Assembly: GCA_004376375.1 (NCBI GenBank)
Contig: SOJX01000015.1
Coordinates: 2,324-66,323 of the forward strand
DNA: 64,000 bases
Reading direction: 5' to 3'
Source: Planctomycetota bacterium
GTDB lineage: Bacteria; Planctomycetota; E44-bin39
The position numbers and the translations under genes are program-made. This document shows positions 1 through 64,000 of the stretch, piece after piece. The notes beneath the pieces were generated by a model that did not search any database, was not told the origin of the DNA, and was given only the letters and a program-made list of their open reading frames with translations. Position 1 is the stretch's first letter. Each line of letters starts with the position of its first letter.

Positions 1-1
1 C

Positions 2-325
2 GAAGACCCGGGCGAGATCCTCCGTGCACTTCACCACTTCAGGCACAAGCGGCACGAAGTGCTGATTTTTCACGTTTTCGACCCGGCAGAGCTCACGTTC
101 CCGTTCAACCAGCTCGCGACCTTCCGCGACATGGAGACGGGCGAGCAGCTGCAGGTCTTTCCCAGGGCGTACCAGAAGGAATACCTCGACAAGCTCGAGG
201 AGTTCATACAGACATACAGGCGCGAATGCACCGAGAACCTGATGGAGTACGTCGTCGTCGATACGACGGCGCCGTACGACCTGTTCCTTGCGGCATATCT
301 CTCGAAACGTGCTCTTTTAGGATGA
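2..325 (+). CDS. DUF58 (MoxR-associated vWA-like) protein, C-terminal fragment; 5' end outside window
   Basis: Frame is open from the window edge. It reads ..HEVLIFHVFDPAELTFPF..FRDMETGEQL.., the conserved DUF58 C-terminal block. Stop TGA 323-325. Same family as the complete copy at 26359-27234. Confidence 0.8.
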   Translation, partial: EDPGEILRALHHFRHKRHEVLIFHVFDPAELTFPFNQLATFRDMETGEQLQVFPRAYQKEYLDKLEEFIQTYRRECTENLMEYVVVDTTAPYDLFLAAYLSKRALLG

Positions 326-328
326 TAT

Positions 329-364
329 GTAGGGGCAAGGAACATGCGCATGCCTTGCCCCTAC
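329..364. repeat. Palindromic hairpin GTAGGGGCAAGG / CCTTGCCCCTAC (12-bp stem)
   Basis: Read directly. Lies between the DUF58 stop and the BatA-like start. A perfect 28-nt relative is at 52439-52466 and a degenerate one at 9735-9762. Confidence 0.85.
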
Positions 365-373
365 GGTATAATC

Positions 374-2617
374 ATGTTTGGAATTACGCTGCTCAATCCT
401 GTATTTCTTGCTGGCCTGGTTACGGTCGCGATACCGATTATCGTGCATCTCATACAGATGCGCCGCAGCCGTATTGTCGATTTCCCCTCGCTCCGCCTTC
501 TGCGCCTTATCGACATGAAGCTATCCCGCCGCGAGAAGCTGAAAGATATTATCCTTCTGATCGTGCGGTGTTCGATCCTGTTTTTCCTCGTGCTCGGCCT
601 TGCCCAGCCGGTATTCAAGGCGCCGAAGGGTACGGGTGGACGTGGCGCGACGAGCATGGTCATCATTGTCGAAAACTCGTTTTCCATGGATACGCGCGAG
701 GCGAATATCTCGAGAATCGACACCGCCCGCAATGCCGCACGCAATGCGTTCGAATCGCTCGGTCCGGCCGACAGTGTGCTGGTCCTGAATGCGACAGAAG
801 AGCCGAAGGGAAAGATACTCCGAAACCACGCCCTCGCCGGGAACACCCTCGAGTCGCTTCGCACTTCGCCGCGCCCAAGCCGCCTCTCCGGCGCAATCGA
901 GCATGCGGTAAAAGAGCTTCTGGCAAGCACGACGGTCAACCGCGAGATAGTGCTTGTTACAGATATGCAGGCTGCCGACTTCGGAGGCGTCCGTGAAAAG
1001 CTGGCGAAGGTGCAGGAAAAAGGCGTGAGGGTCATCCTCGTCGACCTCGGCAGGCAGGAGACTCCCAACCTTGCGGTGACCGGTGTGAGCTTTCCCCGTG
1101 GCGCGATCATGCCCGACCAGGAAACGGTGCTCGCCGTTACCGTCAGGAACATGGGGGCCGATCCGACCGGCACGACTGCAAGCTGTTTTCGCGGCGGTGA
1201 AAAATGCGGCGAAACCGCAGTAGCCGCAATCGACCCCGGTGAAACCACGACCATCCAGTTCCCGATGAAGTTTCAGAAAATCGGGCCTGCGCAGGGGCGC
1301 GTCGTCTTGGCCGCGGACTCGCTCGAGACCGATAACACCCGCTATTTTGCCGTAAACGTTGTGAAGGAAATTCCGGTCCTGATTGTCGATGAAAACCCGA
1401 CTGCCGTCCCGCACGAGGCCGAGAGCTTTTACCTTCGCCGCGCGCTCCGCCCGCTCACGGCGCTGGGCGAGGCGCTCCTGCTTTCACCCATCAAACCGAA
1501 GGTTGTTTCGCCGGATGCGTTCGGGCGTACGGACGTTGACAAATATGCGGCAGTTATTTTTACAGGTGTGGGCCGTATCAACCGCGCGCACGGAGACAAG
1601 CTGCGCAGGTATCTGGAGTCCGGCGGCGGCGTCCTCATCTTCGCCGGCGAGCGGATCAATCCGAAGCAGTTCAACTTCGCTTTTTACGACCGTGCTTCAC
1701 GCACGTCCATGCTGCCCGCGGAAATCAGGGAGGTCGAGGGCGACGTCGAGCGCCCCAAGGAAATCTGGAACCTTCGGGTCAGACAGCCCGGCCACCCGCT
1801 GCTTGCGCCGCTTCGCGGCGTCAGCGATTCGCTTTTCGGACCGGTCCAGGTCTATCGCAGGTTCAGCGTCGACCTGTCGACGATGGCGCCCGGTGCGTCC
1901 CTTATCGACTATTCCGACGGCAAGCCCGCCGTCCTCGAGAAGCGCGTCGGCGCAGGCCGGCTGATTCTGGTGACTACGTCCGCTTATTCTTCGTGGACCG
2001 ATTTTCCGTTGAGGGCGGCTTTTATTCCCTTTACCCACCTTGCAATTTATCACATGGCCCGCATCGAGTCGGGCGCTCTATCGCATATCGTGGATTCGGC
2101 CGTGATATTCCGTAATATCGCCAGGCTTGACGTAACTTCCCCGGACGGCCAGAAGACGAGCGTGGAAGCGGAAACTTCATCACATGGCCGGGACGGGTTT
2201 TTCCGCTCGACGGGTTTACCGGGTGTCTATAAAGCTTTGCTGGAGCGTCCCGACGGCTCGAAAAGCGAGGAAGCCTTTTCCGTAAACGTCAACCCCGATG
2301 AAAGCAGTCAGACGCGTTTGCCCGAAGATGAAGTTGCAGACGTTTTCGAGCCCGTCCAGCTGGTCCGCGTGGACGAGGTTGACCGGGTGAAGAGCGCGAT
2401 ACTGACTGCACGGCGCGGGACAAAACTCTGGGACCTGTGTTTCTACCTGGTGATTCTGCTCCTTATCGCGGAATCCATCCTTGCCAATCGCGTTTTTCAT
2501 CGTGAAACCCGCACCGGGATCGAGGCCGATACTGCCGATGTCCGCAAGATAGAGGCCGCGCGTCAGCGCGCAAGGAGCGCGTCCGCTTCGCCGCAGGAAG
2601 CGGAGGTGGCCTCATGA
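374..2617 (+). CDS. BatA-like aerotolerance-operon membrane protein (N-terminal double-TM domain + vWA-like region)
   Basis: MFGITLLNPVFLAGLVTVAIPIIVHL matches the BatA_N / double-TM anchor signature. Also has a vWA-like stretch VIIVENSFSM and a C-terminal TM. ATG 374 is preferred over track start 344, which sits inside the hairpin. The stop overlaps the next start (ATGA). Confidence 0.8.
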   Translation: MFGITLLNPVFLAGLVTVAIPIIVHLIQMRRSRIVDFPSLRLLRLIDMKLSRREKLKDIILLIVRCSILFFLVLGLAQPVFKAPKGTGGRGATSMVIIVENSFSMDTREANISRIDTARNAARNAFESLGPADSVLVLNATEEPKGKILRNHALAGNTLESLRTSPRPSRLSGAIEHAVKELLASTTVNREIVLVTDMQAADFGGVREKLAKVQEKGVRVILVDLGRQETPNLAVTGVSFPRGAIMPDQETVLAVTVRNMGADPTGTTASCFRGGEKCGETAVAAIDPGETTTIQFPMKFQKIGPAQGRVVLAADSLETDNTRYFAVNVVKEIPVLIVDENPTAVPHEAESFYLRRALRPLTALGEALLLSPIKPKVVSPDAFGRTDVDKYAAVIFTGVGRINRAHGDKLRRYLESGGGVLIFAGERINPKQFNFAFYDRASRTSMLPAEIREVEGDVERPKEIWNLRVRQPGHPLLAPLRGVSDSLFGPVQVYRRFSVDLSTMAPGASLIDYSDGKPAVLEKRVGAGRLILVTTSAYSSWTDFPLRAAFIPFTHLAIYHMARIESGALSHIVDSAVIFRNIARLDVTSPDGQKTSVEAETSSHGRDGFFRSTGLPGVYKALLERPDGSKSEEAFSVNVNPDESSQTRLPEDEVADVFEPVQLVRVDEVDRVKSAILTARRGTKLWDLCFYLVILLLIAESILANRVFHRETRTGIEADTADVRKIEAARQRARSASASPQEAEVAS

Positions 2618-4872
2618 TGCTGCTCCCGCTGGCAAAAATCCGACTCCATAACGACCTTGCATGGTACTGGGTCCTGCTGTTTGCGATTGCCTGCCTCGGA
2701 ATCGCGATCTATTATTACCTGGGCGCGGTAAGGCGGCTACCCCGCCGCAATGCGGTGATCCTGGTTTCGCTCCGCGCCGCGGCGATTCTGCTGGTACTGC
2801 TCTTTCTTTTCCGACCGGCGATAAGTTACACGGGTCGGTCGAAGAGAAACTATCGCGTCGCCGTGCTGGTAGACGCTTCGAAATCGATGGAGGTCGCCGA
2901 TTCGATAGGCGGCAGGAAGCGGCTGGATGCCGCTCGAAACCTGCTCTTTAATGGTGAGTTGCTGGAAGAGCTGGAAGACCGGTTTTCAGTTACGCCTGTA
3001 ATCTTCGGCGGGAAGACGGACCTTACCGATAAGGCGAATCTGCGCAAGGTGAAGGCGGAAGAGACGGCCACAGATATCGCGGGCGCATTCAGTTCAATCG
3101 GGCAGAGGATGGACAAGTCGCTTCTCCAGGCGGTTGTGCTTATTTCCGACGGGCGCGTTACGGCGGAGGGCGACGTGCTGGGCGCGGCCCGGGCACTGGG
3201 CGTGCCGGTCTTCACGGTCGGTATCGGCTCGGCGAAGGGGGCGGCGGGCAGGCCGAAAGACCTTGCAATAACGAACCTGGTCGCCGGCGACAACGCGTTT
3301 GCAGGCCTGGATGAAGAGGTGACGGTCACAGTCGAGCGGCGGGGGTTCGACGAGTCTGAAGCCTCCGGCGCCGTCGTGAAGCTTTCCGATGAAAGCGGCG
3401 AGCTTTCACGGCAGGAGGTCGTCTTCCGATCCGATGAGACGCAAAAGGAAGTAAAGCTTTCTTTTACTCCTCCGGCGCCGGGCTTCGAGCATTACGAGGT
3501 CGAGATAGTGCCGCTCGAGGGCGAGAAGATAACGCAGAACAACTTCCGCGATTTCGGCCTCACCGTCCGCAAATCGAGAATCAAGGTGCTCTATATCGAG
3601 GCCAAGCCGCGTCCGGAGGCGAAGTTCCTGCGCTTCTTCCTCGAGCGCAACCCGATTGTCAAGCCGGTGTACCTTGTCCTGACGGGGAAAGACAAGGCAA
3701 AGATCCAGGGCGACGTCAAGGACCTTGACATAGGGAAAGGCCGCGGCCTTTCCGTCAAAGATATTCTTTCCTTCGACGTGGTCATACTGGGCGACGTTCC
3801 CTCGTCATTTTTCACGCTGGACCAGCTTGACGCCTTCAAGGAGCTTGTCGACAAGAAGGGCAAAGGCCTTGCGATGATAGGCGGCTATGACAACTACGGC
3901 GCCGGCGGTTACGTCGGGACGCCGGTCGGCGAAATCCTTCCCGTCGTTTTTTCAGGCGGCACGGACAAGGGTATCGAGCAGGATTTCTTTGTCGAGATAA
4001 CCGCGGCCGGCAAGGGCCACCCGATTTTTCGCCGCATTGCGCCGTTTTTTGCGCGAAGTGTGGGAGGGCCGCGGTCAATACCGCCGCTCAAAGGTGCAGT
4101 AAGGGTTGACGCCGCCCGGCCCGGCGCCAGGATTCTGGCCGAGTGCCCGCTCGCAAGCGAGATGACGCGGGACGGCAAAAGGCGCGTGGTGCTTGCCGTT
4201 ATGCCTTACGGCGCCGGGCGTACGCTGGCCTTTACCGGGGACACGACCTGGGTGTGGTACCGCAAGCTGCGCCCGCTGGGCAAGGACAGCCCCTACGAGG
4301 CGTTTTGGGGGCAGATGATTATCTGGCTCGCCGGACATTCCGATGAGGATTCGGGCGGCACAGGGATCGACGTGTGGACTGAGCGGCGCACCTACTCGAC
4401 CGGTGAGGCTGTAAAGGTTTTCGCGCGCCTGCCGCAGGAGATAACGGACGCGGCGTGCGCCGTGACTCTGCCGGACGGCCGGACGGAGAAGGTCGCACTG
4501 ACCGCGCCGCGCATACAGGACGGCCCGTTCGAGGGAACTTACAGGCCGCACGCCGCCGGACCGCATTCAATAACCATGGAAGGCTCCATAGGGGACGTGA
4601 AACCGTACCGTTTCATGGCGGGCAGGAAGTATCAGGAGTTCGAGAATATCGACCTGAACGCCGACCTTCTTTCAAGGATAGCGGACGTCACCAGGGGCCA
4701 GAGTTACACGATTACAAACGCGAAGCGGCTGCCTGAGCAGGTGGAAATCGCCCTCGGCGCGGATGCGGAAGAGCGCGAAATCCGTCTCTACAATACGCCG
4801 CTTTTCTTTATCCTGTTTCTGTGGATAATAACGATTGAATGGGTCTTCAGAAAGCGGAACATGCTTTTGTAG
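2614..4872 (+). CDS. Bat-operon membrane protein with vWA-like and GATase1-like regions
   Basis: Translationally coupled by ATGA overlap. N-terminal TM helices, VAVLVDASKSM (vWA-like), KVLYIEAKPRPEAKFLRFFLERNP..FDVVILGDV..GLAMIGG (GATase1-like block) and a C-terminal TM. Confidence 0.75.
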   Translation: MMLLPLAKIRLHNDLAWYWVLLFAIACLGIAIYYYLGAVRRLPRRNAVILVSLRAAAILLVLLFLFRPAISYTGRSKRNYRVAVLVDASKSMEVADSIGGRKRLDAARNLLFNGELLEELEDRFSVTPVIFGGKTDLTDKANLRKVKAEETATDIAGAFSSIGQRMDKSLLQAVVLISDGRVTAEGDVLGAARALGVPVFTVGIGSAKGAAGRPKDLAITNLVAGDNAFAGLDEEVTVTVERRGFDESEASGAVVKLSDESGELSRQEVVFRSDETQKEVKLSFTPPAPGFEHYEVEIVPLEGEKITQNNFRDFGLTVRKSRIKVLYIEAKPRPEAKFLRFFLERNPIVKPVYLVLTGKDKAKIQGDVKDLDIGKGRGLSVKDILSFDVVILGDVPSSFFTLDQLDAFKELVDKKGKGLAMIGGYDNYGAGGYVGTPVGEILPVVFSGGTDKGIEQDFFVEITAAGKGHPIFRRIAPFFARSVGGPRSIPPLKGAVRVDAARPGARILAECPLASEMTRDGKRRVVLAVMPYGAGRTLAFTGDTTWVWYRKLRPLGKDSPYEAFWGQMIIWLAGHSDEDSGGTGIDVWTERRTYSTGEAVKVFARLPQEITDAACAVTLPDGRTEKVALTAPRIQDGPFEGTYRPHAAGPHSITMEGSIGDVKPYRFMAGRKYQEFENIDLNADLLSRIADVTRGQSYTITNAKRLPEQVEIALGADAEEREIRLYNTPLFFILFLWIITIEWVFRKRNMLL

Positions 4873-4874
4873 TT

Positions 4875-4914
4875 GTAAGTTAAAAGTTTAAAGTTAAAAG
4901 TTAAAAGTTAAAAT
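4875..4914. repeat. Word-like tandem repeat (GTTAAAA/GTTTAAA units) directly after the stop codon
   Basis: gtaagttaaaagtttaaagttaaaagttaaaagttaaaa, read directly. Related arrays at 60259-60301. Confidence 0.9.
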
Positions 4915-4927
4915 AATATGTTTAGCG

Positions 4928-4950
4928 GTCGAGCCTGCTCGACGCGTTTT
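4928..4950 (+). terminator. TTTAGCGG-anchored hairpin GTCGAG-CCTG-CTCGAC followed by GCGTTTTC
   Basis: Stem-loop plus a short T-run downstream of gene 2614-4872. Member of the TTAGCCG hairpin family. Confidence 0.55.
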
Positions 4951-4970
4951 CTTCAATTAGTGAGGTGAGC

Positions 4971-6170
4971 ATGAAAATCAAACTGATTATCACATTGGCC
5001 GCGGCATGCGCCGGTTGTCTGATTTTTATGTTTTCCATCGCGACGGCCGGACCGCCGACGGCGAAGAATGCGGCACAGGGAACGCTCACGCTTTCCGACG
5101 GCTCGACCTACAAGGGAAAGATTTATCTTACGGGCAAGAAGCCGCTTACCATTTACCTGAAAAAGAGCCGCGACCGGCAGACCTTCCTGTTTTCGGAAAT
5201 CAGGTCCTTTGAGTTCACAGTCGTGAAGGCCGAGAAAAAGAAGAAATTCATTTTCAAGGAGAGCGGCAAGGACGAGAAAATAGAGTCAGGCGAGGAGCGG
5301 CCCAGGCTCGACATAACGATAACGGTGAATCTCAAATCCGGCAAAAGCGTTACCGGTACCGTGCAGCCGACGACGATATATATCGAAAATGACGAGGAGC
5401 GCGAGCGGTTCCAGCTCCTGAAGCTGCTTCATGGCGAAACAGGGGAGGCCCTGGAGAGCCTGGTTTACGTGAAGAAAATCGAGTTCGGCGAGCCCGGCGA
5501 AAAAGAGGTCAGGTATAAAATCACAGGTGCGGTAAAACCTGCAAGCGTGCTCGTCGAAGCGGCCGCGTGGCATCGCGGGACTCTGACGATTTACAAAGGC
5601 AAGGTCGCTGCGGGTAAATATGAGATTGACGTTCCCCAGGCCGGCGCATACGACATTATGCTGACTCTGAATTCCGAAATCCTTTTTTGGATTGGCGTCT
5701 ATGACAACGGTGCCGAGGGGCCGGAGCCGGAAGACCTGGTCGCGTGCGATATTGCCACTTTTATTGAAACCACTGACAAGGACTTTTTCGATACCCGCTC
5801 GGCCCTGAAGATTATCGGCGACAACAAGTGGGCCATGGCAATTGTTGACAAGTGGCGCACTCAGCCGACGCATTATAATAAGAAAGAAAATCCGGACGCG
5901 CGGTTCAGGCGCGTCGACGTCTGGCAGCTCGAGCACACCAACGTGCGCTGGCGTATTATGAAGCGCGTGAATCTTTACCGTGAGAAACTCGAGACAAAGG
6001 AATCCAAGTCGCGGCCGTTCAGGATGGATAAAACCATGGGCGGCGTCGTGCTTACCGAAGAGAAGCCGGAAGCGGCGCGCGACCTGGACGTTACCGAAAG
6101 CTCGCTGGAGCGCCCCGGCGAACTGCCCGAGGCGCCCCCGGGAAAACCGACCGGGGAAGGAAAAAAGTGA
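4971..6170 (+). CDS. Hypothetical secreted protein or lipoprotein
   Basis: ATG 4971 is preceded by GAGGTGAG. Signal peptide MKIKLIITLAAACAGCLIF. No domain recognised. Confidence 0.7.
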   Translation: MKIKLIITLAAACAGCLIFMFSIATAGPPTAKNAAQGTLTLSDGSTYKGKIYLTGKKPLTIYLKKSRDRQTFLFSEIRSFEFTVVKAEKKKKFIFKESGKDEKIESGEERPRLDITITVNLKSGKSVTGTVQPTTIYIENDEERERFQLLKLLHGETGEALESLVYVKKIEFGEPGEKEVRYKITGAVKPASVLVEAAAWHRGTLTIYKGKVAAGKYEIDVPQAGAYDIMLTLNSEILFWIGVYDNGAEGPEPEDLVACDIATFIETTDKDFFDTRSALKIIGDNKWAMAIVDKWRTQPTHYNKKENPDARFRRVDVWQLEHTNVRWRIMKRVNLYREKLETKESKSRPFRMDKTMGGVVLTEEKPEAARDLDVTESSLERPGELPEAPPGKPTGEGKK

Positions 6171-6244
6171 TAGGTGATAGGTGATAAGTGATAGGTGATA
6201 GGTGATTTGTTAGAAATCGAAAATCGTAAATCGTAAATCGAAAA
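6167..6244. repeat. Two adjacent word arrays: (GTGATAG)n then (AAATCGn)n
   Basis: gtgataggtgataggtgataagtgataggtgataggtgat, then gaaatcgaaaatcgtaaatcgtaaatcgaaaa. The gene's TGA stop (6168-6170) lies inside the first unit. Confidence 0.9.
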
Positions 6245-6298
6245 CTTGTTCGGAAACATACACCACTGGAGAGGTGTATAAATAAATAGAGGTGACAG

Positions 6299-9200
6299 AT
6301 GAGCCCTGAAAGCAGACGTGAGCTTCGAAGACTGGTCCAGATTATCGAGGAGACGCGCTCCAACTGGAAGGTTACGCTTATCCTCGAGGGCGTTGCGCTG
6401 GCCGCGGCGTTTTTCTTCGCCGGGATCGTCATAGTCTTCGGTTTTGACAACCTTTTCGGCAACGCCATAAGGACCTACGGCGCTTCCCACGGGATGCGGT
6501 GGCTTGATCCGCTGGTGCGGATTCTTTTCCTGCTTTCGCTCGGAGGCGGCCTTGCTTTTGTTTTTTTCCGATATCTGATTGGGCCTGCGATGCGCCGCTT
6601 TTCGATCGACCGCACGGCCATTGCGATTGAGAAAGCTTTTCCCGACCTCGACAACCGCCTGGTAAACGCGGTCCAGCTATCACGCGACCAGTCGCTCGAC
6701 GGATTTTCACTCGCGGTTGCTGAAGCTGTTATAAAGGATGCCGCCCGTAAAGTGGAAGACAAGCCTGTCCGCGAGAAGGCGGTGCCCAAGCGCAGGCTGA
6801 AGAAGCTGGCAATGGCGGCCGGGATAGCGTTTGTCGTTATCGTCCTTTACGCGGGGATCGGTCACGCGCATTTCTTCAACGCGCTCAAGCGTTACGCGAT
6901 GCCCACGTCCGACATCGCCACGCTGTCGGCGACCAGGCTGAAGATTTCGCCGGGGAGCGCTGACGTCTTCGCGGGCGAGTCTCTGACGATAACGGCGGAA
7001 GTCCAGGGTGCAGTCCCGGCTTATGCCGAAATCGAGATTACAGAAGAGGGCCGGGACACGCGAAGCGACAGGATGGAGTTCGACGGCAGCGCTTTTTCAT
7101 ACCTCATAAGACACGTGGATGCCGATTTCAGCTACCGCGTTTCGGGCGGAGACGCCGTCAGCCCCGTCTACCATATCAAGGTCAAGACGATACCGGCGAT
7201 AACCCGGCTCGAGGCCGAAGTACGGTTCCCCGATTATACCGGACGGGAGCCTTTGAATATCCGCGAGGTTCCCAATACGCTTTCGGTTCTGCCGCGAACG
7301 CAGATCACTTTCACCGCGCATGTGAACAAGCCCCTGCGGCGTGGATGGCTGAAGTTGGGCGACGGTAAATCCGTTACGGCTGATATTATTAATGAAAGCA
7401 TACTGGTCGTAACGTACCCGGCCGGGAAAACAAAGCAATACTGGTTCCATATGATCGACGAGGACGATTGCGTGCCGGCGGAACCGACGAAGAGAACCCT
7501 GGCGGTCGTAGAGGACAAACCGCCGGCCATTATGATTACCTCGCCGAAGGCTCACGAGGAGCGCACGCCGAACGGAAAGCTGGCGATAAACATCCGCCTG
7601 ATCGATGATTTCGGTCTGCGCCGCGCGCGCATCGAGGTAAGGCATTCTTCGGACAGGAGCCGCAGGTTCGTGCTCAAGTCGTGGGACATCACGCCTGGGC
7701 AGCAGAAGCTGTTCCCCGCGCACGTATGGCACCTCGAAGAATCGAAAGTCCGGCCGGGCGACGTGTTCGAATACTTCGTCGCCGTAAGCGACAACAAGAA
7801 CCCCGAAGTCGTGAGCCCGCGGATGTGCGTTGAAATAATCTCGCCCGAGAAACGCGAAGGTAAATCGCTTGACGCGATCCGCACCCTTTACCAGGACCTT
7901 ACGAGACTCCTGAAAACGCAGCAGCAGCTTTACCGCTCGACCAGGAGTTTCTCCGACAGCCTGATGCGGCGCAGGATGTCGGCCAGCCGTATTTCCCGGC
8001 GCCAGGACGAGCTTTCGAACGGCCAGAAAAGCGTGCGGAAAGAAGGCGACCGGATTACCGGCACGGTGAAAGGGCTTTCCCGGACGGAAAAGGCCGTCAA
8101 GGCGAAGCTTTCCAGCCTGGTTGCAAACGAGATGCTTGCCGCGATCAAGGCTTTCGAGCCCATCGCCGCGGCCACGAAGAGTGCCGACAAGGCGCGTTCC
8201 CTGGGGGAAGTGGCGAAGATTCAGACCGAAATTATTGACGGAATCCGCGCGATCCTGGACGAGCTTCGCAAAGGCTATCAGAACCTCCAGGACGAGAATG
8301 CAAAACGCGCCGAGTTCGCAGAGGTCGACCCGCGTGACCTTGACAGGGCGAAAAAACTCGAGCGCGCCAAGCGCACCCTCGAGAAGTTTATCGAGGAGCA
8401 GAGAAAGGTAATCAAGGCGACCGAGGAGCTCGAGCAGAAGGACGTCGAGGACTTCACCGAGGAGGACCGGCGAAAGCTCGAAGACCTCATCCAGAAGGAG
8501 CGCGAGCTTGCGCGGACCATGACCGACCTGAAGGACGATCTGTCGCGCCTGCCGACGGCGGACCAGTCCGACGGCACGCAGATCGAGGAAAAACTCGAAA
8601 TCTACGTCGATGTCAAGCTTATGAATGCGGCCGACGCCCTGGCGCTCGAGAATATTGAGATCGCCGTAACCAACGAAGAAGCGGGGGTGGAAGAAGCGGA
8701 AGAGCTGGTGAAGAATATCGAGCGCTGGCTCTCCGACCACCGCGATAACATCAAGTGGACGATGGAAGACCCGCCGGACGAGCAGGAGCCGCCGCTGGCC
8801 GATCTGCCCGAAGAACTCGAAGACCTTATCGGCGAGCTTCTGGAGGATGAGGAGGAACTCACCGAGGACGTTGAAGACGAGACAAGCAAATGGGGGGATT
8901 CCCTCGACTATGGGGCAGGATGGGAGACATCGGACGGGCCAATATCAAACTATTCGGCCAAGGGCGTTACCGGCAACCAGCTTCCGAACTCGAATGAAAT
9001 CGGCGGTCGCAGCGGCGAGGGCCGCACGGGCCGCTCGCACGGACAGATGGTCGAGAACCAGACGACCGGCAAAGGCGGGCGCACGACGCCGACCCGCATC
9101 ACCCCCGACCCCTACGAGAAAGGGAAAGTCGACGACAAGTCGAAAGAAGCGGCGTCCGGCGCGACCGGCGGCGGGAAGGAAGGCGGTCTCGGCGGTGAAG

Positions 9201-9613
9201 GGCTGCACGGCCAGCCGCCGCCGGAGGCGAAGGAAGCTATGAGGCGCCTTGCCGGCAAGCAGGCCGAGATAAGGCAGAAAGCGACCGCAGCGAAACACAA
9301 GGTTTCGAAAAAGAGTTACCCGACCGGGAACCTCGATGAGATGATTGTGATAATGAAGGAGATGGAGCGCGACCTGGCCTCGGGCCGCGTCCGCGACTGG
9401 CAGAGGAAGCAGAAAGTTCTCGTCCGCGGACTCGAGGATACTCGCGATGCCATCCGCGCCCAACTCAACGCCGACAAGGAAGAGCTTGCCAGGGTGCCGT
9501 CCGACGTGAAACGCAAGTTCATGAACGCCCAGGCTGAAGATACAAAGCCGGAAGCATGGCGCAAACTGATAGAGGAATACTACCGTTCGCTCAACCTCGG
9601 CGGCGGAAAGTAA
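6299..9613 (+). CDS. Large membrane-anchored coiled-coil/acidic protein (DUF4175-like, tentative)
   Basis: RBS GAGGTGA. N-terminal TM segments, a beta-rich middle, a long charged coiled-coil and acidic run (EELEDLIGELLEDEEELTEDVEDE) and a Gly-rich tail. Its position in the Bat-type operon fits DUF4175-type proteins. Confidence 0.7.
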   Translation: MSPESRRELRRLVQIIEETRSNWKVTLILEGVALAAAFFFAGIVIVFGFDNLFGNAIRTYGASHGMRWLDPLVRILFLLSLGGGLAFVFFRYLIGPAMRRFSIDRTAIAIEKAFPDLDNRLVNAVQLSRDQSLDGFSLAVAEAVIKDAARKVEDKPVREKAVPKRRLKKLAMAAGIAFVVIVLYAGIGHAHFFNALKRYAMPTSDIATLSATRLKISPGSADVFAGESLTITAEVQGAVPAYAEIEITEEGRDTRSDRMEFDGSAFSYLIRHVDADFSYRVSGGDAVSPVYHIKVKTIPAITRLEAEVRFPDYTGREPLNIREVPNTLSVLPRTQITFTAHVNKPLRRGWLKLGDGKSVTADIINESILVVTYPAGKTKQYWFHMIDEDDCVPAEPTKRTLAVVEDKPPAIMITSPKAHEERTPNGKLAINIRLIDDFGLRRARIEVRHSSDRSRRFVLKSWDITPGQQKLFPAHVWHLEESKVRPGDVFEYFVAVSDNKNPEVVSPRMCVEIISPEKREGKSLDAIRTLYQDLTRLLKTQQQLYRSTRSFSDSLMRRRMSASRISRRQDELSNGQKSVRKEGDRITGTVKGLSRTEKAVKAKLSSLVANEMLAAIKAFEPIAAATKSADKARSLGEVAKIQTEIIDGIRAILDELRKGYQNLQDENAKRAEFAEVDPRDLDRAKKLERAKRTLEKFIEEQRKVIKATEELEQKDVEDFTEEDRRKLEDLIQKERELARTMTDLKDDLSRLPTADQSDGTQIEEKLEIYVDVKLMNAADALALENIEIAVTNEEAGVEEAEELVKNIERWLSDHRDNIKWTMEDPPDEQEPPLADLPEELEDLIGELLEDEEELTEDVEDETSKWGDSLDYGAGWETSDGPISNYSAKGVTGNQLPNSNEIGGRSGEGRTGRSHGQMVENQTTGKGGRTTPTRITPDPYEKGKVDDKSKEAASGATGGGKEGGLGGEGLHGQPPPEAKEAMRRLAGKQAEIRQKATAAKHKVSKKSYPTGNLDEMIVIMKEMERDLASGRVRDWQRKQKVLVRGLEDTRDAIRAQLNADKEELARVPSDVKRKFMNAQAEDTKPEAWRKLIEEYYRSLNLGGGK

Positions 9614-9672
9614 GGAATAAGGAAACAAGGAAACAAGGAAATAAGGGAAGAGGGGAAGAAGAGAAGAAAGAA
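9612..9672. repeat. Word array AAGGAAT/AAGGAAAC/AAGGGAAG starting on the TAA stop
   Basis: taaggaataaggaaacaaggaaacaaggaaataagggaagaggggaagaagagaagaaag. Same word family at 13455-13500, 38285-38428, 38932-39000, 39592-39630 and 46148-46195. Confidence 0.9.
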
Positions 9673-9675
9673 ATA

Positions 9676-9792
9676 TTTAGCGGCGCCGCTTGCGGCGCGT
9701 TGATAATAAAATAATATGAATACAACGCCGTTTTGTAGAGGCAAGACATGCATTGCCCCTGCAACACAACGCCGCGCAAGCGCGGCCGCTAA
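9676..9792. repeat. Composite palindromic element: TTTAG-hairpin, degenerate GTAGAGGCAAG palindrome, inverted hairpin-CGCTAA
   Basis: GCGCCG-CTTG-CGGCGC at 9683-9698. gtagaggcaagacatgcattgcccctgc at 9735-9762. GCCGCG-CAAG-CGCGGC + CGCTAA at 9771-9792. Confidence 0.75.
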
Positions 9793-9813
9793 CGCATAAC
9801 TCGGGAAGAAACT

Positions 9814-11298
9814 ATGAATAGTCGATTGCCACAAATTTTTATTACCGGTCTGCTGATTTGTCTCACGGCTTTATTGCCCGAAGCGTTTGCCGGTGAGAAA
9901 CCGGGCGAAGGCGATGAAGCCAGGGACAAACCCGTCGTCATCAAGCCGTGCAAGATTTTCGTTCTGCCTTATTCCGGCGAACTCAAGAGCGAGGCCGCAA
10001 CCGCCGTTATTGAATTCCTGGGCAAGCGCTCTTTCAAAATCCTCGACGCTGAAGGATTGAAAGAGATTCTTGAAGATGACGATTATGCTCTTTCCGATCT
10101 TCTCGATCGGAGCGAAGGCGCGTGCGAAATCGCCATGAAGGCGGGTGCGGTTTACGTTATCGCAGTCGAAGAGGTGCGCCACGACGACGGCAAGAAGGTT
10201 ATGGCGATACGGATTACCCTTAAGGACGGTGCAACAAGTGGAATCGTGGAAGCGATAGCGGCAGATGGTAAGGATACTAAGGAAGAGGAGAAGAATTGTA
10301 TTCGCGCCGTACATGAAATCTGCTACAAGCTGAATATGATTTCAGACCCGGCTGAAGCACTCAAGCTCCCTCCTAAAGGGCCGGACATGACGAAGATTTC
10401 CAAGTTAAAAAAGAAACGCATAGAAGACAGCGACTTCGAGCCGGCCGGGAGCGGCGTCGATCTCGTCAAGAACGGCGGGTTCGAGAAGCTGAACAAGAAG
10501 GGCCACCCGGTGGGGTGGGAGGAACTCGACGGCCTGACCCAGTTCATCGTCGACCGCCCGGACGGCGGGGGCAAGTGCCTGATGTACGATACCGACGTCG
10601 ACCAGAAGTTCGTCGAGGCCTGGCGTAGAAGAAAGAAAGCCAACCCCAATGCGAAGCCGCCGACGGGCGACCAGATAAAACGCCACCCGGCCGACAAGCC
10701 GGGCTACAACACTATCGGCGGGCTGGAAGGCGTGCTGAACCTCTGCGACCCGATCCCGGTGGAAAAGGGCGCGTGCTATCGCTTCACCGTCGACGTGATG
10801 AGTGACGAAACCAAGGCAATGCTTTTTATCAAGGGATACGGATACCTGAAAGGGAAGAATGCCGAAAAGCGGCCCCGTCAGATGTACCTTGGCCAGAAGC
10901 ACGGCGACGAGCACGTGAAAAAGGAAAAAGCCGCGATGTGGAACACGTATTCCCACGTCTTTTTCCCCACCTGGCGGACGCCGGACGTCGAGTATATTCG
11001 CATAGAGCTTTACGGCTACTGGAAACCGGGAAAGGTTTATTTCGATAACGTGCGATTCGAGAAGGTGGAACCGCTCTCGCCCGAGCTTCACCCGGAGAAA
11101 CGCGGCGACGAAGTCTCCAAGTCGTACAAAAAGAAAAAAGAAGGCGAAGAAAAAGAGGAAAAGGAAGAAGAAAAGGAAAAGGAAAAGGAAAAGGAAAAGG
11201 AAAAGGAAAAGGAAAAGGAAGAGGATCAAGTGCCTCCGCTTGATAAAACTGATGACGATAAGGCCCCGAAAAAGGACGAACCCGAAAAGGGCAAATAG
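9814..11298 (+). CDS. Secreted protein with CBM4_9-like C-terminal half and a (KE)n tail
   Basis: Signal peptide. VDLVKNGGFEKL..GWEELDG resembles the opening of a CBM4_9 module. The tail is KEKEKEKEKEKEKEKE. Confidence 0.7.
   Translation: MNSRLPQIFITGLLICLTALLPEAFAGEKPGEGDEARDKPVVIKPCKIFVLPYSGELKSEAATAVIEFLGKRSFKILDAEGLKEILEDDDYALSDLLDRSEGACEIAMKAGAVYVIAVEEVRHDDGKKVMAIRITLKDGATSGIVEAIAADGKDTKEEEKNCIRAVHEICYKLNMISDPAEALKLPPKGPDMTKISKLKKKRIEDSDFEPAGSGVDLVKNGGFEKLNKKGHPVGWEELDGLTQFIVDRPDGGGKCLMYDTDVDQKFVEAWRRRKKANPNAKPPTGDQIKRHPADKPGYNTIGGLEGVLNLCDPIPVEKGACYRFTVDVMSDETKAMLFIKGYGYLKGKNAEKRPRQMYLGQKHGDEHVKKEKAAMWNTYSHVFFPTWRTPDVEYIRIELYGYWKPGKVYFDNVRFEKVEPLSPELHPEKRGDEVSKSYKKKKEGEEKEEKEEEKEKEKEKEKEKEKEKEEDQVPPLDKTDDDKAPKKDEPEKGK
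11169..11222 (+). repeat. Coding hexanucleotide microsatellite (GGAAAA)~8
   Basis: Read directly. Encodes the (KE)n tail of gene 9814-11298. The unit is a multiple of 3, so slippage stays in frame. Confidence 0.9.
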
Positions 11299-11299
11299 C

Positions 11300-13453
11300 A
11301 TGCGCCGCCTCTGGCTGCTCATTTTACCTATCGTGATTCTGTTTGACTGCGGTACCGCCGACGCGGCCGACAGCTGGTGGAACAAGTCGTGGAAGCGCCG
11401 CCTCGTCCTGGAGATACAGCGTTATTCGCAGACCTGGAACAAGTCGCCGTATGTATGGGTGAAGTTCCATCCCGGAACCTCGATTATCTCCGGCGGAAAG
11501 GATATTCGTGTTTTTCACGAATCGGGAACGGAGCTTCCCGTATTCGTAGTTTTTGCAGAGCCCGGACGGGAATGCGAGGTCGTGTTTCGCGCGAATTCGC
11601 GCAGTGGGAAATTCTATCTTTATTACGGCAATCGCAAAGCCGGAGAGCCCGCCAAAGTTATCAAGAAACTCGACCGCGGTCTTCTGCTTGAAACACGGCA
11701 GCGGCCGCCCGGTCGCTGCATGACGGTCGGCGAATGGCGCAGGCTGTGGAATGCCTCGAGTGTGAAGTACGGCCGGGGCGCCATCCGCGCCGTTGCCGGC
11801 CGGCACGGCGCGGTCTGGGACGGCTACAACCCCTTCGGCCCCAGCAGTCGATACATGTCGTATTATTGCGGCTACATCAGCGTTCCCCGTGACGGATCCT
11901 ACAGCTTCTCAACCGCTTCCGACGACGGCAGCTTTCTCCTTGTCGACGGCAAACTGGTTGTCGAGTGGCCGGGCAACCACGGTGCAGGCGCGGGCGTTTA
12001 CGGCGCTCACAAAGGAAACGTAAGGCTGCAAAAGGGCATGCACAAATTCGAGTACATGCACGAATCCGGGGGAGGGGGCCAGTGCTGCGTCGCGGGCTGG
12101 ACAAAGCCGGGCGATAAACGGGTTGCTCTCATCCCGATCTACGCTTTTCCCGGCTTCAAGGTCGCACGTGTTGTCGCAACGGAAAAGGTGGGGAGCACCG
12201 TTGCCGCCCGTCTTTCTTTTTCCCGCGAAACGCTCTGGAGGCTGCAATCCGGCAACATGGTCCTGGTCCGCTTCCGCCAGGAAGGCGTTACGGCGCAGGA
12301 TGGAACAAAGTTCCAGTGGTCTTTCGGCGACGGGACCACGAGCACGCTGGCGAGCCCGGACCACGTGTATCTGAACGACGGCGTTTACAACGTGAAACTG
12401 ACCGTTACAAAAGGCGGCAAAAGCGACACCGCCACCGCACGGGTCGATCTGACCGTGCTTTTCCTGGAGATGTTCACCCGCCGGACGAACGTGTACTATT
12501 ATATTCGCGTCGTTTCCGGCTACGATTATTCCAGGCTTTCAACCCGCGACCTGAAGCAGGCTGTCCAGCTTTACAGGTTCAAGGAACGAAAAGACCTTAT
12601 GGTGCCGGTGTACCGCGAGATGGTGCGCCGTAAAAACGACCTGAGCGAGCGCGAGTATTTTGATTCCGTCACCAAGCTCGGCGATCTTCTTCTACGCGAA
12701 GGCGAGAAGAAGGACGCGGGCGAAGCCCACTCTCTTTTCCAGGATCTTGTGGATCACCGTCCGCAGGTGCGGGATTTCTGGCGCACGTTCGCCCAGTACG
12801 GCGTCGCGGCCGTGGAGTTTACTCTCAAAGGCGACGGCAAAAGCGCGCTTCGACGCGTGGACGAGCTTCTGAAGGGAAAGGATAATCTCCCGAAGCACGT
12901 CACGCGCCGCGCGTTTGTCCTGAGGGGCGATATCCTGCGGGAAGAAGGGATCGCGAGCGAAGCGCGGGAAGCTTATCTCGAATCGAAAAAATATCTTTTC
13001 GACAGCCCGGAGCCGAAGGATATGGCGGCCAGGCGCGGCGCCTACGGCACCTCGGTCGAGAATTATATCCACCGCCGCGAGTTCGACGCCGCCTCAAAGG
13101 AGCTCGAAGAGTGGGAAATGTATTTTCCCGAAGACAAGCTTTCCGGTTACATGTCGGTTCTGAGGGCAAGGCTGTGGATGTACGATACCTCGAAATACAA
13201 GAGGATAATCCGGGAACTGAAAGCCGTCCTCACCTGTTCACCCGATTCCAATTATGCGGACGAGGCGATGTTGCTTATCGGGAAGACATATATCAAGCAG
13301 CGTAATTACAAAGCTGCCAAGGCCGCGTTTGAATTGTTCAAAGTGAAGTATCCCGAAAGCCCGCTCATGTCGGAAGCTGAGCGCCTAGCCAAAAATGCCG
13401 ACCGCGCCGCTACGAAAGACAAACCCGTTCGCCGCCGGCGGCGGAAAAAATAG
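11300..13453 (+). CDS. Secreted PA14 + PKD + TPR-like protein
   Basis: ATG 11300 comes right after the upstream TAG. Signal peptide MRRLWLLILPIVILFDCGTADA. PA14-like GYISVPRDGSYSFSTASDDGSFLLVDGKLVV, PKD-like FSFGDGTTSTLASPDHVYLNDGVYNVKLTV, and a helical TPR-like C-terminus. Confidence 0.8.
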   Translation: MRRLWLLILPIVILFDCGTADAADSWWNKSWKRRLVLEIQRYSQTWNKSPYVWVKFHPGTSIISGGKDIRVFHESGTELPVFVVFAEPGRECEVVFRANSRSGKFYLYYGNRKAGEPAKVIKKLDRGLLLETRQRPPGRCMTVGEWRRLWNASSVKYGRGAIRAVAGRHGAVWDGYNPFGPSSRYMSYYCGYISVPRDGSYSFSTASDDGSFLLVDGKLVVEWPGNHGAGAGVYGAHKGNVRLQKGMHKFEYMHESGGGGQCCVAGWTKPGDKRVALIPIYAFPGFKVARVVATEKVGSTVAARLSFSRETLWRLQSGNMVLVRFRQEGVTAQDGTKFQWSFGDGTTSTLASPDHVYLNDGVYNVKLTVTKGGKSDTATARVDLTVLFLEMFTRRTNVYYYIRVVSGYDYSRLSTRDLKQAVQLYRFKERKDLMVPVYREMVRRKNDLSEREYFDSVTKLGDLLLREGEKKDAGEAHSLFQDLVDHRPQVRDFWRTFAQYGVAAVEFTLKGDGKSALRRVDELLKGKDNLPKHVTRRAFVLRGDILREEGIASEAREAYLESKKYLFDSPEPKDMAARRGAYGTSVENYIHRREFDAASKELEEWEMYFPEDKLSGYMSVLRARLWMYDTSKYKRIIRELKAVLTCSPDSNYADEAMLLIGKTYIKQRNYKAAKAAFELFKVKYPESPLMSEAERLAKNADRAATKDKPVRRRRRKK

Positions 13454-13523
13454 GGGACAAGGAAACAAGGAAATAAGGAAACAAGGAAAGAAAAAAGAGA
13501 GGAATAAAACAAATATATTTAGC

Positions 13524-13581
13524 GGCGCAGCTTGCTGCGCCTTTCTTATTTAGCCGCCGGTCCCTGACCGGCGAGTTTTTT
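13524..13581 (+). terminator. Two consecutive TTTAGC-anchored hairpins; the second is followed by a T-run
   Basis: GGCGCAG-CTTG-CTGCGCC at 13524-13541. CGCCGG-tccctga-CCGGCG at 13555-13573, then AGTTTTTT. Confidence 0.6.
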
Positions 13582-13691
13582 AATTTTCGTTTACGATTTT
13601 CGATTGGCGATTGTTGTCCTTCCGAGGTAAAGTCTTTGAAAAATAATAGACTTTGCTGTGGCAATCTCATATCCTGCAACGTGGTAATATT

Positions 13692-14348
13692 ATGATCAGA
13701 TACATCAGAGAGAAAATAACCTTCCCCGCAGCCGACGGCAAGGCTGCGCTTAACGGCGAACTTATGCTGCATCCGGAAAAGGAGCCGGACGGCTGCGCGA
13801 TAGTCTGCCACCCACATCCGGGTTTCGGCGGTTCAATGCACAACTATGTCGTCGCGGAGCTGGGACGGTTGCTGTGCGACGCCGGTTTTGTGTCGCTCAG
13901 GTTTGATTTCAGAAGCGTCGGCATGGCGTCGGAGGAATGCGGCAGTGCCGGAGAGGTGGAAGACATCAGGGGCGCGGTAGAGTTTGCAAAGTCAAAGGGA
14001 TACGAGAAATTTATTCTGGTCGGCTACAGTTTCGGCTCGCACATGGCGTTTCGGGCGTGCGCAGGCGGTCTGGTTCCCGACCGCCTGATTCTTGTCGCGC
14101 TTCCTTCCGAGCCCCCGTTTGTCAACCCGGAAGAATTCGCCGCGGTGTACCTGACGATGCCGACCCTCATGGTATCAGGCGATAATGATGAGTACTCCAA
14201 TATGGAAACCCTTAAAAAACGCTTTGGCTCTGCGCCGAATATTTCCTGCAAAACGGTCCCGGACTGCGACCATTTCTTCAGTTCGCAAGAATCTTTCGGT
14301 GAAATGATTGCTTGTGTAAAAGTTTTTCTGAGTGGCTCTGGCCAATAA
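13692..14348 (+). CDS. Alpha/beta hydrolase (COG2945-type)
   Basis: HPHPGFGGSMHN..LRFDFRSVG and nucleophile elbow GYSFGS. Start moved to ATG 13692 (MIRYIREK). Confidence 0.75.
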   Translation: MIRYIREKITFPAADGKAALNGELMLHPEKEPDGCAIVCHPHPGFGGSMHNYVVAELGRLLCDAGFVSLRFDFRSVGMASEECGSAGEVEDIRGAVEFAKSKGYEKFILVGYSFGSHMAFRACAGGLVPDRLILVALPSEPPFVNPEEFAAVYLTMPTLMVSGDNDEYSNMETLKKRFGSAPNISCKTVPDCDHFFSSQESFGEMIACVKVFLSGSGQ

Positions 14349-14389
14349 TCCCAATCCGAAGTCCGCAATTGTAAGTCGACAGAAATCGT

Positions 14390-14417
14390 TTGACACGGCC
14401 CCTCTGCGGGTTATAAT
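14390..14417 (+). promoter_or_regulatory. Sigma70-like promoter: TTGACA, 16 nt, TATAAT
   Basis: TTGACA at 14390-14395 and TATAAT at 14412-14417, about 60 nt upstream of the GTG start at 14480. Confidence 0.55.
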
Positions 14418-14479
14418 GGCAATCCGCAGGGGATGTTATCTTTAATAGCCGAAGTCCCTTTAAGAGCGGGGAGAATACC

Positions 14480-14941
14480 GTGAAAAGCCTCGTAATACCT
14501 GCACTGGTTATTCTTATATGCATATTTGCCGTGGTTATCGTAATAGTGATAAAGGAAACCACGTACCACGATAAACCGGTTGTTTTCTCGCCGGAGGGCG
14601 TTCCCCATTGCCCGTATTGTTACATTATCGTAAAGCCCTTCACGGATTACTGTTATTTCTGCCAGAAGAACTTTTCATGGACGGACGGCATGTCGGTATG
14701 CTGGGACTGTGAAGGTGCCGGCGCGCGCCCTGAGCAGGAAAGGAAGCATCCCGGTCGCAAGAAGAAGTGGCCGGGTGAAATTGAACCCATATCCGTCGAA
14801 GGATTCTGCCTGACATGCCAAGGTGAAGGTTTTATCTGGCACGTCAGTTCGCCTGTAAAAAACTGGGACACGCGTTTCGGGCTTTCCATTACCGAGCCGG
14901 CAGCGCCCGCCAAGAAGAAGAAACCGGCAAGGAAAAAGTAA
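14480..14941 (+). CDS. Small membrane-anchored Cys-rich protein with DnaJ-type CxxCxGxG zinc-finger motifs
   Basis: GTG start after GGGGAG. N-terminal TM. CPYC..CYFC plus CWDCEGAG and CLTCQGEG. Lys-rich tail. Confidence 0.6.
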   Translation: MKSLVIPALVILICIFAVVIVIVIKETTYHDKPVVFSPEGVPHCPYCYIIVKPFTDYCYFCQKNFSWTDGMSVCWDCEGAGARPEQERKHPGRKKKWPGEIEPISVEGFCLTCQGEGFIWHVSSPVKNWDTRFGLSITEPAAPAKKKKPARKK

Positions 14942-14994
14942 TAATCCTCCGGCCGTATCTTTCACCCGGAAGCGTACACCCGGTAGTCTGTCTA

Positions 14995-16164
14995 ATGAAA
15001 ACATCTATCTCTTTCATTTGTGCCCGCGACAACACGGTAAACCACCTTATATATTTTCTCCTGTTTTTATTGCTCTTGCCGTGTATTCCCGCCTGCGCTT
15101 CAAACCCGAGTTCGGATGAAGGTGAATCGGCGCCCGTTTGCGAAAGAGTCAAGCTAAAGAAGATCATACCTGCAAATCTGCCTACGGTTGTTGCGTCAAC
15201 ACAGTTCAAACTTGAAACTGACATAAGCACTACCAATCCCGATCCCGAGAATAAACTGGCCAAAGATGTTCTCGCCTGCCTTGATACTTATTTTCGGACC
15301 CTTTACGGTGGAGGGTTCGGGCTTTCGTCAGACAAGATGAAACGCAAATCCTCATACTTTCAAGCTGTTATAAAGAGGAATAAAAAAACTGTTGGAGCGG
15401 TGAACCTGACAGAAAAGCAGGATTTTGAGACCTATCGGCCGCATCCCGTTACTCCGATCCACGTGGCTCTTTTTACATCTGAAAAGGATTACCGGGCCTA
15501 CGCTGAGAAGGCCGGGCTGCAGGAGTATTATCCTGATGCCGCGCTTGATCCATCGGGACGGCTTATAGCAACGTATCTACACGGGAGCGAAGAGGAGACG
15601 TTTAACGCTCTTTTCAGGCTGATTTGCCATGCCTTTATTAAACAGCTTTCGTTCGAATTCCCTCAATGGCTTGAGTTCGGCATGGTGACGTATCTGACGA
15701 AGCTTGATCGGCGTCGCGGAATATATTTGATCAAGGGAAAAGACCTGTCTCGTCTTAGAAAAGTGAGGAATATACTGAAAGAAAAAGAGAAATTCAGCCT
15801 GATCAAACTTCTTACCGAACGCGGAGCCAAGCAGACGTACAGCAAAGAAAAGCGGCTCATGGCGTATGGTTATGTGTATTGGATGTTTCAGCATAAATCA
15901 AGACGGGATGCCCTCTACATGTATATCCACAGTTTACGTTTCAACGAGGATAAACACAAGGCACTTGCCGAGTGGGCAGGTATGCCCGAAGAAAAACGCA
16001 AGAAAATCAAGCGACCCGCTCCGGAGCCGGAATTGAGAATACAACACAGATTTTTCAAATGGCTGAACGACCTGCAGGCAATGGAAAGTTATTGGAAACG
16101 CTGGATCCTGGACGGGAAGTTTGAAGATACGATTGAGCCGGACCCTCAATCTCCCCCCAAGTAA
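14995..16164 (+). CDS. Hypothetical lipoprotein
   Basis: Signal peptide with lipobox-like LLLPCIPAC. No confident family. Confidence 0.65.
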   Translation: MKTSISFICARDNTVNHLIYFLLFLLLLPCIPACASNPSSDEGESAPVCERVKLKKIIPANLPTVVASTQFKLETDISTTNPDPENKLAKDVLACLDTYFRTLYGGGFGLSSDKMKRKSSYFQAVIKRNKKTVGAVNLTEKQDFETYRPHPVTPIHVALFTSEKDYRAYAEKAGLQEYYPDAALDPSGRLIATYLHGSEEETFNALFRLICHAFIKQLSFEFPQWLEFGMVTYLTKLDRRRGIYLIKGKDLSRLRKVRNILKEKEKFSLIKLLTERGAKQTYSKEKRLMAYGYVYWMFQHKSRRDALYMYIHSLRFNEDKHKALAEWAGMPEEKRKKIKRPAPEPELRIQHRFFKWLNDLQAMESYWKRWILDGKFEDTIEPDPQSPPK

Positions 16165-16258
16165 GATGCATTGCAATGTTATGCCGTATCATGTAACTGA
16201 CTGATAGCTCAGTCATTGTGACGGGCTGCACGAGCTGGGAAAATACGGATTTTTGGCC

Positions 16259-16287
16259 TTGACGCTGTATGTACCCCATGATAGAAT
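16259..16287 (+). promoter_or_regulatory. Sigma70-like promoter: TTGACG, 17 nt, (TGa)TAGAAT
   Basis: TTGACG at 16259-16264, an extended -10 TG at 16279-16280, TAGAAT at 16282-16287. Confidence 0.5.
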
Positions 16288-16344
16288 CCTTTGAATTATT
16301 TGGGTAGGAAATTGTGTAAGATTACAGTCTTGGAAGGGGAGTCT

Positions 16345-17598
16345 ATGCCCGACAAACCCCCGCATGATGATGAAGCTGATTTCCTGGATTTCCTCAGCGA
16401 GGATGATTCCGAGGAAGGTGGCGAAAAGCCTGAGAAGCCTCCCAAAGGGGAGGAGGGCGATCTTGTAGTTCTTCAGCACGGCGCTGAACCCGGGGAAAGC
16501 AGCGACCAGTTCCGTGAAGGAGAATCGCCCGAGGCTGAAGAAGCGCCCGGCGAAGATTTTCTCGAGAAGCCGCCGGAACCGCAGGAAGCGCCTTCCGAAG
16601 AAGATTCCGGCGAAGAAGAAGGGGACGAGTTGCTGGGCTGGCTTGACAGCGCCGCGAAAGATTCACTTGAAGAGGAGCCTGCCCAGGAAGACATGCCTAC
16701 CCAGGATATGGAATCGGCGGAAGAGTTGCTGAAGGATGAAACGAAAGATATTGCCGCTGTCGATGAGAAGGTCCAACCCGAGGAAGTACATGAGGAGGTT
16801 GTCGAAGCCGTTGTTGAGGCCGAAGTTGAGGCCGAGGCTGACCTGATTTTTGGCGAAGAATCCAAGGCGATTCCTTCAGAGGAACCGGCTGCTGTAGCTG
16901 AGGAAAAGGAGTCCAAGGTCGCCAAGCAGGACTACGACGAGTTTCGCGAAATGGCGACCCAGGATAAACAACCGGAAGCTGAGGAAGCGGTTGAAGAAGA
17001 AGCAGTCGCCGAGTTCGACGCCTTCATTTCTGAAGATGAGGCCGCGCCGGAAGCTGCAGCCGTCCCCGCAGACAGGCCGGCAAGGCGGGCGGCGGGAGCA
17101 TCCCTGTTCGCTCTCGAAGACGGCACACCGGTTCCAACTTTGCCTGCATCGCTTGGCGGATACAGACCGCCGACCGAGCCCGAGTTCGGCGGCCATGCCC
17201 TGAACTATCCGGAGATACGCACACCTGCTCCCGTCGGGCTGATTATTCTTCTGCTTATCCTGGCGGGCGCCGTGGGCGCGGGTTATGTCTATCGTGATAG
17301 AGTAAAGAAATTCGCGATAGACACCTATAACACGTATATTGCCAGCACCGGGCCCGAAGAGAAACCGACCCCCGGCACGGGAACAGGAACGGGAACAGGA
17401 ACCGGAACCGGAACCGGAACTGGAACTGGAACGGGAACTGGAACGGGTACGGCCGAGCCCGATACTTCGCCCATCACGTTTGAAGTAATGCTGAACATGC
17501 GTAAGTACGAGTTTATGCGGGAATACAAGGGAATAGTGGAGGATTTTATCAGCGAGATCAAGGTCATCCAGAATCGAGGCACTGGCGGGAAACGCTGA
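16345..17598 (+). CDS. Acidic disordered membrane protein with a (Gly-Thr)13 repeat
   Basis: ATG 16345 after GGAAGGGGAG. E/P-rich N-terminal region of about 280 aa, one TM (VGLIILLLILAGAVGAGYVY), and (GT)13 encoded at 17374-17451. Confidence 0.7.
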   Translation: MPDKPPHDDEADFLDFLSEDDSEEGGEKPEKPPKGEEGDLVVLQHGAEPGESSDQFREGESPEAEEAPGEDFLEKPPEPQEAPSEEDSGEEEGDELLGWLDSAAKDSLEEEPAQEDMPTQDMESAEELLKDETKDIAAVDEKVQPEEVHEEVVEAVVEAEVEAEADLIFGEESKAIPSEEPAAVAEEKESKVAKQDYDEFREMATQDKQPEAEEAVEEEAVAEFDAFISEDEAAPEAAAVPADRPARRAAGASLFALEDGTPVPTLPASLGGYRPPTEPEFGGHALNYPEIRTPAPVGLIILLLILAGAVGAGYVYRDRVKKFAIDTYNTYIASTGPEEKPTPGTGTGTGTGTGTGTGTGTGTGTGTGTAEPDTSPITFEVMLNMRKYEFMREYKGIVEDFISEIKVIQNRGTGGKR

Positions 17599-17627
17599 TA
17601 GAGATAAAAGCAAGGAGCCACGTGGTT

Positions 17628-18713
17628 ATGAAACGTTTTCTACTGATATTTCTTGTAGTGCTTGTCGTCGGCGGTATCGGGATCCCGATTACCGCGGCCC
17701 CGTCACGTATGGGTTATGTCCGGCTCAAAAACGGTAACATAATCTACGGAGAAATCCTCAAGAATGATTCCGAAGAAGTAGAATTGCGCTACAAGTTCGG
17801 CAGGCTGAAGATAAACAAGGTGTTTGTTAAAAGCGTCGAGAAAGAAAGTGAAAGGAAGGGCGGCGGACCAATACATACAGTCGGAACTTATACAGGCCCC
17901 ACAATCAGCCCTTCTCCCGGCGGCAAGTTGCCGGCGAAACCAACCAACCCGACGCCGGCCGACGGCGCAACCGGTGTTGCGCTGGACAAGAAGCTTTCAT
18001 GGCGCGGCGTTTCAGGCGCGACCGGTTATATCGTTCGTTTTGCAGACATTGGCGTTTTGCTTGACGGCAGCGATGCAGCCAATCCCAGCCAGAGCGGCAC
18101 TGCTTTCGATCCGGGCAAGCTTAAAATAAATACTCATTATCACTGGCGGATTGACTGGATTGACTCGGATGGCGCTGTCACCTCCGGCCCGGTGTGGACT
18201 TTCACAACCGTGAAAAAGCCGCCAAAGGTGGTCAGGCCTGAAGAGGAACTGCTCGGCGAACCGAAGACTATTCTGGGGATGAGGTTTACCATAAGGGGGC
18301 CGCGGAACTGGGTCGAAGAGACGATGGATATTGGCAACAGCTCCGCAGGGGAGCCGCGCCAGATCCTTGTTTTCACCGGCTCAAGTGAGAAAGGCGATAC
18401 GAGGCGTATTATCGTCGGTAGAATGCGGAATGTCCCGAAGACCGGCGAGGAGCGGAAAGAGTTTATCCTGAATCTGTTGAGGGATTACGACCCTATTTAT
18501 TATATCTCGCATGGTGAAGGTGAATTCGAGGCGCCGACCTTCAGTGGAGAGACGTTATACATCAAAGGAAGCATTGATAAGAAAATGTTCCGCTGTAATT
18601 TCTACTTCGGCAAGGAGTATACTTATATCCTTTCTTTCTTTGCATCTTCCGATGAGTTCGAATCCCTCAGTAAGCTTTTCAACCTCGTCGCAAAGTCGTT
18701 CACAATCCATTAG
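17628..18713 (+). CDS. Secreted protein with an Fn3-like module
   Basis: ATG after AAGGAG. Signal peptide. PTNPTPADGATGV..LSWRGVSGATGY..YHWRIDW..GPVWTFTT, the same module type as in gene 39868-40554. Confidence 0.7.
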   Translation: MKRFLLIFLVVLVVGGIGIPITAAPSRMGYVRLKNGNIIYGEILKNDSEEVELRYKFGRLKINKVFVKSVEKESERKGGGPIHTVGTYTGPTISPSPGGKLPAKPTNPTPADGATGVALDKKLSWRGVSGATGYIVRFADIGVLLDGSDAANPSQSGTAFDPGKLKINTHYHWRIDWIDSDGAVTSGPVWTFTTVKKPPKVVRPEEELLGEPKTILGMRFTIRGPRNWVEETMDIGNSSAGEPRQILVFTGSSEKGDTRRIIVGRMRNVPKTGEERKEFILNLLRDYDPIYYISHGEGEFEAPTFSGETLYIKGSIDKKMFRCNFYFGKEYTYILSFFASSDEFESLSKLFNLVAKSFTIH

Positions 18714-18746
18714 CTTTGCAGTATCAGCTGGAAATCAATCATCCCG

Positions 18747-18765
18747 AACCGCCCTAAAGGCGGTT
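18747..18765. terminator. Hairpin AACCGCC-ctaaa-GGCGGTT with a T-run, between convergent genes
   Basis: Read directly. The T-run runs into the stop codon of the minus-strand GT39 gene. Confidence 0.6.
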
Positions 18766-20472
18766 TTATTTCTTTCGGTTTCCAACGAGCACGTGGAACC
18801 GACTGCCGAGCCGCATTCTTTCCAATACCTGCACGTTCGGCGGGAGCCTGCCTTTTGAATCTCGTATCAATCCGAGATGTTTATCCGGCATAAGGACAAG
18901 GCGGCTTCCAGGTTCTGCAAGAAAAACTCTGCAGCGCGCAGCCGACTGTCTTCCGACTTTCCCGCTTCTGACCGGCAGGACCTCGAACTTTTTTCCCGAA
19001 TAGAACGCCACGCCGGGGCGAAAGGCTCCGAGAATCGCATTCCTCGTTTCCGGGCCCGAGTTTTTGATAACCGCATCCGCGAGGTGACGCGGCGACTTAA
19101 AAGGATCGAGCGAAGGGAGCAGGGCGGCAACCGTCACGATGTGCGCCGCGACCATGAAAATTGCGATGCTGATAACGCCTGCGCGCCCCCAGGAGAAAAG
19201 AGAACATATCGTTACGGCCGTGCCGAATATCAGAAGAGGAATTAAAAACCACTTTGCACCTGCGGCGACCGTTGACGCTTCCTGCGGATATTGTTTAAAC
19301 CCCATATTTATACCTGCCGGGTAGATTGCAGAAGCAATGAACGCCGCTGCCGCGAATGCGACCATGCCTCCCCGCACCCACCAGAAAAAACTGCTTTCAG
19401 ACTTGCCGAAGAGAAATCCCTCCAGCGCTCTGGCAGTTAGCACCGCAAAGGCCGGATACATCGGGAGGAAATATTTCCCCTGCCGCGAGCCCGATGCGAG
19501 GAAAAAGAGCGCAGCCGTTACGGCCCAGCAAATGAGGAACCTGTCCTGCGGGTCCGGCTTGTGGTGCTTGATGAAAAATGCGAATATGGCCGGGATAAAA
19601 AAAGACCAAGGCAAAAGGTCTAAAGGAAGGCGCGCAAGATAAAAATACCAGCCCCGGCCCTCATGATCCCACGGGGAAAGGAAGCGGGTGAAGTTCTGGC
19701 GGACGATAAGCTCGTATCCCTGCCCTGCCCGTTTAATCGCGAGCACGTACCATGGAATTGCAATCAGCAGTAGCAGGATAGTTCCGTACAGAAAGGCCTC
19801 TCGCGGCGGCGATACGGCGCGCCTTTTCCACAAAAGGCTTGCGATAACCGCCAACGCGGGCAGCACGACACCGACCGGCCCTTTGGAGAGGACGGCAACA
19901 CCTGCAATGGCGAATCCCGCGATAAGGAAAGCGTTGCGGCGCCCCGGTCCGACTTGGGATAAAGTTGCAGGGGCGGGTCTGAGACCCGCCCCTGCATTTT
20001 CTCGGAGCGCTTCACGGATCATGAAACAGGAGGCCGTTACAAACAACACCAGCAGCATGTCGGTGCCGGCGTAGCGGGCGTGCCACAAAAACAGCGTCGT
20101 GGTCGAAAGAATTATGCCGGTGATGATTCCCGTTCGCCGCCCGAACCACATTGACGCGAAAAGGAACGTTACAAGGACGGTGAGTATGGCGGCAATCGCT
20201 GACGGGATTCGCGCCGTAGTTTCAGTGACGCGCCCGAAAAGCAGCACAAACCAGTGGTATAGAACCGGCTTCTGGAGGCGGGGCATGCCGTTTACATGCG
20301 GAACCAGCCAATCCCCGCGCTGAAGCATTTCCTTTGCTTCGAGCGCATAGTATCCTTCTTCCGGCGCCCAGATGTCGCGGCTGCCCAGGGCGGAAAGATA
20401 TATGATACACGTAAACACAAGCAGCAGGAGTGCGGCAGGTATCAGACTTCTTAAGGTGGTGCGGGTTTGCAT
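18766..20472 (-). CDS. GT39/ArnT-PMT family glycosyltransferase (polytopic membrane)
   Basis: RDIWAPEEGYYALEAKEMLQRGDWLVPHVNGMPRLQKPVLYHWF is the typical ArnT/PMT N-terminal loop. At least 10 predicted TM helices. Start lies only 6 nt after the upstream stop. Confidence 0.85.
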   Translation of the reverse strand: MQTRTTLRSLIPAALLLLVFTCIIYLSALGSRDIWAPEEGYYALEAKEMLQRGDWLVPHVNGMPRLQKPVLYHWFVLLFGRVTETTARIPSAIAAILTVLVTFLFASMWFGRRTGIITGIILSTTTLFLWHARYAGTDMLLVLFVTASCFMIREALRENAGAGLRPAPATLSQVGPGRRNAFLIAGFAIAGVAVLSKGPVGVVLPALAVIASLLWKRRAVSPPREAFLYGTILLLLIAIPWYVLAIKRAGQGYELIVRQNFTRFLSPWDHEGRGWYFYLARLPLDLLPWSFFIPAIFAFFIKHHKPDPQDRFLICWAVTAALFFLASGSRQGKYFLPMYPAFAVLTARALEGFLFGKSESSFFWWVRGGMVAFAAAAFIASAIYPAGINMGFKQYPQEASTVAAGAKWFLIPLLIFGTAVTICSLFSWGRAGVISIAIFMVAAHIVTVAALLPSLDPFKSPRHLADAVIKNSGPETRNAILGAFRPGVAFYSGKKFEVLPVRSGKVGRQSAARCRVFLAEPGSRLVLMPDKHLGLIRDSKGRLPPNVQVLERMRLGSRFHVLVGNRKK

Positions 20473-20478
20473 TGAAAA

Positions 20479-21618
20479 CTACTTTTTCCCGCCGGAGAGG
20501 TAAATGGTCCCCTCGAAATCACCGAGTTTGACCGGCGTCTGGTTGCGCTGGGTGGCGGCTGTGACCCCGTTCAGGATGTAAGTATAACCTTCGTTCAGCG
20601 TTACGAATCCGTCCTTGTCCACGTCGGCTTTTCCGCGAAGGCCTTCGAGCAGGTAATGGGTGAAGACGCCGTGTCCCAGGTCGTCGCGCTCCTCGGCGAC
20701 CTCGGACGCGCCGGCCGCGCACATGACGATGCGCCCCTTGCCCTGCGAAAGCTTTCTCAGAAACCTGTCGGAAAGGGTTGCGCGCGTTTCAGAGGTCAGC
20801 GTGCGGACTTTCTGGTTAGGCTTTGAAGCGCCGGCGTAGCAGGCATCCATGTACATTACGATTCGGTCGGCCTTGATGTGCCTGAAATATTCGCCCAGGG
20901 TGCGGACCTGGATCGCGGTCGCGTACAGGTCTTCACGTTCTGCGTCCACGGGTAGAATGTATTTCTCGAGCCCGTCTCCGTCGGGATCGTCCGATGAAGG
21001 ATCGACCGCGCCGTGACCGGCATAGTAGATAAACACGGTATCCGGTTTGCCCGCCTTCTTTTTCAGGGTTATTCTCAACGCTTTTTCAATGGCCGGCCGG
21101 GTCGCGTCATCATTCAGAAGAAGCGTTATGTTCTCTTCCGGTACGCCCAGGTCTTCGGTGAGGAACTTGTTGAACTCTTTCGCGTCCGCGGCTGCGTATT
21201 TCAGCTTTGCCACGTTCTTGTAGTCCGAAATGCCGATTACCGCCGCATATATGGACCGCTTGACCGGCTTGCGATAGACGTGAACGGTCTTGCGAACCTC
21301 ATTCCCGTCCTTGTCGATTGCTATGAGCGTTATCTCGTTGTCGCCTTCCTGCAGGGCAACGGTTTTTTCATAGGTGGCTTTCTTGCGGACCACCAGGTTC
21401 CGCTCCCTGCCCATCTCCTTGCCGTTGACAAAGACTTTCCACTCGGCAATGCCGGCGTCTTCGTCGGAAGCGGTCCCCTTTATCGGGTAGAAGTCTTCAA
21501 CAGTTTCTATGGGCTCTTTCGAATCCGCACCGGCGAGCTCGAGAACGGGTGCGGTTCCCGAACAGCCGACGATACAGGCAAAAACGACCAGGGATGAAAC
21601 AATTGCGGTCAGCTTCAT
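20479..21618 (-). CDS. Caspase-like (peptidase C14) lipoprotein with Ig-like N-domain and C-terminal EF-hand loop
   Basis: ATG 21618 after GGAGG, giving MKLTAIVSSLVVFACIVGCSG. Catalytic dyad contexts FIYYAGHG and MDACYAGAS. EF-hand loop DVDKDGFVTLNE at 20590-20625. The track's 81-aa N-terminal extension is rejected. Confidence 0.85.
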   Translation of the reverse strand: MKLTAIVSSLVVFACIVGCSGTAPVLELAGADSKEPIETVEDFYPIKGTASDEDAGIAEWKVFVNGKEMGRERNLVVRKKATYEKTVALQEGDNEITLIAIDKDGNEVRKTVHVYRKPVKRSIYAAVIGISDYKNVAKLKYAAADAKEFNKFLTEDLGVPEENITLLLNDDATRPAIEKALRITLKKKAGKPDTVFIYYAGHGAVDPSSDDPDGDGLEKYILPVDAEREDLYATAIQVRTLGEYFRHIKADRIVMYMDACYAGASKPNQKVRTLTSETRATLSDRFLRKLSQGKGRIVMCAAGASEVAEERDDLGHGVFTHYLLEGLRGKADVDKDGFVTLNEGYTYILNGVTAATQRNQTPVKLGDFEGTIYLSGGKK

Positions 21619-21670
21619 GATGAATCCTCCGGTATAGAGGTTTAAGCCGGAGCGGCAATGGCGACCATCG

Positions 21671-23719
21671 TTATTTTTTGGGCGCGGGTTTGTAATCCGG
21701 GTCCATGTTGCCGCCGGGCTTCGTTGTGCCCAGGTAAACCTTTTTCTCGACGTAGCGCGACTTGTAGACCGGCGTCTGCTGCTGGCCCGTGGCCTTCGGT
21801 ATTTCCCTGGCAAGGTACTGGTAGATCTCTTCCGTGTCCACGAGCGAATCGCCGTTTGCATCCGCTGCCCCCTTGAGCCCGTTCAGGAGGAAGTAGGTGA
21901 AGATGCCGTGGCCGAGCGATTTCTTTTCCTGCGAGGTCTGGTTCGCGCCGGCTGCCGTGATAACGATCCGGCCCCGTCCGCTTGAGATTCGCTCGAGGAA
22001 CTTGTCGGAAAGTTCGGTGGCGCGCATGCCGGAGCCTGTGAAAATATCCCCGCCCGCGCGCGATGCACCCGAATAACACGCGTCGGAAAGAAAGATAACG
22101 CGGTCGGCGCGGAGTCGGGAGAAGATTACGGAAATCTCGTTCATCGGAAGCGCCGATATCGGGAGGTCGTCTCCCGGAATGGCGTCGTACGGGAGAAGAA
22201 ACTTCTCGAGGCCGTCGCCGTCACGGTTCATCGGGTCCGACTCGGGCGCGCCGTGGCCCGCGAAGTAGATGATGACCGTGTCGTTTACCGTCGCGCGGTT
22301 GCGAAGCTTCGTACCGAGCGCGGACCGTATGTTCCTGAGCGTCGCCTGCTCGTTGTAAAGCTCGATAAGGTTGTCGCCCGAGAGTTTCAGGTACTCGCGG
22401 CAGTAGTCCGCGAACGCTTTTGCGTCCTTCACCGCGTAGTTGAGTTTCGGGATTTTATTCTTGTACTGGTCGATCCCGATAACGCAGGCGTAGATGTTGC
22501 GCTTCTCCTGCCTGCGTTTCACGGTTATCGACCTCACGGACTGGAATTTCTCGACGTCCTTTGCGATGACGGTTATCGTGTTTTCGCCCTGGATAAGGTC
22601 GAGGTTGGTTTCGATTACCTGCGATTTCCTGGCGCCTTTCCCCTCGGATACGGTTCGGCTGCGCCTGGCGCGTTCGAGGTTCCAGCGTTTCTCGGTGCGG
22701 CCGTTCACCAGCACCTCGATTGACTTCACGCCCCAGTCGTCGTCAACCACCACGCGAAAGAAGGTCTCGACGCTTTCCGTGAAAAGCCCGTCCCTCGGGT
22801 AGCCGATCGAGATTATCGGCGGGCTGGACGTCAGCGCCGGACGCATCGCGGATTCGAATTCTTCAGTCAACGTTACTCTGGCGAAATCGTCGGAAAAATA
22901 ATTCAGGAGATCGACCAGGAAGTTTTCCACCACGGGCGTTACCAGCATCTCCTCGACCTTTTTCCAGTTGGATTCCTTCAGCGCGCCGGGAACGCGTATT
23001 ATCCCCCAGTATATCCAGCCGCGCTCGAAATCGTTCAGCGTGACCCGAAGCGGTACGATAATCCGCCTCTCGGCGACGGGCTTCTTCGAAAGCACGCTCG
23101 TGACCGTCAGGTCGCAGACGAGTTTCGCCTCGTAAGCCTCGTCGCGCACGTACCAGCTCGGGACCCAGGTGAAGCTCCAGAGCAGGAAGTTCGACCACCA
23201 GCCCTCGAAGTCCAGGAATTCCACCTCAAAAGATTTCACGTCAACCGAAAGCAGCAGGTCGGCGTCGAGCTTCAGCGCATCGGTGAGAAGGTCTTTCCTG
23301 CTCTCCTTTTTTCCTCCCGCTTTGGGGGCCAGCTTAAATACTTCGTTGAAGATGAAGTTCTTCTTCACTTCTTCATAGATGCGGTCCTGAATGTCATTTG
23401 GCCCGATAGCGACCCGGTGAAAGTGGCGCGTTCCCTTCGGCGCGGGAGCGGCCGGCTCTTTAACCTTAGGGGTCGACGTGCCGGAGCCGGCTTCGGGTTC
23501 GGTCGAAACCTCGGGAGGCGCATTGCGATGGGTCGTATCGCCCGGTTTTGCGGGCGCGGGTTTCTCATCACCGATAGAAATAGTCACCGGCGCGACGGCG
23601 AGTTTATAAGTCAGCGGTTTCGCAAGTCTGCGCTGGAACTTCTTTGTCTCGATTGTCTGCGCGCAGCCGGCGATGACAAGGGCGGTGAGAACCGTGAGCA
23701 CAATAACTATGCGGCGCAT
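21671..23719 (-). CDS. Caspase-like (peptidase C14) lipoprotein, long form
   Basis: ATG 23719 after AAGGAG, giving MRRIVIVLTVLTALVIAGC. About 330-aa N-domain, an Ig-like segment, IIYFAGHG and LSDACYSGAS, and EF-hand-like DANGDSLVDTEE at 21827-21862. Confidence 0.8.
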   Translation of the reverse strand: MRRIVIVLTVLTALVIAGCAQTIETKKFQRRLAKPLTYKLAVAPVTISIGDEKPAPAKPGDTTHRNAPPEVSTEPEAGSGTSTPKVKEPAAPAPKGTRHFHRVAIGPNDIQDRIYEEVKKNFIFNEVFKLAPKAGGKKESRKDLLTDALKLDADLLLSVDVKSFEVEFLDFEGWWSNFLLWSFTWVPSWYVRDEAYEAKLVCDLTVTSVLSKKPVAERRIIVPLRVTLNDFERGWIYWGIIRVPGALKESNWKKVEEMLVTPVVENFLVDLLNYFSDDFARVTLTEEFESAMRPALTSSPPIISIGYPRDGLFTESVETFFRVVVDDDWGVKSIEVLVNGRTEKRWNLERARRSRTVSEGKGARKSQVIETNLDLIQGENTITVIAKDVEKFQSVRSITVKRRQEKRNIYACVIGIDQYKNKIPKLNYAVKDAKAFADYCREYLKLSGDNLIELYNEQATLRNIRSALGTKLRNRATVNDTVIIYFAGHGAPESDPMNRDGDGLEKFLLPYDAIPGDDLPISALPMNEISVIFSRLRADRVIFLSDACYSGASRAGGDIFTGSGMRATELSDKFLERISSGRGRIVITAAGANQTSQEKKSLGHGIFTYFLLNGLKGAADANGDSLVDTEEIYQYLAREIPKATGQQQTPVYKSRYVEKKVYLGTTKPGGNMDPDYKPAPKK

Positions 23720-23809
23720 TGGATGCTCCTTACCGTTAATTGATTTCAGGAACATGATTTTACATTCCCCTTGAATCCCTGTCAAGGATGTGTTGAACGG
23801 TTACGTGAA

Positions 23810-26362
23810 TTACTCCCCTGGAGCGTAATAGATGCCGTAGCCGGCGAGTTCTTTTCTTGCCGCGTCGCGGATCGCGGACGGCGTCAATTTCGGAATATCT
23901 GCAAGGGACGGCTCGCGGTCGCCCAGCTCCGGCAGCACGTCTGGATTGTCGCTGATGTAGTCCAGAAGCATCTCGAAAATCCGCCGGGCCATCAGATGGT
24001 AAGGCGAGTATTTAATCGGCTCACGGTCCGGCGAAAGCAGCCGGATGTAGTAAGGGCGGTAGTCCTCGGTTTTAAGCCAGCCAAGCAGCTCGCTCAGACC
24101 GACGTGCGGGTAGTGTGCGCAGGCAAGGGCGTTCAGCTCGGCGACGGTCTCGAACCTTGCCGCGATTGACGTAGGGCTGAAGCCGTGCGATATCACGATC
24201 CACAGGCCGCGAAGCGGGTGGCGCCACGCAGGCATAAGGCGCCTGAAGTCGAGGAGATGGCCAACCTCGTGGTCGGCCACGTTTTCATACTCGCCGGTGA
24301 AAAGTCGCTCGCGCACTTCCGGCGTGAATTCGGGCGAAAGATTTCCTATACAGTGCTTGAGGGCTCCCTCCTGGAAAGCTTTCTGAACCGCTTTCGTTAC
24401 GGCGAGGCGGCTGGATTTCTTCCTGTTCTCAAATTGTTTGGCGTTGTATTTTTCAAGCGGGGTGACATGAATGTTTCTTCCCCCCTTAAATACCTCTAAT
24501 GTTTTCGCGTCAGGTTCCACGCTTTCCACTTCCACGAAATACCCGGTCGCGGAATAGGACGCGCTTCCCGCGATGTGGCCGCCCTCGTCGAGCTGGCCTG
24601 ACGAACCGCATATAAGGCTGTGGCCGCAAACCCATGAGGTGTATTTTACCTCAGCGCCACCCACAACACAGCTCTCGTCAAGGATGGCGAGCAGGTCCAT
24701 CAGCTTGCATTCAACCGGTCCGCCGGCCGTCTGCTGCATTTCAAGGTATTGGCCGTGGTTCAGGAAATACGCGACAAGCGCACCGCCCGGGCGGGATATC
24801 GGACAGATTTCCGAGCCGAAAAATGTGGCTGTGTATACGGGGTTTTCCTTCTGTTGCGGCAGGGCCACGCAGGTACGCGCGATATCCTCCATGTCGGCCA
24901 GGACTTCCTCGATCGATGGCACGTCGCTTTTTCGACGTGCGCGCCTGTAATAGTTTTCCATGTAATTCGTAAGCCGTTCAATAAGTCGCTGGTGCTGCCG
25001 CGCACGCTGCAGTTCGCGGAATGCAGGCTTGTGAACCCTGTTCATACTGAGGGCGGTCTTATAGGCGATAATCGCTTCCTCGGTCCAGCCGATCTTCATG
25101 CAGGCGTCGCCGTATTCCGATATCGTTTCCGCGGAAGGCTGGTTTTCAGCTTCCTCGGCGGCTTTCAGTAAATTTTCAAAACGTTTTCGGAAACGGTTGT
25201 TTTCCGCAAACATGAATTTCCTGGGCGCTATCTCCAGCCACTGTTTGATTCCGCTGTGATATTTCTTTTCGCGCGCGGCAAGGCGCCGCCTGGCTGCGGC
25301 CGTGGCAAGGCGAAGCGGCGCGAGTTTTTCCGCCTGGGCATAGCTTGCACGTGCTTCCTTCAGCATGCCCGAGTATTCGAGGAAATAGCCGTGGAAGAAT
25401 CTGAAAGGTGCGCTATCCGGGAATTCGTTAATCGCGCGCCGTGACGCAAGAAGCCCGGCCGTAACCAGTCTGAGCTCCTTCAGGTTCTTGAGGAACTGAA
25501 AATGAATAACCAGGCGCAATACGCGCGGGAATTTGTTTTCATAACCCTCTTCGCCCGCCCTGCGGAGTATGCGGTAGGCCAGCTGCGGCTGTGACGCCCG
25601 AAGCGCGGCTGTGGCAAGGCACATGAAGCGGTCAGGGCCGAAGTCTGCTTTTGTAATCTCGCGCTCATGCAGATGAAGCAGTTCGAGCGGGGGGATGAAT
25701 CTCAGGTGAGCGTAAAGCGTCGCCGCGTCGTCAAACGAGAGAGGCGTTCTGTGCCGCTCGGCGTCGAGCACGTGGTCGCCAAGCAGCTTGCCTGCTTCGT
25801 CCCAGTCGTCTGTCTTGAGCAGGGCGATGGCGTATGCTCCGCGTGCGCCGGGATGGTTGAGGTTGGCTTCATAGGCCAGGCGGAAGTGCTCCAGCGCGGC
25901 GTCGAAGTCGTTTTCATCAAAAGCCTTGTTTCCGAGCCATATCCTTGCCTGAGGGATCTCAGGGTTAACCTCGGCGAATTCTTCAAGTTTTCCGGTATTC
26001 GGATGGTTCCCCGGGGGAGCAGCTATAAGCCAGGCCAGTTTAATAACGGCGTCAGGAATCCGGTCAAGTGGCTGGACTTCTTTCAAAGACTCGTAAGGAT
26101 TACGACCTGATTTGAAACATTCAATCATTGCGGGGAGGACGGCATCGGCGTCGTTCGGGTAAAGCGCGGCCGCAAGCCGGGCAACCTGAAAAGCCTCTTC
26201 TCGGTCAATTTTTGTAATTCCCGGGTTTTCGTTTGCAAGGGATGCGCGGGCAGTATAGCGGTCCACCATCCCAAGCAGTGCGCGCCTGAGCGATTTTTGC
26301 CGCGTGCAGCCGGTAGCGGCAATTAAGATTATTAATATTGCCAGAACTCTGAGTCGCTTCAT
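23810..26362 (-). CDS. TPR-repeat lipoprotein with C-terminal HExxH metallopeptidase-like motif
   Basis: Signal and lipobox ILIAATGC. TPR-like N-terminal half. HEVGH encoded at 24257-24271. Start overlaps the DUF58 stop (ATGA). Confidence 0.75.
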   Translation of the reverse strand: MKRLRVLAILIILIAATGCTRQKSLRRALLGMVDRYTARASLANENPGITKIDREEAFQVARLAAALYPNDADAVLPAMIECFKSGRNPYESLKEVQPLDRIPDAVIKLAWLIAAPPGNHPNTGKLEEFAEVNPEIPQARIWLGNKAFDENDFDAALEHFRLAYEANLNHPGARGAYAIALLKTDDWDEAGKLLGDHVLDAERHRTPLSFDDAATLYAHLRFIPPLELLHLHEREITKADFGPDRFMCLATAALRASQPQLAYRILRRAGEEGYENKFPRVLRLVIHFQFLKNLKELRLVTAGLLASRRAINEFPDSAPFRFFHGYFLEYSGMLKEARASYAQAEKLAPLRLATAAARRRLAAREKKYHSGIKQWLEIAPRKFMFAENNRFRKRFENLLKAAEEAENQPSAETISEYGDACMKIGWTEEAIIAYKTALSMNRVHKPAFRELQRARQHQRLIERLTNYMENYYRRARRKSDVPSIEEVLADMEDIARTCVALPQQKENPVYTATFFGSEICPISRPGGALVAYFLNHGQYLEMQQTAGGPVECKLMDLLAILDESCVVGGAEVKYTSWVCGHSLICGSSGQLDEGGHIAGSASYSATGYFVEVESVEPDAKTLEVFKGGRNIHVTPLEKYNAKQFENRKKSSRLAVTKAVQKAFQEGALKHCIGNLSPEFTPEVRERLFTGEYENVADHEVGHLLDFRRLMPAWRHPLRGLWIVISHGFSPTSIAARFETVAELNALACAHYPHVGLSELLGWLKTEDYRPYYIRLLSPDREPIKYSPYHLMARRIFEMLLDYISDNPDVLPELGDREPSLADIPKLTPSAIRDAARKELAGYGIYYAPGE

Positions 26363-27234
26363 GCGGCGAGGATTCCTTTCTCCAGAACGTCTCGGACGAT
26401 ATCGATAAACGGCATATCGGACGGTGCAGGCAGGTAATGCGCACCCGCTCGAATGCAGGATGCCTCAAGCGACATCAGGTGCTCCTGGAATGACGCCTCG
26501 TATGCGTCAAGCGTTTTTTCGTCCGCAGACGTCGTCAGGGATTCGGAAGTCTCAACGTTTGTAATGCGAAGGTCGCCGACGGCGTCGGGTCGGGCCTCCG
26601 CCTGCGCGAAGACGTGGAGCACGAATACGTCGAACCTGTGGTGGCGGAGAAACTTCACGGTGTCCAGCGCGGCGTCCGGTTCGCAAAGGTCGGAGGCAAA
26701 CACTGCAAGCCCTCGCCGCTGCTGGGGCAGTGCCAGTTTTCTCGCCGCGGCAAGGGGGTCGGTCATGCCGCCCGCGGTCAGGTTTTCGAGATAGTTGAGT
26801 ATCCCGGTAATGCTGCCCTTCCCTTTCCTCGGCGAAAGGGGGGTGCCGGGCCTTTCGGCAAACGGGGCTATGGCAACCTCGTCGAAACGTGAAAGCGCGA
26901 CGTATGCCAGCGCTGCGACTAGCCTGCGCGCGGCGTCGAACTTGGTTTCGATTTTCATCGAGTCGGATGAGTCAAGAAGAAACGTTACGCGGAGATCTTC
27001 CTCTTCCTCGAAGACGCGGAGCAGCAGCTTGCCGAGCCGCCCGTAAAGGTTCCAGTCGAGGTAGCGAAAATCGTCGCCGGGCGAGTATGCGCGGTGGTCT
27101 GCGAATTCCTGACCGCTGCCGAGCTTGCGCATTCGCTCGCGGAGCTGGCGCTGTTTCGCGAAGACCCGCTTCGCAAGGACCGCGAGGTATTCGAGCGTTG
27201 AAACGAATTCGTCGTCAAACAGTTTTTCAGGCAT
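26359..27234 (-). CDS. DUF58 (vWA-like, MoxR-associated) protein
   Basis: GSGQEFADHRAYSPGDDFRYLDWNLYGRLGKLLLRVFEEEEDLRVTFLLDSSDSM is the DUF58 signature. Confidence 0.85.
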   Translation of the reverse strand: MPEKLFDDEFVSTLEYLAVLAKRVFAKQRQLRERMRKLGSGQEFADHRAYSPGDDFRYLDWNLYGRLGKLLLRVFEEEEDLRVTFLLDSSDSMKIETKFDAARRLVAALAYVALSRFDEVAIAPFAERPGTPLSPRKGKGSITGILNYLENLTAGGMTDPLAAARKLALPQQRRGLAVFASDLCEPDAALDTVKFLRHHRFDVFVLHVFAQAEARPDAVGDLRITNVETSESLTTSADEKTLDAYEASFQEHLMSLEASCIRAGAHYLPAPSDMPFIDIVRDVLEKGILAA

Positions 27235-27315
27235 AACCGGTTTTAGCTCCGTCTTTTAGTGTATGCGAGGCATTGAGGAGAATCAAGCGCAAACCGGCAG
27301 TGCGTGGGGGGAACA

Positions 27316-27474
27316 TTAGAACAGCGGGTAGAGCCAGGGCGCGAGCGGTGAACTTGATGCAAACGCGAGAAACATGCCCAGAAGCACGAGAATAATAATA
27401 ATCGGGATTAGCCACCACTTTTTTTCCTGCTTGATAAACAGCCAGAATTCCTTGAGAATGCTTATCTTGGCCAT
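27316..27474 (-). CDS. Small (52 aa) membrane protein, DUF5989-like; absent from the ORF track
   Basis: Own translation: MAKISILKEFWLFIKQEKKWWLIPIIIILVLLGMFLAFASSSPLAPWLYPLF, stop TAA 27316-27318. It matches my memory of the small proteins that accompany SxtJ and carbamoyltransferase genes. It replaces track ORF 27227-27511, which is in another frame. Confidence 0.65.
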   Translation of the reverse strand: MAKISILKEFWLFIKQEKKWWLIPIIIILVLLGMFLAFASSSPLAPWLYPLF

Positions 27475-27653
27475 TTTTATTCATTACCTCGCATTCATCC
27501 GCGGATTTCAATTGCTGGCGGCATTATAGAAGGACATAAAGGCTGATACAAGGATTTTCTGCCGATGAAGAGTAGCGGGCTTTCCCACATCTTGGCTCAA
27601 CAGACTCCGGTGGCGCCTTCCTGCATTTTGTCGTGCAGCAATCTCATGATTCT

Positions 27654-29666
27654 TCAAGGTTTTATCGCGATACATGCAATGTAATCGTGAACGACCTCGA
27701 TTGTTTCTTTATTTTTGTTCCTTTGTGCAAGTATCTCAAGGAATCGGTTTTTCAGCTGCTCCCTTTTATCGGGATCGATAGCCTCGTAGAACACCGTTCC
27801 GGCACCCGACTTCAGGAGGTGTTCCAGGACTTCGTCAGGCGTATCGTATCTGAAAGTGATTTCTCCGTCCCAGGTTTCATGGACGTCCAGCCCCGCGGCG
27901 CGCAGCCCGGATCTTACATGGTTCATATCGGGTGGAAAATCAAAGCTGACCTGTTTCAGCATAACCGACGGGTCCAGAGCGATCAGCCCGGCAAAGATTT
28001 CAAGCGGTTCGCGAGGGGAGTTCTCCTTGTGGACAAGAAACGCCAGGCGGCCTGATTCTGTGAGAGAACCTGCGGCTTGAGTAAAAAAAGGCTCAAGAGG
28101 GATATAGCCCAGGACCCAGCTGGAAAAGATTATGTCGAGATTGCTTTTCGAGTTTAGAATATCAAGTGCATCACCATGCACCAGAGAGACATTTTGCAGG
28201 CCTTTCGCGTTGATTCGTTTCTTGGCTTCGCCGAGCATCTCTCTGGAAATATCTGCAGCAAGAATTTCTCCCTGGTTTTCCAGCTTTTTTCCGATGAGGG
28301 CGGTGGCGTAGCCTGTTCCGCAACCGGCTTCAAAGACGGTTTCATTGCCGTTCAGGGAGAGTTTTCCCAATAGCTCGTGTATAGGCCCTGCGGCTTCGGT
28401 GAGCCAGAAATCATCGTAGTATACGTGGATTCCGTCGTAGGCCAAACTCAATTCGTTTGCTCCCGTCACGCCGGTAGCCTGCGAACGGACCTCGAAGAAT
28501 CGGGGGTACTTATGATCCCGCGCAAGATGTGTGGCGCATACTTTTTTTGAAACCTCGGGCGGCGCCGGGACCTCACCTTCCGGTATGCGGTTTGAGAGAA
28601 TCTTACCGACGCAATTACACCTCGGTTTGGAGAAGTGCGCGGCCATGTCGTCGAGTATGCTTCCAAGCGATTGAGACCTGACATTGCCGAATGAAAGCGG
28701 GACAAGGTTGCACGGGCACACTTCCCCGCTCCCGTCAATATACAGGTGAGTAAGCCCCGCGCCGCAACCGAAAGTGCCGGAAGATTCAAGGTATGTAAAC
28801 GAGGAAAGGATCGGCATATCCTCAATTTCAGCCATTTCTTTCTGGTACCGGATAATGAGGTCACGTTCCTTCTTTTTCAGAAGGATATCTTCATGTCCGG
28901 CCAGTTTTCCGGTCGCGCTTGGCTCGAGCAGATGAATTTCAAGCGCGCCGTGGTTCCGGGCGAATTCCATGAACGATATGAAACGGTCGCGTTTCAGGAA
29001 GTCGCGGGTGGCCACGGCGATGACGTAAGGATAAAGTCCGGCGCGCGAGGCCGCGGCTAATGCATCAAGGGCTGTCTCAAATGCTCCCGCTTTTCCGCGG
29101 AGGCGGTCGTGTTCATCGGCGTCTTCCGAGTCGAGGCTGATGCCGGCTGCAAAAAGTCCGGCGTTACGCAGGGCCGCAGCGCGTTCGATGCTCAACCCCG
29201 CGCCGGTAGTATTAAGTCTCAGGCAGGTTCTTTCGTCGAATGTGGCGGCGATTTCTTCGAGGTCTTTTCGGAGGAGCGGTTCTCCGCCAGTGAGCGCGAC
29301 CGTAACGGCTCCCAGGTTCTGCAATTCGCGGATGATCGATTTCAGCGTTTCACCGGGGATGTCTTCCTGGCTCCGGTTTGCATTGTAGCAGTGCCAGCAG
29401 TTGTATTCGCACCTGTTGGTGATGGCGAGCGTTACCGAATACAGTTTCCGTTCTGCAGTTTCTCCAATCTGGTTAAAATGCTCGACCAGGTTGTCGAATG
29501 CTCCGCTCGGGTACGGAGGGAAGTGGGTATTCACCACGTGGCGCCCCTGAAACGGCTGGATTTTCTCACCCGCGAGATAGTCTTTGAAAAATGCCGCGAC
29601 GTCAGGATGCAGTTTTGAAAAAGGAGGTTTTTTTGCAAGCTGGAGAAAGAACTCGTCGCCTCTCAT
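27654..29666 (-). CDS. Radical SAM / SPASM-like domain fused to a class I SAM methyltransferase
   Basis: CEYNCWHC (CX3CX2C). An auxiliary Cys cluster FGCGAG..GEVCPCNL..PRCNC. C-terminal motif I VFEAGCGTGYAT. RBS GGAAGGAA. Confidence 0.85.
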   Translation of the reverse strand: MRGDEFFLQLAKKPPFSKLHPDVAAFFKDYLAGEKIQPFQGRHVVNTHFPPYPSGAFDNLVEHFNQIGETAERKLYSVTLAITNRCEYNCWHCYNANRSQEDIPGETLKSIIRELQNLGAVTVALTGGEPLLRKDLEEIAATFDERTCLRLNTTGAGLSIERAAALRNAGLFAAGISLDSEDADEHDRLRGKAGAFETALDALAAASRAGLYPYVIAVATRDFLKRDRFISFMEFARNHGALEIHLLEPSATGKLAGHEDILLKKKERDLIIRYQKEMAEIEDMPILSSFTYLESSGTFGCGAGLTHLYIDGSGEVCPCNLVPLSFGNVRSQSLGSILDDMAAHFSKPRCNCVGKILSNRIPEGEVPAPPEVSKKVCATHLARDHKYPRFFEVRSQATGVTGANELSLAYDGIHVYYDDFWLTEAAGPIHELLGKLSLNGNETVFEAGCGTGYATALIGKKLENQGEILAADISREMLGEAKKRINAKGLQNVSLVHGDALDILNSKSNLDIIFSSWVLGYIPLEPFFTQAAGSLTESGRLAFLVHKENSPREPLEIFAGLIALDPSVMLKQVSFDFPPDMNHVRSGLRAAGLDVHETWDGEITFRYDTPDEVLEHLLKSGAGTVFYEAIDPDKREQLKNRFLEILAQRNKNKETIEVVHDYIACIAIKP

Positions 29667-29690
29667 GGGTGTTCCTTCCAGGTGTGCGGT

Positions 29691-30149
29691 TCAGAACATA
29701 TGCTCGAAATGACTGGGGTCGTTGGCGGAGTCATCCACCTCGGTCCAGTTGGATTCGGCATCATGCGTTTGCCTCAGGTTCAGGTGATCGCGGCCGATAA
29801 GTCTGAAGAAGAGCGCAACCGGCGAAATGATTATGTAATAGAAAACTGAAAACAGGATTCTGCTCATGATCCAGCCCAGCATGGATGCGAAAAACATCCA
29901 GCCGCGGTAAAACGGCTTCATTGCAGGGGGATAGGCGAGAGCCGGCAGCCCGATTACGATTGCAGGTATCCAGAGCCACGTTATCCAGCTTTCAGGCGCG
30001 CGCCAGAATGCTATACACGCGATGATGCCGAGGATCACGATGAACGAACCGCCGAAGATGCGGATGTCTTTATGCAATCTGGCGATCGGGTCAACGCGCA
30101 CGTCTTCGAGTCTTGCTATTCTCGGGTCAATCGGCGATGCTTTAGGCAT
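29691..30149 (-). CDS. SxtJ-family membrane protein
   Basis: Three or four TM helices and ..SPVALFFRLIGRDHLNL.. typical of SxtJ-like proteins. GGAGG RBS 17 nt after the carbamoyltransferase stop. Confidence 0.7.
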   Translation of the reverse strand: MPKASPIDPRIARLEDVRVDPIARLHKDIRIFGGSFIVILGIIACIAFWRAPESWITWLWIPAIVIGLPALAYPPAMKPFYRGWMFFASMLGWIMSRILFSVFYYIIISPVALFFRLIGRDHLNLRQTHDAESNWTEVDDSANDPSHFEHMF

Positions 30150-30166
30150 TATGCCTCCGGTACTCG

Positions 30167-31987
30167 TTAATCAAGTTCGAAAACCTTCCGCCAGTCTTTT
30201 TCCTCTTTCAGTTCAGGCTGCTTTGTCTTGTCGAGCAGACAGTTCTCGAGCACAAGGTAATCCATCTCAGTCCGCATGAAGCATAAGTACGCGTCCTGCG
30301 GCGTGCAGACTATCGGCTCGCCGCGGACGTTGAAAGAGGTGTTTATGATAACGGGGCATCCGGTCTTGTCCTCGAAAGCCTTGATTATCTTATGGTAAAG
30401 CGGATTCACATCTTTGTTCACCGACTGTATCCGCGCCGAGTAATCTACGTGCGTGATGGCCGGTACTTCGGAGCGCATCACGTTCAGTTTGTCGAGACCG
30501 AAGTGATTTTTTTCTTCAGCTGTCATCTCGCGCTGCTTTTCCTTCTTTACCTGGGCAACGAGGAGCATGTACGGGCTCGGCCGGTCGGTTTCGAACCAGT
30601 CGGAGATCTTTTCCTCAAGGACCGTCGGCGCAAAGGGCCTGAACGATTCACGGTATTTTATCTTCAGGTTCATCGTTTTCTGCATATTCGAGCTACGGGC
30701 GTCGCCGATGATTGAGCGAGAGCCGAGCGCGCGTGGCCCGAACTCCATCCGCCCCTGCGCAAGTCCGATGACTTTTTCATCCGCGATAAGCTCTGCAACA
30801 CGGCCGGGAAGCTCTTTACGCGGTACGATTTTATAAGGCGCGTTGCGCTCTTTCAGGAACTTTTCGATTTCCTCTGATGAAAACTTCGGTCCCAGGTAGG
30901 AGCCCTTCTGTTTGTCGTTTGTATTATCGGCCTCGCGGGGATTATTTAAGTACTGGTACCAGCATGCAAGGGCGGCACCAAGCGCACCACCCGCATCGCC
31001 TGCGGCGGGCTGAATCCATATGTCGTCGAAGATGTTTTCGCGAAGAATTTTTCCGTTAGCGACGCAGTTCAGCGCGACTCCGCCTGCGAGACACAGGTAA
31101 TTCTTGCCTGTCTGCTCTTTCGCCCGGCGGGCAAGCTTGAGCATGATTTCCTCGCAGACTTCCTGCACGCTGCGTGCGAGGTCCATCTCGCGTTGGGTAA
31201 GCTCGGACTCGGGTTTGCGGGGCGGGCCGCCGAAAAGTCTTGCGAACCGACCGTTCGTCATCGTAAGGCCCTGGCAGTAGTTGAAATATTTCATGTTCAT
31301 GCGGAACGAGCCGTCATCGTGAATCTTTATAAGGTGTTTTTTGATCAGGCCAACGTATGTCGGTTTGCCGTAGGGCGCAAGGCCCATCACTTTGTACTCG
31401 CCCGAGTTCACCCTGAAACCGGTGTAATACGTGAACGCTGTGTAAAGCATACCGAGCGAGTGGGGGAAGCGAATTTCGTTCAGCAGTTTTATGCTGTTGC
31501 CTTCGCCGACGCCGATAGATGTCGTTGTCCATTCGCCGACGCCGTCAATTGTGATTATCGCCGCTTTCTCGAAGGGGGAGGGGAAGAAGGCACTTGCCGC
31601 ATGAGATTCGTGGTGGCGTGCGTAAAGGAGTTTGCCTTCATAGCCAAGGCCTTTGTGGATTTCGTCTTCCGTCCACAGTTTCTGCCCGAGCCAGGCCGGC
31701 ATCGAGGTGAGAAACGATTGAATGCCTGAAGGTGCAAACGCAAAATATGTTTCAAGCAAACGAACGAACTTCTGGAGCGGCTTGTCGTAGAAAACAACGT
31801 GGTCGAGTTCGTTTGCGGTAATTCCCGCTTCCTTCAGGCAATACCCGGCCGCGTTTTTCGGGAACGACGGGTCATGTTTTTTGCGGGTAAAACGCTCCTC
31901 CTGCACGGCCGCCAAGATATCCCCGTCTCGGACAAGCGCAGCCGCCGAGTCGTGGTAGAAGCAGGATATACCGAGGATGTTGGTCAT
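30167..31987 (-). CDS. Carbamoyltransferase (NodU/CmcH family)
   Basis: ILGISCFYHDSAAALVRDGDILAAVQEERFTRKKHD at the N-terminus, and a length of about 600 aa. Confidence 0.9.
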   Translation of the reverse strand: MTNILGISCFYHDSAAALVRDGDILAAVQEERFTRKKHDPSFPKNAAGYCLKEAGITANELDHVVFYDKPLQKFVRLLETYFAFAPSGIQSFLTSMPAWLGQKLWTEDEIHKGLGYEGKLLYARHHESHAASAFFPSPFEKAAIITIDGVGEWTTTSIGVGEGNSIKLLNEIRFPHSLGMLYTAFTYYTGFRVNSGEYKVMGLAPYGKPTYVGLIKKHLIKIHDDGSFRMNMKYFNYCQGLTMTNGRFARLFGGPPRKPESELTQREMDLARSVQEVCEEIMLKLARRAKEQTGKNYLCLAGGVALNCVANGKILRENIFDDIWIQPAAGDAGGALGAALACWYQYLNNPREADNTNDKQKGSYLGPKFSSEEIEKFLKERNAPYKIVPRKELPGRVAELIADEKVIGLAQGRMEFGPRALGSRSIIGDARSSNMQKTMNLKIKYRESFRPFAPTVLEEKISDWFETDRPSPYMLLVAQVKKEKQREMTAEEKNHFGLDKLNVMRSEVPAITHVDYSARIQSVNKDVNPLYHKIIKAFEDKTGCPVIINTSFNVRGEPIVCTPQDAYLCFMRTEMDYLVLENCLLDKTKQPELKEEKDWRKVFELD

Positions 31988-32084
31988 TTAGTCTTTAATG
32001 GTTAGTTGTTAGTCGTTAGTCTTTGGTAATCAGCTTGCTCGATTGCCAAATGTTAATTCACTTCGAGAATACTTCACGAATAAA

Positions 32085-32441
32085 TCAACAAGTCAGGTGC
32101 AGTCCGGCTGCGACGTTTTTTGATTCCGAAAGTTCGTTATAACGGTCACATGCTTCTCGGGTCGGCAGGTCGATGAGTTCAATCCCCTTTTCTGAAATCC
32201 ACTGTCTGGTTTTGTCCGGAACTTTCAGAATACCGGAAGCACCACAACCAACAATGAGTACTTCAGGTTTAACAGCTGTCACCGCGTTAAGATCCTCCGG
32301 GTGCAGGCTGTGCCCTTCCTTGCGCCACCAGTTGGCTGCCACACCTTCGGGTGTGATAATAACGTCGCTCGTATACGTCTTCCTGTCTATCGTTATCCTG
32401 CCGAATTCATAAGAGTCTATTCGCGGTATTGCCAGGTTCAT
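32085..32441 (-). CDS. Mth938-like (DUF498) domain protein
   Basis: EVLIVGCGASG..IELIDLPTREACDRYNEL matches the Mth938 fold signature. GGAG RBS 16 nt after the upstream stop. Confidence 0.7.
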   Translation of the reverse strand: MNLAIPRIDSYEFGRITIDRKTYTSDVIITPEGVAANWWRKEGHSLHPEDLNAVTAVKPEVLIVGCGASGILKVPDKTRQWISEKGIELIDLPTREACDRYNELSESKNVAAGLHLTC

Positions 32442-32457
32442 ACTTTATCTCAACTCC

Positions 32458-34152
32458 TTATTCCTGCTTTTTTGGTGCGAGGCTTTCCTTGTTTTCGGCA
32501 AACCAGTTTTCAGCCTTTTCAAGCGCAGCGTAATAGTCGCCTTCGGCCTGGCCGGGTTTCAGGCCGAAAGATTGACGGGAAATGGAATCGAGTTTGCGGC
32601 AGTATAACCCGAAAGCGGGGTTGGACTTCTGATCATCGATCTGGACAACTTTGACGGCCTCGAGAATCATTTCAAACGCCCGGCCCTGATTGAGCCTGTC
32701 AAGCTTGAGCAGGGCTGCAGCTTTCAGTGCGGGTCGTGAAGACGATCTGGCAAGTCTGATAACCGTTTCGGATGCAGTTTCGCGGTTCTTCTTAACTGCG
32801 CCCTGAATAAGCATTTCGAGCGCTTCGATACGGACTTCGACATCAGGCATGACGTCGTTTTTTGTATACATGGCCACTTTCGCGCGCGGTTTTACTGGTG
32901 TGCCTTCTGCATCAGTCTCGGCAACTGCCACAAGTGCTGTGAATATCTTATCTTGGAATTCTTCGCGCATGTCCTTGTCTTCAATTTTCCGCTGGTTTGC
33001 TTTTGTAAATTTTATTGCTGAGAAACGCACGCGAGGGTCGGTTGCCGATTGCATGGCGGTTGCGATTCCCTCTAAAAGGTGGTTTGGCTTAGGGTTAATG
33101 AATCTAGCGCTTTCGATGACCGCAACCTGAACCTCGGGCGCGGGGTCACTGGAAAGGAGTTCGACAATATCGCGACTCGTTTCCTGAGTTACATATTGGG
33201 CGAGTTTTTTCACAACTTCAGCACGGAACGCAGGTTCGGTATCACTGAGTCCGCCTTGAAGGGCTTTGAAAGTTGTTTTCTTATCCAGTTTCAGGCTTTC
33301 GAGGGCTTTTATCGCATCTTTCTTGACTTCTCTGACAGTATCGTTCGATATTCGGTCAGCCAGTAAATTTACCAGTTCGGTCGTGTCCTTTTTTTCTATA
33401 TGTCCAAACACAGCCATGAGTTCGAGCACTCTGAAAGAGTCGCCGCGATGCCGGTCAGAGCCGGAGCCGGCAAGTTCCATTATTCTCGGGACAACGTCCT
33501 TGCCCTTTATTGCGAGCGCGTAAACCGTTTCCTCCTTTGGAGTTTCGTCATTCTTGAAAGCGGCGAACAGGTCTTCCGGCGACTGGTCGAGCAGTTTGCG
33601 GGTTGCGGCCCAGTTTTTTTGCGGTACCTTGTATCGGAAGCGGGCATAAGGGTCGGTTTTACGGGGAGTTGTGCGAACAGATGAATCCCTTTTTCCTGCC
33701 GAGCGTTTTGACTGGCCCTTTCTGCTTGTGCGGGAAGAAGTTCTGCCTTTTTTCCTCTGCTTTGTTTTGGGTTTTGACGCATCTGCTTTGGGTTGCGGCG
33801 CTTGTGCCGTTTTTTTGGGAGGCAGGTTCACGAAATATACGGCCAGGGCGATGATGGCAGCGGCGGAAATCACTCCCGCGGCGAGTGGAACTGCTTTCCC
33901 GGCAAGGAATAAGGCGATTTTCGAGCCAATGCTGCCCCGGAATCCGGCAAAGGCTTTCTGTTTCAGATCCGCCGGCGGATTTTCAAAGCCGGCCTGCTCG
34001 GCGAGGCGCATATCTTCAAGCGTACAAAGCTCTTCGAACAATTCGGGATCTTTCGCAACTTCGGCGAGAATTTTCTCTTTTTCCTCTTCCGGGAGTTTCC
34101 CGTCCTTGAAAGCGGCGAGCTTTTCCGCCGTGACATCCGGTTTCTTTTCCAT
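32458..34152 (-). CDS. Single-pass membrane protein with HEAT-like repeats (anti-sigma-like N-terminus, tentative)
   Basis: Helical N-terminal region of about 60 aa, TM IALFLAGKAVPLAAGVISAAAIIALAVYFV, a K/R-rich linker and repetitive helical HEAT-like units. Confidence 0.65.
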   Translation of the reverse strand: MEKKPDVTAEKLAAFKDGKLPEEEKEKILAEVAKDPELFEELCTLEDMRLAEQAGFENPPADLKQKAFAGFRGSIGSKIALFLAGKAVPLAAGVISAAAIIALAVYFVNLPPKKTAQAPQPKADASKPKTKQRKKGRTSSRTSRKGQSKRSAGKRDSSVRTTPRKTDPYARFRYKVPQKNWAATRKLLDQSPEDLFAAFKNDETPKEETVYALAIKGKDVVPRIMELAGSGSDRHRGDSFRVLELMAVFGHIEKKDTTELVNLLADRISNDTVREVKKDAIKALESLKLDKKTTFKALQGGLSDTEPAFRAEVVKKLAQYVTQETSRDIVELLSSDPAPEVQVAVIESARFINPKPNHLLEGIATAMQSATDPRVRFSAIKFTKANQRKIEDKDMREEFQDKIFTALVAVAETDAEGTPVKPRAKVAMYTKNDVMPDVEVRIEALEMLIQGAVKKNRETASETVIRLARSSSRPALKAAALLKLDRLNQGRAFEMILEAVKVVQIDDQKSNPAFGLYCRKLDSISRQSFGLKPGQAEGDYYAALEKAENWFAENKESLAPKKQE

Positions 34153-34174
34153 CTCCCGGTCTCCCGAATATTAT

Positions 34175-34251
34175 AAGGTTGAAAAGTTCGAAGGTTCAAA
34201 AGTTCAAAAGTTATAACCTTCGAACCTTCAAACCTTTGAACCTTTGAACTT
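34175..34251. repeat. Near-inverted word arrays (AAGGTTCAAAAGTT.. / ..AACCTTTGAACCTT)
   Basis: aaggttgaaaagttcgaaggttcaaaagttcaaaagtt ataa ccttcgaaccttcaaacctttgaacctttgaactt. The two halves are roughly complementary. Confidence 0.85.
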
Positions 34252-34380
34252 GCTTCTGTGGTATTTCGTCTTAAGGTGAAAGCTGATAGCTTTTTCGCGT
34301 TCTCATCAAAACGCAGTCAACTTGAGCTATTTATATAGATGAAATCTGGCGCCGGAATCGTACGTTAAAATAAGAAAAAG

Positions 34381-34442
34381 TTTCGAGTTCCGAGTACCGA
34401 GTACCGAGTCAAGAAATCCGAAACTCGAAACTCGAAACTCGA
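34381..34442. repeat. Word arrays (GAGTACC / GAAACTC units)
   Basis: tttcgagttccgagtaccgagtaccgagtc aagaaatcc gaaactcgaaactcgaaactcga. Confidence 0.85.
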
Positions 34443-34976
34443 TACTTCTTTGTGTAAAAGTTTTGTAATATTTTGCGGAAAATTCCCACTTTTTTCGTCC
34501 CGATAAGGCCAACAAACACCCATTGCAGGCCAACAAACGGGTGCTAAAGTGCCGCAATCGGGTGGTATCAGTTGCGAAAGGACGTATACCGTCACTTTTT
34601 TGTGACAGTTTTTCTGGTTTTGTAACGCGGAAATTTTTCGGCATGATTTTTGTCGGGAATTAAAAGTTTAAAGTGTAATCTGAGTTTACATCAACTCTTC
34701 GGACTTTTGTCTTTCGGCTTTTGACTTTAAACATGATTTTCCGATTTTCGGTTGTCGATTGGAATGGAGGTTTGCAGGTGAGCAGGTTTGTAGGTTCGTA
34801 GAAAAGAATTATGAATTCAGAATTATGAGGATGAATTGTTAGCCGCGCCGCTTGCGGCGCGTTTTAAATTTTCGATTTTCGATTGCGGACTGATAAATGC
34901 TGATAGATTTCCCTTGCTTGAGAAAAAATAGAGAATTATAATCAATTGAATGATATCCTGCTGAAAGGAAGTAATC

Positions 34977-36320
34977 ATGATTGGCTTTATTATATTTATT
35001 GTTGTTGTAATGGGAATAGCTGGAGTCGTTTCATATTTTTATTTGCAGAAAAAGGAACAGGCAAGTATCAGGGAAATAAAGGACTACCTTATTAAGAGAA
35101 TTACGGATGGCAGGGAAATAAATTACAATCATGCCAGTAATCTTTTTCAAACATCCGAAAAAAAGATTTATAAGGCTGCGAAAAATGTTTTTACAGATTA
35201 TTACAGAAAATATATATCGGACGGCATCATCACAGATAAAGAAGAGAAAAACCTTGGAGTCCTAATTGAAAGGCTTGGATTGGACTCACGTGACGTTAAT
35301 ATGATTTATGACATAGAAGGAAAAAGCAAACTTCGAAATGTATTAAAGGAGAAGATAAAAGACGGTGAATTGGATGAAGGTGAAATTGCCGAGCTGGATA
35401 TGTTAAGGAAAGAACTTGGATTCTCTAAAGGGGAGGCAACAGATGCGTTAAGAAAAGACTTGAAGATATTTATGAAAGCTAAATTCAGTGAAGCTGCCGC
35501 TGATCTTGATATAACGGATGATGAGATCCTCGAAATTGATAATATTGCGGCCAAAATGGGAATCCCAGTTAGTGAAGCAAGGCAAGAATTGAAGAAGGAT
35601 GTAATTGGGGTTGTCAGGAAGCGAATCGCCTTTTGCTTTGAAGACCAAGAAATATATAAAGATGAAGCAGAAGACCTTTCAAAAATTATGAAGTTATTTG
35701 GAGTTTCAGGAAAGCAATTAGAAAAGTTCGGAAGTGATATCAGATATCTGCTAGATCTAACGAATATTAAGAAGGGAAATCTTCCGCGTGTATCCGCCTC
35801 AAGGATGCTTTCGGCCCATGAAGTATGTCATCTGGATTGCCAATGTATACACACTACATTGGGATATGCTACGGAAAACACTTATCGCGGTACATTGCTT
35901 GTCACTAACAAAAGAGTTCTTTTCGACAGCGCTGAAAGAGGTTTCGATTTCAAGTTGCAGAATATTCTAGATGTTTCTACGATCCGTAAAGATGTCTTTA
36001 TTAGCCTTAAGCGAATACTGGGAAATGGATTTTACCGAGTTAGCGACCAGGCCAGATTTGTCGCGATCATTCTTGGAGCATGTCTAAAGGCAAACTGGCA
36101 CAGGGGTTCAGGATTCTCTTCTGAAAGATCCAGACATATTCCTCAACACGTCAAAACAGAAGTTTGGTCAAGGGGTAACGGTGCCTGTGTTTATTGCGGC
36201 GCCAATGATTATCTTCATTTTGATCATATAATTCCATTTTCAAAAGGCGGCTCGAATACTGCCGAGAATATTCAAATTTTATGCGCAAAATGCAACCTTG
36301 AAAAAAGTGACAGAATTTGA
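34977..36320 (+). CDS. Membrane-anchored protein: four TerB-like helical repeats + bacterial PH-like domain + C-terminal HNH nuclease
   Basis: N-terminal TM. Repeats of about 45 aa (DGIITDKEEKNLGVLIERLGL, DGELDEGEIAELDMLRKELGF, DLDITDDEILEIDNIAAKMGI, DQEIYKDEAEDLSKIMKLFGV). GTLLVTNKRVLFDS (bPH-like). CVYCG..HFDHIIPFSKGGSNTAENIQILCAKCNLEKSD (HNH). AT-rich. Confidence 0.75.
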   Translation: MIGFIIFIVVVMGIAGVVSYFYLQKKEQASIREIKDYLIKRITDGREINYNHASNLFQTSEKKIYKAAKNVFTDYYRKYISDGIITDKEEKNLGVLIERLGLDSRDVNMIYDIEGKSKLRNVLKEKIKDGELDEGEIAELDMLRKELGFSKGEATDALRKDLKIFMKAKFSEAAADLDITDDEILEIDNIAAKMGIPVSEARQELKKDVIGVVRKRIAFCFEDQEIYKDEAEDLSKIMKLFGVSGKQLEKFGSDIRYLLDLTNIKKGNLPRVSASRMLSAHEVCHLDCQCIHTTLGYATENTYRGTLLVTNKRVLFDSAERGFDFKLQNILDVSTIRKDVFISLKRILGNGFYRVSDQARFVAIILGACLKANWHRGSGFSSERSRHIPQHVKTEVWSRGNGACVYCGANDYLHFDHIIPFSKGGSNTAENIQILCAKCNLEKSDRI

Positions 36321-36489
36321 GGCTATTCGGAATCAAACAATCGGAGAAAAATATAAAGAATATTTTGCCCGCTGGAATTGATGTGAGCAGGTTTTGATAA
36401 ATTGGTGAATGTCCCTGTTTATACAGAGATCCCTTAATAAACGTGTTGAGTTTATCGTTTGTATGTTAGTCGAGAGGAATCTGAATTAA

Positions 36490-37236
36490 ATGAAGCAGAG
36501 AATATACAGGTTGCTGGAATTACAGGAAGGCTTTTGGGGAAAGGCGATTCAGTGGTTCGTAACGGTTGCAATTCTTCTCAGCGCACTAACATTTATTTTG
36601 GAAACGGTGCCAAAATTTAAGGACTATAAATCCTTCTTTCGATGTTCTGAATTTGTTTTTATCGGGCTTTTTACTATTGAGTATTTGCTTCGGCTTTATT
36701 CTCAACCAAAACGGGCAAAATGGGCATTAACAAATCCTTTCGCTATTATTGATTTCTTCGCGATAGTTCCGTTTTATATCGAATTGCTGTTACCTTTTTT
36801 CGTAGATGCACGGATGCTCAGGTTGCTCAGATTAATCCGTGTTGTGGCTCGTATTCTGAGAGTCGGCAGGCATCGTGATACGATTGATGTGTTGGTTGGC
36901 GTAATTAGAAAGACATGGAAAGAGCTCACAACTGGCATAATATTAGCCGTTATCGTCGCCCTTATTGCTTCAACCGGTATTTATTACGCAGAATATGTAT
37001 TTATTGAGGATGATATAATCAGAAATGATAATTTTTCTGATATGGCAAAATGTCTTTGGTGGTCCGTTGTTACGCTTACGACTGTCGGTTATGGTGATGT
37101 ATATCCAACGACAATATTGGGGAAAATTTTTGCTACTTTTGTCATGCTTGGTGGGATTGCCATGATTGCATTGCCTTCCGGGCTAATTGCAGGCGCATTT
37201 ATTGAAGAAATCCGTGAGAGAAGTGGGAAAAGATAA
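36490..37236 (+). CDS. Voltage-sensor-containing K+ channel (Kv-like)
   Basis: S4-like RMLRLLRLIRVVARILRVGRHR and selectivity filter TLTTVGYGD. Confidence 0.85.
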   Translation: MKQRIYRLLELQEGFWGKAIQWFVTVAILLSALTFILETVPKFKDYKSFFRCSEFVFIGLFTIEYLLRLYSQPKRAKWALTNPFAIIDFFAIVPFYIELLLPFFVDARMLRLLRLIRVVARILRVGRHRDTIDVLVGVIRKTWKELTTGIILAVIVALIASTGIYYAEYVFIEDDIIRNDNFSDMAKCLWWSVVTLTTVGYGDVYPTTILGKIFATFVMLGGIAMIALPSGLIAGAFIEEIRERSGKR

Positions 37237-37292
37237 ATGAAAAACAGAGATAGTCACCTATTTTTCAGTCCCTGTTTTTCATCAACGCGGTT

Positions 37293-38138
37293 TTAAGAAT
37301 TATTAAGTTCCAATTTCACAGGTGTAGGCTCGGTTCCGGTGTTTTCATCAACATCCTTTTTTGTGCTTTTTCTTCGGCCGCGCCTTTTTTTCCTTCCCGC
37401 TTTCCCCTTTCGTTTGGCCTTGCCAACATTTTTTAAGGCTTTCTCTGCATTCTCACCCTCAACTATTTCTCTTTTCAAAACTTCCTGCTTTAGGACTTCC
37501 TTAATTTCTGAAATTTTTATTTTTATTCGCGGAGAGAGCTTCCGAACTTCGCGGCGGACAATATTCAAAATTGGATCGCTAATTAGTAAAGCCCCCAAGG
37601 TGAATTTATCCATTGCCTGGCGCTGCTCGTGATATTTTGAAAGAGTAGCTTTTTTCAGGCCATCACGAGTCAATGTATAAAGACGTTCGATATCGGATGA
37701 ATTTCGCTGGTTCAAGTCCAATATATCGAATTCGATAACAATTTCTTTATTTATGGGTTTTCCAAACGACAAACGGAATACTTTCCAGATTATCCCATTT
37801 GTTAAAATAACCCATTCTACTCCCTGATTTGCGCCATAATTTACTGCTTGCCGTATGTGCGACTCTTTAAGGTCGAGTCCGATAGCTTTTACTTCGATTA
37901 GAAATCTTAGCTTTCCATCAATTACAATCGCCAGATCAACGAATGTTCCCCGGATCGAATGTTCCGCCGTAATTTCGGAGTACTTGTCATAACCGAAAAG
38001 TTCTGCAAGCATATCAGTAATAATTCGTACCGTATCTGCTTCGTTAACATCCCTTGTCCGCGCTCCCTTGAGAATTATTTGAAAACTTTTCAATTTTATT
38101 GCTAAACGTTTGGATACCTTTTTTGGAATTCTCGCCAT
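37293..38138 (-). CDS. HsdR-N-terminal-like (PD-(D/E)xK fold) nuclease-domain protein with Lys/Arg-rich tail
   Basis: NEADTVRIITDMLAELFGYD..FVDLAIVIDGKLRFLIEVKAIG..VEWVILTNGIIWKVF resembles the type I restriction R-subunit N-terminal domain family. Confidence 0.65.
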   Translation of the reverse strand: MARIPKKVSKRLAIKLKSFQIILKGARTRDVNEADTVRIITDMLAELFGYDKYSEITAEHSIRGTFVDLAIVIDGKLRFLIEVKAIGLDLKESHIRQAVNYGANQGVEWVILTNGIIWKVFRLSFGKPINKEIVIEFDILDLNQRNSSDIERLYTLTRDGLKKATLSKYHEQRQAMDKFTLGALLISDPILNIVRREVRKLSPRIKIKISEIKEVLKQEVLKREIVEGENAEKALKNVGKAKRKGKAGRKKRRGRRKSTKKDVDENTGTEPTPVKLELNNS

Positions 38139-38284
38139 TGATTTTCTCCTTCAAGGTTGGCACATTAACAAGCAAATTCTATATTACGCTATTACTCTTT
38201 TCAAGATAAATACACCATGAATTGATGGGAAGGTTCCTAATATTAAATTGATTTTTGAGATTGCTTATTTTGTTCCGCCCTTAC

Positions 38285-38428
38285 GAATAAGTTGATAAGG
38301 TAACAAGGTAACAAGTTGATAAGGTAATAAGGGAACAAGGGAAGAAGGGATAAGAAGTACCGAGTACCGAGTACCGAGTACCGAATAAGGAAACAAGAAA
38401 ATAAGGGAATAAGGGAATAAGGCAATAA
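38285..38428. repeat. Long block of word arrays (GATAAGG/AACAAGG, GTACCGA x4, AATAAGG)
   Basis: Read directly. Followed by hairpins CCGCGCC-acaggat-GGCGCGG+CTAA (38436-38460) and GGCGAG-TAAA-CTCGTT+GGCTAA. Confidence 0.9.
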
Positions 38429-38541
38429 ACGAAGACCGCGCCACAGGATGGCGCGGCTAAATAAGAGACGCGGCGAGTAAACTCGTTGGCTAATTATCAT
38501 AATTCATACTTCATAATTTCTTATTCCCGTATCCCTTCTAT

Positions 38542-38862
38542 TTAGCCGGCGGCGGTTTTTTCGGCGAAGAGGATGAGGAGGCCGATTCGGAGCGCGATGA
38601 GGAGGACGATTACGAGGAATGCCTTTATCACCGAAAGGTCGTAGTAGTTGAAGAGTATTATTACCAGGACGAAGAGGCCGACCACGCTTCCGATGAGCGG
38701 CCAGAAGGCGGCCCCGAGGTGGACGAACGACCAGCCGATGGCTGCGAGCTTCTTGTTTTTCCTGTTGCCGCGGTCGATTACCCCGATTGAGAACCACAAC
38801 ATGGATGCGTTAAGCAGTATCGCAAGCGCGATCTGTATCAGGATGTGAACGGGTTTGGACAT
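38542..38862 (-). CDS. Small polytopic membrane protein, unknown function
   Basis: ATG 38862 after AGGAGA, giving MSKPVHILIQIALAILL. Three hydrophobic helices. The track's N-terminal extension is translated repeat DNA and is rejected. Confidence 0.5.
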   Translation of the reverse strand: MSKPVHILIQIALAILLNASMLWFSIGVIDRGNRKNKKLAAIGWSFVHLGAAFWPLIGSVVGLFVLVIILFNYYDLSVIKAFLVIVLLIALRIGLLILFAEKTAAG

Positions 38863-38931
38863 GGTTTGTTTTTTCTCCTGCAATGGCAATATAGTATGAG
38901 CAAATCTTATATGCAAGGTAAAATAATAGTG

Positions 38932-39064
38932 CCAAGTACCGGGTAAGGGATAAGGTAATAAGGGAACAAGGGAACAAGGGATAAGGGGTAAGGGATAAGG
39001 GAGAAGAAGTCCCGAGTCCCGGGCCATTTCAATTTACGATTTTCGATTGTCGATTTTCGAATAT
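38932..39064. repeat. Word arrays (GGGTAAGG/GGAACAAGG, then ATTTTCGATT units)
   Basis: Read directly. Confidence 0.85.
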
Positions 39065-39085
39065 TGCCGCGAGCGGCGGGGATTA

Positions 39086-39475
39086 TTATGACAATAACCA
39101 GAAGATGTATGCAGCCATGGGGAAGAAAAGTAGACTTAATACCTTTCCGTATTTTATTTTCTGAATAAAAAAGCCTGCAGCCGCGGTCAGTGGCATTACA
39201 CCGAAAGCGATTACTTTCGCCAACATCACCAGAATCTGCCCCAAAATTTCTCTTCCAAAAGGTTTGTGTTCCGTTGTCATAATAATCATAATCAATATTA
39301 CCAGCATGGATAAATAAAGATATGTATGTATTACGGATTCTTTCGTATAAAGCTCTTTTTCCCTTTCGGTTTTTTCGGAGCGGAGCAGAACAAAGGTCGT
39401 CCGGCCGGCATGGAGGAGCCATAAGGTAAGATAGATCAGGATAGGAGAGGTTGGTATTATAAATCTTATAATCAT
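39086..39475 (-). CDS. Polytopic membrane protein, unknown function (AT-rich)
   Basis: 129-aa ORF with about 4 hydrophobic helices. No motif recognised. Confidence 0.5.
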   Translation of the reverse strand: MIIRFIIPTSPILIYLTLWLLHAGRTTFVLLRSEKTEREKELYTKESVIHTYLYLSMLVILIMIIMTTEHKPFGREILGQILVMLAKVIAFGVMPLTAAAGFFIQKIKYGKVLSLLFFPMAAYIFWLLS

Positions 39476-39591
39476 TTATGTCTTATAATATAAATCAAGT
39501 GGGATTGTCACGCAATGGATTTTCCGCAGGGCTGTGGGTAAGAAATTATGAATTCAGAATTATGAATGAATCCTGGATTCCGGCCTGCCGG

Positions 39592-39716
39592 AAGAAGGGG
39601 TAAGGTAATAAGGGAAGAAGGGAAGAAGGGATAAGAAGTACCAAGAACCAAGTACCAAGTACCAAGAACCAAGTACCGAGTATCAAGTACCGAGTACCGG
39701 GTACCGGGTACCGGGC
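39592..39716. repeat. Word arrays (AAGGGAAG; AGTACCAAG/AGTACCGAG/GGTACCG)
   Basis: Read directly. Explains spurious ORF 39508-39759. Confidence 0.9.
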
Positions 39717-39867
39717 AGGCGCGGGGGTCCGCCCCTACATCCCGCATTCCAGAAGTCAAAGTTATTACATAAAATTGGAACCAATTCGCATCAGGCCGGG
39801 TATAATACAGAACAGGGTAAGATAATTACGGGATAGTGGATATACGGGCATCGAACTGGAGGGAATT

Positions 39868-40554
39868 ATGCCGGTTACTACGTTACGAAAAACTTTCCTG
39901 ATTATTACAGGTGTATGCCTGTTTGGTTTTCTTTCATCAGGCGGCTGTAAAAAAGAAGAAAAAGTCTATGTTCCCGTTTCAATCCAAGGTGGCTCAGCCT
40001 CGACACAGCCGGGCCGGGCATCCAATCCGTTGCCACCAAATTTGTCGCCTGACGTCCCGCTTACAATCCTGCTGGACTGGTCCGATACCGCAAATACGGA
40101 TAGATACGGGGTGCTTTTAACGACTGTTGACGGACCCCCGATTACCGCAGACGGTATGACGGACTCACAATGGCTGGCGACCGGGCTTTCCGGGAACGTC
40201 ACATACTACTGGCAGGTCTTCTCGGGTAATTCTGAAGGATCCAAGGCAGGCCCGGTATGGAGTTTCTTTACAAATCCAAACATGCCGGACCAGGTAGGCT
40301 TCGGCCTTCCCTGTGACGGAACCGAGAATATACCGGTTACCGTCCTGCTTGACTGGAATGCTGCAAACAAGGCAAGCAAATACAATCTGTATTTCGGCTC
40401 TGAACCAAATCCACCGCTGGTAGCTATTGACCTTACTGTTACGCAATGGCAGGCCACCAGTCTTGCCAACCTGACTGCTTATTACTGGCGCGTTGATTCT
40501 GTGAACAGTTACGGTGTAATCAAAGGCCCAGCCTGGAGATTTACTACTGAGTGA
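39868..40554 (+). CDS. Lipoprotein with two Fn3-like modules
   Basis: GGAGG RBS. Lipobox-like LSSGGC. Two copies of ..P.P....V.....L.W......Y.....YYW.V.S.N..G...GP.W.F.T. Confidence 0.7.
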   Translation: MPVTTLRKTFLIITGVCLFGFLSSGGCKKEEKVYVPVSIQGGSASTQPGRASNPLPPNLSPDVPLTILLDWSDTANTDRYGVLLTTVDGPPITADGMTDSQWLATGLSGNVTYYWQVFSGNSEGSKAGPVWSFFTNPNMPDQVGFGLPCDGTENIPVTVLLDWNAANKASKYNLYFGSEPNPPLVAIDLTVTQWQATSLANLTAYYWRVDSVNSYGVIKGPAWRFTTE

Positions 40555-40677
40555 CGAGTAACGAGTGACGAGTAACGAGTAACGAGTAACGAGTACCGAG
40601 TAACGAGTAACGAGTAACGAGTAACGAGTATCGAGTATCGAGTACCGAGTAACGAGTAACGAGAAACGAGAAACGAG
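40551..40677. repeat. Heptamer array (GAGTAAC/GAGTGAC/GAGTACC), about 18 units, starting on the TGA stop
   Basis: Read directly. Explains spurious ORF 40509-40721. Confidence 0.95.
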
Positions 40678-40685
40678 TTAAATAG

Positions 40686-40710
40686 AACCGCCGGCCTGGG
40701 GCCGGCGGTT
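40686..40710. terminator. 11-bp hairpin AACCGCCGGCC-tgg-GGCCGGCGGTT between convergent genes
   Basis: Read directly. Only weak T-runs on either side. Confidence 0.5.
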
Positions 40711-40742
40711 TCATCCTTCATCCTTCAGACTTCATCCTTTCT

Positions 40743-43091
40743 TTAGTTCGTTACCGTCAGCAGTATCGGGTCTGCGCGGCCGGGGCCGACCTCGGGAGCA
40801 TAGTATTCATATGCCTTCGAAACGGGGGTCTGGACCTTCAGCGGGCAGGTCGGCGTGAGCATGTAATTTATCTCGAACGAATCGCTTGCATCGAGCACAT
40901 TGCGGTAAATGTTCAGCTGCTGGCCGGCGATTTCGTAGCGGTCGATAACTCCCTGGTATCTTGCGAGTTCCAGCTCGTCGGCCGAGAGCGCGAAGCCGGG
41001 CGGGATGCCGATCTCGGCGACGACCGTGTTGGCGCCGCGGCCATTGGTGCGGGTGTTTGCGATATTCACCGTGACCGCAACGGTTTCGTCCATGGTAAGG
41101 CTTACTTTCGAGTAGTCGAGCGCGATAGTGATGTCGCCCGGCGGCGGGGGCGTGCGCCCCCTGTAATAACGCCATACTATCTGCGCCATCGGGTTCCCGG
41201 TTCCGGCGAACTGGACGGTCACGTTGTTTGCGCCGACCTGCAGGTAATCGCGGCACGAGACGAACCTGACCACGTCGGCGTCGGCGGGCGTTATCGTTAC
41301 GGCCGGGAGGGTCGTGGCGTTCGCGGTTATCGTGACGGTGCCATCGGCGTTGTCGGAGCCCGCGCTTCCCTGGGCCATGATGAGCGTGCGCAGGGCGTAG
41401 ACGGTTGACTGCGTGGTCATCCAGTTGCCGAGGGCGTCCTTGTGCGCGATAAGGTAGTTGATCGCGCCCTGCACGAGGTCGCCGTGGACGCCCGCGCGCA
41501 TCATCGTCGTCGCGATGCGGCCGGTGAGCTCGAAATTCAGCGACGCGCCGTACGAGTACATGACGCCGTAAGTACCCGAGGCCGCCTGCCAGTAGTTCTC
41601 GTCGCCGCTGGTCTGAACGGCTGCGGCGAGATCGTTGAGGAGCGAGATCCCGTCGGCGTCGTTCTTGTTTATAAGGATAAGCGCTTCGGCGCAGAGCGCT
41701 TTATCGTACAGGCTCAAGGCGGAAGCCAGATTATTCTTGATGTACTGCCGGGCCAGGTCGAGCTTGGGCCCGGTGTAGCCCGAATATGCAATCGCGCCCG
41801 CGATGTAAGCGGTCGAATACAGGTCGTTCGAATAGCTCGGGAGGTAGTTCGTACGGTCCGCGGACCAGGAGCCGTCATAGTCCTGACTCGAGAAGAGGAA
41901 ATTCTGCATGCGCGGTATAAGCGTCTCATCCACGTATGCGACGCGCGCCATGTCGGTGAAAAGGGTGAGACCGAACGTCGTGAGGTTCTTGTTGGCCGGC
42001 GCGCTCCCGTACCACGAAAAGCCGCCGCTCTTCGTGACTTCGTAAGCCATAAGCATCTGGTAGCCGATACTTATCTTGTGGGTGGCAAGCTGCTTGAACT
42101 GAGGGGTGACCGCCCCGGTCACCGTGAGGTAGTCCAGCGCCATCACGTTGGGGTACGTGATGCTGGACACCTGCTCGAATCACCCGTGCGGGCAGCCGAG
42201 GAGGCTTTCGATCCCCTCGACCACCTGGGTCACGTAGCCGCTGTACAGCTTGACGTAACAGTCGTCGGCGCCTACGATGTGGTCGACCGGAATCGTCCAG
42301 TCCGCCGCGACCTCGGGATTCATGCTGCCGCTTGCCGAGCCGGCGACCGGCTCGCCGTCGGGCAGGACGCGGATGGTGCGGCTTATCGCGTCGTTCATCG
42401 TCTGCCCGTAGGCGTAGACGGTGAATGCCTGCGTGCCGACGTCCTCGGCGCGGATGGGGAAGTACACGGCCCTGACTTCGTTGGGCGTGAGGTCGAGCGT
42501 CTGGGTGAGGCCGCCCAGCGGCGTGAACCATGCGGAGTTCGAAAGTACGACCTGGACCTGCTGGGCCGTCGGCAGGTAGTTGTAAATCACGCAGGGGACG
42601 TGCATCTCGTCGTTCTGCGTGAGCTGGATGGGCAGGTTGATGTCGACGAAGAATTCCTGGAAACAGCGGACCGCGTCGGTGACCGAGCCGAGCCTGCCGT
42701 CGAGCGCGCTGGCCATCGCGGTCAGGCGCCAGTCCGTGATGGAGTCGGCCATGTCGAGCGAGATGGAGGCGTGCCCGCCGGCGTCGGTTATTAGCGACGG
42801 TTCGTTAAAAAGCGTCTCGGGAAACCATGTTCTCACGCGGACGTTGGGGTCGGGGGATCCTGAGCCCGTATCTCCGCCGCCGGTGCCCGTTCCGGTGCCG
42901 GTGCCGGTGCCGGCGGCGGTCATGGTCGCGCCGCCGGTTCCGCCGCCGCCCATGTTCGTGCCCCCGCCCCCGCCCCCGGCAGGAGAATACAGCACAGATC
43001 TTTTGGAATCGCCTCCGCAGCCGTCGGCGCTCCAGAAAATCAGGGCCAGCAACACTCCCAGTAAAAGCGCCCTTGTAGAAGAAGAATGCAT
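40743..43091 (-). CDS. Alpha-2-macroglobulin-like C-terminal half (A2M domain + thioester domain + C-terminal domain) with one in-frame TGA at the thioester Cys position
   Basis: Track ORFs 42180-43091 and 40743-42170 share a frame and are separated only by TGA 42180-42182. VRVRTWFPETLFNEP opens the A2M domain. ..LLGCPHG[TGA]FEQVSSITYPNVMALDYL.. is the thioester segment. Own AAGGAG RBS and signal peptide MHSSSTRALLLGVLLALIFWSADGC. Confidence 0.7.
42132..42168 (-). promoter_or_regulatory. SECIS-like hairpin starting 11 nt downstream of the in-frame UGA
   Basis: Minus strand: GUCCAG-CAUCACGU / loop ACCCCA / ACGUGAUG-(GCG bulge)-CUGGAC. That is 14 bp in total, with the loop starting 25 nt after the UGA. 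Confidence 0.5.
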
Positions 43092-43166
43092 GGTTTTATC
43101 TCCTTTAGAGCTATCAGCAATCAGCTGTCAGCTATCAGCAATTATCTGACCGAATCCCGAAAACGC

Positions 43167-43182
43167 GGCGAGCAAGCTCGCC
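43167..43182 (-). terminator. TTAGCGG-anchored hairpin (GGCGAG-CTTG-CTCGCC on the minus strand) followed by GCGTTTTC
   Basis: Lies between the two A2M halves, downstream of the N-half. Confidence 0.5.
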
Positions 43183-43196
43183 CGCTAAACAAAGAC

Positions 43197-43300
43197 TCTT
43201 AACTTCAAAACTTTTTAACTTCAAAACTTCTTAACTTCAAAACTTCTTAACTTCAAAACTTCTTAACTTCAGCACTTCTTAACTTCAGCACTTCAGCACT
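43197..43300. repeat. Word array (minus strand GTGCTGAAG / GTTAAGAAGTTTTGAA units) beginning at the stop of gene 43300-45939
   Basis: Read directly. Same words occur after genes ending at 58624 and 61163. Confidence 0.9.
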
Positions 43301-45939
43301 TATTTTGTTATCACGATATCGTCGTCGGTGTCGAATTTTTCATCCGGTCCGCCGGACTTGAAGCTCAGGGTGCCGGAGCCGTCGGCGGTTATGATGTAGC
43401 ATTTCCCCCATGGGTCGATCGCCAATGCCGGGTCCCAGCCGTACCAGGAGAAGGCGGTGTATCCGACTTCGGGCCATGTGTTGAGGCCGCGCATCACCAA
43501 CTGGTCTATCAGGTCTTCGACTTCGGCCCGGACTATATCGGTCATTACCACGGCAACGGAATCACCAAGCGACGTGGATATTGTATCGGTGCTTCCGACA
43601 ATCGAGAAGTAGAGGCGGGCGGCGTTCTGCGTTGCCGCGTCGGGGTCGACCTTGACGAACTCGTCGTACGAGTACCCGATGGCCGGCAGCGTTATTCCCC
43701 GCTCCCAGTCGAAATTGAAGTATTCCTCGGCCGCGCCTGCCTGGAAGTCGCTCACGTGGTATACCGCCTCGTCGACGATCGTGACGCCGAGCGCGGCCTG
43801 CACGGGCGCGCCGCCGCGGTCGGACACGTCGAGCGCGATCTGGGCGTGCTCGCCCGGTACGTACTCGGACTTGTCGGGCGTTACGCTTATGACGAGGTCG
43901 TCGGCTCCCGCGATGAAGACCTGGCGGGAATCGGTGACGAGCATGCCGTCGGGCGCGATGAAGTTTCCCACGATGTAGCAGTCGCCCGCGTGCTCCTGTG
44001 TGAGCGTGAAGTCGACGACGCCTGTCAGGGCGAGGTCGACCGTTTTCTCGGCCAGCACGCGCGAGCGGGAGCAGAGCTCGACCTTCACCGACGCCGCGGC
44101 GTCGGATGCGATGACGTCGGCCTGCAGCGTTTCACCGACCTTGTAAAGCGCGGCGTTCGGGCGGACAAAGAGGAAGTTGCTGCTGCCCGCGGTCCCGGTC
44201 GTAAACTGGTCGGAAACGAAACCGCCACCGGGGAGCGCGGCGTTCACGGTCAGCTCCAGCACGAGGCCCGAACCGAGGGCCGTGCAGTCGGCGACCTCGG
44301 GATGGATGGTTATTTCCGCGAAGCCGGCCGCGTCGGTCTGCCCCATGCCGAGGCTGTTGCTTCCGGCGAGGGCTTCGATTACCGCGTTTTCTATCGGCCT
44401 GCCCGCCGGATCGGCCACCGCGACGTAAAGCAGGTTGTCGGCGCCCAGCCGGGCGCGGCCTCCTTCGGGCGCGGCGAGGATTATCGCTTCTCCCCCCGCG
44501 ACGGGGATGATGAACTCTTTTTCGATAACCTGGTCGGCCGTGTCCGTCGCGATGACGGCGACTGAAATACAGGCCTCGCCGTTTGCGAGCTGCACGGGGT
44601 CGAAGGAGTTCGGGACCTGGAAGTTGAACGCGTATACGCCGCTCGGGTTCGTGGTCCCCAGGAAATTGGCAAAGGTCTGGGCGTCGTCGCCGGAGCCGGT
44701 CCTGACGTTGATGTCAAGAGTACCGCCGTCGATATCCTTGCCGAAAAAGTACTGGAGGTGGACGGAGGCGGTCGCGGTTTCGCCGGGGATATAGTAATCC
44801 CGGTCCGACGTGAAATTTACCTTGAATTTCGGGAGGACGTAGAAGGCGACCAGAACGGATTTCTCGATAATCGTTCCGCCCACGTTGGCGGAGAGCTTGA
44901 AATTACCGGAACAGAGCTCGGGCGCAAGCACGAACGAGGCGTTTGCGATGCCGTAGGAGTTCGTGGCGGCGATTTCCTTGAAGACCTTGTTGTCCTTCGC
45001 GTCGTAGATTTCGAGGGTCGTCTCTTCGTCCGCGACGGGCACGCAGCCCGGCTCGGTCAGGGCGAGCGCGCGCAGGTGGATGGTCTGCCCCGGCTGGTAT
45101 TGCGGCTTGTCGGTCGTAAGAAGCACTTTCGTGCCGCCGCCGGCCGTGATTTCCCGTTCAATAGTTTCATTGACACCGCCGCCGGAGAGCGTGCACCTGC
45201 ATGTCATCGTATCGGGCGCGTCGGACGGAATATCCATCGTACCGATGAAGCGGCCGAAAGAGTCCGTGCTGCCGTCGGCGGACGCGACGGTGGAGCCGTC
45301 GGCGATGAGTCTTATCGTGACGGCCGCGGCTTCGAGCGGTGCGCATGATTCCGGGTCGACGGCCAGTACCCTGTACGTGGCGGCGCTTCCGCGGAACACG
45401 GTTTTCGGTCCGAGGAGCCGGACGTAATCGAGGTTGTCGCCCGAGATAAGGGCTTTCTGCCCTTTCATCACGTGTGTGCCGATCTGAATCCGCCAGTAAA
45501 TAAAATGTCCGGCTTTTTTGGCGGTTGACGCGTCCGCCACCAGCGTGAGAATATTAACGACGGCGTAGGTCTCGCCGGGCTGGAGGTTGACGTTTATAAC
45601 GCCTGCGCCGGCCGGGTATTTGGTTTCCGCGTCCCTGACCTCGGCGTACAGGCTTGCGAGCTTGCTTTTGCCGTCGTTGTTGGTGACCGGAATGCCGACG
45701 CTGACGCAGGCCGTGCTGAACGAGATATCCATGCCGGCTTCGTCCACGACGACGTTCTCCGCCGCCTCGGTCGCCTTGTCGGCCGTGTTATTGGGGTATT
45801 GTATGGTCCATGACCATGAGGGACCCGGGATGGTGATTACGACGGGGTTTCGCGTGTCATCGCCGCAGCCGCGGCCGCCGAGAATTAACAGGGATGTGAC
45901 TGCAAACCCGAGGATCAGGAAAAGTGCAGAACGGCTCAT
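43300..45939 (-). CDS. Alpha-2-macroglobulin-like N-terminal half (MG domains) with pseudopilin-like C-terminal tail
   Basis: Signal peptide MSRSALFLILGFAVTSLLILGGRGC. MG-domain hallmarks TDKPQYQPGQTIHLRALAL, VLPKFKVNF, VTPDKSEYVPGEHAQIALDV. Tail DPWGKCYIITADGSGTLSFKSGGPDEKFDTDDDIVI resembles the GspG C-terminus. Confidence 0.85.
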   Translation of the reverse strand: MSRSALFLILGFAVTSLLILGGRGCGDDTRNPVVITIPGPSWSWTIQYPNNTADKATEAAENVVVDEAGMDISFSTACVSVGIPVTNNDGKSKLASLYAEVRDAETKYPAGAGVINVNLQPGETYAVVNILTLVADASTAKKAGHFIYWRIQIGTHVMKGQKALISGDNLDYVRLLGPKTVFRGSAATYRVLAVDPESCAPLEAAAVTIRLIADGSTVASADGSTDSFGRFIGTMDIPSDAPDTMTCRCTLSGGGVNETIEREITAGGGTKVLLTTDKPQYQPGQTIHLRALALTEPGCVPVADEETTLEIYDAKDNKVFKEIAATNSYGIANASFVLAPELCSGNFKLSANVGGTIIEKSVLVAFYVLPKFKVNFTSDRDYYIPGETATASVHLQYFFGKDIDGGTLDINVRTGSGDDAQTFANFLGTTNPSGVYAFNFQVPNSFDPVQLANGEACISVAVIATDTADQVIEKEFIIPVAGGEAIILAAPEGGRARLGADNLLYVAVADPAGRPIENAVIEALAGSNSLGMGQTDAAGFAEITIHPEVADCTALGSGLVLELTVNAALPGGGFVSDQFTTGTAGSSNFLFVRPNAALYKVGETLQADVIASDAAASVKVELCSRSRVLAEKTVDLALTGVVDFTLTQEHAGDCYIVGNFIAPDGMLVTDSRQVFIAGADDLVISVTPDKSEYVPGEHAQIALDVSDRGGAPVQAALGVTIVDEAVYHVSDFQAGAAEEYFNFDWERGITLPAIGYSYDEFVKVDPDAATQNAARLYFSIVGSTDTISTSLGDSVAVVMTDIVRAEVEDLIDQLVMRGLNTWPEVGYTAFSWYGWDPALAIDPWGKCYIITADGSGTLSFKSGGPDEKFDTDDDIVITK

Positions 45940-46006
45940 GGGATTTATTCCTTATCAAGGAAAACGGGTGTCCGTAGAAACTTTCAAATGGATTATCTAA
46001 ATATCT

Positions 46007-46034
46007 ATTATATAAAAAACGGAATAAGTTTCAA
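46007..46034 (-). promoter_or_regulatory. Sigma70-like promoter: TTGAAA, 16 nt, TATAAT (minus strand)
   Basis: Forward-strand TTTCAA at 46029-46034 and ATTATA at 46007-46012. About 65 nt upstream of the A2M N-half start. Confidence 0.45.
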
Positions 46035-46197
46035 GTTTCTTTTATTATCGGTCGTTGTCCGGCGCAACCGCGTCCTTATCTGTATGAAAACTTACGAGTT
46101 ATATCTATGCATCCAATTGTAAAAGTTGCGTCACACATGTGGGGAAGGTAATAAGGTAACAAGGGAATAAGGGAATAAGGAAACAAGGAAATAATAA

Positions 46198-46290
46198 TTA
46201 GCCGGCGAGTTTACTCGCCGCGTCTTCGTTTAGCCGGCGAGCTTGCTCGCCGCGTTTTCCCGGCAAAACCCGCGCCGCTGGGCGGCGCGG
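46198..46290. repeat. Three consecutive GC hairpins, two of them TTAGCCGGCGAG-type
   Basis: GGCGAG-TTTA-CTCGCC at 46204-46219. GGCGAG-CTTG-CTCGCC at 46235-46250. CCGCGCCGC-tgg-GCGGCGCGG at 46270-46290. Confidence 0.85.
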
Positions 46291-46472
46291 CATTAAATTT
46301 GCTTGCGGCAGTTCGCAGACGGAAGTAAAATACTGGAAAATTACCCAACTGCGGTTGTGGGGAATTCTATGCGGGAAATCTCGGTTAAGGATATCCTGAA
46401 CACGAACTCCCCGGAAGGCGGCTCGGCTGTCTCTGGAATAAGTTTATAACCTTGCTGGACCGAGGACGAATC

Positions 46473-48368
46473 ATGATTGAGTTTGTAAGGAGAATCGGTG
46501 AGGGCGAAGCAAAATCATTTTATATAAACTTGACTGATAATATTACGGGGCCAAAGAAGGAAAAATATGGAAAGCATTTAAACATAGAACACGGTGAGAA
46601 AATAGTGGTGATAGATGGTAGTGGGCGGAAATATGAAATAGTAAAACACCATGGGAATCAATTGTGGGGGCCAAGATTACATAATTGGTTTATGCAAAAT
46701 GGCGTTTCAGCCGGCACGGTTATCCAGATTGGATTTAATCCAATGGAGACTATTGAAAGCTGTCCGGTTATCCATTTGCAACCAATGGAAACTATTGAGG
46801 ATTGTCCGGTTGTCCATTCGCGACCAATGGAAAAAGCTGGGTTAGTATTGGAGAAGGACGAATCAGATTCCCCAACAATGAGTCAGGTTGCACAGTCTTC
46901 GGAGCAAGTAACATCAAAACATCGCCCATCTGTGGACACGAAAGGGGAACCGGAAATGAATTCTCTTGAAAAGGATGATAAGAGAAATAAAATATTGCAT
47001 CAACATAACGGTATGTGCTTCGTTTGCGAAGAAGAAATTATGGATGGCGAAAATTGGGATATAGACCATATAAAGGCTAGGCATGGGCCAGAAATGGGGT
47101 CGGATGATATATCAAATTTTGCGCCGGCGCATTCGAGGTGTAATAAACGGAAGGGAATTAAGCCGTTGCTTACGATAAGAAATCAATTCAGAGTCGAGAA
47201 AAATTTCAATGAGGATTTTGCAAAGATACTACCCGAATATGAAAAAGCGGATGTAGTAATTGACAAGAGCAATATACAGGTTTTATTTAATGGTGTTAGA
47301 ATTCCCCTTTACCATTGCAGATGCAGCAATGTTTACTTTTTTTACCATACAATACCGACAAAACACATCAAGAAGGATGCTGTGATACAACCGCGGCCCT
47401 TGTATAAGGATAAACTTACTCGGCTTGGAGAGCACTTGCAGAACAACTTTCAACTATCGCCGTCTGTGGGCAGGCTGGAAGATAATGAAGTGCTGATATT
47501 TGATGGGCAACATAAAATTGCCGCCCAAATCCTGTGGAATGGGCTTGAAGAAGTTGAGTGTAAAGTGTTGGTTGGGACTGATAGAAGAATGATTGATAAT
47601 GTAATAGAACAGGGACATGGGCCACTTAGGCAAATGTCATTCAAATCAAGCGAACTGGGGCGAAAGCTAAAAGCACAATTTGGAGAACATATTGAAATGT
47701 GGAAGAAAAACAATCCGGGTAAGGACCCGAGCGAAAAGGACATATTCTTCGAGCAATTACGTTATAGTAAAAGCCAGCGAAGAAAAGCTATTATCCGTCT
47801 GCGCGCAGAAAGCGTTAAAGATATTTCTACAATAAAAGATTATATATCTAAAAGGAAAGATAAACGGTTTCCGCTCACGGACTTGATGTTCGAGAAAATA
47901 ATTAAGGCGTTCGCGAATATTGAGCCATTAGAAGTCCCAATGGAATCAGAAAATGATCTTAGAAGCGAAGAAGAAAGAAATTTGGCTTTTCTCTTAGACA
48001 GGATATTCGATTTCAGTCTAAAAGACAATTGGCCCCACGATGGTAGATTCATTACCGAACAGCATAAGGTGGTTAGGAATCAATATCGCGAGCAACCATT
48101 TGAAGTTTGGATATATCTATTAAATGAAGCGCTTCATTATTTGTGCGGAAAAGCTTCTGACGAATCAGTTTGCTATTCCAAAGAATGGGATGACGTACTA
48201 AAGAGCAAAATATCAAGAGCCGTAAAATTCTTATTTGAGCATTCTGCGTGGCTCGCTCCAGAAATCGAACCGTTGTTTTATTCTAAAAAGAAGGAGGACA
48301 TTTTAAATAAATTATCTAGTTATGATTTAACGCATAACAGTATCCATAATGCGGCAGTCAAAGTATAA
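46473..48368 (+). CDS. HNH nuclease fused to a DGQH(K/R) ParB/DndB-like domain (defence-like)
   Basis: ATG 46473 after GAGGA. HNH: CFVCEEEI..WDIDHIKARHG..NFAPAHSRCNKRKG. Later IQPRPLYKD..VLIFDGQHKIAAQILWNG (DGQHR/DGQQR-type motif). Visibly AT-rich compared with its flanks. Confidence 0.7.
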   Translation: MIEFVRRIGEGEAKSFYINLTDNITGPKKEKYGKHLNIEHGEKIVVIDGSGRKYEIVKHHGNQLWGPRLHNWFMQNGVSAGTVIQIGFNPMETIESCPVIHLQPMETIEDCPVVHSRPMEKAGLVLEKDESDSPTMSQVAQSSEQVTSKHRPSVDTKGEPEMNSLEKDDKRNKILHQHNGMCFVCEEEIMDGENWDIDHIKARHGPEMGSDDISNFAPAHSRCNKRKGIKPLLTIRNQFRVEKNFNEDFAKILPEYEKADVVIDKSNIQVLFNGVRIPLYHCRCSNVYFFYHTIPTKHIKKDAVIQPRPLYKDKLTRLGEHLQNNFQLSPSVGRLEDNEVLIFDGQHKIAAQILWNGLEEVECKVLVGTDRRMIDNVIEQGHGPLRQMSFKSSELGRKLKAQFGEHIEMWKKNNPGKDPSEKDIFFEQLRYSKSQRRKAIIRLRAESVKDISTIKDYISKRKDKRFPLTDLMFEKIIKAFANIEPLEVPMESENDLRSEEERNLAFLLDRIFDFSLKDNWPHDGRFITEQHKVVRNQYREQPFEVWIYLLNEALHYLCGKASDESVCYSKEWDDVLKSKISRAVKFLFEHSAWLAPEIEPLFYSKKKEDILNKLSSYDLTHNSIHNAAVKV

Positions 48369-48554
48369 ATTGTTCTGGAGGGGGATTTCCTGAATTTTGC
48401 TGAAGTAAAGGTGGTGACTTGGGTAGCGTTTGAGTAATCGCAATCACGGGCAAGATGCCCGTGCCACAACGCGCGCCGCAAGCGGCGCGGCTAAATAAAA
48501 CAAAAATAATATGACCCGGGACACGGGACTTGTTTCTTTACATCAGATTTTTTC

Positions 48555-48582
48555 TTGCCGCGTTGCGGTGAATTGCTATAAT
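48555..48582 (+). promoter_or_regulatory. Sigma70-like promoter: TTGCCG, 16 nt, (TGc)TATAAT
   Basis: -35 at 48555-48560, an extended -10 TG at 48574-48575, TATAAT at 48577-48582. About 75 nt upstream of top6B. Confidence 0.5.
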
Positions 48583-48658
48583 AACGCTGTCTGAGAGGGG
48601 GCCGTCCGTGAGTATAAACCCCTATTAGATATGAAATCTCAGCACCCGGGGTGATATT

Positions 48659-50632
48659 ATGGCCAAAGCGAAGCGAAAGAAAAAGGCGAAACCCGCGAAG
48701 AAAAAGCCTGCGAAGAAACGGGCCAAAGCGAAAAAGAAAAAGCCGGCAAAGCGCAAGCCCGCGAAGAAGAAAGCGAAAAAGGGCGCAAAGCGCGGCAAAA
48801 AGAAACCGGCTGCAAAGCCACGGCGCAGGAAAAAGAAAGACAGGCTTACGCCGCGGCTGCCGTTCGTCGAGGAGCGGCCCGCAGTTTCCGCGCCGAAGAG
48901 CAGGAGCCGGAAGCAGGTAAAGGCGGCGCGCGACGCGCAGCCCGCTCCCGAGCCCGTGCCGGAGCCGAAAATTCCGAAGAGCAGGAAAAAGGGACGCATT
49001 ACCGCCGACGTCCTCGCCCGCAGGCAGCGCGAGATTTCCGTTTCAGAATTTTTCAGAAAGAACCGCCACCTCCTCGGGTTCGACAACCCGACCAAGGCGC
49101 TCCTTACGACGATAAAGGAAGCGGTCGACAACGCCATCGACGCGTGCGAGGAGGCGCGCATCTTGCCGACCATCGACGTGACCGTCCGGCCGACGGCTGA
49201 GAACCGTTTCCGCATCGCGGTGACGGACAACGGGCCGGGCATCGTGAAGGCGCAGATACCGAAGATTTTCGGCAAGCTGCTTTACGGCTCGAAGTTCCAT
49301 TCGTTCAAGATGTCGCGCGGGCAGCAGGGGATCGGCATCTCCGCGGCCGGGATGTACGGCCAGATGACGACCGGCAAGCCCACGCTTATCGTTTCAAAGA
49401 CCGGTCGCAAACGCCCCGCCAACGTTTTCGAGGTCGTCGTAAATGCAAAGAAAAACAAGCCCGACGTTATAAGCGAGGACACGACCGAGTGGGACGTGCC
49501 GCACGGGACGCGCGTGGAGATCGAGCTCGAGGGGCGCTACACGAAGGGCTCGCGCTCGGTCGACGATTACCTGAAGGCGACCGCCATCGCCAACCCGCAC
49601 TGCGAGCTGACCTATACGAACCCGCAGGGCGAGCGGTTCCGTTTCAAGCGCGCGACCGACGAGCTGCCGCCGGAGCCGCGCGAGATAAAACCGCATCCCT
49701 ACGGCGTCGAGCTCGGCGTGCTCATCGAGATGCTGCACGCGACCAGGGCGCGTAACATGTTCGGCTTTTTCCGCAGAGAGTTTTCCCGCGTATCCCCGAA
49801 AATCGCCCGGGAAATTCTCGAGAAGGCGAAAATTTCCGAGAAAGCGTCGCCGAAACGAATCGCCCGGCAGGAAGCGGACGCGCTCTCAAAAGCTATCCCG
49901 CAAGTCAAGATAATGTCGCCGCCGACGGACTGCATTACCCCGATCGGGGAGGAGTTGATTCTCGCGGGCCTGAAAAAGGAGATCGAAGCCGAGTTCTACA
50001 CGGCGGTGACGCGCAAACCGTCGGTCTACCGCGGCAACCCGTTCCAGATCGAAGTCGGCCTCGCGTGGGGCCGGACTAAAGAGGAACGAGCCGGGAAAGA
50101 CAAAACGCAGGCCGACGACGGGATCATCGGCAGCAAGAACGGGACCAGGAACGGCGGCGGTTCGCTTGCGAAACTGCTGCGGTTCGCGAACCGCGTTCCG
50201 CTGCAGTACCAGCAGTCGGGGTGCGTGATAACGAAGACGATAACGAAGACCGACTGGCGCGGTTACAAGGTGCCGCAGTCGCGCGGCGCGCTGCCGTCGG
50301 GCCCGCTCGTGATTCTCGTTCACATGGCGAGCGTGTGGGTGCCGTTCACTTCCGAGTCGAAGGAGGCAATCGCGTCGTATCCCGAGATCGAGAAAGAAGT
50401 CCGCCTCGGCCTGCGCGAGTGCGGGCGGAGACTCGCGGTCCACCTCTCGCGCAAGCGCAGGGAAGCCGAGGTCGCGAGGAAGCGCAGTCATATCGAGCTG
50501 TACATCCCGCACATCGGCGTCGCGCTCAAACAGATACTCGACCTCGACGACCGCAAGGAAAAGAAGATAGTTAGCAACCTGACGGAGATGCTGTACCGCT
50601 CGCACCTGGACGCGAAGAAGGGAGCATCATAA
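48659..50632 (+). CDS. top6B: DNA topoisomerase VI subunit B with about 90-aa Lys/Ala/Pro-rich N-terminal tail
   Basis: Bergerat-fold boxes EAVDNAIDA, VTDNGPGI and SRGQQGIGIS. N-terminus MAKAKRKKKAKPAKKKPAKKRAKAKKKKPAKRKPAKKKAKK. Confidence 0.9.
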   Translation: MAKAKRKKKAKPAKKKPAKKRAKAKKKKPAKRKPAKKKAKKGAKRGKKKPAAKPRRRKKKDRLTPRLPFVEERPAVSAPKSRSRKQVKAARDAQPAPEPVPEPKIPKSRKKGRITADVLARRQREISVSEFFRKNRHLLGFDNPTKALLTTIKEAVDNAIDACEEARILPTIDVTVRPTAENRFRIAVTDNGPGIVKAQIPKIFGKLLYGSKFHSFKMSRGQQGIGISAAGMYGQMTTGKPTLIVSKTGRKRPANVFEVVVNAKKNKPDVISEDTTEWDVPHGTRVEIELEGRYTKGSRSVDDYLKATAIANPHCELTYTNPQGERFRFKRATDELPPEPREIKPHPYGVELGVLIEMLHATRARNMFGFFRREFSRVSPKIAREILEKAKISEKASPKRIARQEADALSKAIPQVKIMSPPTDCITPIGEELILAGLKKEIEAEFYTAVTRKPSVYRGNPFQIEVGLAWGRTKEERAGKDKTQADDGIIGSKNGTRNGGGSLAKLLRFANRVPLQYQQSGCVITKTITKTDWRGYKVPQSRGALPSGPLVILVHMASVWVPFTSESKEAIASYPEIEKEVRLGLRECGRRLAVHLSRKRREAEVARKRSHIELYIPHIGVALKQILDLDDRKEKKIVSNLTEMLYRSHLDAKKGAS

Positions 50633-50657
50633 GAATTCAAAATTCAAAATTATGAAT
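50633..50657. repeat. Left arm of a perfect 25-bp inverted repeat GAATTCAAAATTCAAAATTATGAAT
   Basis: Reverse complement is found at 51074-51098. Starts immediately after the top6B stop. Confidence 0.9.
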
Positions 50658-50691
50658 GCAAAAAATTACAGACGGAGATACCCAGAGAAAA

Positions 50692-51060
50692 ATGAAAAAC
50701 AAAAAACCGAGAGATATTCGTAAGCGGGTTTTTGAATACTCGTTGCGGGCGATTAAATTGTATCAGAGCCTGCAGGAGGGAAAAGACAGCGTCGGCTGGA
50801 TTATCAGTAAACAGTATCTAAGGTCTGCGACTGCCATCGGCGCTAATATGGAAGAAGCGCAGGCGGGCGAGAGCCGTAAGGATTTTATTCACAAGTGTTC
50901 AATAGCTTTGAAAGAGGGCAGAGAAAGCCTGTACTGGCTCCGCCTTCTTGCAGAATCAGGAATTATTGCCAAGGAACGAATAACACCGCTTATCGCGGAA
51001 ACGGAAGAGTTAGTCGCCGTTATCGCTAAAATTATTATAAATACGAAAAAGAAAAAATAG
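50692..51060 (+). CDS. Four-helix-bundle protein (23S rRNA intervening-sequence protein family)
   Basis: KQYLRSATAIGANMEEAQAGESRKDFIHKCSIALKEGRESLYWLRLL is the family signature. Start could be 50656 or 50692. Confidence 0.8.
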   Translation: MKNKKPRDIRKRVFEYSLRAIKLYQSLQEGKDSVGWIISKQYLRSATAIGANMEEAQAGESRKDFIHKCSIALKEGRESLYWLRLLAESGIIAKERITPLIAETEELVAVIAKIIINTKKKK

Positions 51061-51073
51061 ATTTAATTTCATA

Positions 51074-51098
51074 ATTCATAATTTTGAATTTTGAATTC
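51074..51098. repeat. Right arm of the 25-bp inverted repeat ATTCATAATTTTGAATTTTGAATTC
   Basis: Exact reverse complement of 50633-50657. Confidence 0.9.
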
Positions 51099-51112
51099 CC
51101 ACTTTTGCAACG

Positions 51113-52363
51113 ATGGAGTCGACAATGCCAAAGAAAAAATCCAAGCCAAAGAAGAAGAAACCTGCTGCGAAGGTGAAGAAGCCGAAGTCGCGCAAGCCCA
51201 GGGTTAAGGCGGCGAGGAAGAAATCGTCGGAGCTGCGGATATCGTCGCGCAAGCGGAAGAAGCCGAAGCGTGGGACGATTGACGCGAAGACGTCGAGATC
51301 TATCGAAGGCGAGGCAGGCGGAATCCATAAGGATATCGTGCGCTGGAAGAAACCGACGATGAGGATACCCATCCGCTCGCTTTCCAACGTCCGCTACAAC
51401 CCGACCGAGGGATACTTCGCGCTCAAGCGCGGGCGCAAGGAGCGGACGCTGACCTACAACACGGTGAAAACGTTCGCGCAGTCTCTGCGCATGATGGCGG
51501 TCGCCAAGGAGCTTATCGAGACCGACGACATCGCGACCAAGCGGGAGATGTACTACATCTCGAAGAACTGGGAGGAGTGCCGCTTCAACGAGCAGCCGGA
51601 GAGCGACACCGTGATGGACGATATCGAGGCGTTCTTCCTCGTGAACCGGGAGCAGCTCCACTTCGTGCCCGAGGAGAAGGGCGGCGACGTTGCGGGAAGA
51701 TTAATCGTCATCGACCAGGACCCGGCGACGGGGAAGGACATCCACATCGACTGCACGAAGTTCGGCTCGGGCGCGTACTCGGTCCCGACCTCGGTCGAGG
51801 GCCTGAAGTTCGAGACAAAGGCGAAGTTCATCCTCGCCATAGAGACCGGCGGCGCGTTCCAGCGCCTCGTCAAGCACGGCTACTACAAGAAAGCGAACTG
51901 CATCCTGGTGAACATGGGCGGCGTGCCGACCCGCGCGTGCCGGAGGTTTATCAGGCGGTTATCCGAGGCCCACAAGCTGCCGGTCTACGTTTTCACCGAC
52001 GGCGACCCGTACGGGTACATGAACATCTACCGCACGCTGAAGGTCGGAAGCGGCAACGCCGGTCATATTAATAAATACTTCTGCGTGCCGTGGGCGAAGT
52101 TCCTCGGCGTTACGCCGGACGATATCAAGAAGTACAAGCTGCCGACCCATCCGCTCAAGGACGTGGACATCAAGCGCATCGACGATGCGATAAAGAACGA
52201 CCCGTTCGTCCACCACTACAAGGCGTGGCAGAACGCGCTTTTGAAACTGAAGAGCATGAAGGTGCGCGTGGAGCAGCAGGCGTTCGCCGCGCACGACCTC
52301 AACATGGTGGTGGACACGTACCTGCCGGAAAAACTCGCGAACAAGAAGGCCTTCCTGCCGTAA
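51113..52363 (+). CDS. top6A: DNA topoisomerase VI subunit A (Spo11-like) with Lys-rich N-terminal tail
   Basis: 5Y-CAP region TKREMYYISKNW. Toprim ILAIETGGAFQRL and VFTDGDPYGYMNIYR. N-terminus MPKKKSKPKKKKPAAKVKKPKSRKPRVKAARKK. Confidence 0.9.
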   Translation: MESTMPKKKSKPKKKKPAAKVKKPKSRKPRVKAARKKSSELRISSRKRKKPKRGTIDAKTSRSIEGEAGGIHKDIVRWKKPTMRIPIRSLSNVRYNPTEGYFALKRGRKERTLTYNTVKTFAQSLRMMAVAKELIETDDIATKREMYYISKNWEECRFNEQPESDTVMDDIEAFFLVNREQLHFVPEEKGGDVAGRLIVIDQDPATGKDIHIDCTKFGSGAYSVPTSVEGLKFETKAKFILAIETGGAFQRLVKHGYYKKANCILVNMGGVPTRACRRFIRRLSEAHKLPVYVFTDGDPYGYMNIYRTLKVGSGNAGHINKYFCVPWAKFLGVTPDDIKKYKLPTHPLKDVDIKRIDDAIKNDPFVHHYKAWQNALLKLKSMKVRVEQQAFAAHDLNMVVDTYLPEKLANKKAFLP

Positions 52364-52438
52364 AATCGTGGGGCAGACATTCCTGTCTGCCGCATTCGCC
52401 GGCCCGGGGAACCAGCGGGACGGCGAAGAAAATATATT

Positions 52439-52466
52439 GTAGGGGCAAGGCATGCCTTGCCCCTAC
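52439..52466. terminator. Perfect 28-nt palindrome GTAGGGGCAAGGCATGCCTTGCCCCTAC with T-runs on both strands
   Basis: Lies between convergent top6A and the methyltransferase gene. Preceded by hairpin GGCAGACA-TTCC-TGTCTGCC at 52372-52391. Confidence 0.65.
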
Positions 52467-52496
52467 ATTTTTATTGGGCGAAGCACGGCTTCGCTC

Positions 52497-53243
52497 CTAC
52501 ATTTTTCTGGAAGGTCGGTGGAGGACTGCGGCGAGGCTCAGGCCGAACGGTAAACTGAAATACTTGAGCAGACGTTTTTCAAAGGCAAATATGGATTCGA
52601 GGAGCCGGTTCGTTATCCCGGGTCTCAGAATGAAGTCGCTCCCCCCGGCGCCGCGGCCGGACGCGGTCAGCCGCACGAGCAGCGCAGGAAGAAAAAGGAG
52701 CGTATTGAAATACGAGCAGAATTCCACACTAAACCCGGCGCGCCTGCATATTCGCATGAGTGACGCTTTTTCGTAGCGGCGCAGGTGCCCCGTTGCGGCG
52801 TCATGATTACTCCAGAGCGAGCGCACGGCCGGGACCGTGATTATCGCGTTACCGCCGGGAGCGGTTATCCGATAACATTCGGCCACGGCGGCCGAGTCGT
52901 CTTCCAGGTGCTCCAGCACGTCGAGGCATAGAACAAGATCGAACCCGCCGTCGGGGAGCCCGGTTGCCTCGGCCGTTGCCTGGGAAACCGGGGCGCCGGC
53001 ATTGGAGCGCGCGGCGGCAACCATTTCAGGCGTGGCGTCGATTCCGACGACTTCTCCGAGTGCGGCAAACGCTTTCATGTTTGCGCCCGGGCCGCAGCCT
53101 ATGTCGGCAATGCGGGGCGCTCCGTCTTTTGCATTTTTTTTCACTGTCCGTCCGGCAATGTCGAGCAGTATCCGCCGCCGCGCCCGGAACCACCAGTGCT
53201 CGCGCTCATATTCTGCGTACATTTCCACAAATTCGGGATTCAT
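52497..53243 (-). CDS. Class I SAM-dependent methyltransferase
   Basis: Motif I IADIGCGPGANM and post-I VLCLDVLEHLED. Confidence 0.85.
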   Translation of the reverse strand: MNPEFVEMYAEYEREHWWFRARRRILLDIAGRTVKKNAKDGAPRIADIGCGPGANMKAFAALGEVVGIDATPEMVAAARSNAGAPVSQATAEATGLPDGGFDLVLCLDVLEHLEDDSAAVAECYRITAPGGNAIITVPAVRSLWSNHDAATGHLRRYEKASLMRICRRAGFSVEFCSYFNTLLFLPALLVRLTASGRGAGGSDFILRPGITNRLLESIFAFEKRLLKYFSLPFGLSLAAVLHRPSRKM

Positions 53244-53376
53244 CGCGCATTTCCCGGAAAAGCAAGGCGCGTATTAAGAGGCTCTTATCAGCCGGAATGA
53301 TTCATGCATGATTGTATAAAAGAAAGTCAAATCTTACAAATGCAATCTGTTGTTCTATCCCCAGCCGCGTGCGGTT

Positions 53377-54234
53377 TTACCGTTCATATTCAATCTGTAT
53401 CAGGTCGACCCATTCGTCGTTGCCGCAATAATTTAAGTACATCTCGCCGCCGGTAAGGTGCAGGTCGTACCCGTCTTTTATCCTCGGGAAATCGGACCAG
53501 CTCTTTTTTTTCGTTTTATACATCTGCTTCCCGTTTTCGTCGAGCCATCTCATGAAAAAGCTTTTCGGCGTGCTGTGCACTTCGAGTGTGATGAAGGTCT
53601 CAGCCTTGTATGGCCGGATAAGATCTTTTTCCAGCCTGGGTCTGTTCCATGAGGTCCATGAGTCCTTACTGAAGTCCCAGCTGGCTCCCGGTACTGAGCC
53701 GGAGCAGCCGGCGTCGAGCATTGTTTTTCCCCCGTGCCAGCCGCCTTCGCCGCCGCCGAGCTGCATGCCTGCCAGCCATTCAAGTGGCGCGCCGCCTCCG
53801 CTATACAGGCTGAATTGACCTTTTTTTGTCGCGTAAAGGGTAAGGCTCTGGCTCGCCTGTCTCGCCGAAACCACGTAATTGGCCGTTTTCACCCTGACGC
53901 GCGCGACAAAGTTCCTGGAAAGGTCGAGCGGAGTTTTGTAATACCACATGTGCGCGCAGTGGCGGGAACCTGACTGGTCGAAGAAGAGTTTGCCGTCGGC
54001 GACGGAATATTTTGTGCCGCCGCTTGTGATGATTCCGATTTCAGGCGGGATTTTGCCGTCAGTAAACGTTGCAAGAAAATCGCCTTCCACTTTGCTCGTG
54101 ACAATAAGTTTCCCCCGATGCTTGTACAGGAAGTATCCAACTATCGCCAGGCCGAACACCAGCAGGATCAGTAAAGTCGTGACTGCTGCAAGCCGTAGTG
54201 AAGAATCGGGTTTATCGCGGTTGTCAATACTCAT
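53377..54234 (-). CDS. Tandem paralog A: N-terminally anchored protein, possible jelly-roll/LamG-like ectodomain (function unknown)
   Basis: DSSLRLA + TM. Blocks KYSVADGKLFFDQ, AHMWYYKTPLDLSRNFVARVRVKTANYV and NDEWVDLIQIEYER, shared with the two upstream genes. Start overlaps the upstream stop by 11 nt. Confidence 0.75.
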   Translation of the reverse strand: MSIDNRDKPDSSLRLAAVTTLLILLVFGLAIVGYFLYKHRGKLIVTSKVEGDFLATFTDGKIPPEIGIITSGGTKYSVADGKLFFDQSGSRHCAHMWYYKTPLDLSRNFVARVRVKTANYVVSARQASQSLTLYATKKGQFSLYSGGGAPLEWLAGMQLGGGEGGWHGGKTMLDAGCSGSVPGASWDFSKDSWTSWNRPRLEKDLIRPYKAETFITLEVHSTPKSFFMRWLDENGKQMYKTKKKSWSDFPRIKDGYDLHLTGGEMYLNYCGNDEWVDLIQIEYER

Positions 54235-55069
54235 ACTTTACCTGAATAAGATCCACCCATTCGTCGTTCGTCCACCAGCTCGTGTACTCCTCCCCGCCGC
54301 AGAGATATATTTCCTCGCCCGCAGCGACTTTCGGCTGGTCGGCCCATTTCAGCGGCTTCGTTTGACAGAGAAGAGCACCATTCTGACCCAGAACACGGTA
54401 ATAATAACTTGAAGGCGTACTCCAAAGCTCTATTTTGATAAAAGTTTCCGCTGGGTATGGAGTAAATTTATCCATGGGTGGCGATGATGCTCCATCGCTC
54501 CAGGATTTACTCGTAAAATTCCAGTTGATTCCGGCACCAGTATTCGAAAATATGCAAAACATTGTCCGCCCACCATGTACCCCACCTTCGCCGCCGCAAA
54601 GTGATATACAGGTTACAAGATTAGCGTGACAGGCGCCGCCACCGTATAACTCAAACGTTTTATCAGGCGTTGCCCAGATAATCAGCGAGTGACAACCCTG
54701 CAGCGTACCCGCGACATAGTTGGCAGTCTTCGTCCGCACCCGGGCGACGAACGGCCTGGTCAGATCGAGCGGCTCGCTGTAATACCACATGTGGGCGTCG
54801 CGGGAGGACGAGCCCTGGTCGAAAAAGAGCTTGCCTTTTTCGACTGAGTATTTCGTGCTGCCGTTGGTAAGGATTACCAGTTTTTCGTCAATCTTTCCGT
54901 CGTCGAAGTTTTCGATGAAGTTACCTTTCACCGGTCCAAGCCGCTCGGGCAGCCGGCGGTAGACGTAAAACCCGCCGATGATGGCTCCGAAGACCACCAC
55001 AATAACAATGGTCGAGATTATCGCCAGCCGTAACGACGAGTCAGGTTTTTCTTTGGTTTCAGCGTTCAT
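54224..55069 (-). CDS. Tandem paralog B
   Basis: Same architecture and blocks (KYSVEKGKLFFDQ, AHMWYYSEPLDLTRPFVARVRTKTANYV, NDEWVDLIQVKYEY). 11-nt overlaps at both ends. Confidence 0.75.
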   Translation of the reverse strand: MNAETKEKPDSSLRLAIISTIVIVVVFGAIIGGFYVYRRLPERLGPVKGNFIENFDDGKIDEKLVILTNGSTKYSVEKGKLFFDQGSSSRDAHMWYYSEPLDLTRPFVARVRTKTANYVAGTLQGCHSLIIWATPDKTFELYGGGACHANLVTCISLCGGEGGVHGGRTMFCIFSNTGAGINWNFTSKSWSDGASSPPMDKFTPYPAETFIKIELWSTPSSYYYRVLGQNGALLCQTKPLKWADQPKVAAGEEIYLCGGEEYTSWWTNDEWVDLIQVKYEY

Positions 55070-55895
55070 ACTTTACCTGAATGTAATCTATCCATTCATC
55101 ATTGGAAAGCCAGCTTGACAGCCATTCCCCGCCGGAAAGATATACATCCGCGCCGCGGAGCAATTGTGAGAAATCAGACCAGACCTTCGGCGCGGTCTTG
55201 TATAACAATTTTCCGTTCTTGTCCAGCAACCGGAAATAAAAACTTTTGGGAGTGCTCCAGAATTCAAGCGTTGCATAACTCTTAACGTCCATAGGGCGGC
55301 ACATTTCGTTCGCCGGCGGCTCAGAACTGGCCCACGCATCTGTTGTGAAGTTCCACCAACAGTGGCCGTCAAGATTGTCCATAAAAACCACATAAGTCCG
55401 TCCACCGCTGGGTTCCATATATGTGATAATGAACCCTTCTTCCAGGGTGCTGCCGCCAAGTATCCGTGGTTTCTGCGTCCCATTTATATAAAGTACTAAC
55501 GGATTGCATGCTATCCCGCCCGAAACAACATAATTATCCGTTTTTGTCCTGACCCTCGCCACAAACGGCCTGGAAAGGTCCAGCGGGACATCGTAATACC
55601 ATACATGCGCATCCGAAACTGAAGTGGTCTGGTCGAAAAACAGTTCACCGCCGTTGACGGAGTGGGACGCAGCCCCGTTTTCCACAATAACCAGCTTCGG
55701 ATCGATAGTCCCGTCGTCGAACGTCTCGAGGAAATCTCCTTTCTTTTTACCAGGGTTGAGCAGTTTTCCACGGTGCCGGTACAGGAAATAGGCCGCGATG
55801 ATTAGGCCGAACATTACAAGGATTATGGTCGTGGAAACAACGGCCAGGCGGAGCGAGGAGTCGGAACCGGTTGAACTGGAAATCTGCTCATTCAT
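55059..55895 (-). CDS. Tandem paralog C
   Basis: Same architecture (SHSVNGGELFFDQ, AHVWYYDVPLDLSRPFVARVRTKTDNYV, NDEWIDYIQVKYER). Confidence 0.75.
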   Translation of the reverse strand: MNEQISSSTGSDSSLRLAVVSTTIILVMFGLIIAAYFLYRHRGKLLNPGKKKGDFLETFDDGTIDPKLVIVENGAASHSVNGGELFFDQTTSVSDAHVWYYDVPLDLSRPFVARVRTKTDNYVVSGGIACNPLVLYINGTQKPRILGGSTLEEGFIITYMEPSGGRTYVVFMDNLDGHCWWNFTTDAWASSEPPANEMCRPMDVKSYATLEFWSTPKSFYFRLLDKNGKLLYKTAPKVWSDFSQLLRGADVYLSGGEWLSSWLSNDEWIDYIQVKYER

Positions 55896-55905
55896 ATCAC
55901 TAATA

Positions 55906-55991
55906 GGTTTCAGGTTTCAGGTTTCAGGTTTTAAGTTTCAGGTTGTATATTTCTTTATATTCCTGACACCTGACACCTAATACCTGACACC
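55906..55991. repeat. Word arrays (GGTTTCA)n and (CCTGACA)n, partly complementary to each other
   Basis: ggtttcaggtttcaggtttcaggttttaagtttcagg ... cctgacacctgacacctaatacctgacacc. Confidence 0.9.
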
Positions 55992-56026
55992 TTCTTCTAA
56001 TTAGACGCCTGCACTGTGGAAATTGT

Positions 56027-57103
56027 TCAATGCTCATAGTAGCTCTGGAAAATATAGTGGACTATCGCGTCTTCGTCCTGCGCTTTGAGGTCGGTGAACT
56101 GCACGTGGTTCTTGAGGATTGTCCGGCCGTCCGAGAGCTTTATCCTCTGCGACCTTCTCACGACGCCGTGAATGGTGAAATCCCTGTCTTTGCCGAGCGT
56201 GAATTTCAACCGGAGTTCGGTGCCGGGCTCCTGAAGCCGGTCGGCCGCCAGGGAGAGCCCTCCCGCCGATATGTCTATCAGTCGTCCTTCCTGCGCGGGC
56301 CCGTAGATGTTGTCGCCCGTCCTGAGTTCGAAATAGATGACCCCGTTCACGCGCCCGCGCACCGTTTCGCGCTTCTGCTGGCGCTTGATTTCCGGCGCAT
56401 GTGTAAGACGCAGCCTGTTCGGGGGGGATGCCTCCGTCACGCGGGCGTGGGCGGAATACATCGCGTCACCGGGTATATAGAATTCGAGGTCGATGAGCTT
56501 ACCCGTTTTGAAGGCGGGGTGGTTTATCAGGTTTTCCGGAATTTCCACCGCGAATTCCAGTTCGTCCACCAGCACGACGGTCGATTCGAGCGACCTGCGC
56601 TCGGCCCCGTCGGAAATTGTAATGCTGATGCGCTGGTCTTCGGCGAGGTCGTGCGTGCTGCGTATGCCGACGACTCGCGGCGGTTCGATAAAGCCGAGTT
56701 TCCTGCGGATATTCCGGTAGTAAGCGAAACGGGCCTTGTGCTTGAGTGTCTGGAGGGGCCGGCCCTCCACGGCTGCGACCTCCGCCTTCACCATGGAATC
56801 GAAGGTGGAATAATCCTCGAGGATCTTGACGGGCGGGTCGACGTTCCGCTTGCGGGCCAGGTCGGCAAGCAGCACCTGCTCCCCGCGCGAGAGCCGGCGC
56901 GCGGCCGCATTATCGAAGAATTCCTCCCATTCCACGTCGCGCTTCATAAGCGCCTGTTTTATTATGAGAATTATCATGTAAATCAGGAATGCAAGGGCGG
57001 CGCCTCCGAAAAGCACGACGAGAAATACCTCGAGGCCGCCGGGAGGACCGCCTTCGCCCTGCAGCGAGCGGAACAGCTCTGATATTCGCATAAGTACGGG
57101 CAT
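56027..57103 (-). CDS. Membrane-anchored PilZ-domain (c-di-GMP-binding) protein
   Basis: QQKRETVRGR (RxxxR) and DISAGGLSL (DxSxxG). TM VFLVVLFGGAALAFLIYMIILII. Start taken at ATG 57103, or possibly 57091. The track's 160-aa extension is rejected. Confidence 0.8.
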   Translation of the reverse strand: MPVLMRISELFRSLQGEGGPPGGLEVFLVVLFGGAALAFLIYMIILIIKQALMKRDVEWEEFFDNAAARRLSRGEQVLLADLARKRNVDPPVKILEDYSTFDSMVKAEVAAVEGRPLQTLKHKARFAYYRNIRRKLGFIEPPRVVGIRSTHDLAEDQRISITISDGAERRSLESTVVLVDELEFAVEIPENLINHPAFKTGKLIDLEFYIPGDAMYSAHARVTEASPPNRLRLTHAPEIKRQQKRETVRGRVNGVIYFELRTGDNIYGPAQEGRLIDISAGGLSLAADRLQEPGTELRLKFTLGKDRDFTIHGVVRRSQRIKLSDGRTILKNHVQFTDLKAQDEDAIVHYIFQSYYEH

Positions 57104-57271
57104 GTTCGTGTCGAAATCCCGATTCGGTAAAAACTTATCCCCTTCACCGTTTATCATACGGCTGCATGCGACACCTGTCAAGCGGCGAAAGCGCTCTTTC
57201 ACGAAAAAGCCTCTTGTGCGCATGACGTGAACTGGTATAATGCCCCCATCCACGGCGCACCCGGAGTCGTT

Positions 57272-58624
57272 ATGCGCAAGATCAAGCTGCTTCTTATTGT
57301 CCATGCGGTGGTGTTTTGCGGATGCTCCAGCACCCAAGAGTTCGTACGCACCGCCTCGTATTCGAATTCGCAGACCTGGTGCGGCCTTGAGGTCGCCTCG
57401 TTCGAGCTTTCCTCGCCGCGTTTCAGCACCCGGATCAGGCTCATTCCGATGTTCCATATTGCCGACCCTCATTTCTATGAAGCGGTTAAGCGTGAAGCCG
57501 ACGCGGCAGACCTGGTGCTTGTCGAAGGCATTTACGCGATGGGCAATGAATGGATCGAAAATGAAAAGCGCCGCATGGTCCAACTTCTGCGCCCGCTCTG
57601 GCTCGCACCCCAGATTACCGCGCTTGAGCCGGGCAGCAACGCCCGCGTGGTTGAAGGTGATGCCGAAGCACTCATGAAAACCCTGGGTAACGGCGGTTCA
57701 CTGCTTCCATCCGTGGAAAACCTTCTGCGCCGTTATCACTCCGAACGGATCGAAACGAACCGCAGGCGCGACCTTTCAAGGCCGGACTGGGACGGGTTGC
57801 CGACCGCGGAGTCGCGCGAAAGGGGCCATCCGAATCGGTCGCAGAAAGCCGAGTACGAAACGAGAGGGCAACTCGCCCGAACGGCAAAAGAAGCGGTTGT
57901 GTCGCTGGCCGGGAACCGCGATTTCGTCGACCGGCGAAATAACCTGCTGGTCGATGAAGTCGCGCGCGCGCTTGCCGGCGCCAAAGGGGCTTCACCGCCG
58001 GGGAAACTGGTAATCCTCTATGGGGCCGCTCATGCGCCGGGAATCCTTGAATGCCTCGCCAAACGGCTGGGTTATAAGCGGGACGGCAAGCCCGGGTGGA
58101 TGAACGTATGGGTTTATCGCCATAACCTGCGGGGAGGGCTCCTTCCCCACAAGGCGAAATTTTCACTGGAAATCAGACGTGATGCTCTGCTTGTGCTGCA
58201 TCGCAAGGAGCTCTGGCAGTGCTACTTTTCTGATGCCCGCGGCGGCGGCGTAAACGTCAGCGCGGTCTACTACCAGCTCCGGAAAGGCAAGTGGCGCAGA
58301 AGACAGATTACCGGCCCGGCCGAAGGGGAGTCGGGCGCCGACAGGGATGTACCCGTTACGTATGAAGCGCCTCTTCATTTCCTGCAGGGGAAGGATTCGC
58401 CGTTTACGCCGGTTATGTTTAAAAGCGTTGACACGACGTGCATCCTGTTCCATGCCGTGAAAAATAAAAAGGAGATCGCAATTCACCTCGACCCTGCGGA
58501 ATTGCCCGACGGCACGCCTCTTTCGGCCGAGTACGCGGTGTTTCCCGGAGGCGGTGTGCCGCCTATCCCGCCCCAGCCCGAGTTCCTCCTCGGACCGGAG
58601 TACGTTTTCTCCCGCAGACCGTAG
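57272..58624 (+). CDS. Lipoprotein, TraB/GumN-like N-terminal domain (tentative)
   Basis: ATG 57272 after GGAG, giving MRKIKLLLIVHAVVFCGC. IPMFHIADPHFY..ADLVLVEG and RRNNLL..KLVILYGAAHAPGI resemble the TraB/GumN family. Confidence 0.6.
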   Translation: MRKIKLLLIVHAVVFCGCSSTQEFVRTASYSNSQTWCGLEVASFELSSPRFSTRIRLIPMFHIADPHFYEAVKREADAADLVLVEGIYAMGNEWIENEKRRMVQLLRPLWLAPQITALEPGSNARVVEGDAEALMKTLGNGGSLLPSVENLLRRYHSERIETNRRRDLSRPDWDGLPTAESRERGHPNRSQKAEYETRGQLARTAKEAVVSLAGNRDFVDRRNNLLVDEVARALAGAKGASPPGKLVILYGAAHAPGILECLAKRLGYKRDGKPGWMNVWVYRHNLRGGLLPHKAKFSLEIRRDALLVLHRKELWQCYFSDARGGGVNVSAVYYQLRKGKWRRRQITGPAEGESGADRDVPVTYEAPLHFLQGKDSPFTPVMFKSVDTTCILFHAVKNKKEIAIHLDPAELPDGTPLSAEYAVFPGGGVPPIPPQPEFLLGPEYVFSRRP

Positions 58625-58702
58625 AATAAGGAAGTGCTGAAGTTAAGAAGTGCTGAAGTGCTGAAGTTAAGAAGTGCTGAAGTTGAGAACTTCTAATTAG
58701 CC

Positions 58703-58727
58703 GGCGAGTTTACTCGCCGCGTTTTTT
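58703..58727 (+). terminator. TTAGCCG-anchored hairpin GGCGAG-TTTA-CTCGCC + GCGTTTTTT
   Basis: Preceded by word array 58630-58690 (GAAGTGCTGAAGTTAAGAA). The T-run abuts the stop of the convergent gene. Confidence 0.7.
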
Positions 58728-59982
58728 ATTTATTATTAACGCACAGCAAGCTGCGCGCCTCAGTATTCTCAAGGAGGAAATCAACAATGTCGCGGGCCAT
58801 TGTCAAATTCCCGGCCTCATTTGTGTGCGCGTCAAATTTGTATCTCTCATGTTTGCGGCGAGTGGGAATACATGTGGCGCCCGCGTCTTCGACCGCTCGC
58901 TTCCACCTCCGTCGAAAATACATATAGTCAATTGCAATCTTCTCGCCTTTCCAGGTAACCCACTCGGAACCGTTCTCGTCACGGTAGAAGCGTTTCCAAC
59001 GGAGGTTCCATTCCCGTTCCCCTTCGTTGCCGGATACGGAGAGAACGAAAAACAACGCATTATGATTTTCCGCGACTTTTTTAGTTTCACGAATAAGAGC
59101 CGAGTACAGTTCCCAGGCCTTTGCAACCCATTCGGGCGCGTTTTCCGAATATAAATCGGGCATGAGAGGATATTTCTCACCCCAGTTCGGGACTGTTCCA
59201 TCCATTGCAGGTTGTTCTTCGCGCCCGAATGAGTAGAATATCGAACACAGGTTATAAACCAGAGCGCTCGAGAAAATCACACCCGCGATGCGGCTTTTCA
59301 ACGGATTGTAACGCCGAATAATGGTTTCAGGATCTACTTTCCGTTGGACCAGCTTGCCTTCTTTGAGAAAAAACGTAATTGGCTTCAACGCGCGGGCTTT
59401 GTTTCCAAACGGAACATCGTTGATGGGCATGTTTTCCGCCAGGTCGTTACTGCAGAACTGGCTTATGACAATATCGGGAGAGTATTGCACACCCTCATGC
59501 TTAAGCGCCAGAAGCTGTTGATCCGTTGCCCATCCCACAATACCCATAGATATGACCTCGACGTCATATCCGGCGCTCTGAAATAACCTTTCCATCTGGC
59601 GCGTGTACAGTTTTTCAAACTTGACGACCCCTTGTGTGAAAGAATCACCGATTACTAATATCCGGACGACTCCTTCCGGCTTTTTCCTGGAATGCTCGAC
59701 GTCGCACCACCCATGAGAGTTGTACCGGTAAGCAATGTGGTCGCCCCCATCGGGATTCCGCGTATACTCGGTGACGTTGGCCGGCCACTTCCACCCGTAG
59801 CGTGGTGAAAAACAAGCCTTGTTCAATATTTGCTCCCAGGGCGTCCGATAAATCGCGCCGAGCTTACGGCAGAGAATTTCTCCTGCTATTAATATAACCG
59901 CCAGGATAATCAATGACTTAAAAAGCATTTTCTTTTTCGGAGAAACGGACGCTTGTCTTTTTTGAGCTCCGGCTGTTTCCAT
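58726..59982 (-). CDS. SGNH/GDSL-type hydrolase with N-terminal TM anchor
   Basis: Block I RILVIGDSFTQG. N-terminal TM LFKSLIILAVILIAGEIL. Confidence 0.7.
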   Translation of the reverse strand: METAGAQKRQASVSPKKKMLFKSLIILAVILIAGEILCRKLGAIYRTPWEQILNKACFSPRYGWKWPANVTEYTRNPDGGDHIAYRYNSHGWCDVEHSRKKPEGVVRILVIGDSFTQGVVKFEKLYTRQMERLFQSAGYDVEVISMGIVGWATDQQLLALKHEGVQYSPDIVISQFCSNDLAENMPINDVPFGNKARALKPITFFLKEGKLVQRKVDPETIIRRYNPLKSRIAGVIFSSALVYNLCSIFYSFGREEQPAMDGTVPNWGEKYPLMPDLYSENAPEWVAKAWELYSALIRETKKVAENHNALFFVLSVSGNEGEREWNLRWKRFYRDENGSEWVTWKGEKIAIDYMYFRRRWKRAVEDAGATCIPTRRKHERYKFDAHTNEAGNLTMARDIVDFLLENTEARSLLCVNNK

Positions 59983-60090
59983 GGATGCAGCTTATCCCAA
60001 CCGGCAGGCAATCGCAATTATATTTGCCGCAAAAGAGTAATGCGTCGGTTGCAAGGGCACGGTGCGCCGTGCGCCGTGCTCGATTGGTAG

Positions 60091-60140
60091 AACAGACATT
60101 CCTGTCTGTTCATTTAATCGACAGACAAGAATGTCTGTCG
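60091..60140. repeat. Two CAGACA..TGTCTG hairpins
   Basis: AACAGACA-TTCC-TGTCTGTT at 60091-60110. CGACAGACA-AGAA-TGTCTGTCG at 60119-60140. Same core as 52372-52391. Confidence 0.85.
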
Positions 60141-60301
60141 TACCGGAATGGGCGAGTCGCGGCCTCGCTCCTGTGTTTTTGCAGGCGGGCGCGGGGAGTT
60201 GCGGGTACAACCTCGCGCCGCAGGCGCCGCCGCAGCTAAATATGATGTAAATAATGTTCTTTTAACTTTAAACTTTTAACTTATAACTTTAAACTTATAA
60301 C

Positions 60302-60331
60302 TTGACACCGGCACGTCCGCGAAACTATAAT
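60302..60331 (+). promoter_or_regulatory. Sigma70-like promoter: TTGACA, 18 nt, TATAAT
   Basis: TTGACA at 60302-60307 and TATAAT at 60326-60331. The -35 sits at the end of word array 60259-60301. Confidence 0.55.
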
Positions 60332-60449
60332 GTTCTTGTACGGAAGGATTTTTACTCAACTTGAAAAGGAGAACGGGTACGACGAAGGTTCAACACATCG
60401 TTTCCTGGCAATGCGGTGTGTTCAACCCTCGCCGGGCTCCGTCCGGAAA

Positions 60450-61163
60450 ATGCTTCCTGAAGAAAACCTGGCCGCGGTCCAGGAAATCCTGGGTTATAAG
60501 TTCAAGGACCTGTCTCTGCTCAGGATTGCACTGACCCACGCCTCGAGCAAGAACGAGAATCAGCCTTCAAACGAGCGGCTGGAGTTCCTCGGCGACGCCG
60601 TCCTCGGCGCCGTTGTCTCGGAATACCTCTACTCGAGCTACCCGGACGCCTCGGAGGGAGAGTTGACGCAGATAAAATCGGTCGTCGTTTCCGCGCCCGT
60701 GCTCGCGCAGGAGATTGCCGCCGTCGCGCTCGAGAAGTTCTTTTCCGTTGGCAAGGGCATGGCGAACCAGGAGACGCTCCCGATTTCGATTCTGGCGAAC
60801 CTCTTCGAGGCGATAGTGGCCGCGCTCTACCTCGACGGCGGCCTCGAGGTCGCAAGGCACTTCATACTCTCGCGAATGAAGCCGGAGATTGCAAAGGTGG
60901 AGAAGGACGAGCACAGGAAGAATTTCAAGTCCATCCTCCAGCATTACGCCCAGAGGGAGTTCAACCTCACGCCCACCTACCGGGTGGTGTCGGAAAGCGG
61001 GCCCGACCACCTGAAAACTTTCGAAGTGGTCGCGGTTATCGGCAACACGGAGTACGGACGCGCCGGGGGGCGGTCGAAAAAGGAAGCCGAGCAGGAAGCC
61101 GCCGCCAGCACTCTGGAAATGATCAAGTTCGCCACCCAGGATAGCGGAAAACGAAACAAATGA
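60450..61163 (+). CDS. rnc: Ribonuclease III
   Basis: NERLEFLGDAVLG signature and a C-terminal dsRBD (GPDHLKTFEV..GRSKKEAEQEAA). Start uncertain (60411 or 60450). Track start 60330 overlaps the -10 box. Confidence 0.9.
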   Translation: MLPEENLAAVQEILGYKFKDLSLLRIALTHASSKNENQPSNERLEFLGDAVLGAVVSEYLYSSYPDASEGELTQIKSVVVSAPVLAQEIAAVALEKFFSVGKGMANQETLPISILANLFEAIVAALYLDGGLEVARHFILSRMKPEIAKVEKDEHRKNFKSILQHYAQREFNLTPTYRVVSESGPDHLKTFEVVAVIGNTEYGRAGGRSKKEAEQEAAASTLEMIKFATQDSGKRNK

Positions 61164-61226
61164 TAAATATGAAGTGCTGGAGTGTTGAAGTGCTGAAGTG
61201 CTGAAGTTAAGAATTTCTAATTAGCC

Positions 61227-61252
61227 GGCGAGCTTGCTCGCCGCATTTTTTT
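61227..61252 (+). terminator. TTAGCCG-anchored hairpin GGCGAG-CTTG-CTCGCC + GCATTTTTTT
   Basis: Preceded by word array 61171-61213 (GAAGTGCTGAAG..GTTAAGAA). Confidence 0.7.
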
Positions 61253-61302
61253 CTTCTTTATTTCATAATTCAGAATTCATAATTCAGAATTCAGGGTTTC
61301 GG

Positions 61303-64000
61303 ATGATTCTCGAACCGACAAAATTACTGGCCGTGGACCGGGCGTTCTCGAGGATTCTCCAGAGCCTCGGGCCCGGTGTCCGGCTGGGCGTGGGAAACGT
61401 GGTCGGCTCGTCGGCTGCGCTTCTCTCGGCGGCGCTGGCCGGGTCCGCGGATGCGGGGGAGGATGAAAAGGCGCCGCGCCGGACAATCCTTCTGGCAGCC
61501 CTGTCGACCAGGCAGGCGGACGCGTTTTACCGCGACCTTCCACTTTTCACGAATGTGCCGGTTCTGCGTTTCCCGCGTCTCGAGGCCGGCGGCGAAGCCC
61601 TCCCGGATTTCGCGTCGTTCAAGGAGCGTTTTGACACCGTTGCGGCGCTGGAGCGTGACCCGGGCGCGGCCCGGTTAATCGTCGCCGAAGCGGACGCGCT
61701 CGTCCAGCACCTTCCGCCTTTCCAGCGCCTCGCCGAATCGGTTATCGACCTGGCCGTGGGGAGGGAATACCCGCTTGAACGGTTGAGCGGGGCTTTATCG
61801 GAAAAAGGCTACGACCGCGTGCTGCAGGTCGAGTTTCCGTGCGAGTACTCGCTGCGGGGCGGAATACTGGACCTGTACCTGCCGACGGAAGAAAACCCGC
61901 TTCGAATCGAGTTCGACGGCGACAATATAGCTTCGCTCAGGCGTTTCTCGGTCGAAACGCAGACGACGATCGAGCCCGTTGAAAGTGTGAAAGGTTTTCT
62001 GCCGCCGAGGAACGAAGTCGGGCGCACGCATGCGGATTCGGGCTCGGTCCCGCTGACCTCTTTCATGCCGGACGGGTCCGTGGTGGTTCTGGCCGGCGCC
62101 GAAGCGGTGCTTTGCCGCATGAAGGACGTCTCGAATTCGGTAGACCCGGCACCCCTGCCGGGTTCTGCGGGCGTGTTTGAGAAGTTCGAGCAGGAGACGG
62201 CGCGCCTCGTCCGCCTCGAGTGCGAATCGCTTCCCGTTTCCGAGAGCGGTGGCGCCAATCTGGACGTGTTGCCGGTCGAGCGGATCGGAGGCGGCGCGAA
62301 CCGCGTCGTCGAGGAGGTAAAGAGGATACTCGGCAAAGAGGAGGGCCGTATCGTCCTTTTCGCGCCGCGTGAGGCCGAAAGGGAGCGGCTTCTGGAAATC
62401 TTCAGGGCGGCGGACGTGCCGCTTGAGCGCATAGAGATACTTCTGGGAACGCTTTCGCAGGGAATGGCCGTCGGCAGGCCGCGCACGTACATTCTCTCGA
62501 CCGACGAGCTTTTCAACCGCTATCGCATGCGCCGCCAGGTCAGGCCGTCGCGTTACCGCCGCGCGATCGAGTCGTTCCTGGAGCTCAAGCCCGGCGATTA
62601 CGTCGTCCACATGTCGCACGGAATCGGCCGCTTCCACAGCATAAAGCGGATGGCCCGGCGCGGGCGCCAGGAGGATTACCTCATAATCGAATACGCGGAA
62701 CAGCAGCTCCTCTACGTTCCCGCGACGAACATCGGCCTGGTGCAGAAATACATCGGCGGGCGCGAGACCGCGCCGAGGCTGGCAAAGGTCGGCGGCACTC
62801 TGTGGCAGCGCCAGAAAGAGCGCATCAAGGAAGCGCTCGTCGACCTTGCGACCGAGCTTCTGGAAATCCAGGCGATGCGCGAATCCCGGCCCGGAATCCA
62901 GTACGGCGAAGATACGCTATGGCAGCACGAATTCGAGGCCGCGTTTCCCTACGACGACACGCCCGACCAGGAACTCGCCACCGATGACATCAAAAAGGAC
63001 ATGGAATCTCCAAGGCCGTCCGACCGCCTCCTCTGCGGCGACGTCGGCTACGGAAAAACCGAAATCGCGATGCGGGCCGCCTTCAAGGCCGTCAACGCGG
63101 GCAAACAGGTCGCCATTCTCGTCCCGACGACCATTCTCGCACAGCAGCATTACACCACGTTTACCGAGCGCATGGCCGAGTTTCCGATTCTTATCGACGT
63201 GATTTCGCGGTTCCGCTCGGCGAAGGACCAGCGCGAAATCGTCCAAAAGGTGGGAGAGGGAAAGGTAGACATCCTCATCGGGACCCACCGGCTGATTTCG
63301 GAGGACATCCGCTTCAAAGACCTCGGACTGCTCATCATAGACGAGGAGCAGCGCTTCGGTGTAACGCACAAGGAGCGCCTCAAGAGAATGCGCGCCGAAG
63401 TCGACATCCTCACGCTCACTGCCACGCCTATCCCGCGCACGCTTCACATGTCGCTTCTCGGCATAAAAGACATCACGACGCTCGAGACGCCGCCGCTCGA
63501 CCGACGGGCGATCGTCACCGAAATCCACCGCTGGGACCCCGAGCTTATCCGAAACGCGATACTCCGCGAGCTCGACAGGAACGGGCAGGTCTATTTCGTC
63601 CACAACCGGGTCTATAACATCGAGCAGGTGCGCAGGGAGCTCGAAAAAATCTGCCCCGAGGCACGATACACCGTCTGTCATGGGCAGATGGACGAGAGCC
63701 TGCTCGAGGAGCGGATGCTCGATTTCATAAACTGCAGGCACGACGTGCTTGTGAGCACCACGATAATCGAAAGCGGGCTCGACATCCCCAACGTGAATAC
63801 GATTATAATCAACCGTGCGGAGATGTTCGGCCTCGCCGACCTTCACCAGCTCCGCGGGCGCGTCGGGCGGTACAAGTACCAGGCCTACGCGTACCTGCTC
63901 CTTCCGCTGGCGGGCGCCATCCCCGACGCTGCGGAAAAGCGGCTCCGCGCAATCGAGGAATTCAACGAACTCGGCGCAGGATTCAAAATCGCGATGCGCG
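61303..64000 (+). CDS. mfd: Transcription-repair coupling factor, 3' end outside window
   Basis: Not in the track because there is no stop in the window. Own translation in frame 1 gives MILEPTKLLAVD.., later DRLLCGDVGYGKTEIAMRAAF, IIDEEQRFGV, LTATPIPRTL and LHQLRGRVGR. Confidence 0.9.
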   Translation, partial: MILEPTKLLAVDRAFSRILQSLGPGVRLGVGNVVGSSAALLSAALAGSADAGEDEKAPRRTILLAALSTRQADAFYRDLPLFTNVPVLRFPRLEAGGEALPDFASFKERFDTVAALERDPGAARLIVAEADALVQHLPPFQRLAESVIDLAVGREYPLERLSGALSEKGYDRVLQVEFPCEYSLRGGILDLYLPTEENPLRIEFDGDNIASLRRFSVETQTTIEPVESVKGFLPPRNEVGRTHADSGSVPLTSFMPDGSVVVLAGAEAVLCRMKDVSNSVDPAPLPGSAGVFEKFEQETARLVRLECESLPVSESGGANLDVLPVERIGGGANRVVEEVKRILGKEEGRIVLFAPREAERERLLEIFRAADVPLERIEILLGTLSQGMAVGRPRTYILSTDELFNRYRMRRQVRPSRYRRAIESFLELKPGDYVVHMSHGIGRFHSIKRMARRGRQEDYLIIEYAEQQLLYVPATNIGLVQKYIGGRETAPRLAKVGGTLWQRQKERIKEALVDLATELLEIQAMRESRPGIQYGEDTLWQHEFEAAFPYDDTPDQELATDDIKKDMESPRPSDRLLCGDVGYGKTEIAMRAAFKAVNAGKQVAILVPTTILAQQHYTTFTERMAEFPILIDVISRFRSAKDQREIVQKVGEGKVDILIGTHRLISEDIRFKDLGLLIIDEEQRFGVTHKERLKRMRAEVDILTLTATPIPRTLHMSLLGIKDITTLETPPLDRRAIVTEIHRWDPELIRNAILRELDRNGQVYFVHNRVYNIEQVRRELEKICPEARYTVCHGQMDESLLEERMLDFINCRHDVLVSTTIIESGLDIPNVNTIIINRAEMFGLADLHQLRGRVGRYKYQAYAYLLLPLAGAIPDAAEKRLRAIEEFNELGAGFKIAMR

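Follow-up and report, generated by a model that had tools for sequence, protein, structure and literature searches.

We identify an in-frame UGA codon in the window (the whole 64-kb stretch of DNA that was analysed) that occupies the column of the thioester cysteine of an alpha-2-macroglobulin (A2M)-like protein, is conserved, lies between intact reading frames, and has RNA structure particular to the UGA forms of this gene downstream of it. About 80 further bacterial species have this UGA in genes that are likewise intact, which makes selenocysteine (Sec) its most likely meaning; we put the probability that the UGA at 42182-42180 is a Sec codon in a functional gene at roughly 0.8. The Sec reading, which an initial annotation of the window had raised, is favored by the pairing of Sec and Cys in one column, by the conservation of the UGA in 92 loci and by an RNA structure specific to the UGA forms, and the gene probably belongs to a new Sec/Cys selenoprotein family with a selenoester warhead. 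The insertion of Sec, the choice of SelB-binding hairpin, the formation of a selenoester and its benefit are inferred.

On the minus strand, the gene reads ...VVEGIESLLGCPHG-TGA(42182-42180)-FEQVSSITYPNVMALDYL. ORFs 43091-42180 and 42170-40743 had been described as sharing a frame and being parted by this TGA alone, and our minus-strand translation agrees; reading across it gives a CDS of 782 codons that contains no further stop, frameshift or other lesion. The features of this gene are as follows.

40743 to 43091, minus strand: read-through CDS for the C-terminal half of an A2M-like protein that is divided in two, with a TAA stop at 40745-40743.
43017 to 43091, minus strand: putative signal peptide with the lipobox-like end ...FWSADGC, read by eye from the translation.
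42543 to 42806, minus strand: Pfam A2M (PF00207) macroglobulin domain, aa 96-183, E = 4.6e-19.
41382 to 42233, minus strand: thioester domain (TED; Pfam TED_complement), aa 287-570, E = 5.1e-33, which holds U-F-E-Q.
42180 to 42182, minus strand: in-frame UGA in the thioester Cys column, candidate Sec codon, residue 304.
42171 to 42173, minus strand: CAG codon of the thioester partner Gln of U-F-E-Q, kept, as read from the sequence and the alignment to PDB chains.
40791 to 41033, minus strand: Pfam A2M_recep (receptor-binding or MG8-like domain), aa 687-767, E = 4.1e-08.

Read through, the protein runs from a signal peptide with its Cys and a Gly/Thr-rich linker through the A2M (MG) domain and a TED with U304 to a receptor-binding-like domain; Pfam places in it an MG domain, the TED and the C-terminal receptor-binding (MG8) domain of the A2M superfamily. 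In sequence matches to PDB chains, the TED aligns lengthwise with those of A2ML1 and CD109, and phmmer sets the UGA on the thioester Cys of human A2ML1 (..qmpsgCgeq..) and CD109 (..rmpygCgeq..), bearing out the proposal that the stop codon replaces the Cys of CxEQ while the Gln is kept. The C-x-E-Q motif marks the thioester-active subset of the A2M, or thioester-containing, superfamily; here Glu-Gln is present and aligned, and a U-F-E-Q reading of the motif depends on the UGA being decoded as Sec. The protein found no match in NCBIfam and thus has no curated selenoprotein model there.

The N-terminal half of the A2M is encoded by the adjacent gene.

43300 to 45939, minus strand: upstream gene, 879 aa, N-terminal A2M half, with MG2, MG3 and bait-region-domain Pfam matches.
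43109 to 43301, no strand assigned: intergenic spacer of the A2M half-genes, containing tandem repeats of 16 nt (43197-43301) and repeats of 7 nt (43109-43139).

The upstream ORF matches Pfam MG2 at 1.2e-20, as well as MG3 and A2M_BRD, and its product has a signal peptide of its own, ending ...GGRGC. The signal peptide at 43017-43091 suggests that the UGA-interrupted gene encodes a membrane-tethered extracytoplasmic lipoprotein and, because both halves begin with a Cys-ending signal peptide, both are probably lipoproteins tethered to the membrane outside the cytoplasm. The initial description is refined in that this gene supplies the C-terminal half of an A2M divided between two probable lipoprotein genes. 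The two-gene layout also occurs in a Cys-form relative (L221). A bait region joining the N-terminal MG domains to MG7-TED in one chain is absent, A2M_BRD lying on the separate ORF; this bears on any claim of protease trapping of the ECAM/A2M kind and not on membership in the superfamily. The C-terminal tail of the 879-aa protein resembles a type II secretion pseudopilin.

The topo VI B of the window shares 85% identity with its counterpart in a Planctomycetota MAG, and the window is thus Planctomycetota-like. The A2M gene pair (GC 0.60-0.63) lies within a ~14.5-kb insertion relative to the close relative L219, flanked by low-GC segments (0.38-0.42) with HNH endonuclease genes. This compositionally mosaic island is missing entirely from L219, which is 85% identical, and the A2M gene may have been acquired by a host of uncertain Sec capacity.

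Homologues carry either Cys or UGA in the thioester column. Ten homologues read G-C-FEQ, and the UGA forms read G-UGA-FEQ or G-UGA-LEQ; six homologues found by protein similarity all stop at ...P[HY]G, directly before the Cys column. The DNA of three of these six has a TGA at that point and then, in frame, FEQ or LEQ; past the TGA, two of them reach a stop after 474 and 482 codons, and the remaining one stays open for 468 codons to the end of its contig. We scanned species-representative genomes for the pattern G-UGA-(F/L)EQ…TYPN and recovered 92 loci in 81 assemblies, mainly Chloroflexota and Planctomycetota and under at least six phylum-level labels, against ~0.5 loci expected by our own rough estimate. 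These carriers are all MAGs; CP070811.1 (a 5.35-Mb Anaerolineales chromosome), JBGLNJ010000001.1 and CBDEGF010000004.1 are among them, as are the multi-copy bins CAZGKV01 and JACPWG01. A metagenome sample that was unbiased as to the thioester codon gave 120 matches, with TGC in 74, TGT in 41 and TGA in 5, and none with TAA, TAG or TGG. Across homologues, the column is Cys (G-C-FEQ) or UGA, and never TAA or TAG in the metagenome sample; the scans demanded FEQ or LEQ together with TYPN, so that conservation of those residues is partly built into the match set.

Long open frames flank the UGA on both sides in every genome locus and metagenome case. Upstream of it, the frames of the 92 loci remain open for hundreds to >1,800 codons; downstream, the frames that reach their own stop almost all measure 441-508 codons, the one exception being 342. 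The TED regions of the UGA forms have a mean pairwise identity of 49% (minimum 24%), and nine genomes hold two to three diverged paralogues with the UGA in all copies. An in-frame UGA is thus aligned with the Cys of homologues, with conserved coding sequence on both sides, as is expected of a selenoprotein gene. A rough neighbor-joining tree needs ~9 U/C switches, and switching of this kind is typical of selenoprotein families. The window copy is a lone lineage, with at most 38% identity to any other form, and the best protein matches to the window gene reach at most 41% identity. In current annotation these genes are split in two, as "hypothetical" or "MG2 domain" proteins. TGA closes 10 of the 36 long ORFs in the window, which argues against genome-wide recoding and upholds the earlier remark that it is an ordinary stop elsewhere.

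Two hairpins follow the UGA in the window.

42127 to 42172, minus strand: hairpin 1, the one described initially, 18 bp in three segments, core 42168-42132.
42105 to 42123, minus strand: hairpin 2, GGUGACCG-GGG-CGGUCACC, 8 bp, -13.6 kcal/mol.

Downstream of the window UGA, the first 60 nt fold with -26.9 kcal/mol (z = -4.1 against dinucleotide shuffles). Hairpin 1 has its 5' strand at 42168-42155 and its 3' strand, with a 3-nt bulge, at 42148-42132; the initial annotation had given it as a 14-bp stem with the loop ACCCCA 25 nt after the UGA, and we find it as described, the loop lying at 42154-42149 without a G and the stem extending to 18 bp over 42172-42127. The published model of the bacterial SECIS (bSECIS) has an apical loop of 3-9 nt capping a stem of 4-16 bp, a G in the first two loop positions, a distance of 16-37 nt from the UGA and an MFE of -7.5 kcal/mol or below (PMC13188914). 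Hairpin 1 agrees with this model in loop size, stem, spacing and energy, and misses the loop G; hairpin 2, whose triloop begins with G (42115-42113) and is of a type shared with relatives, agrees in loop, stem, G and energy, and at 64 nt after the UGA lies beyond the 16-37 nt range. Neither window hairpin therefore fits all four rules. A search of Rfam gave no family for the UGA region, nor for the window in full. The earlier description of hairpin 1 as SECIS-like stands as to stability and spacing, and the loop lacks the G, as had been noted; hairpin 2, though 64 nt away, is the better candidate for the SelB-binding apical hairpin.

We then compared RNA structure between UGA and Cys forms. 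Over 60 nt, the MFE is -16.3 in UGA forms versus -11.0 in Cys forms (p = 5e-12). The window together with the Planctomycetota-type group has a mean MFE of -21.2 (z = -2.3), versus -11.8 (z = -0.4) for high-GC Cys forms (p = 3e-8); the window's -26.9 is equalled by none of 112 Cys forms, and the nearest Cys homologues reach -8.9, -9.0 and -4.3. Perfect hairpins of -6 kcal/mol or below occur in 49/60 and 34/37 UGA forms (two sets) versus 5/114 Cys forms, and hairpins with a G-first triloop in 49/60 and 20/37 (two sets) versus 1/114. Agreement with the published bSECIS rules is seen in 55% of the UGA forms, versus 3% of the Cys forms. Chloroflexota-type UGA forms fit all four rules (stem of 7 bp, loop GGC or GGU, spacing 17 nt), and their hairpin motif is carried by all 41 members of a clade defined by the protein tree; codons 4-8 of the Chloroflexota-type set lack synonymous variation, an observation that is partly circular, the set having been defined by hairpin sequence. 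The G-loop hairpin of the window and of the Planctomycetota forms is preceded by a long first hairpin and lies at a distance of 58-77 nt from the UGA.

Some compensatory changes accompany these structures. Four loci (L022, L056, L050 and L031, the last from a MAG labelled Kuenenia) carry hairpin 2 in the same register as the window, and in this register three of the five inner pairs flip from GC to CG (score 0.387 versus 0.121; 0/500 shuffles as high); compensatory changes were also found in the group with its hairpin at +77. Planctomycetota UGA forms have long hairpins analogous to hairpin 1, with compensatory changes, and in that of Planctomycetia 97.9% of cells are paired and two pairs are changed on both sides, with 0/500 shuffles as high. 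Class B Planctomycetota, indexed by hand, have hairpin 1 in another register than the window's. Covariation, which the initial annotation had named as a check on its hairpin, is thus present in the hairpin 2 register and in Planctomycetia hairpin 1, while hairpin 1 of the window, as part of a lone lineage with no column-homologous partner, offers no covariation test.

The UGA would be read as follows. RNA structure in the coding sequence downstream of the UGA would recruit SelB·GTP·Sec-tRNASec, and Sec would be inserted there instead of termination; in the window, the recruiting structure would be the long hairpin at 42172-42127 and then the short, GC-rich hairpin with its G-first triloop at 42123-42105. 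The product would be the C-terminal warhead half (MG, TED and receptor-binding-like domains), and the N-terminal half (MG2, MG3 and bait-region domain) would come from the gene just upstream. ARAGORN detected no tRNA-Sec in the window or the fetched loci, and tblastn with E. coli SelA, SelB and SelD found none of them in the 64-kb window and ~100 loci; both searches covered a small share of each genome and are uninformative. Some Planctomycetes have complete Sec gene sets (PMC4807772).

The competing explanation that survives best, which we nevertheless consider unlikely, is that the UGA serves programmed termination or is read through without Sec. Termination would yield an MG-domain fragment, perhaps alongside a TED fragment made by re-initiation, and the hairpins would act in termination-reinitiation or mRNA stability; read-through would have a near-cognate or suppressor tRNA insert Trp, Cys or Gly. 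Gene callers do annotate two separate products, A2M halves do occur as separate genes in this clade, and both window hairpins fall short of a full canonical bSECIS fit. However, the break falls exactly at the catalytic Cys codon in every lineage, always as TGA and never as TAA or TAG; the partner Gln and FEQ…TYPN are retained right after the stop; and the Chloroflexota-type forms obey every bSECIS rule. Further, the first ATG, GTG or TTG after the UGA lies anywhere from codon +4 to +30, with no conserved restart codon, so that a re-initiated product would lose the Gln and FEQ…TYPN.

We think it slightly less probable still that the selenoprotein family is genuine and the window copy inactive, having been horizontally acquired by a host that cannot decode Sec and being truncated at ...PHG. 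The position of the A2M pair in the ~14.5-kb insertion between HNH-bearing low-GC flanks would suit such a history, as would the lack of Sec genes in 64 kb, a span that is uninformative on the genome. By contrast, both half-genes are intact, without another stop or frameshift, the unusually strong window hairpins are still present, and this deeply diverged lineage has had time for decay, of which none is seen; full Sec gene sets are, moreover, known in Planctomycetes (PMC4807772). A pseudogene in which a nonsense mutation turned TGY into TGA, or an error of sequencing or assembly, which the initial annotation had offered as its alternative, would take only one transversion from TGC or TGT and could arise in a metagenome assembly such as this source, but is effectively refuted by the same TGA at locus L004 of GCA_030588815.1 (possibly not an independent assembly), by 92 + 5 otherwise intact, highly diverged loci with TGA, multi-copy genomes among them, by covarying RNA structure specific to UGA forms and by the absence of any additional lesion in the window gene.

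Under the Sec reading, Sec304 would stand in for the thioester Cys in the folded TED and would form, with the side chain of Gln307 in U-F-E-Q, an internal gamma-glutamyl selenoester. Acyl transfer from selenoesters is ~10-14 times faster than from comparable thioesters (PMC11600164). Because a selenoester is the better acyl donor, the warhead would, on exposure, be expected to couple covalently to a target nucleophile faster than the Cys forms do. We advance more tentatively, at somewhat below even odds, the combined proposal that this is the first natural, encoded Sec-Gln gamma-glutamyl selenoester, used as a cell-surface warhead, and that the Planctomycetota-type forms, the window included, carry a two-part SECIS. 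In such an element, the long hairpin would act as a spacer that brings the G-triloop hairpin, 58-77 nt downstream, into range, and it would fall outside the accepted 16-37 nt rule. We know of no selenoester observed in a natural protein; the bond might be too prone to hydrolysis, or Sec might have another role here.

In nearly all selenoproteins known, Sec serves redox chemistry or metal binding. Complement C3, A2M and insect TEPs attach covalently to their targets through a thioester warhead, whose acyl-bearing residue is Cys. If the Sec reading is true, Sec would act as an acyl-bearing warhead residue in a naturally evolved selenoester, expected to be more reactive than a thioester, and swapping U for C in one protein would give a direct test, outside redox chemistry, of the long-standing question of why selenium is used instead of sulfur. 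The prokaryotic selenoproteome would gain a widespread family (81 species genomes), and nature would offer dozens of SECIS variants for study, among them two-hairpin forms at odds with the spacing rule that prediction programs apply. An unusual A2M architecture, of two split lipoproteins or with a membrane-segment interruption, is also indicated.

This family is missing from the 119 families and subfamilies of the 2026 prokaryotic selenoprotein catalogue (PMC13188914), and full-text searches and selenoproteome papers yielded no Sec-containing A2M or TEP; together with the NCBIfam result, this agrees with the initial remark that no Sec thioester protein is known to have been described. Among known systems, the bacterial A2Ms (E. 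coli ECAM/YfhM, the YfaS type and Salmonella A2M) share the MG, bait-region, TED and receptor-binding-like domains and the extracytoplasmic lipoprotein anchoring, and JGI names the nearest Cys homologues 'YfaS (alpha-2-macroglobulin family)'. Their TED motif is Cys-x-Glu-Gln (CLEQ in ECAM), whereas the motif here is (U/C)FEQ, the codon of the reactive Cys is UGA, and the window protein is split into two lipoprotein genes. Anaerolineae relatives differ again, in that a single A2M ORF is broken by a multi-helix membrane segment. The best sequence matches of solved structure are eukaryotic thioester proteins (A2ML1, 1.5e-33; CD109, 1.1e-31; A2M, 1.8e-28), which span the MG7-like domain, the TED and the receptor-binding domain and have the UGA on their thioester Cys. 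Compared with A2M, A2ML1, CD109, C3/C4 and TEP1, identity is low, and those proteins are single-chain whereas the window protein is split; in our literature search, the eukaryotic thioester proteins described had Cys or a lost thioester, and none had Sec.

Selenoproteins that depend on SelB and a SECIS within the ORF (e.g., FdhA) share with this family the in-frame UGA at the Cys of homologues, the stem-loop directly downstream and the patchy switching between Sec and Cys across the tree. Unlike Sec in known selenoprotein families, where it is nearly always redox-active or a metal ligand, Sec here would carry an acyl group. The acyl-selenium bond as an activated acyl donor is held in common with the synthetic peptide selenoesters of native chemical ligation; those are laboratory reagents, whereas the bond proposed for the TED would be genetically encoded and intramolecular.

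The two reading frames that the initial annotation had placed on either side of TGA 42182-42180 (minus strand) do lie in one frame, open from ATG 43091 to TAA 40745-40743 with that TGA as its sole interruption. At the site the minus strand reads ...GTC GAG GGG ATC GAA AGC CTC CTC GGC TGC CCG CAC GGG TGA TTC GAG CAG GTG TCC..., which translates as VEGIESLLGCPHG-stop-FEQVSS. The read-through product is 782 aa long and carries three Pfam domains:

aa 96-183 of the read-through product, minus strand: Pfam A2M match
aa 287-570 of the read-through product, minus strand: Pfam TED_complement match, 5.1e-33
aa 687-767 of the read-through product, minus strand: Pfam A2M_recep match

In domain content, this product belongs to the A2M/TEP superfamily. 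A sequence search against PDB chains matched it to A2ML1 (1.5e-33), CD109, A2M, TEP1 and C3/C4, and the alignments place the UGA in the column of the thioester cysteine (query gcphgCfeq; A2ML1 qmpsgCgeq; CD109 rmpygCgeq), as had been proposed from sequence alone. The identical TGA is present in a second assembly, GCA_030588815.1. Elsewhere in the window TGA is an ordinary stop, again as first described; because it terminates 10 of the 36 long ORFs, UGA is not generally reassigned.

Homologues from an initial protein search fall into two groups: ten that span the junction and read G-C-FEQ, and six that end before the cysteine column. These six proteins measure ~1,140 aa, derive from metagenomes (Anaerolineae and others) and match the N-terminal part at 45-48% identity; each stops at ...LPHG or ...VPYG, one residue short of the column. 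In the DNA of three of them, TGA is followed by in-frame FEQ or LEQ; two of these frames continue for 474 and 482 codons before stopping, and the third stays open for 468 codons up to the contig end. Among 185,579 species, each represented by a single genome, a scan for GGN-TGA-YTN-GAR-CAR-N12-ACN-TAY-CCN-AAY yielded 92 matching stretches in 81 assemblies, against ~0.5 expected by our own estimate. In all 92 loci the upstream frame stays open, its length ranging from hundreds of codons to over 1,800, and where the downstream frame ends in a stop it nearly always measures 441-508 codons (one is 342). Carrier MAGs are labelled Chloroflexota (Anaerolineae, Caldilineae, Thermoflexales, Chloroflexia) or Planctomycetota (Planctomycetia, Gemmatales, one labelled Kuenenia), with single bins labelled Eisenbacteria, Abditibacteriales, Vulcanimicrobiota and Marinacidobacterales. 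Nine assemblies hold two to three diverged paralogues, with UGA in every copy. TED regions among these UGA forms average 49% identity (minimum 24%), and a ~470-codon frame kept open past a stop at such divergence is not compatible with pseudogenes. The pseudogene alternative raised in the initial annotation, a nonsense mutation, thus fails against 92 loci with intact, diverged frames.

The paralogue sets are the loci L006/L036/L069 (CAZGKV01), L022/L028/L095 (JACPWG01) and two loci in each of seven more assemblies; paralogues within one MAG often differ in their downstream hairpin solution.

We also scanned metagenomes with TAA, TAG, TAY, TGA, TGG or TGY allowed at the codon. Among the 120 matches listed, the codon is TGC in 74, TGT in 41 and TGA in 5, and in none is it TAA, TAG, TAY or TGG; the five genes with TGA are each intact. 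About nine U/C switches are needed on a rough neighbour-joining tree of 171 TEDs, which contains two large all-U clades, of 41 Chloroflexota-type and 24 Planctomycetota sequences. Selenoprotein families are classically recognised by a Cys/UGA pair at a catalytic position together with patchy switching, and such a pair is found here.

The RNA downstream of the codon differs between the two forms. Over the 60 nt past it, UGA forms fold at a mean of -16.3 kcal/mol versus -11.0 kcal/mol for Cys forms (TGC/TGT at the codon; Mann-Whitney p = 5e-12), and the window together with the Planctomycetota-type group averages -21.2 (z = -2.3) versus -11.8 (z = -0.4) for GC-matched Cys forms (p = 3e-8). The window's own 60 nt fold at -26.9 (z = -4.1), beyond every one of 112 Cys forms (minimum -19.0); its three nearest Cys homologues fold at -8.9, -9.0 and -4.3. 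Rules for bacterial SECIS elements specify a 3-9-nt loop with G in its first two positions, a 4-16-bp stem, a UGA distance of 16-37 nt and an energy no higher than -7.5 kcal/mol (2026 review, PMC13188914); 55% of UGA forms satisfy them versus 3% of Cys forms. Between +12 and +100, perfect hairpins of -6 kcal/mol or lower are present in 49/60 UGA forms of Chloroflexota type, in 34/37 of the remaining UGA forms and in 5/114 Cys forms; for G-first triloop hairpins the counts are 49/60, 20/37 and 1/114, respectively. The Chloroflexota-type element, UGA-N10-GUACGUC-GG(C/U)-GACGUAC, is present in all 41 members of its protein-tree clade, and ACG serves as Thr codon 8 in 76/98 UGA forms versus 22/112 Cys forms. 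Window and Planctomycetota forms instead have a long first hairpin and then a short, GC-rich second one, whose G-containing 3-4-nt loop starts 58-77 nt past the UGA.

The hairpin reported earlier in the window is present where it was placed, without the loop G, and extends to 18 bp (hairpin 1, 42172-42127, minus strand); it is real but probably not the entire SECIS. Hairpin 2, which has the loop G, follows:

42123-42105, minus strand: hairpin 2, GGUGACCG-GGG-CGGUCACC, -13.6 kcal/mol by folding

Once hairpin 1 has folded, the unpaired distance between the UGA and the foot of hairpin 2 is only about 7 + 3 nt, which resembles the 10-nt UGA-stem spacing of Chloroflexota-type forms, and we infer a spacer role for hairpin 1 ahead of hairpin 2. 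SECIS features are complete in the Chloroflexota-type relatives and partial in the window. Covariation is limited because the hairpins lie in coding sequence, and compensatory changes were found nonetheless. In the five sequences sharing the window's register of hairpin 2 (the window and fetched loci L022, L056, L050 and L031), every sequence can form the five inner pairs, three of them switch between GC and CG, and the covariation score is 0.387 versus 0.121 for shuffles (0/500 as high). The group with a hairpin at +77 shows A-U to G-C changes, and pairing in hairpin 1 of Planctomycetia reaches 97.9%, two of its pairs being altered on both sides and one of these changes entailing a Gly-to-Ser replacement.

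The Sec/Cys pair, the conservation of the UGA and the RNA structure of the UGA forms support the original Sec interpretation, and we put the probability that UGA encodes Sec in this A2M family at roughly 0.8. No selA, selB, selD or tRNA-Sec was found in the window and fetched loci, which are only small parts of their genomes; complete Sec gene sets are documented in some Planctomycetes, including Gemmata and Isosphaera (PMC4807772). We are somewhat less confident that the window's own copy is active. The most serious local caveat is that the A2M copy may be dead in this host: the HEAT-repeat gene lies 14.5 kb from topo VI B in the window versus 1.9 kb in a Planctomycetota relative with an 85%-identical topo VI B (locus L219), and the A2M pair sits in this gap, within an inserted stretch of mosaic GC (0.38-0.46 at 34-40 kb, 0.57-0.63 across the A2M pair, 0.40-0.42 at 46-48.5 kb) that bears two HNH-endonuclease ORFs. 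Yet both half-genes are intact and the hairpins unusually strong.

34977-36320 and 46452-48368: two HNH-endonuclease ORFs, weakly matched by the HNH portion of IscB and Cas9d models
48659-50632, plus strand: DNA topoisomerase VI subunit B
51113-52363, plus strand: DNA topoisomerase VI subunit A
27654-29666, minus strand: 670-aa ORF, radical SAM/SPASM fused to a class I methyltransferase domain

Relative to L219, the island spans ~34200-48600 and includes, besides the HNH genes, an ORF with an HSDR_N domain and one resembling a potassium channel. Topo VI is a type IIB enzyme known mainly from archaea, here on a bacterial contig; its best named homologues are from Planctomycetota (Phycisphaerales, Sedimentisphaerales, Brocadiia), and on this basis the window is assigned to Planctomycetota.

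For the family, the UGA may instead be read through without Sec. Termination with downstream re-initiation fits poorly: the stop in UGA forms is always TGA, and the first possible start codon past it ranges from codon +4 to +30, so a restarted product would lose the Gln that is kept beside the UGA.

The A2M of the window's organism is split in two genes, since the upstream ORF bears the MG2, MG3 and bait-region domains:

45939-43300, minus strand: upstream ORF, 879 aa, matches to MG2, MG3 and A2M bait-region domains
40743-43091, minus strand: C-half gene, matches to MG domain, TED and receptor-binding-like domain

A Cys-form relative (locus L221, genes 3774-5777 and 6001-8571) has the same layout, so the split is an established architecture rather than damage. 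Each half has a signal peptide ending in Cys (...GGRGC upstream, ...SADGC in the UGA gene), which suggests that both are lipoproteins. By eye, the last ~60 aa encoded by the 879-aa ORF (43303-43480, minus strand), ending ...DPWGKCYIITADGSGTLSFKSGGPDEKFDTDDDIVITK, resemble a type II secretion pseudopilin G, and the homologue P0007 has a faint Pfam T2SSG match at the corresponding place, directly before its A2M domain; we know of no reason why an MG-domain protein would bear such a tail. Tandem repeats fill the 208-nt spacer that separates the half-genes (43109-43301): a unit of 16 nt (TCTTAACTTCAAAACT, plus a variant of it) at 43197-43301 and ~4 copies of AGCTATC, a 7-nt unit, at 43109-43139; phase variation and regulation are possibilities.

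In Anaerolineae forms the halves share one ORF, linked by a long hydrophobic stretch. In UGA forms of this type (P0011-P0016; L001 5970-9398, L002 10001-13387, L003 392-3949), ~250 aa between the bait-region and MG7-like domains look by eye like several transmembrane helices. Such a form would be an A2M whose usual bait-region site is taken by an internal, polytopic membrane segment.

We propose that Sec304 of the read-through product would be inserted co-translationally and, in the folded TED, would attack the side chain of Gln307 to form an internal selenoester, as Cys does to Gln in A2M and C3; upon activation, the selenoester would acylate a target nucleophile. Peptide selenoesters undergo acyl transfer ~10-14x faster than comparable thioesters (PMC11600164), which makes a selective advantage of the Sec form plausible. 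This chemistry and a two-part SECIS, taken jointly, form a tentative proposal that falls slightly short of an even bet. The initial annotation knew of no Sec-containing thioester protein, and our searches agree: a 2026 catalogue of 119 prokaryotic selenoprotein families/subfamilies lists nothing under A2M or thioester proteins (PMC13188914), an A2M selenoprotein is mentioned neither in the deep-Sep paper and its supplements nor in the BSepDB main text, no model in NCBIfam release 20 matches the window protein, and full-text literature searches returned no description of one. NCBI labels the fragments "MG2 domain-containing protein". Protease-trapping A2M members are single chains with an internal bait region, unlike the window protein, and both layouts seen here have a putative membrane anchor where classical A2M has its bait region, so the protease-trap mechanism of A2M/ECAM should not be assumed. 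We rate the finding as a new combination of two known kinds of protein, a selenoprotein and an A2M thioester protein, notable, if true, for a predicted non-redox selenoester.
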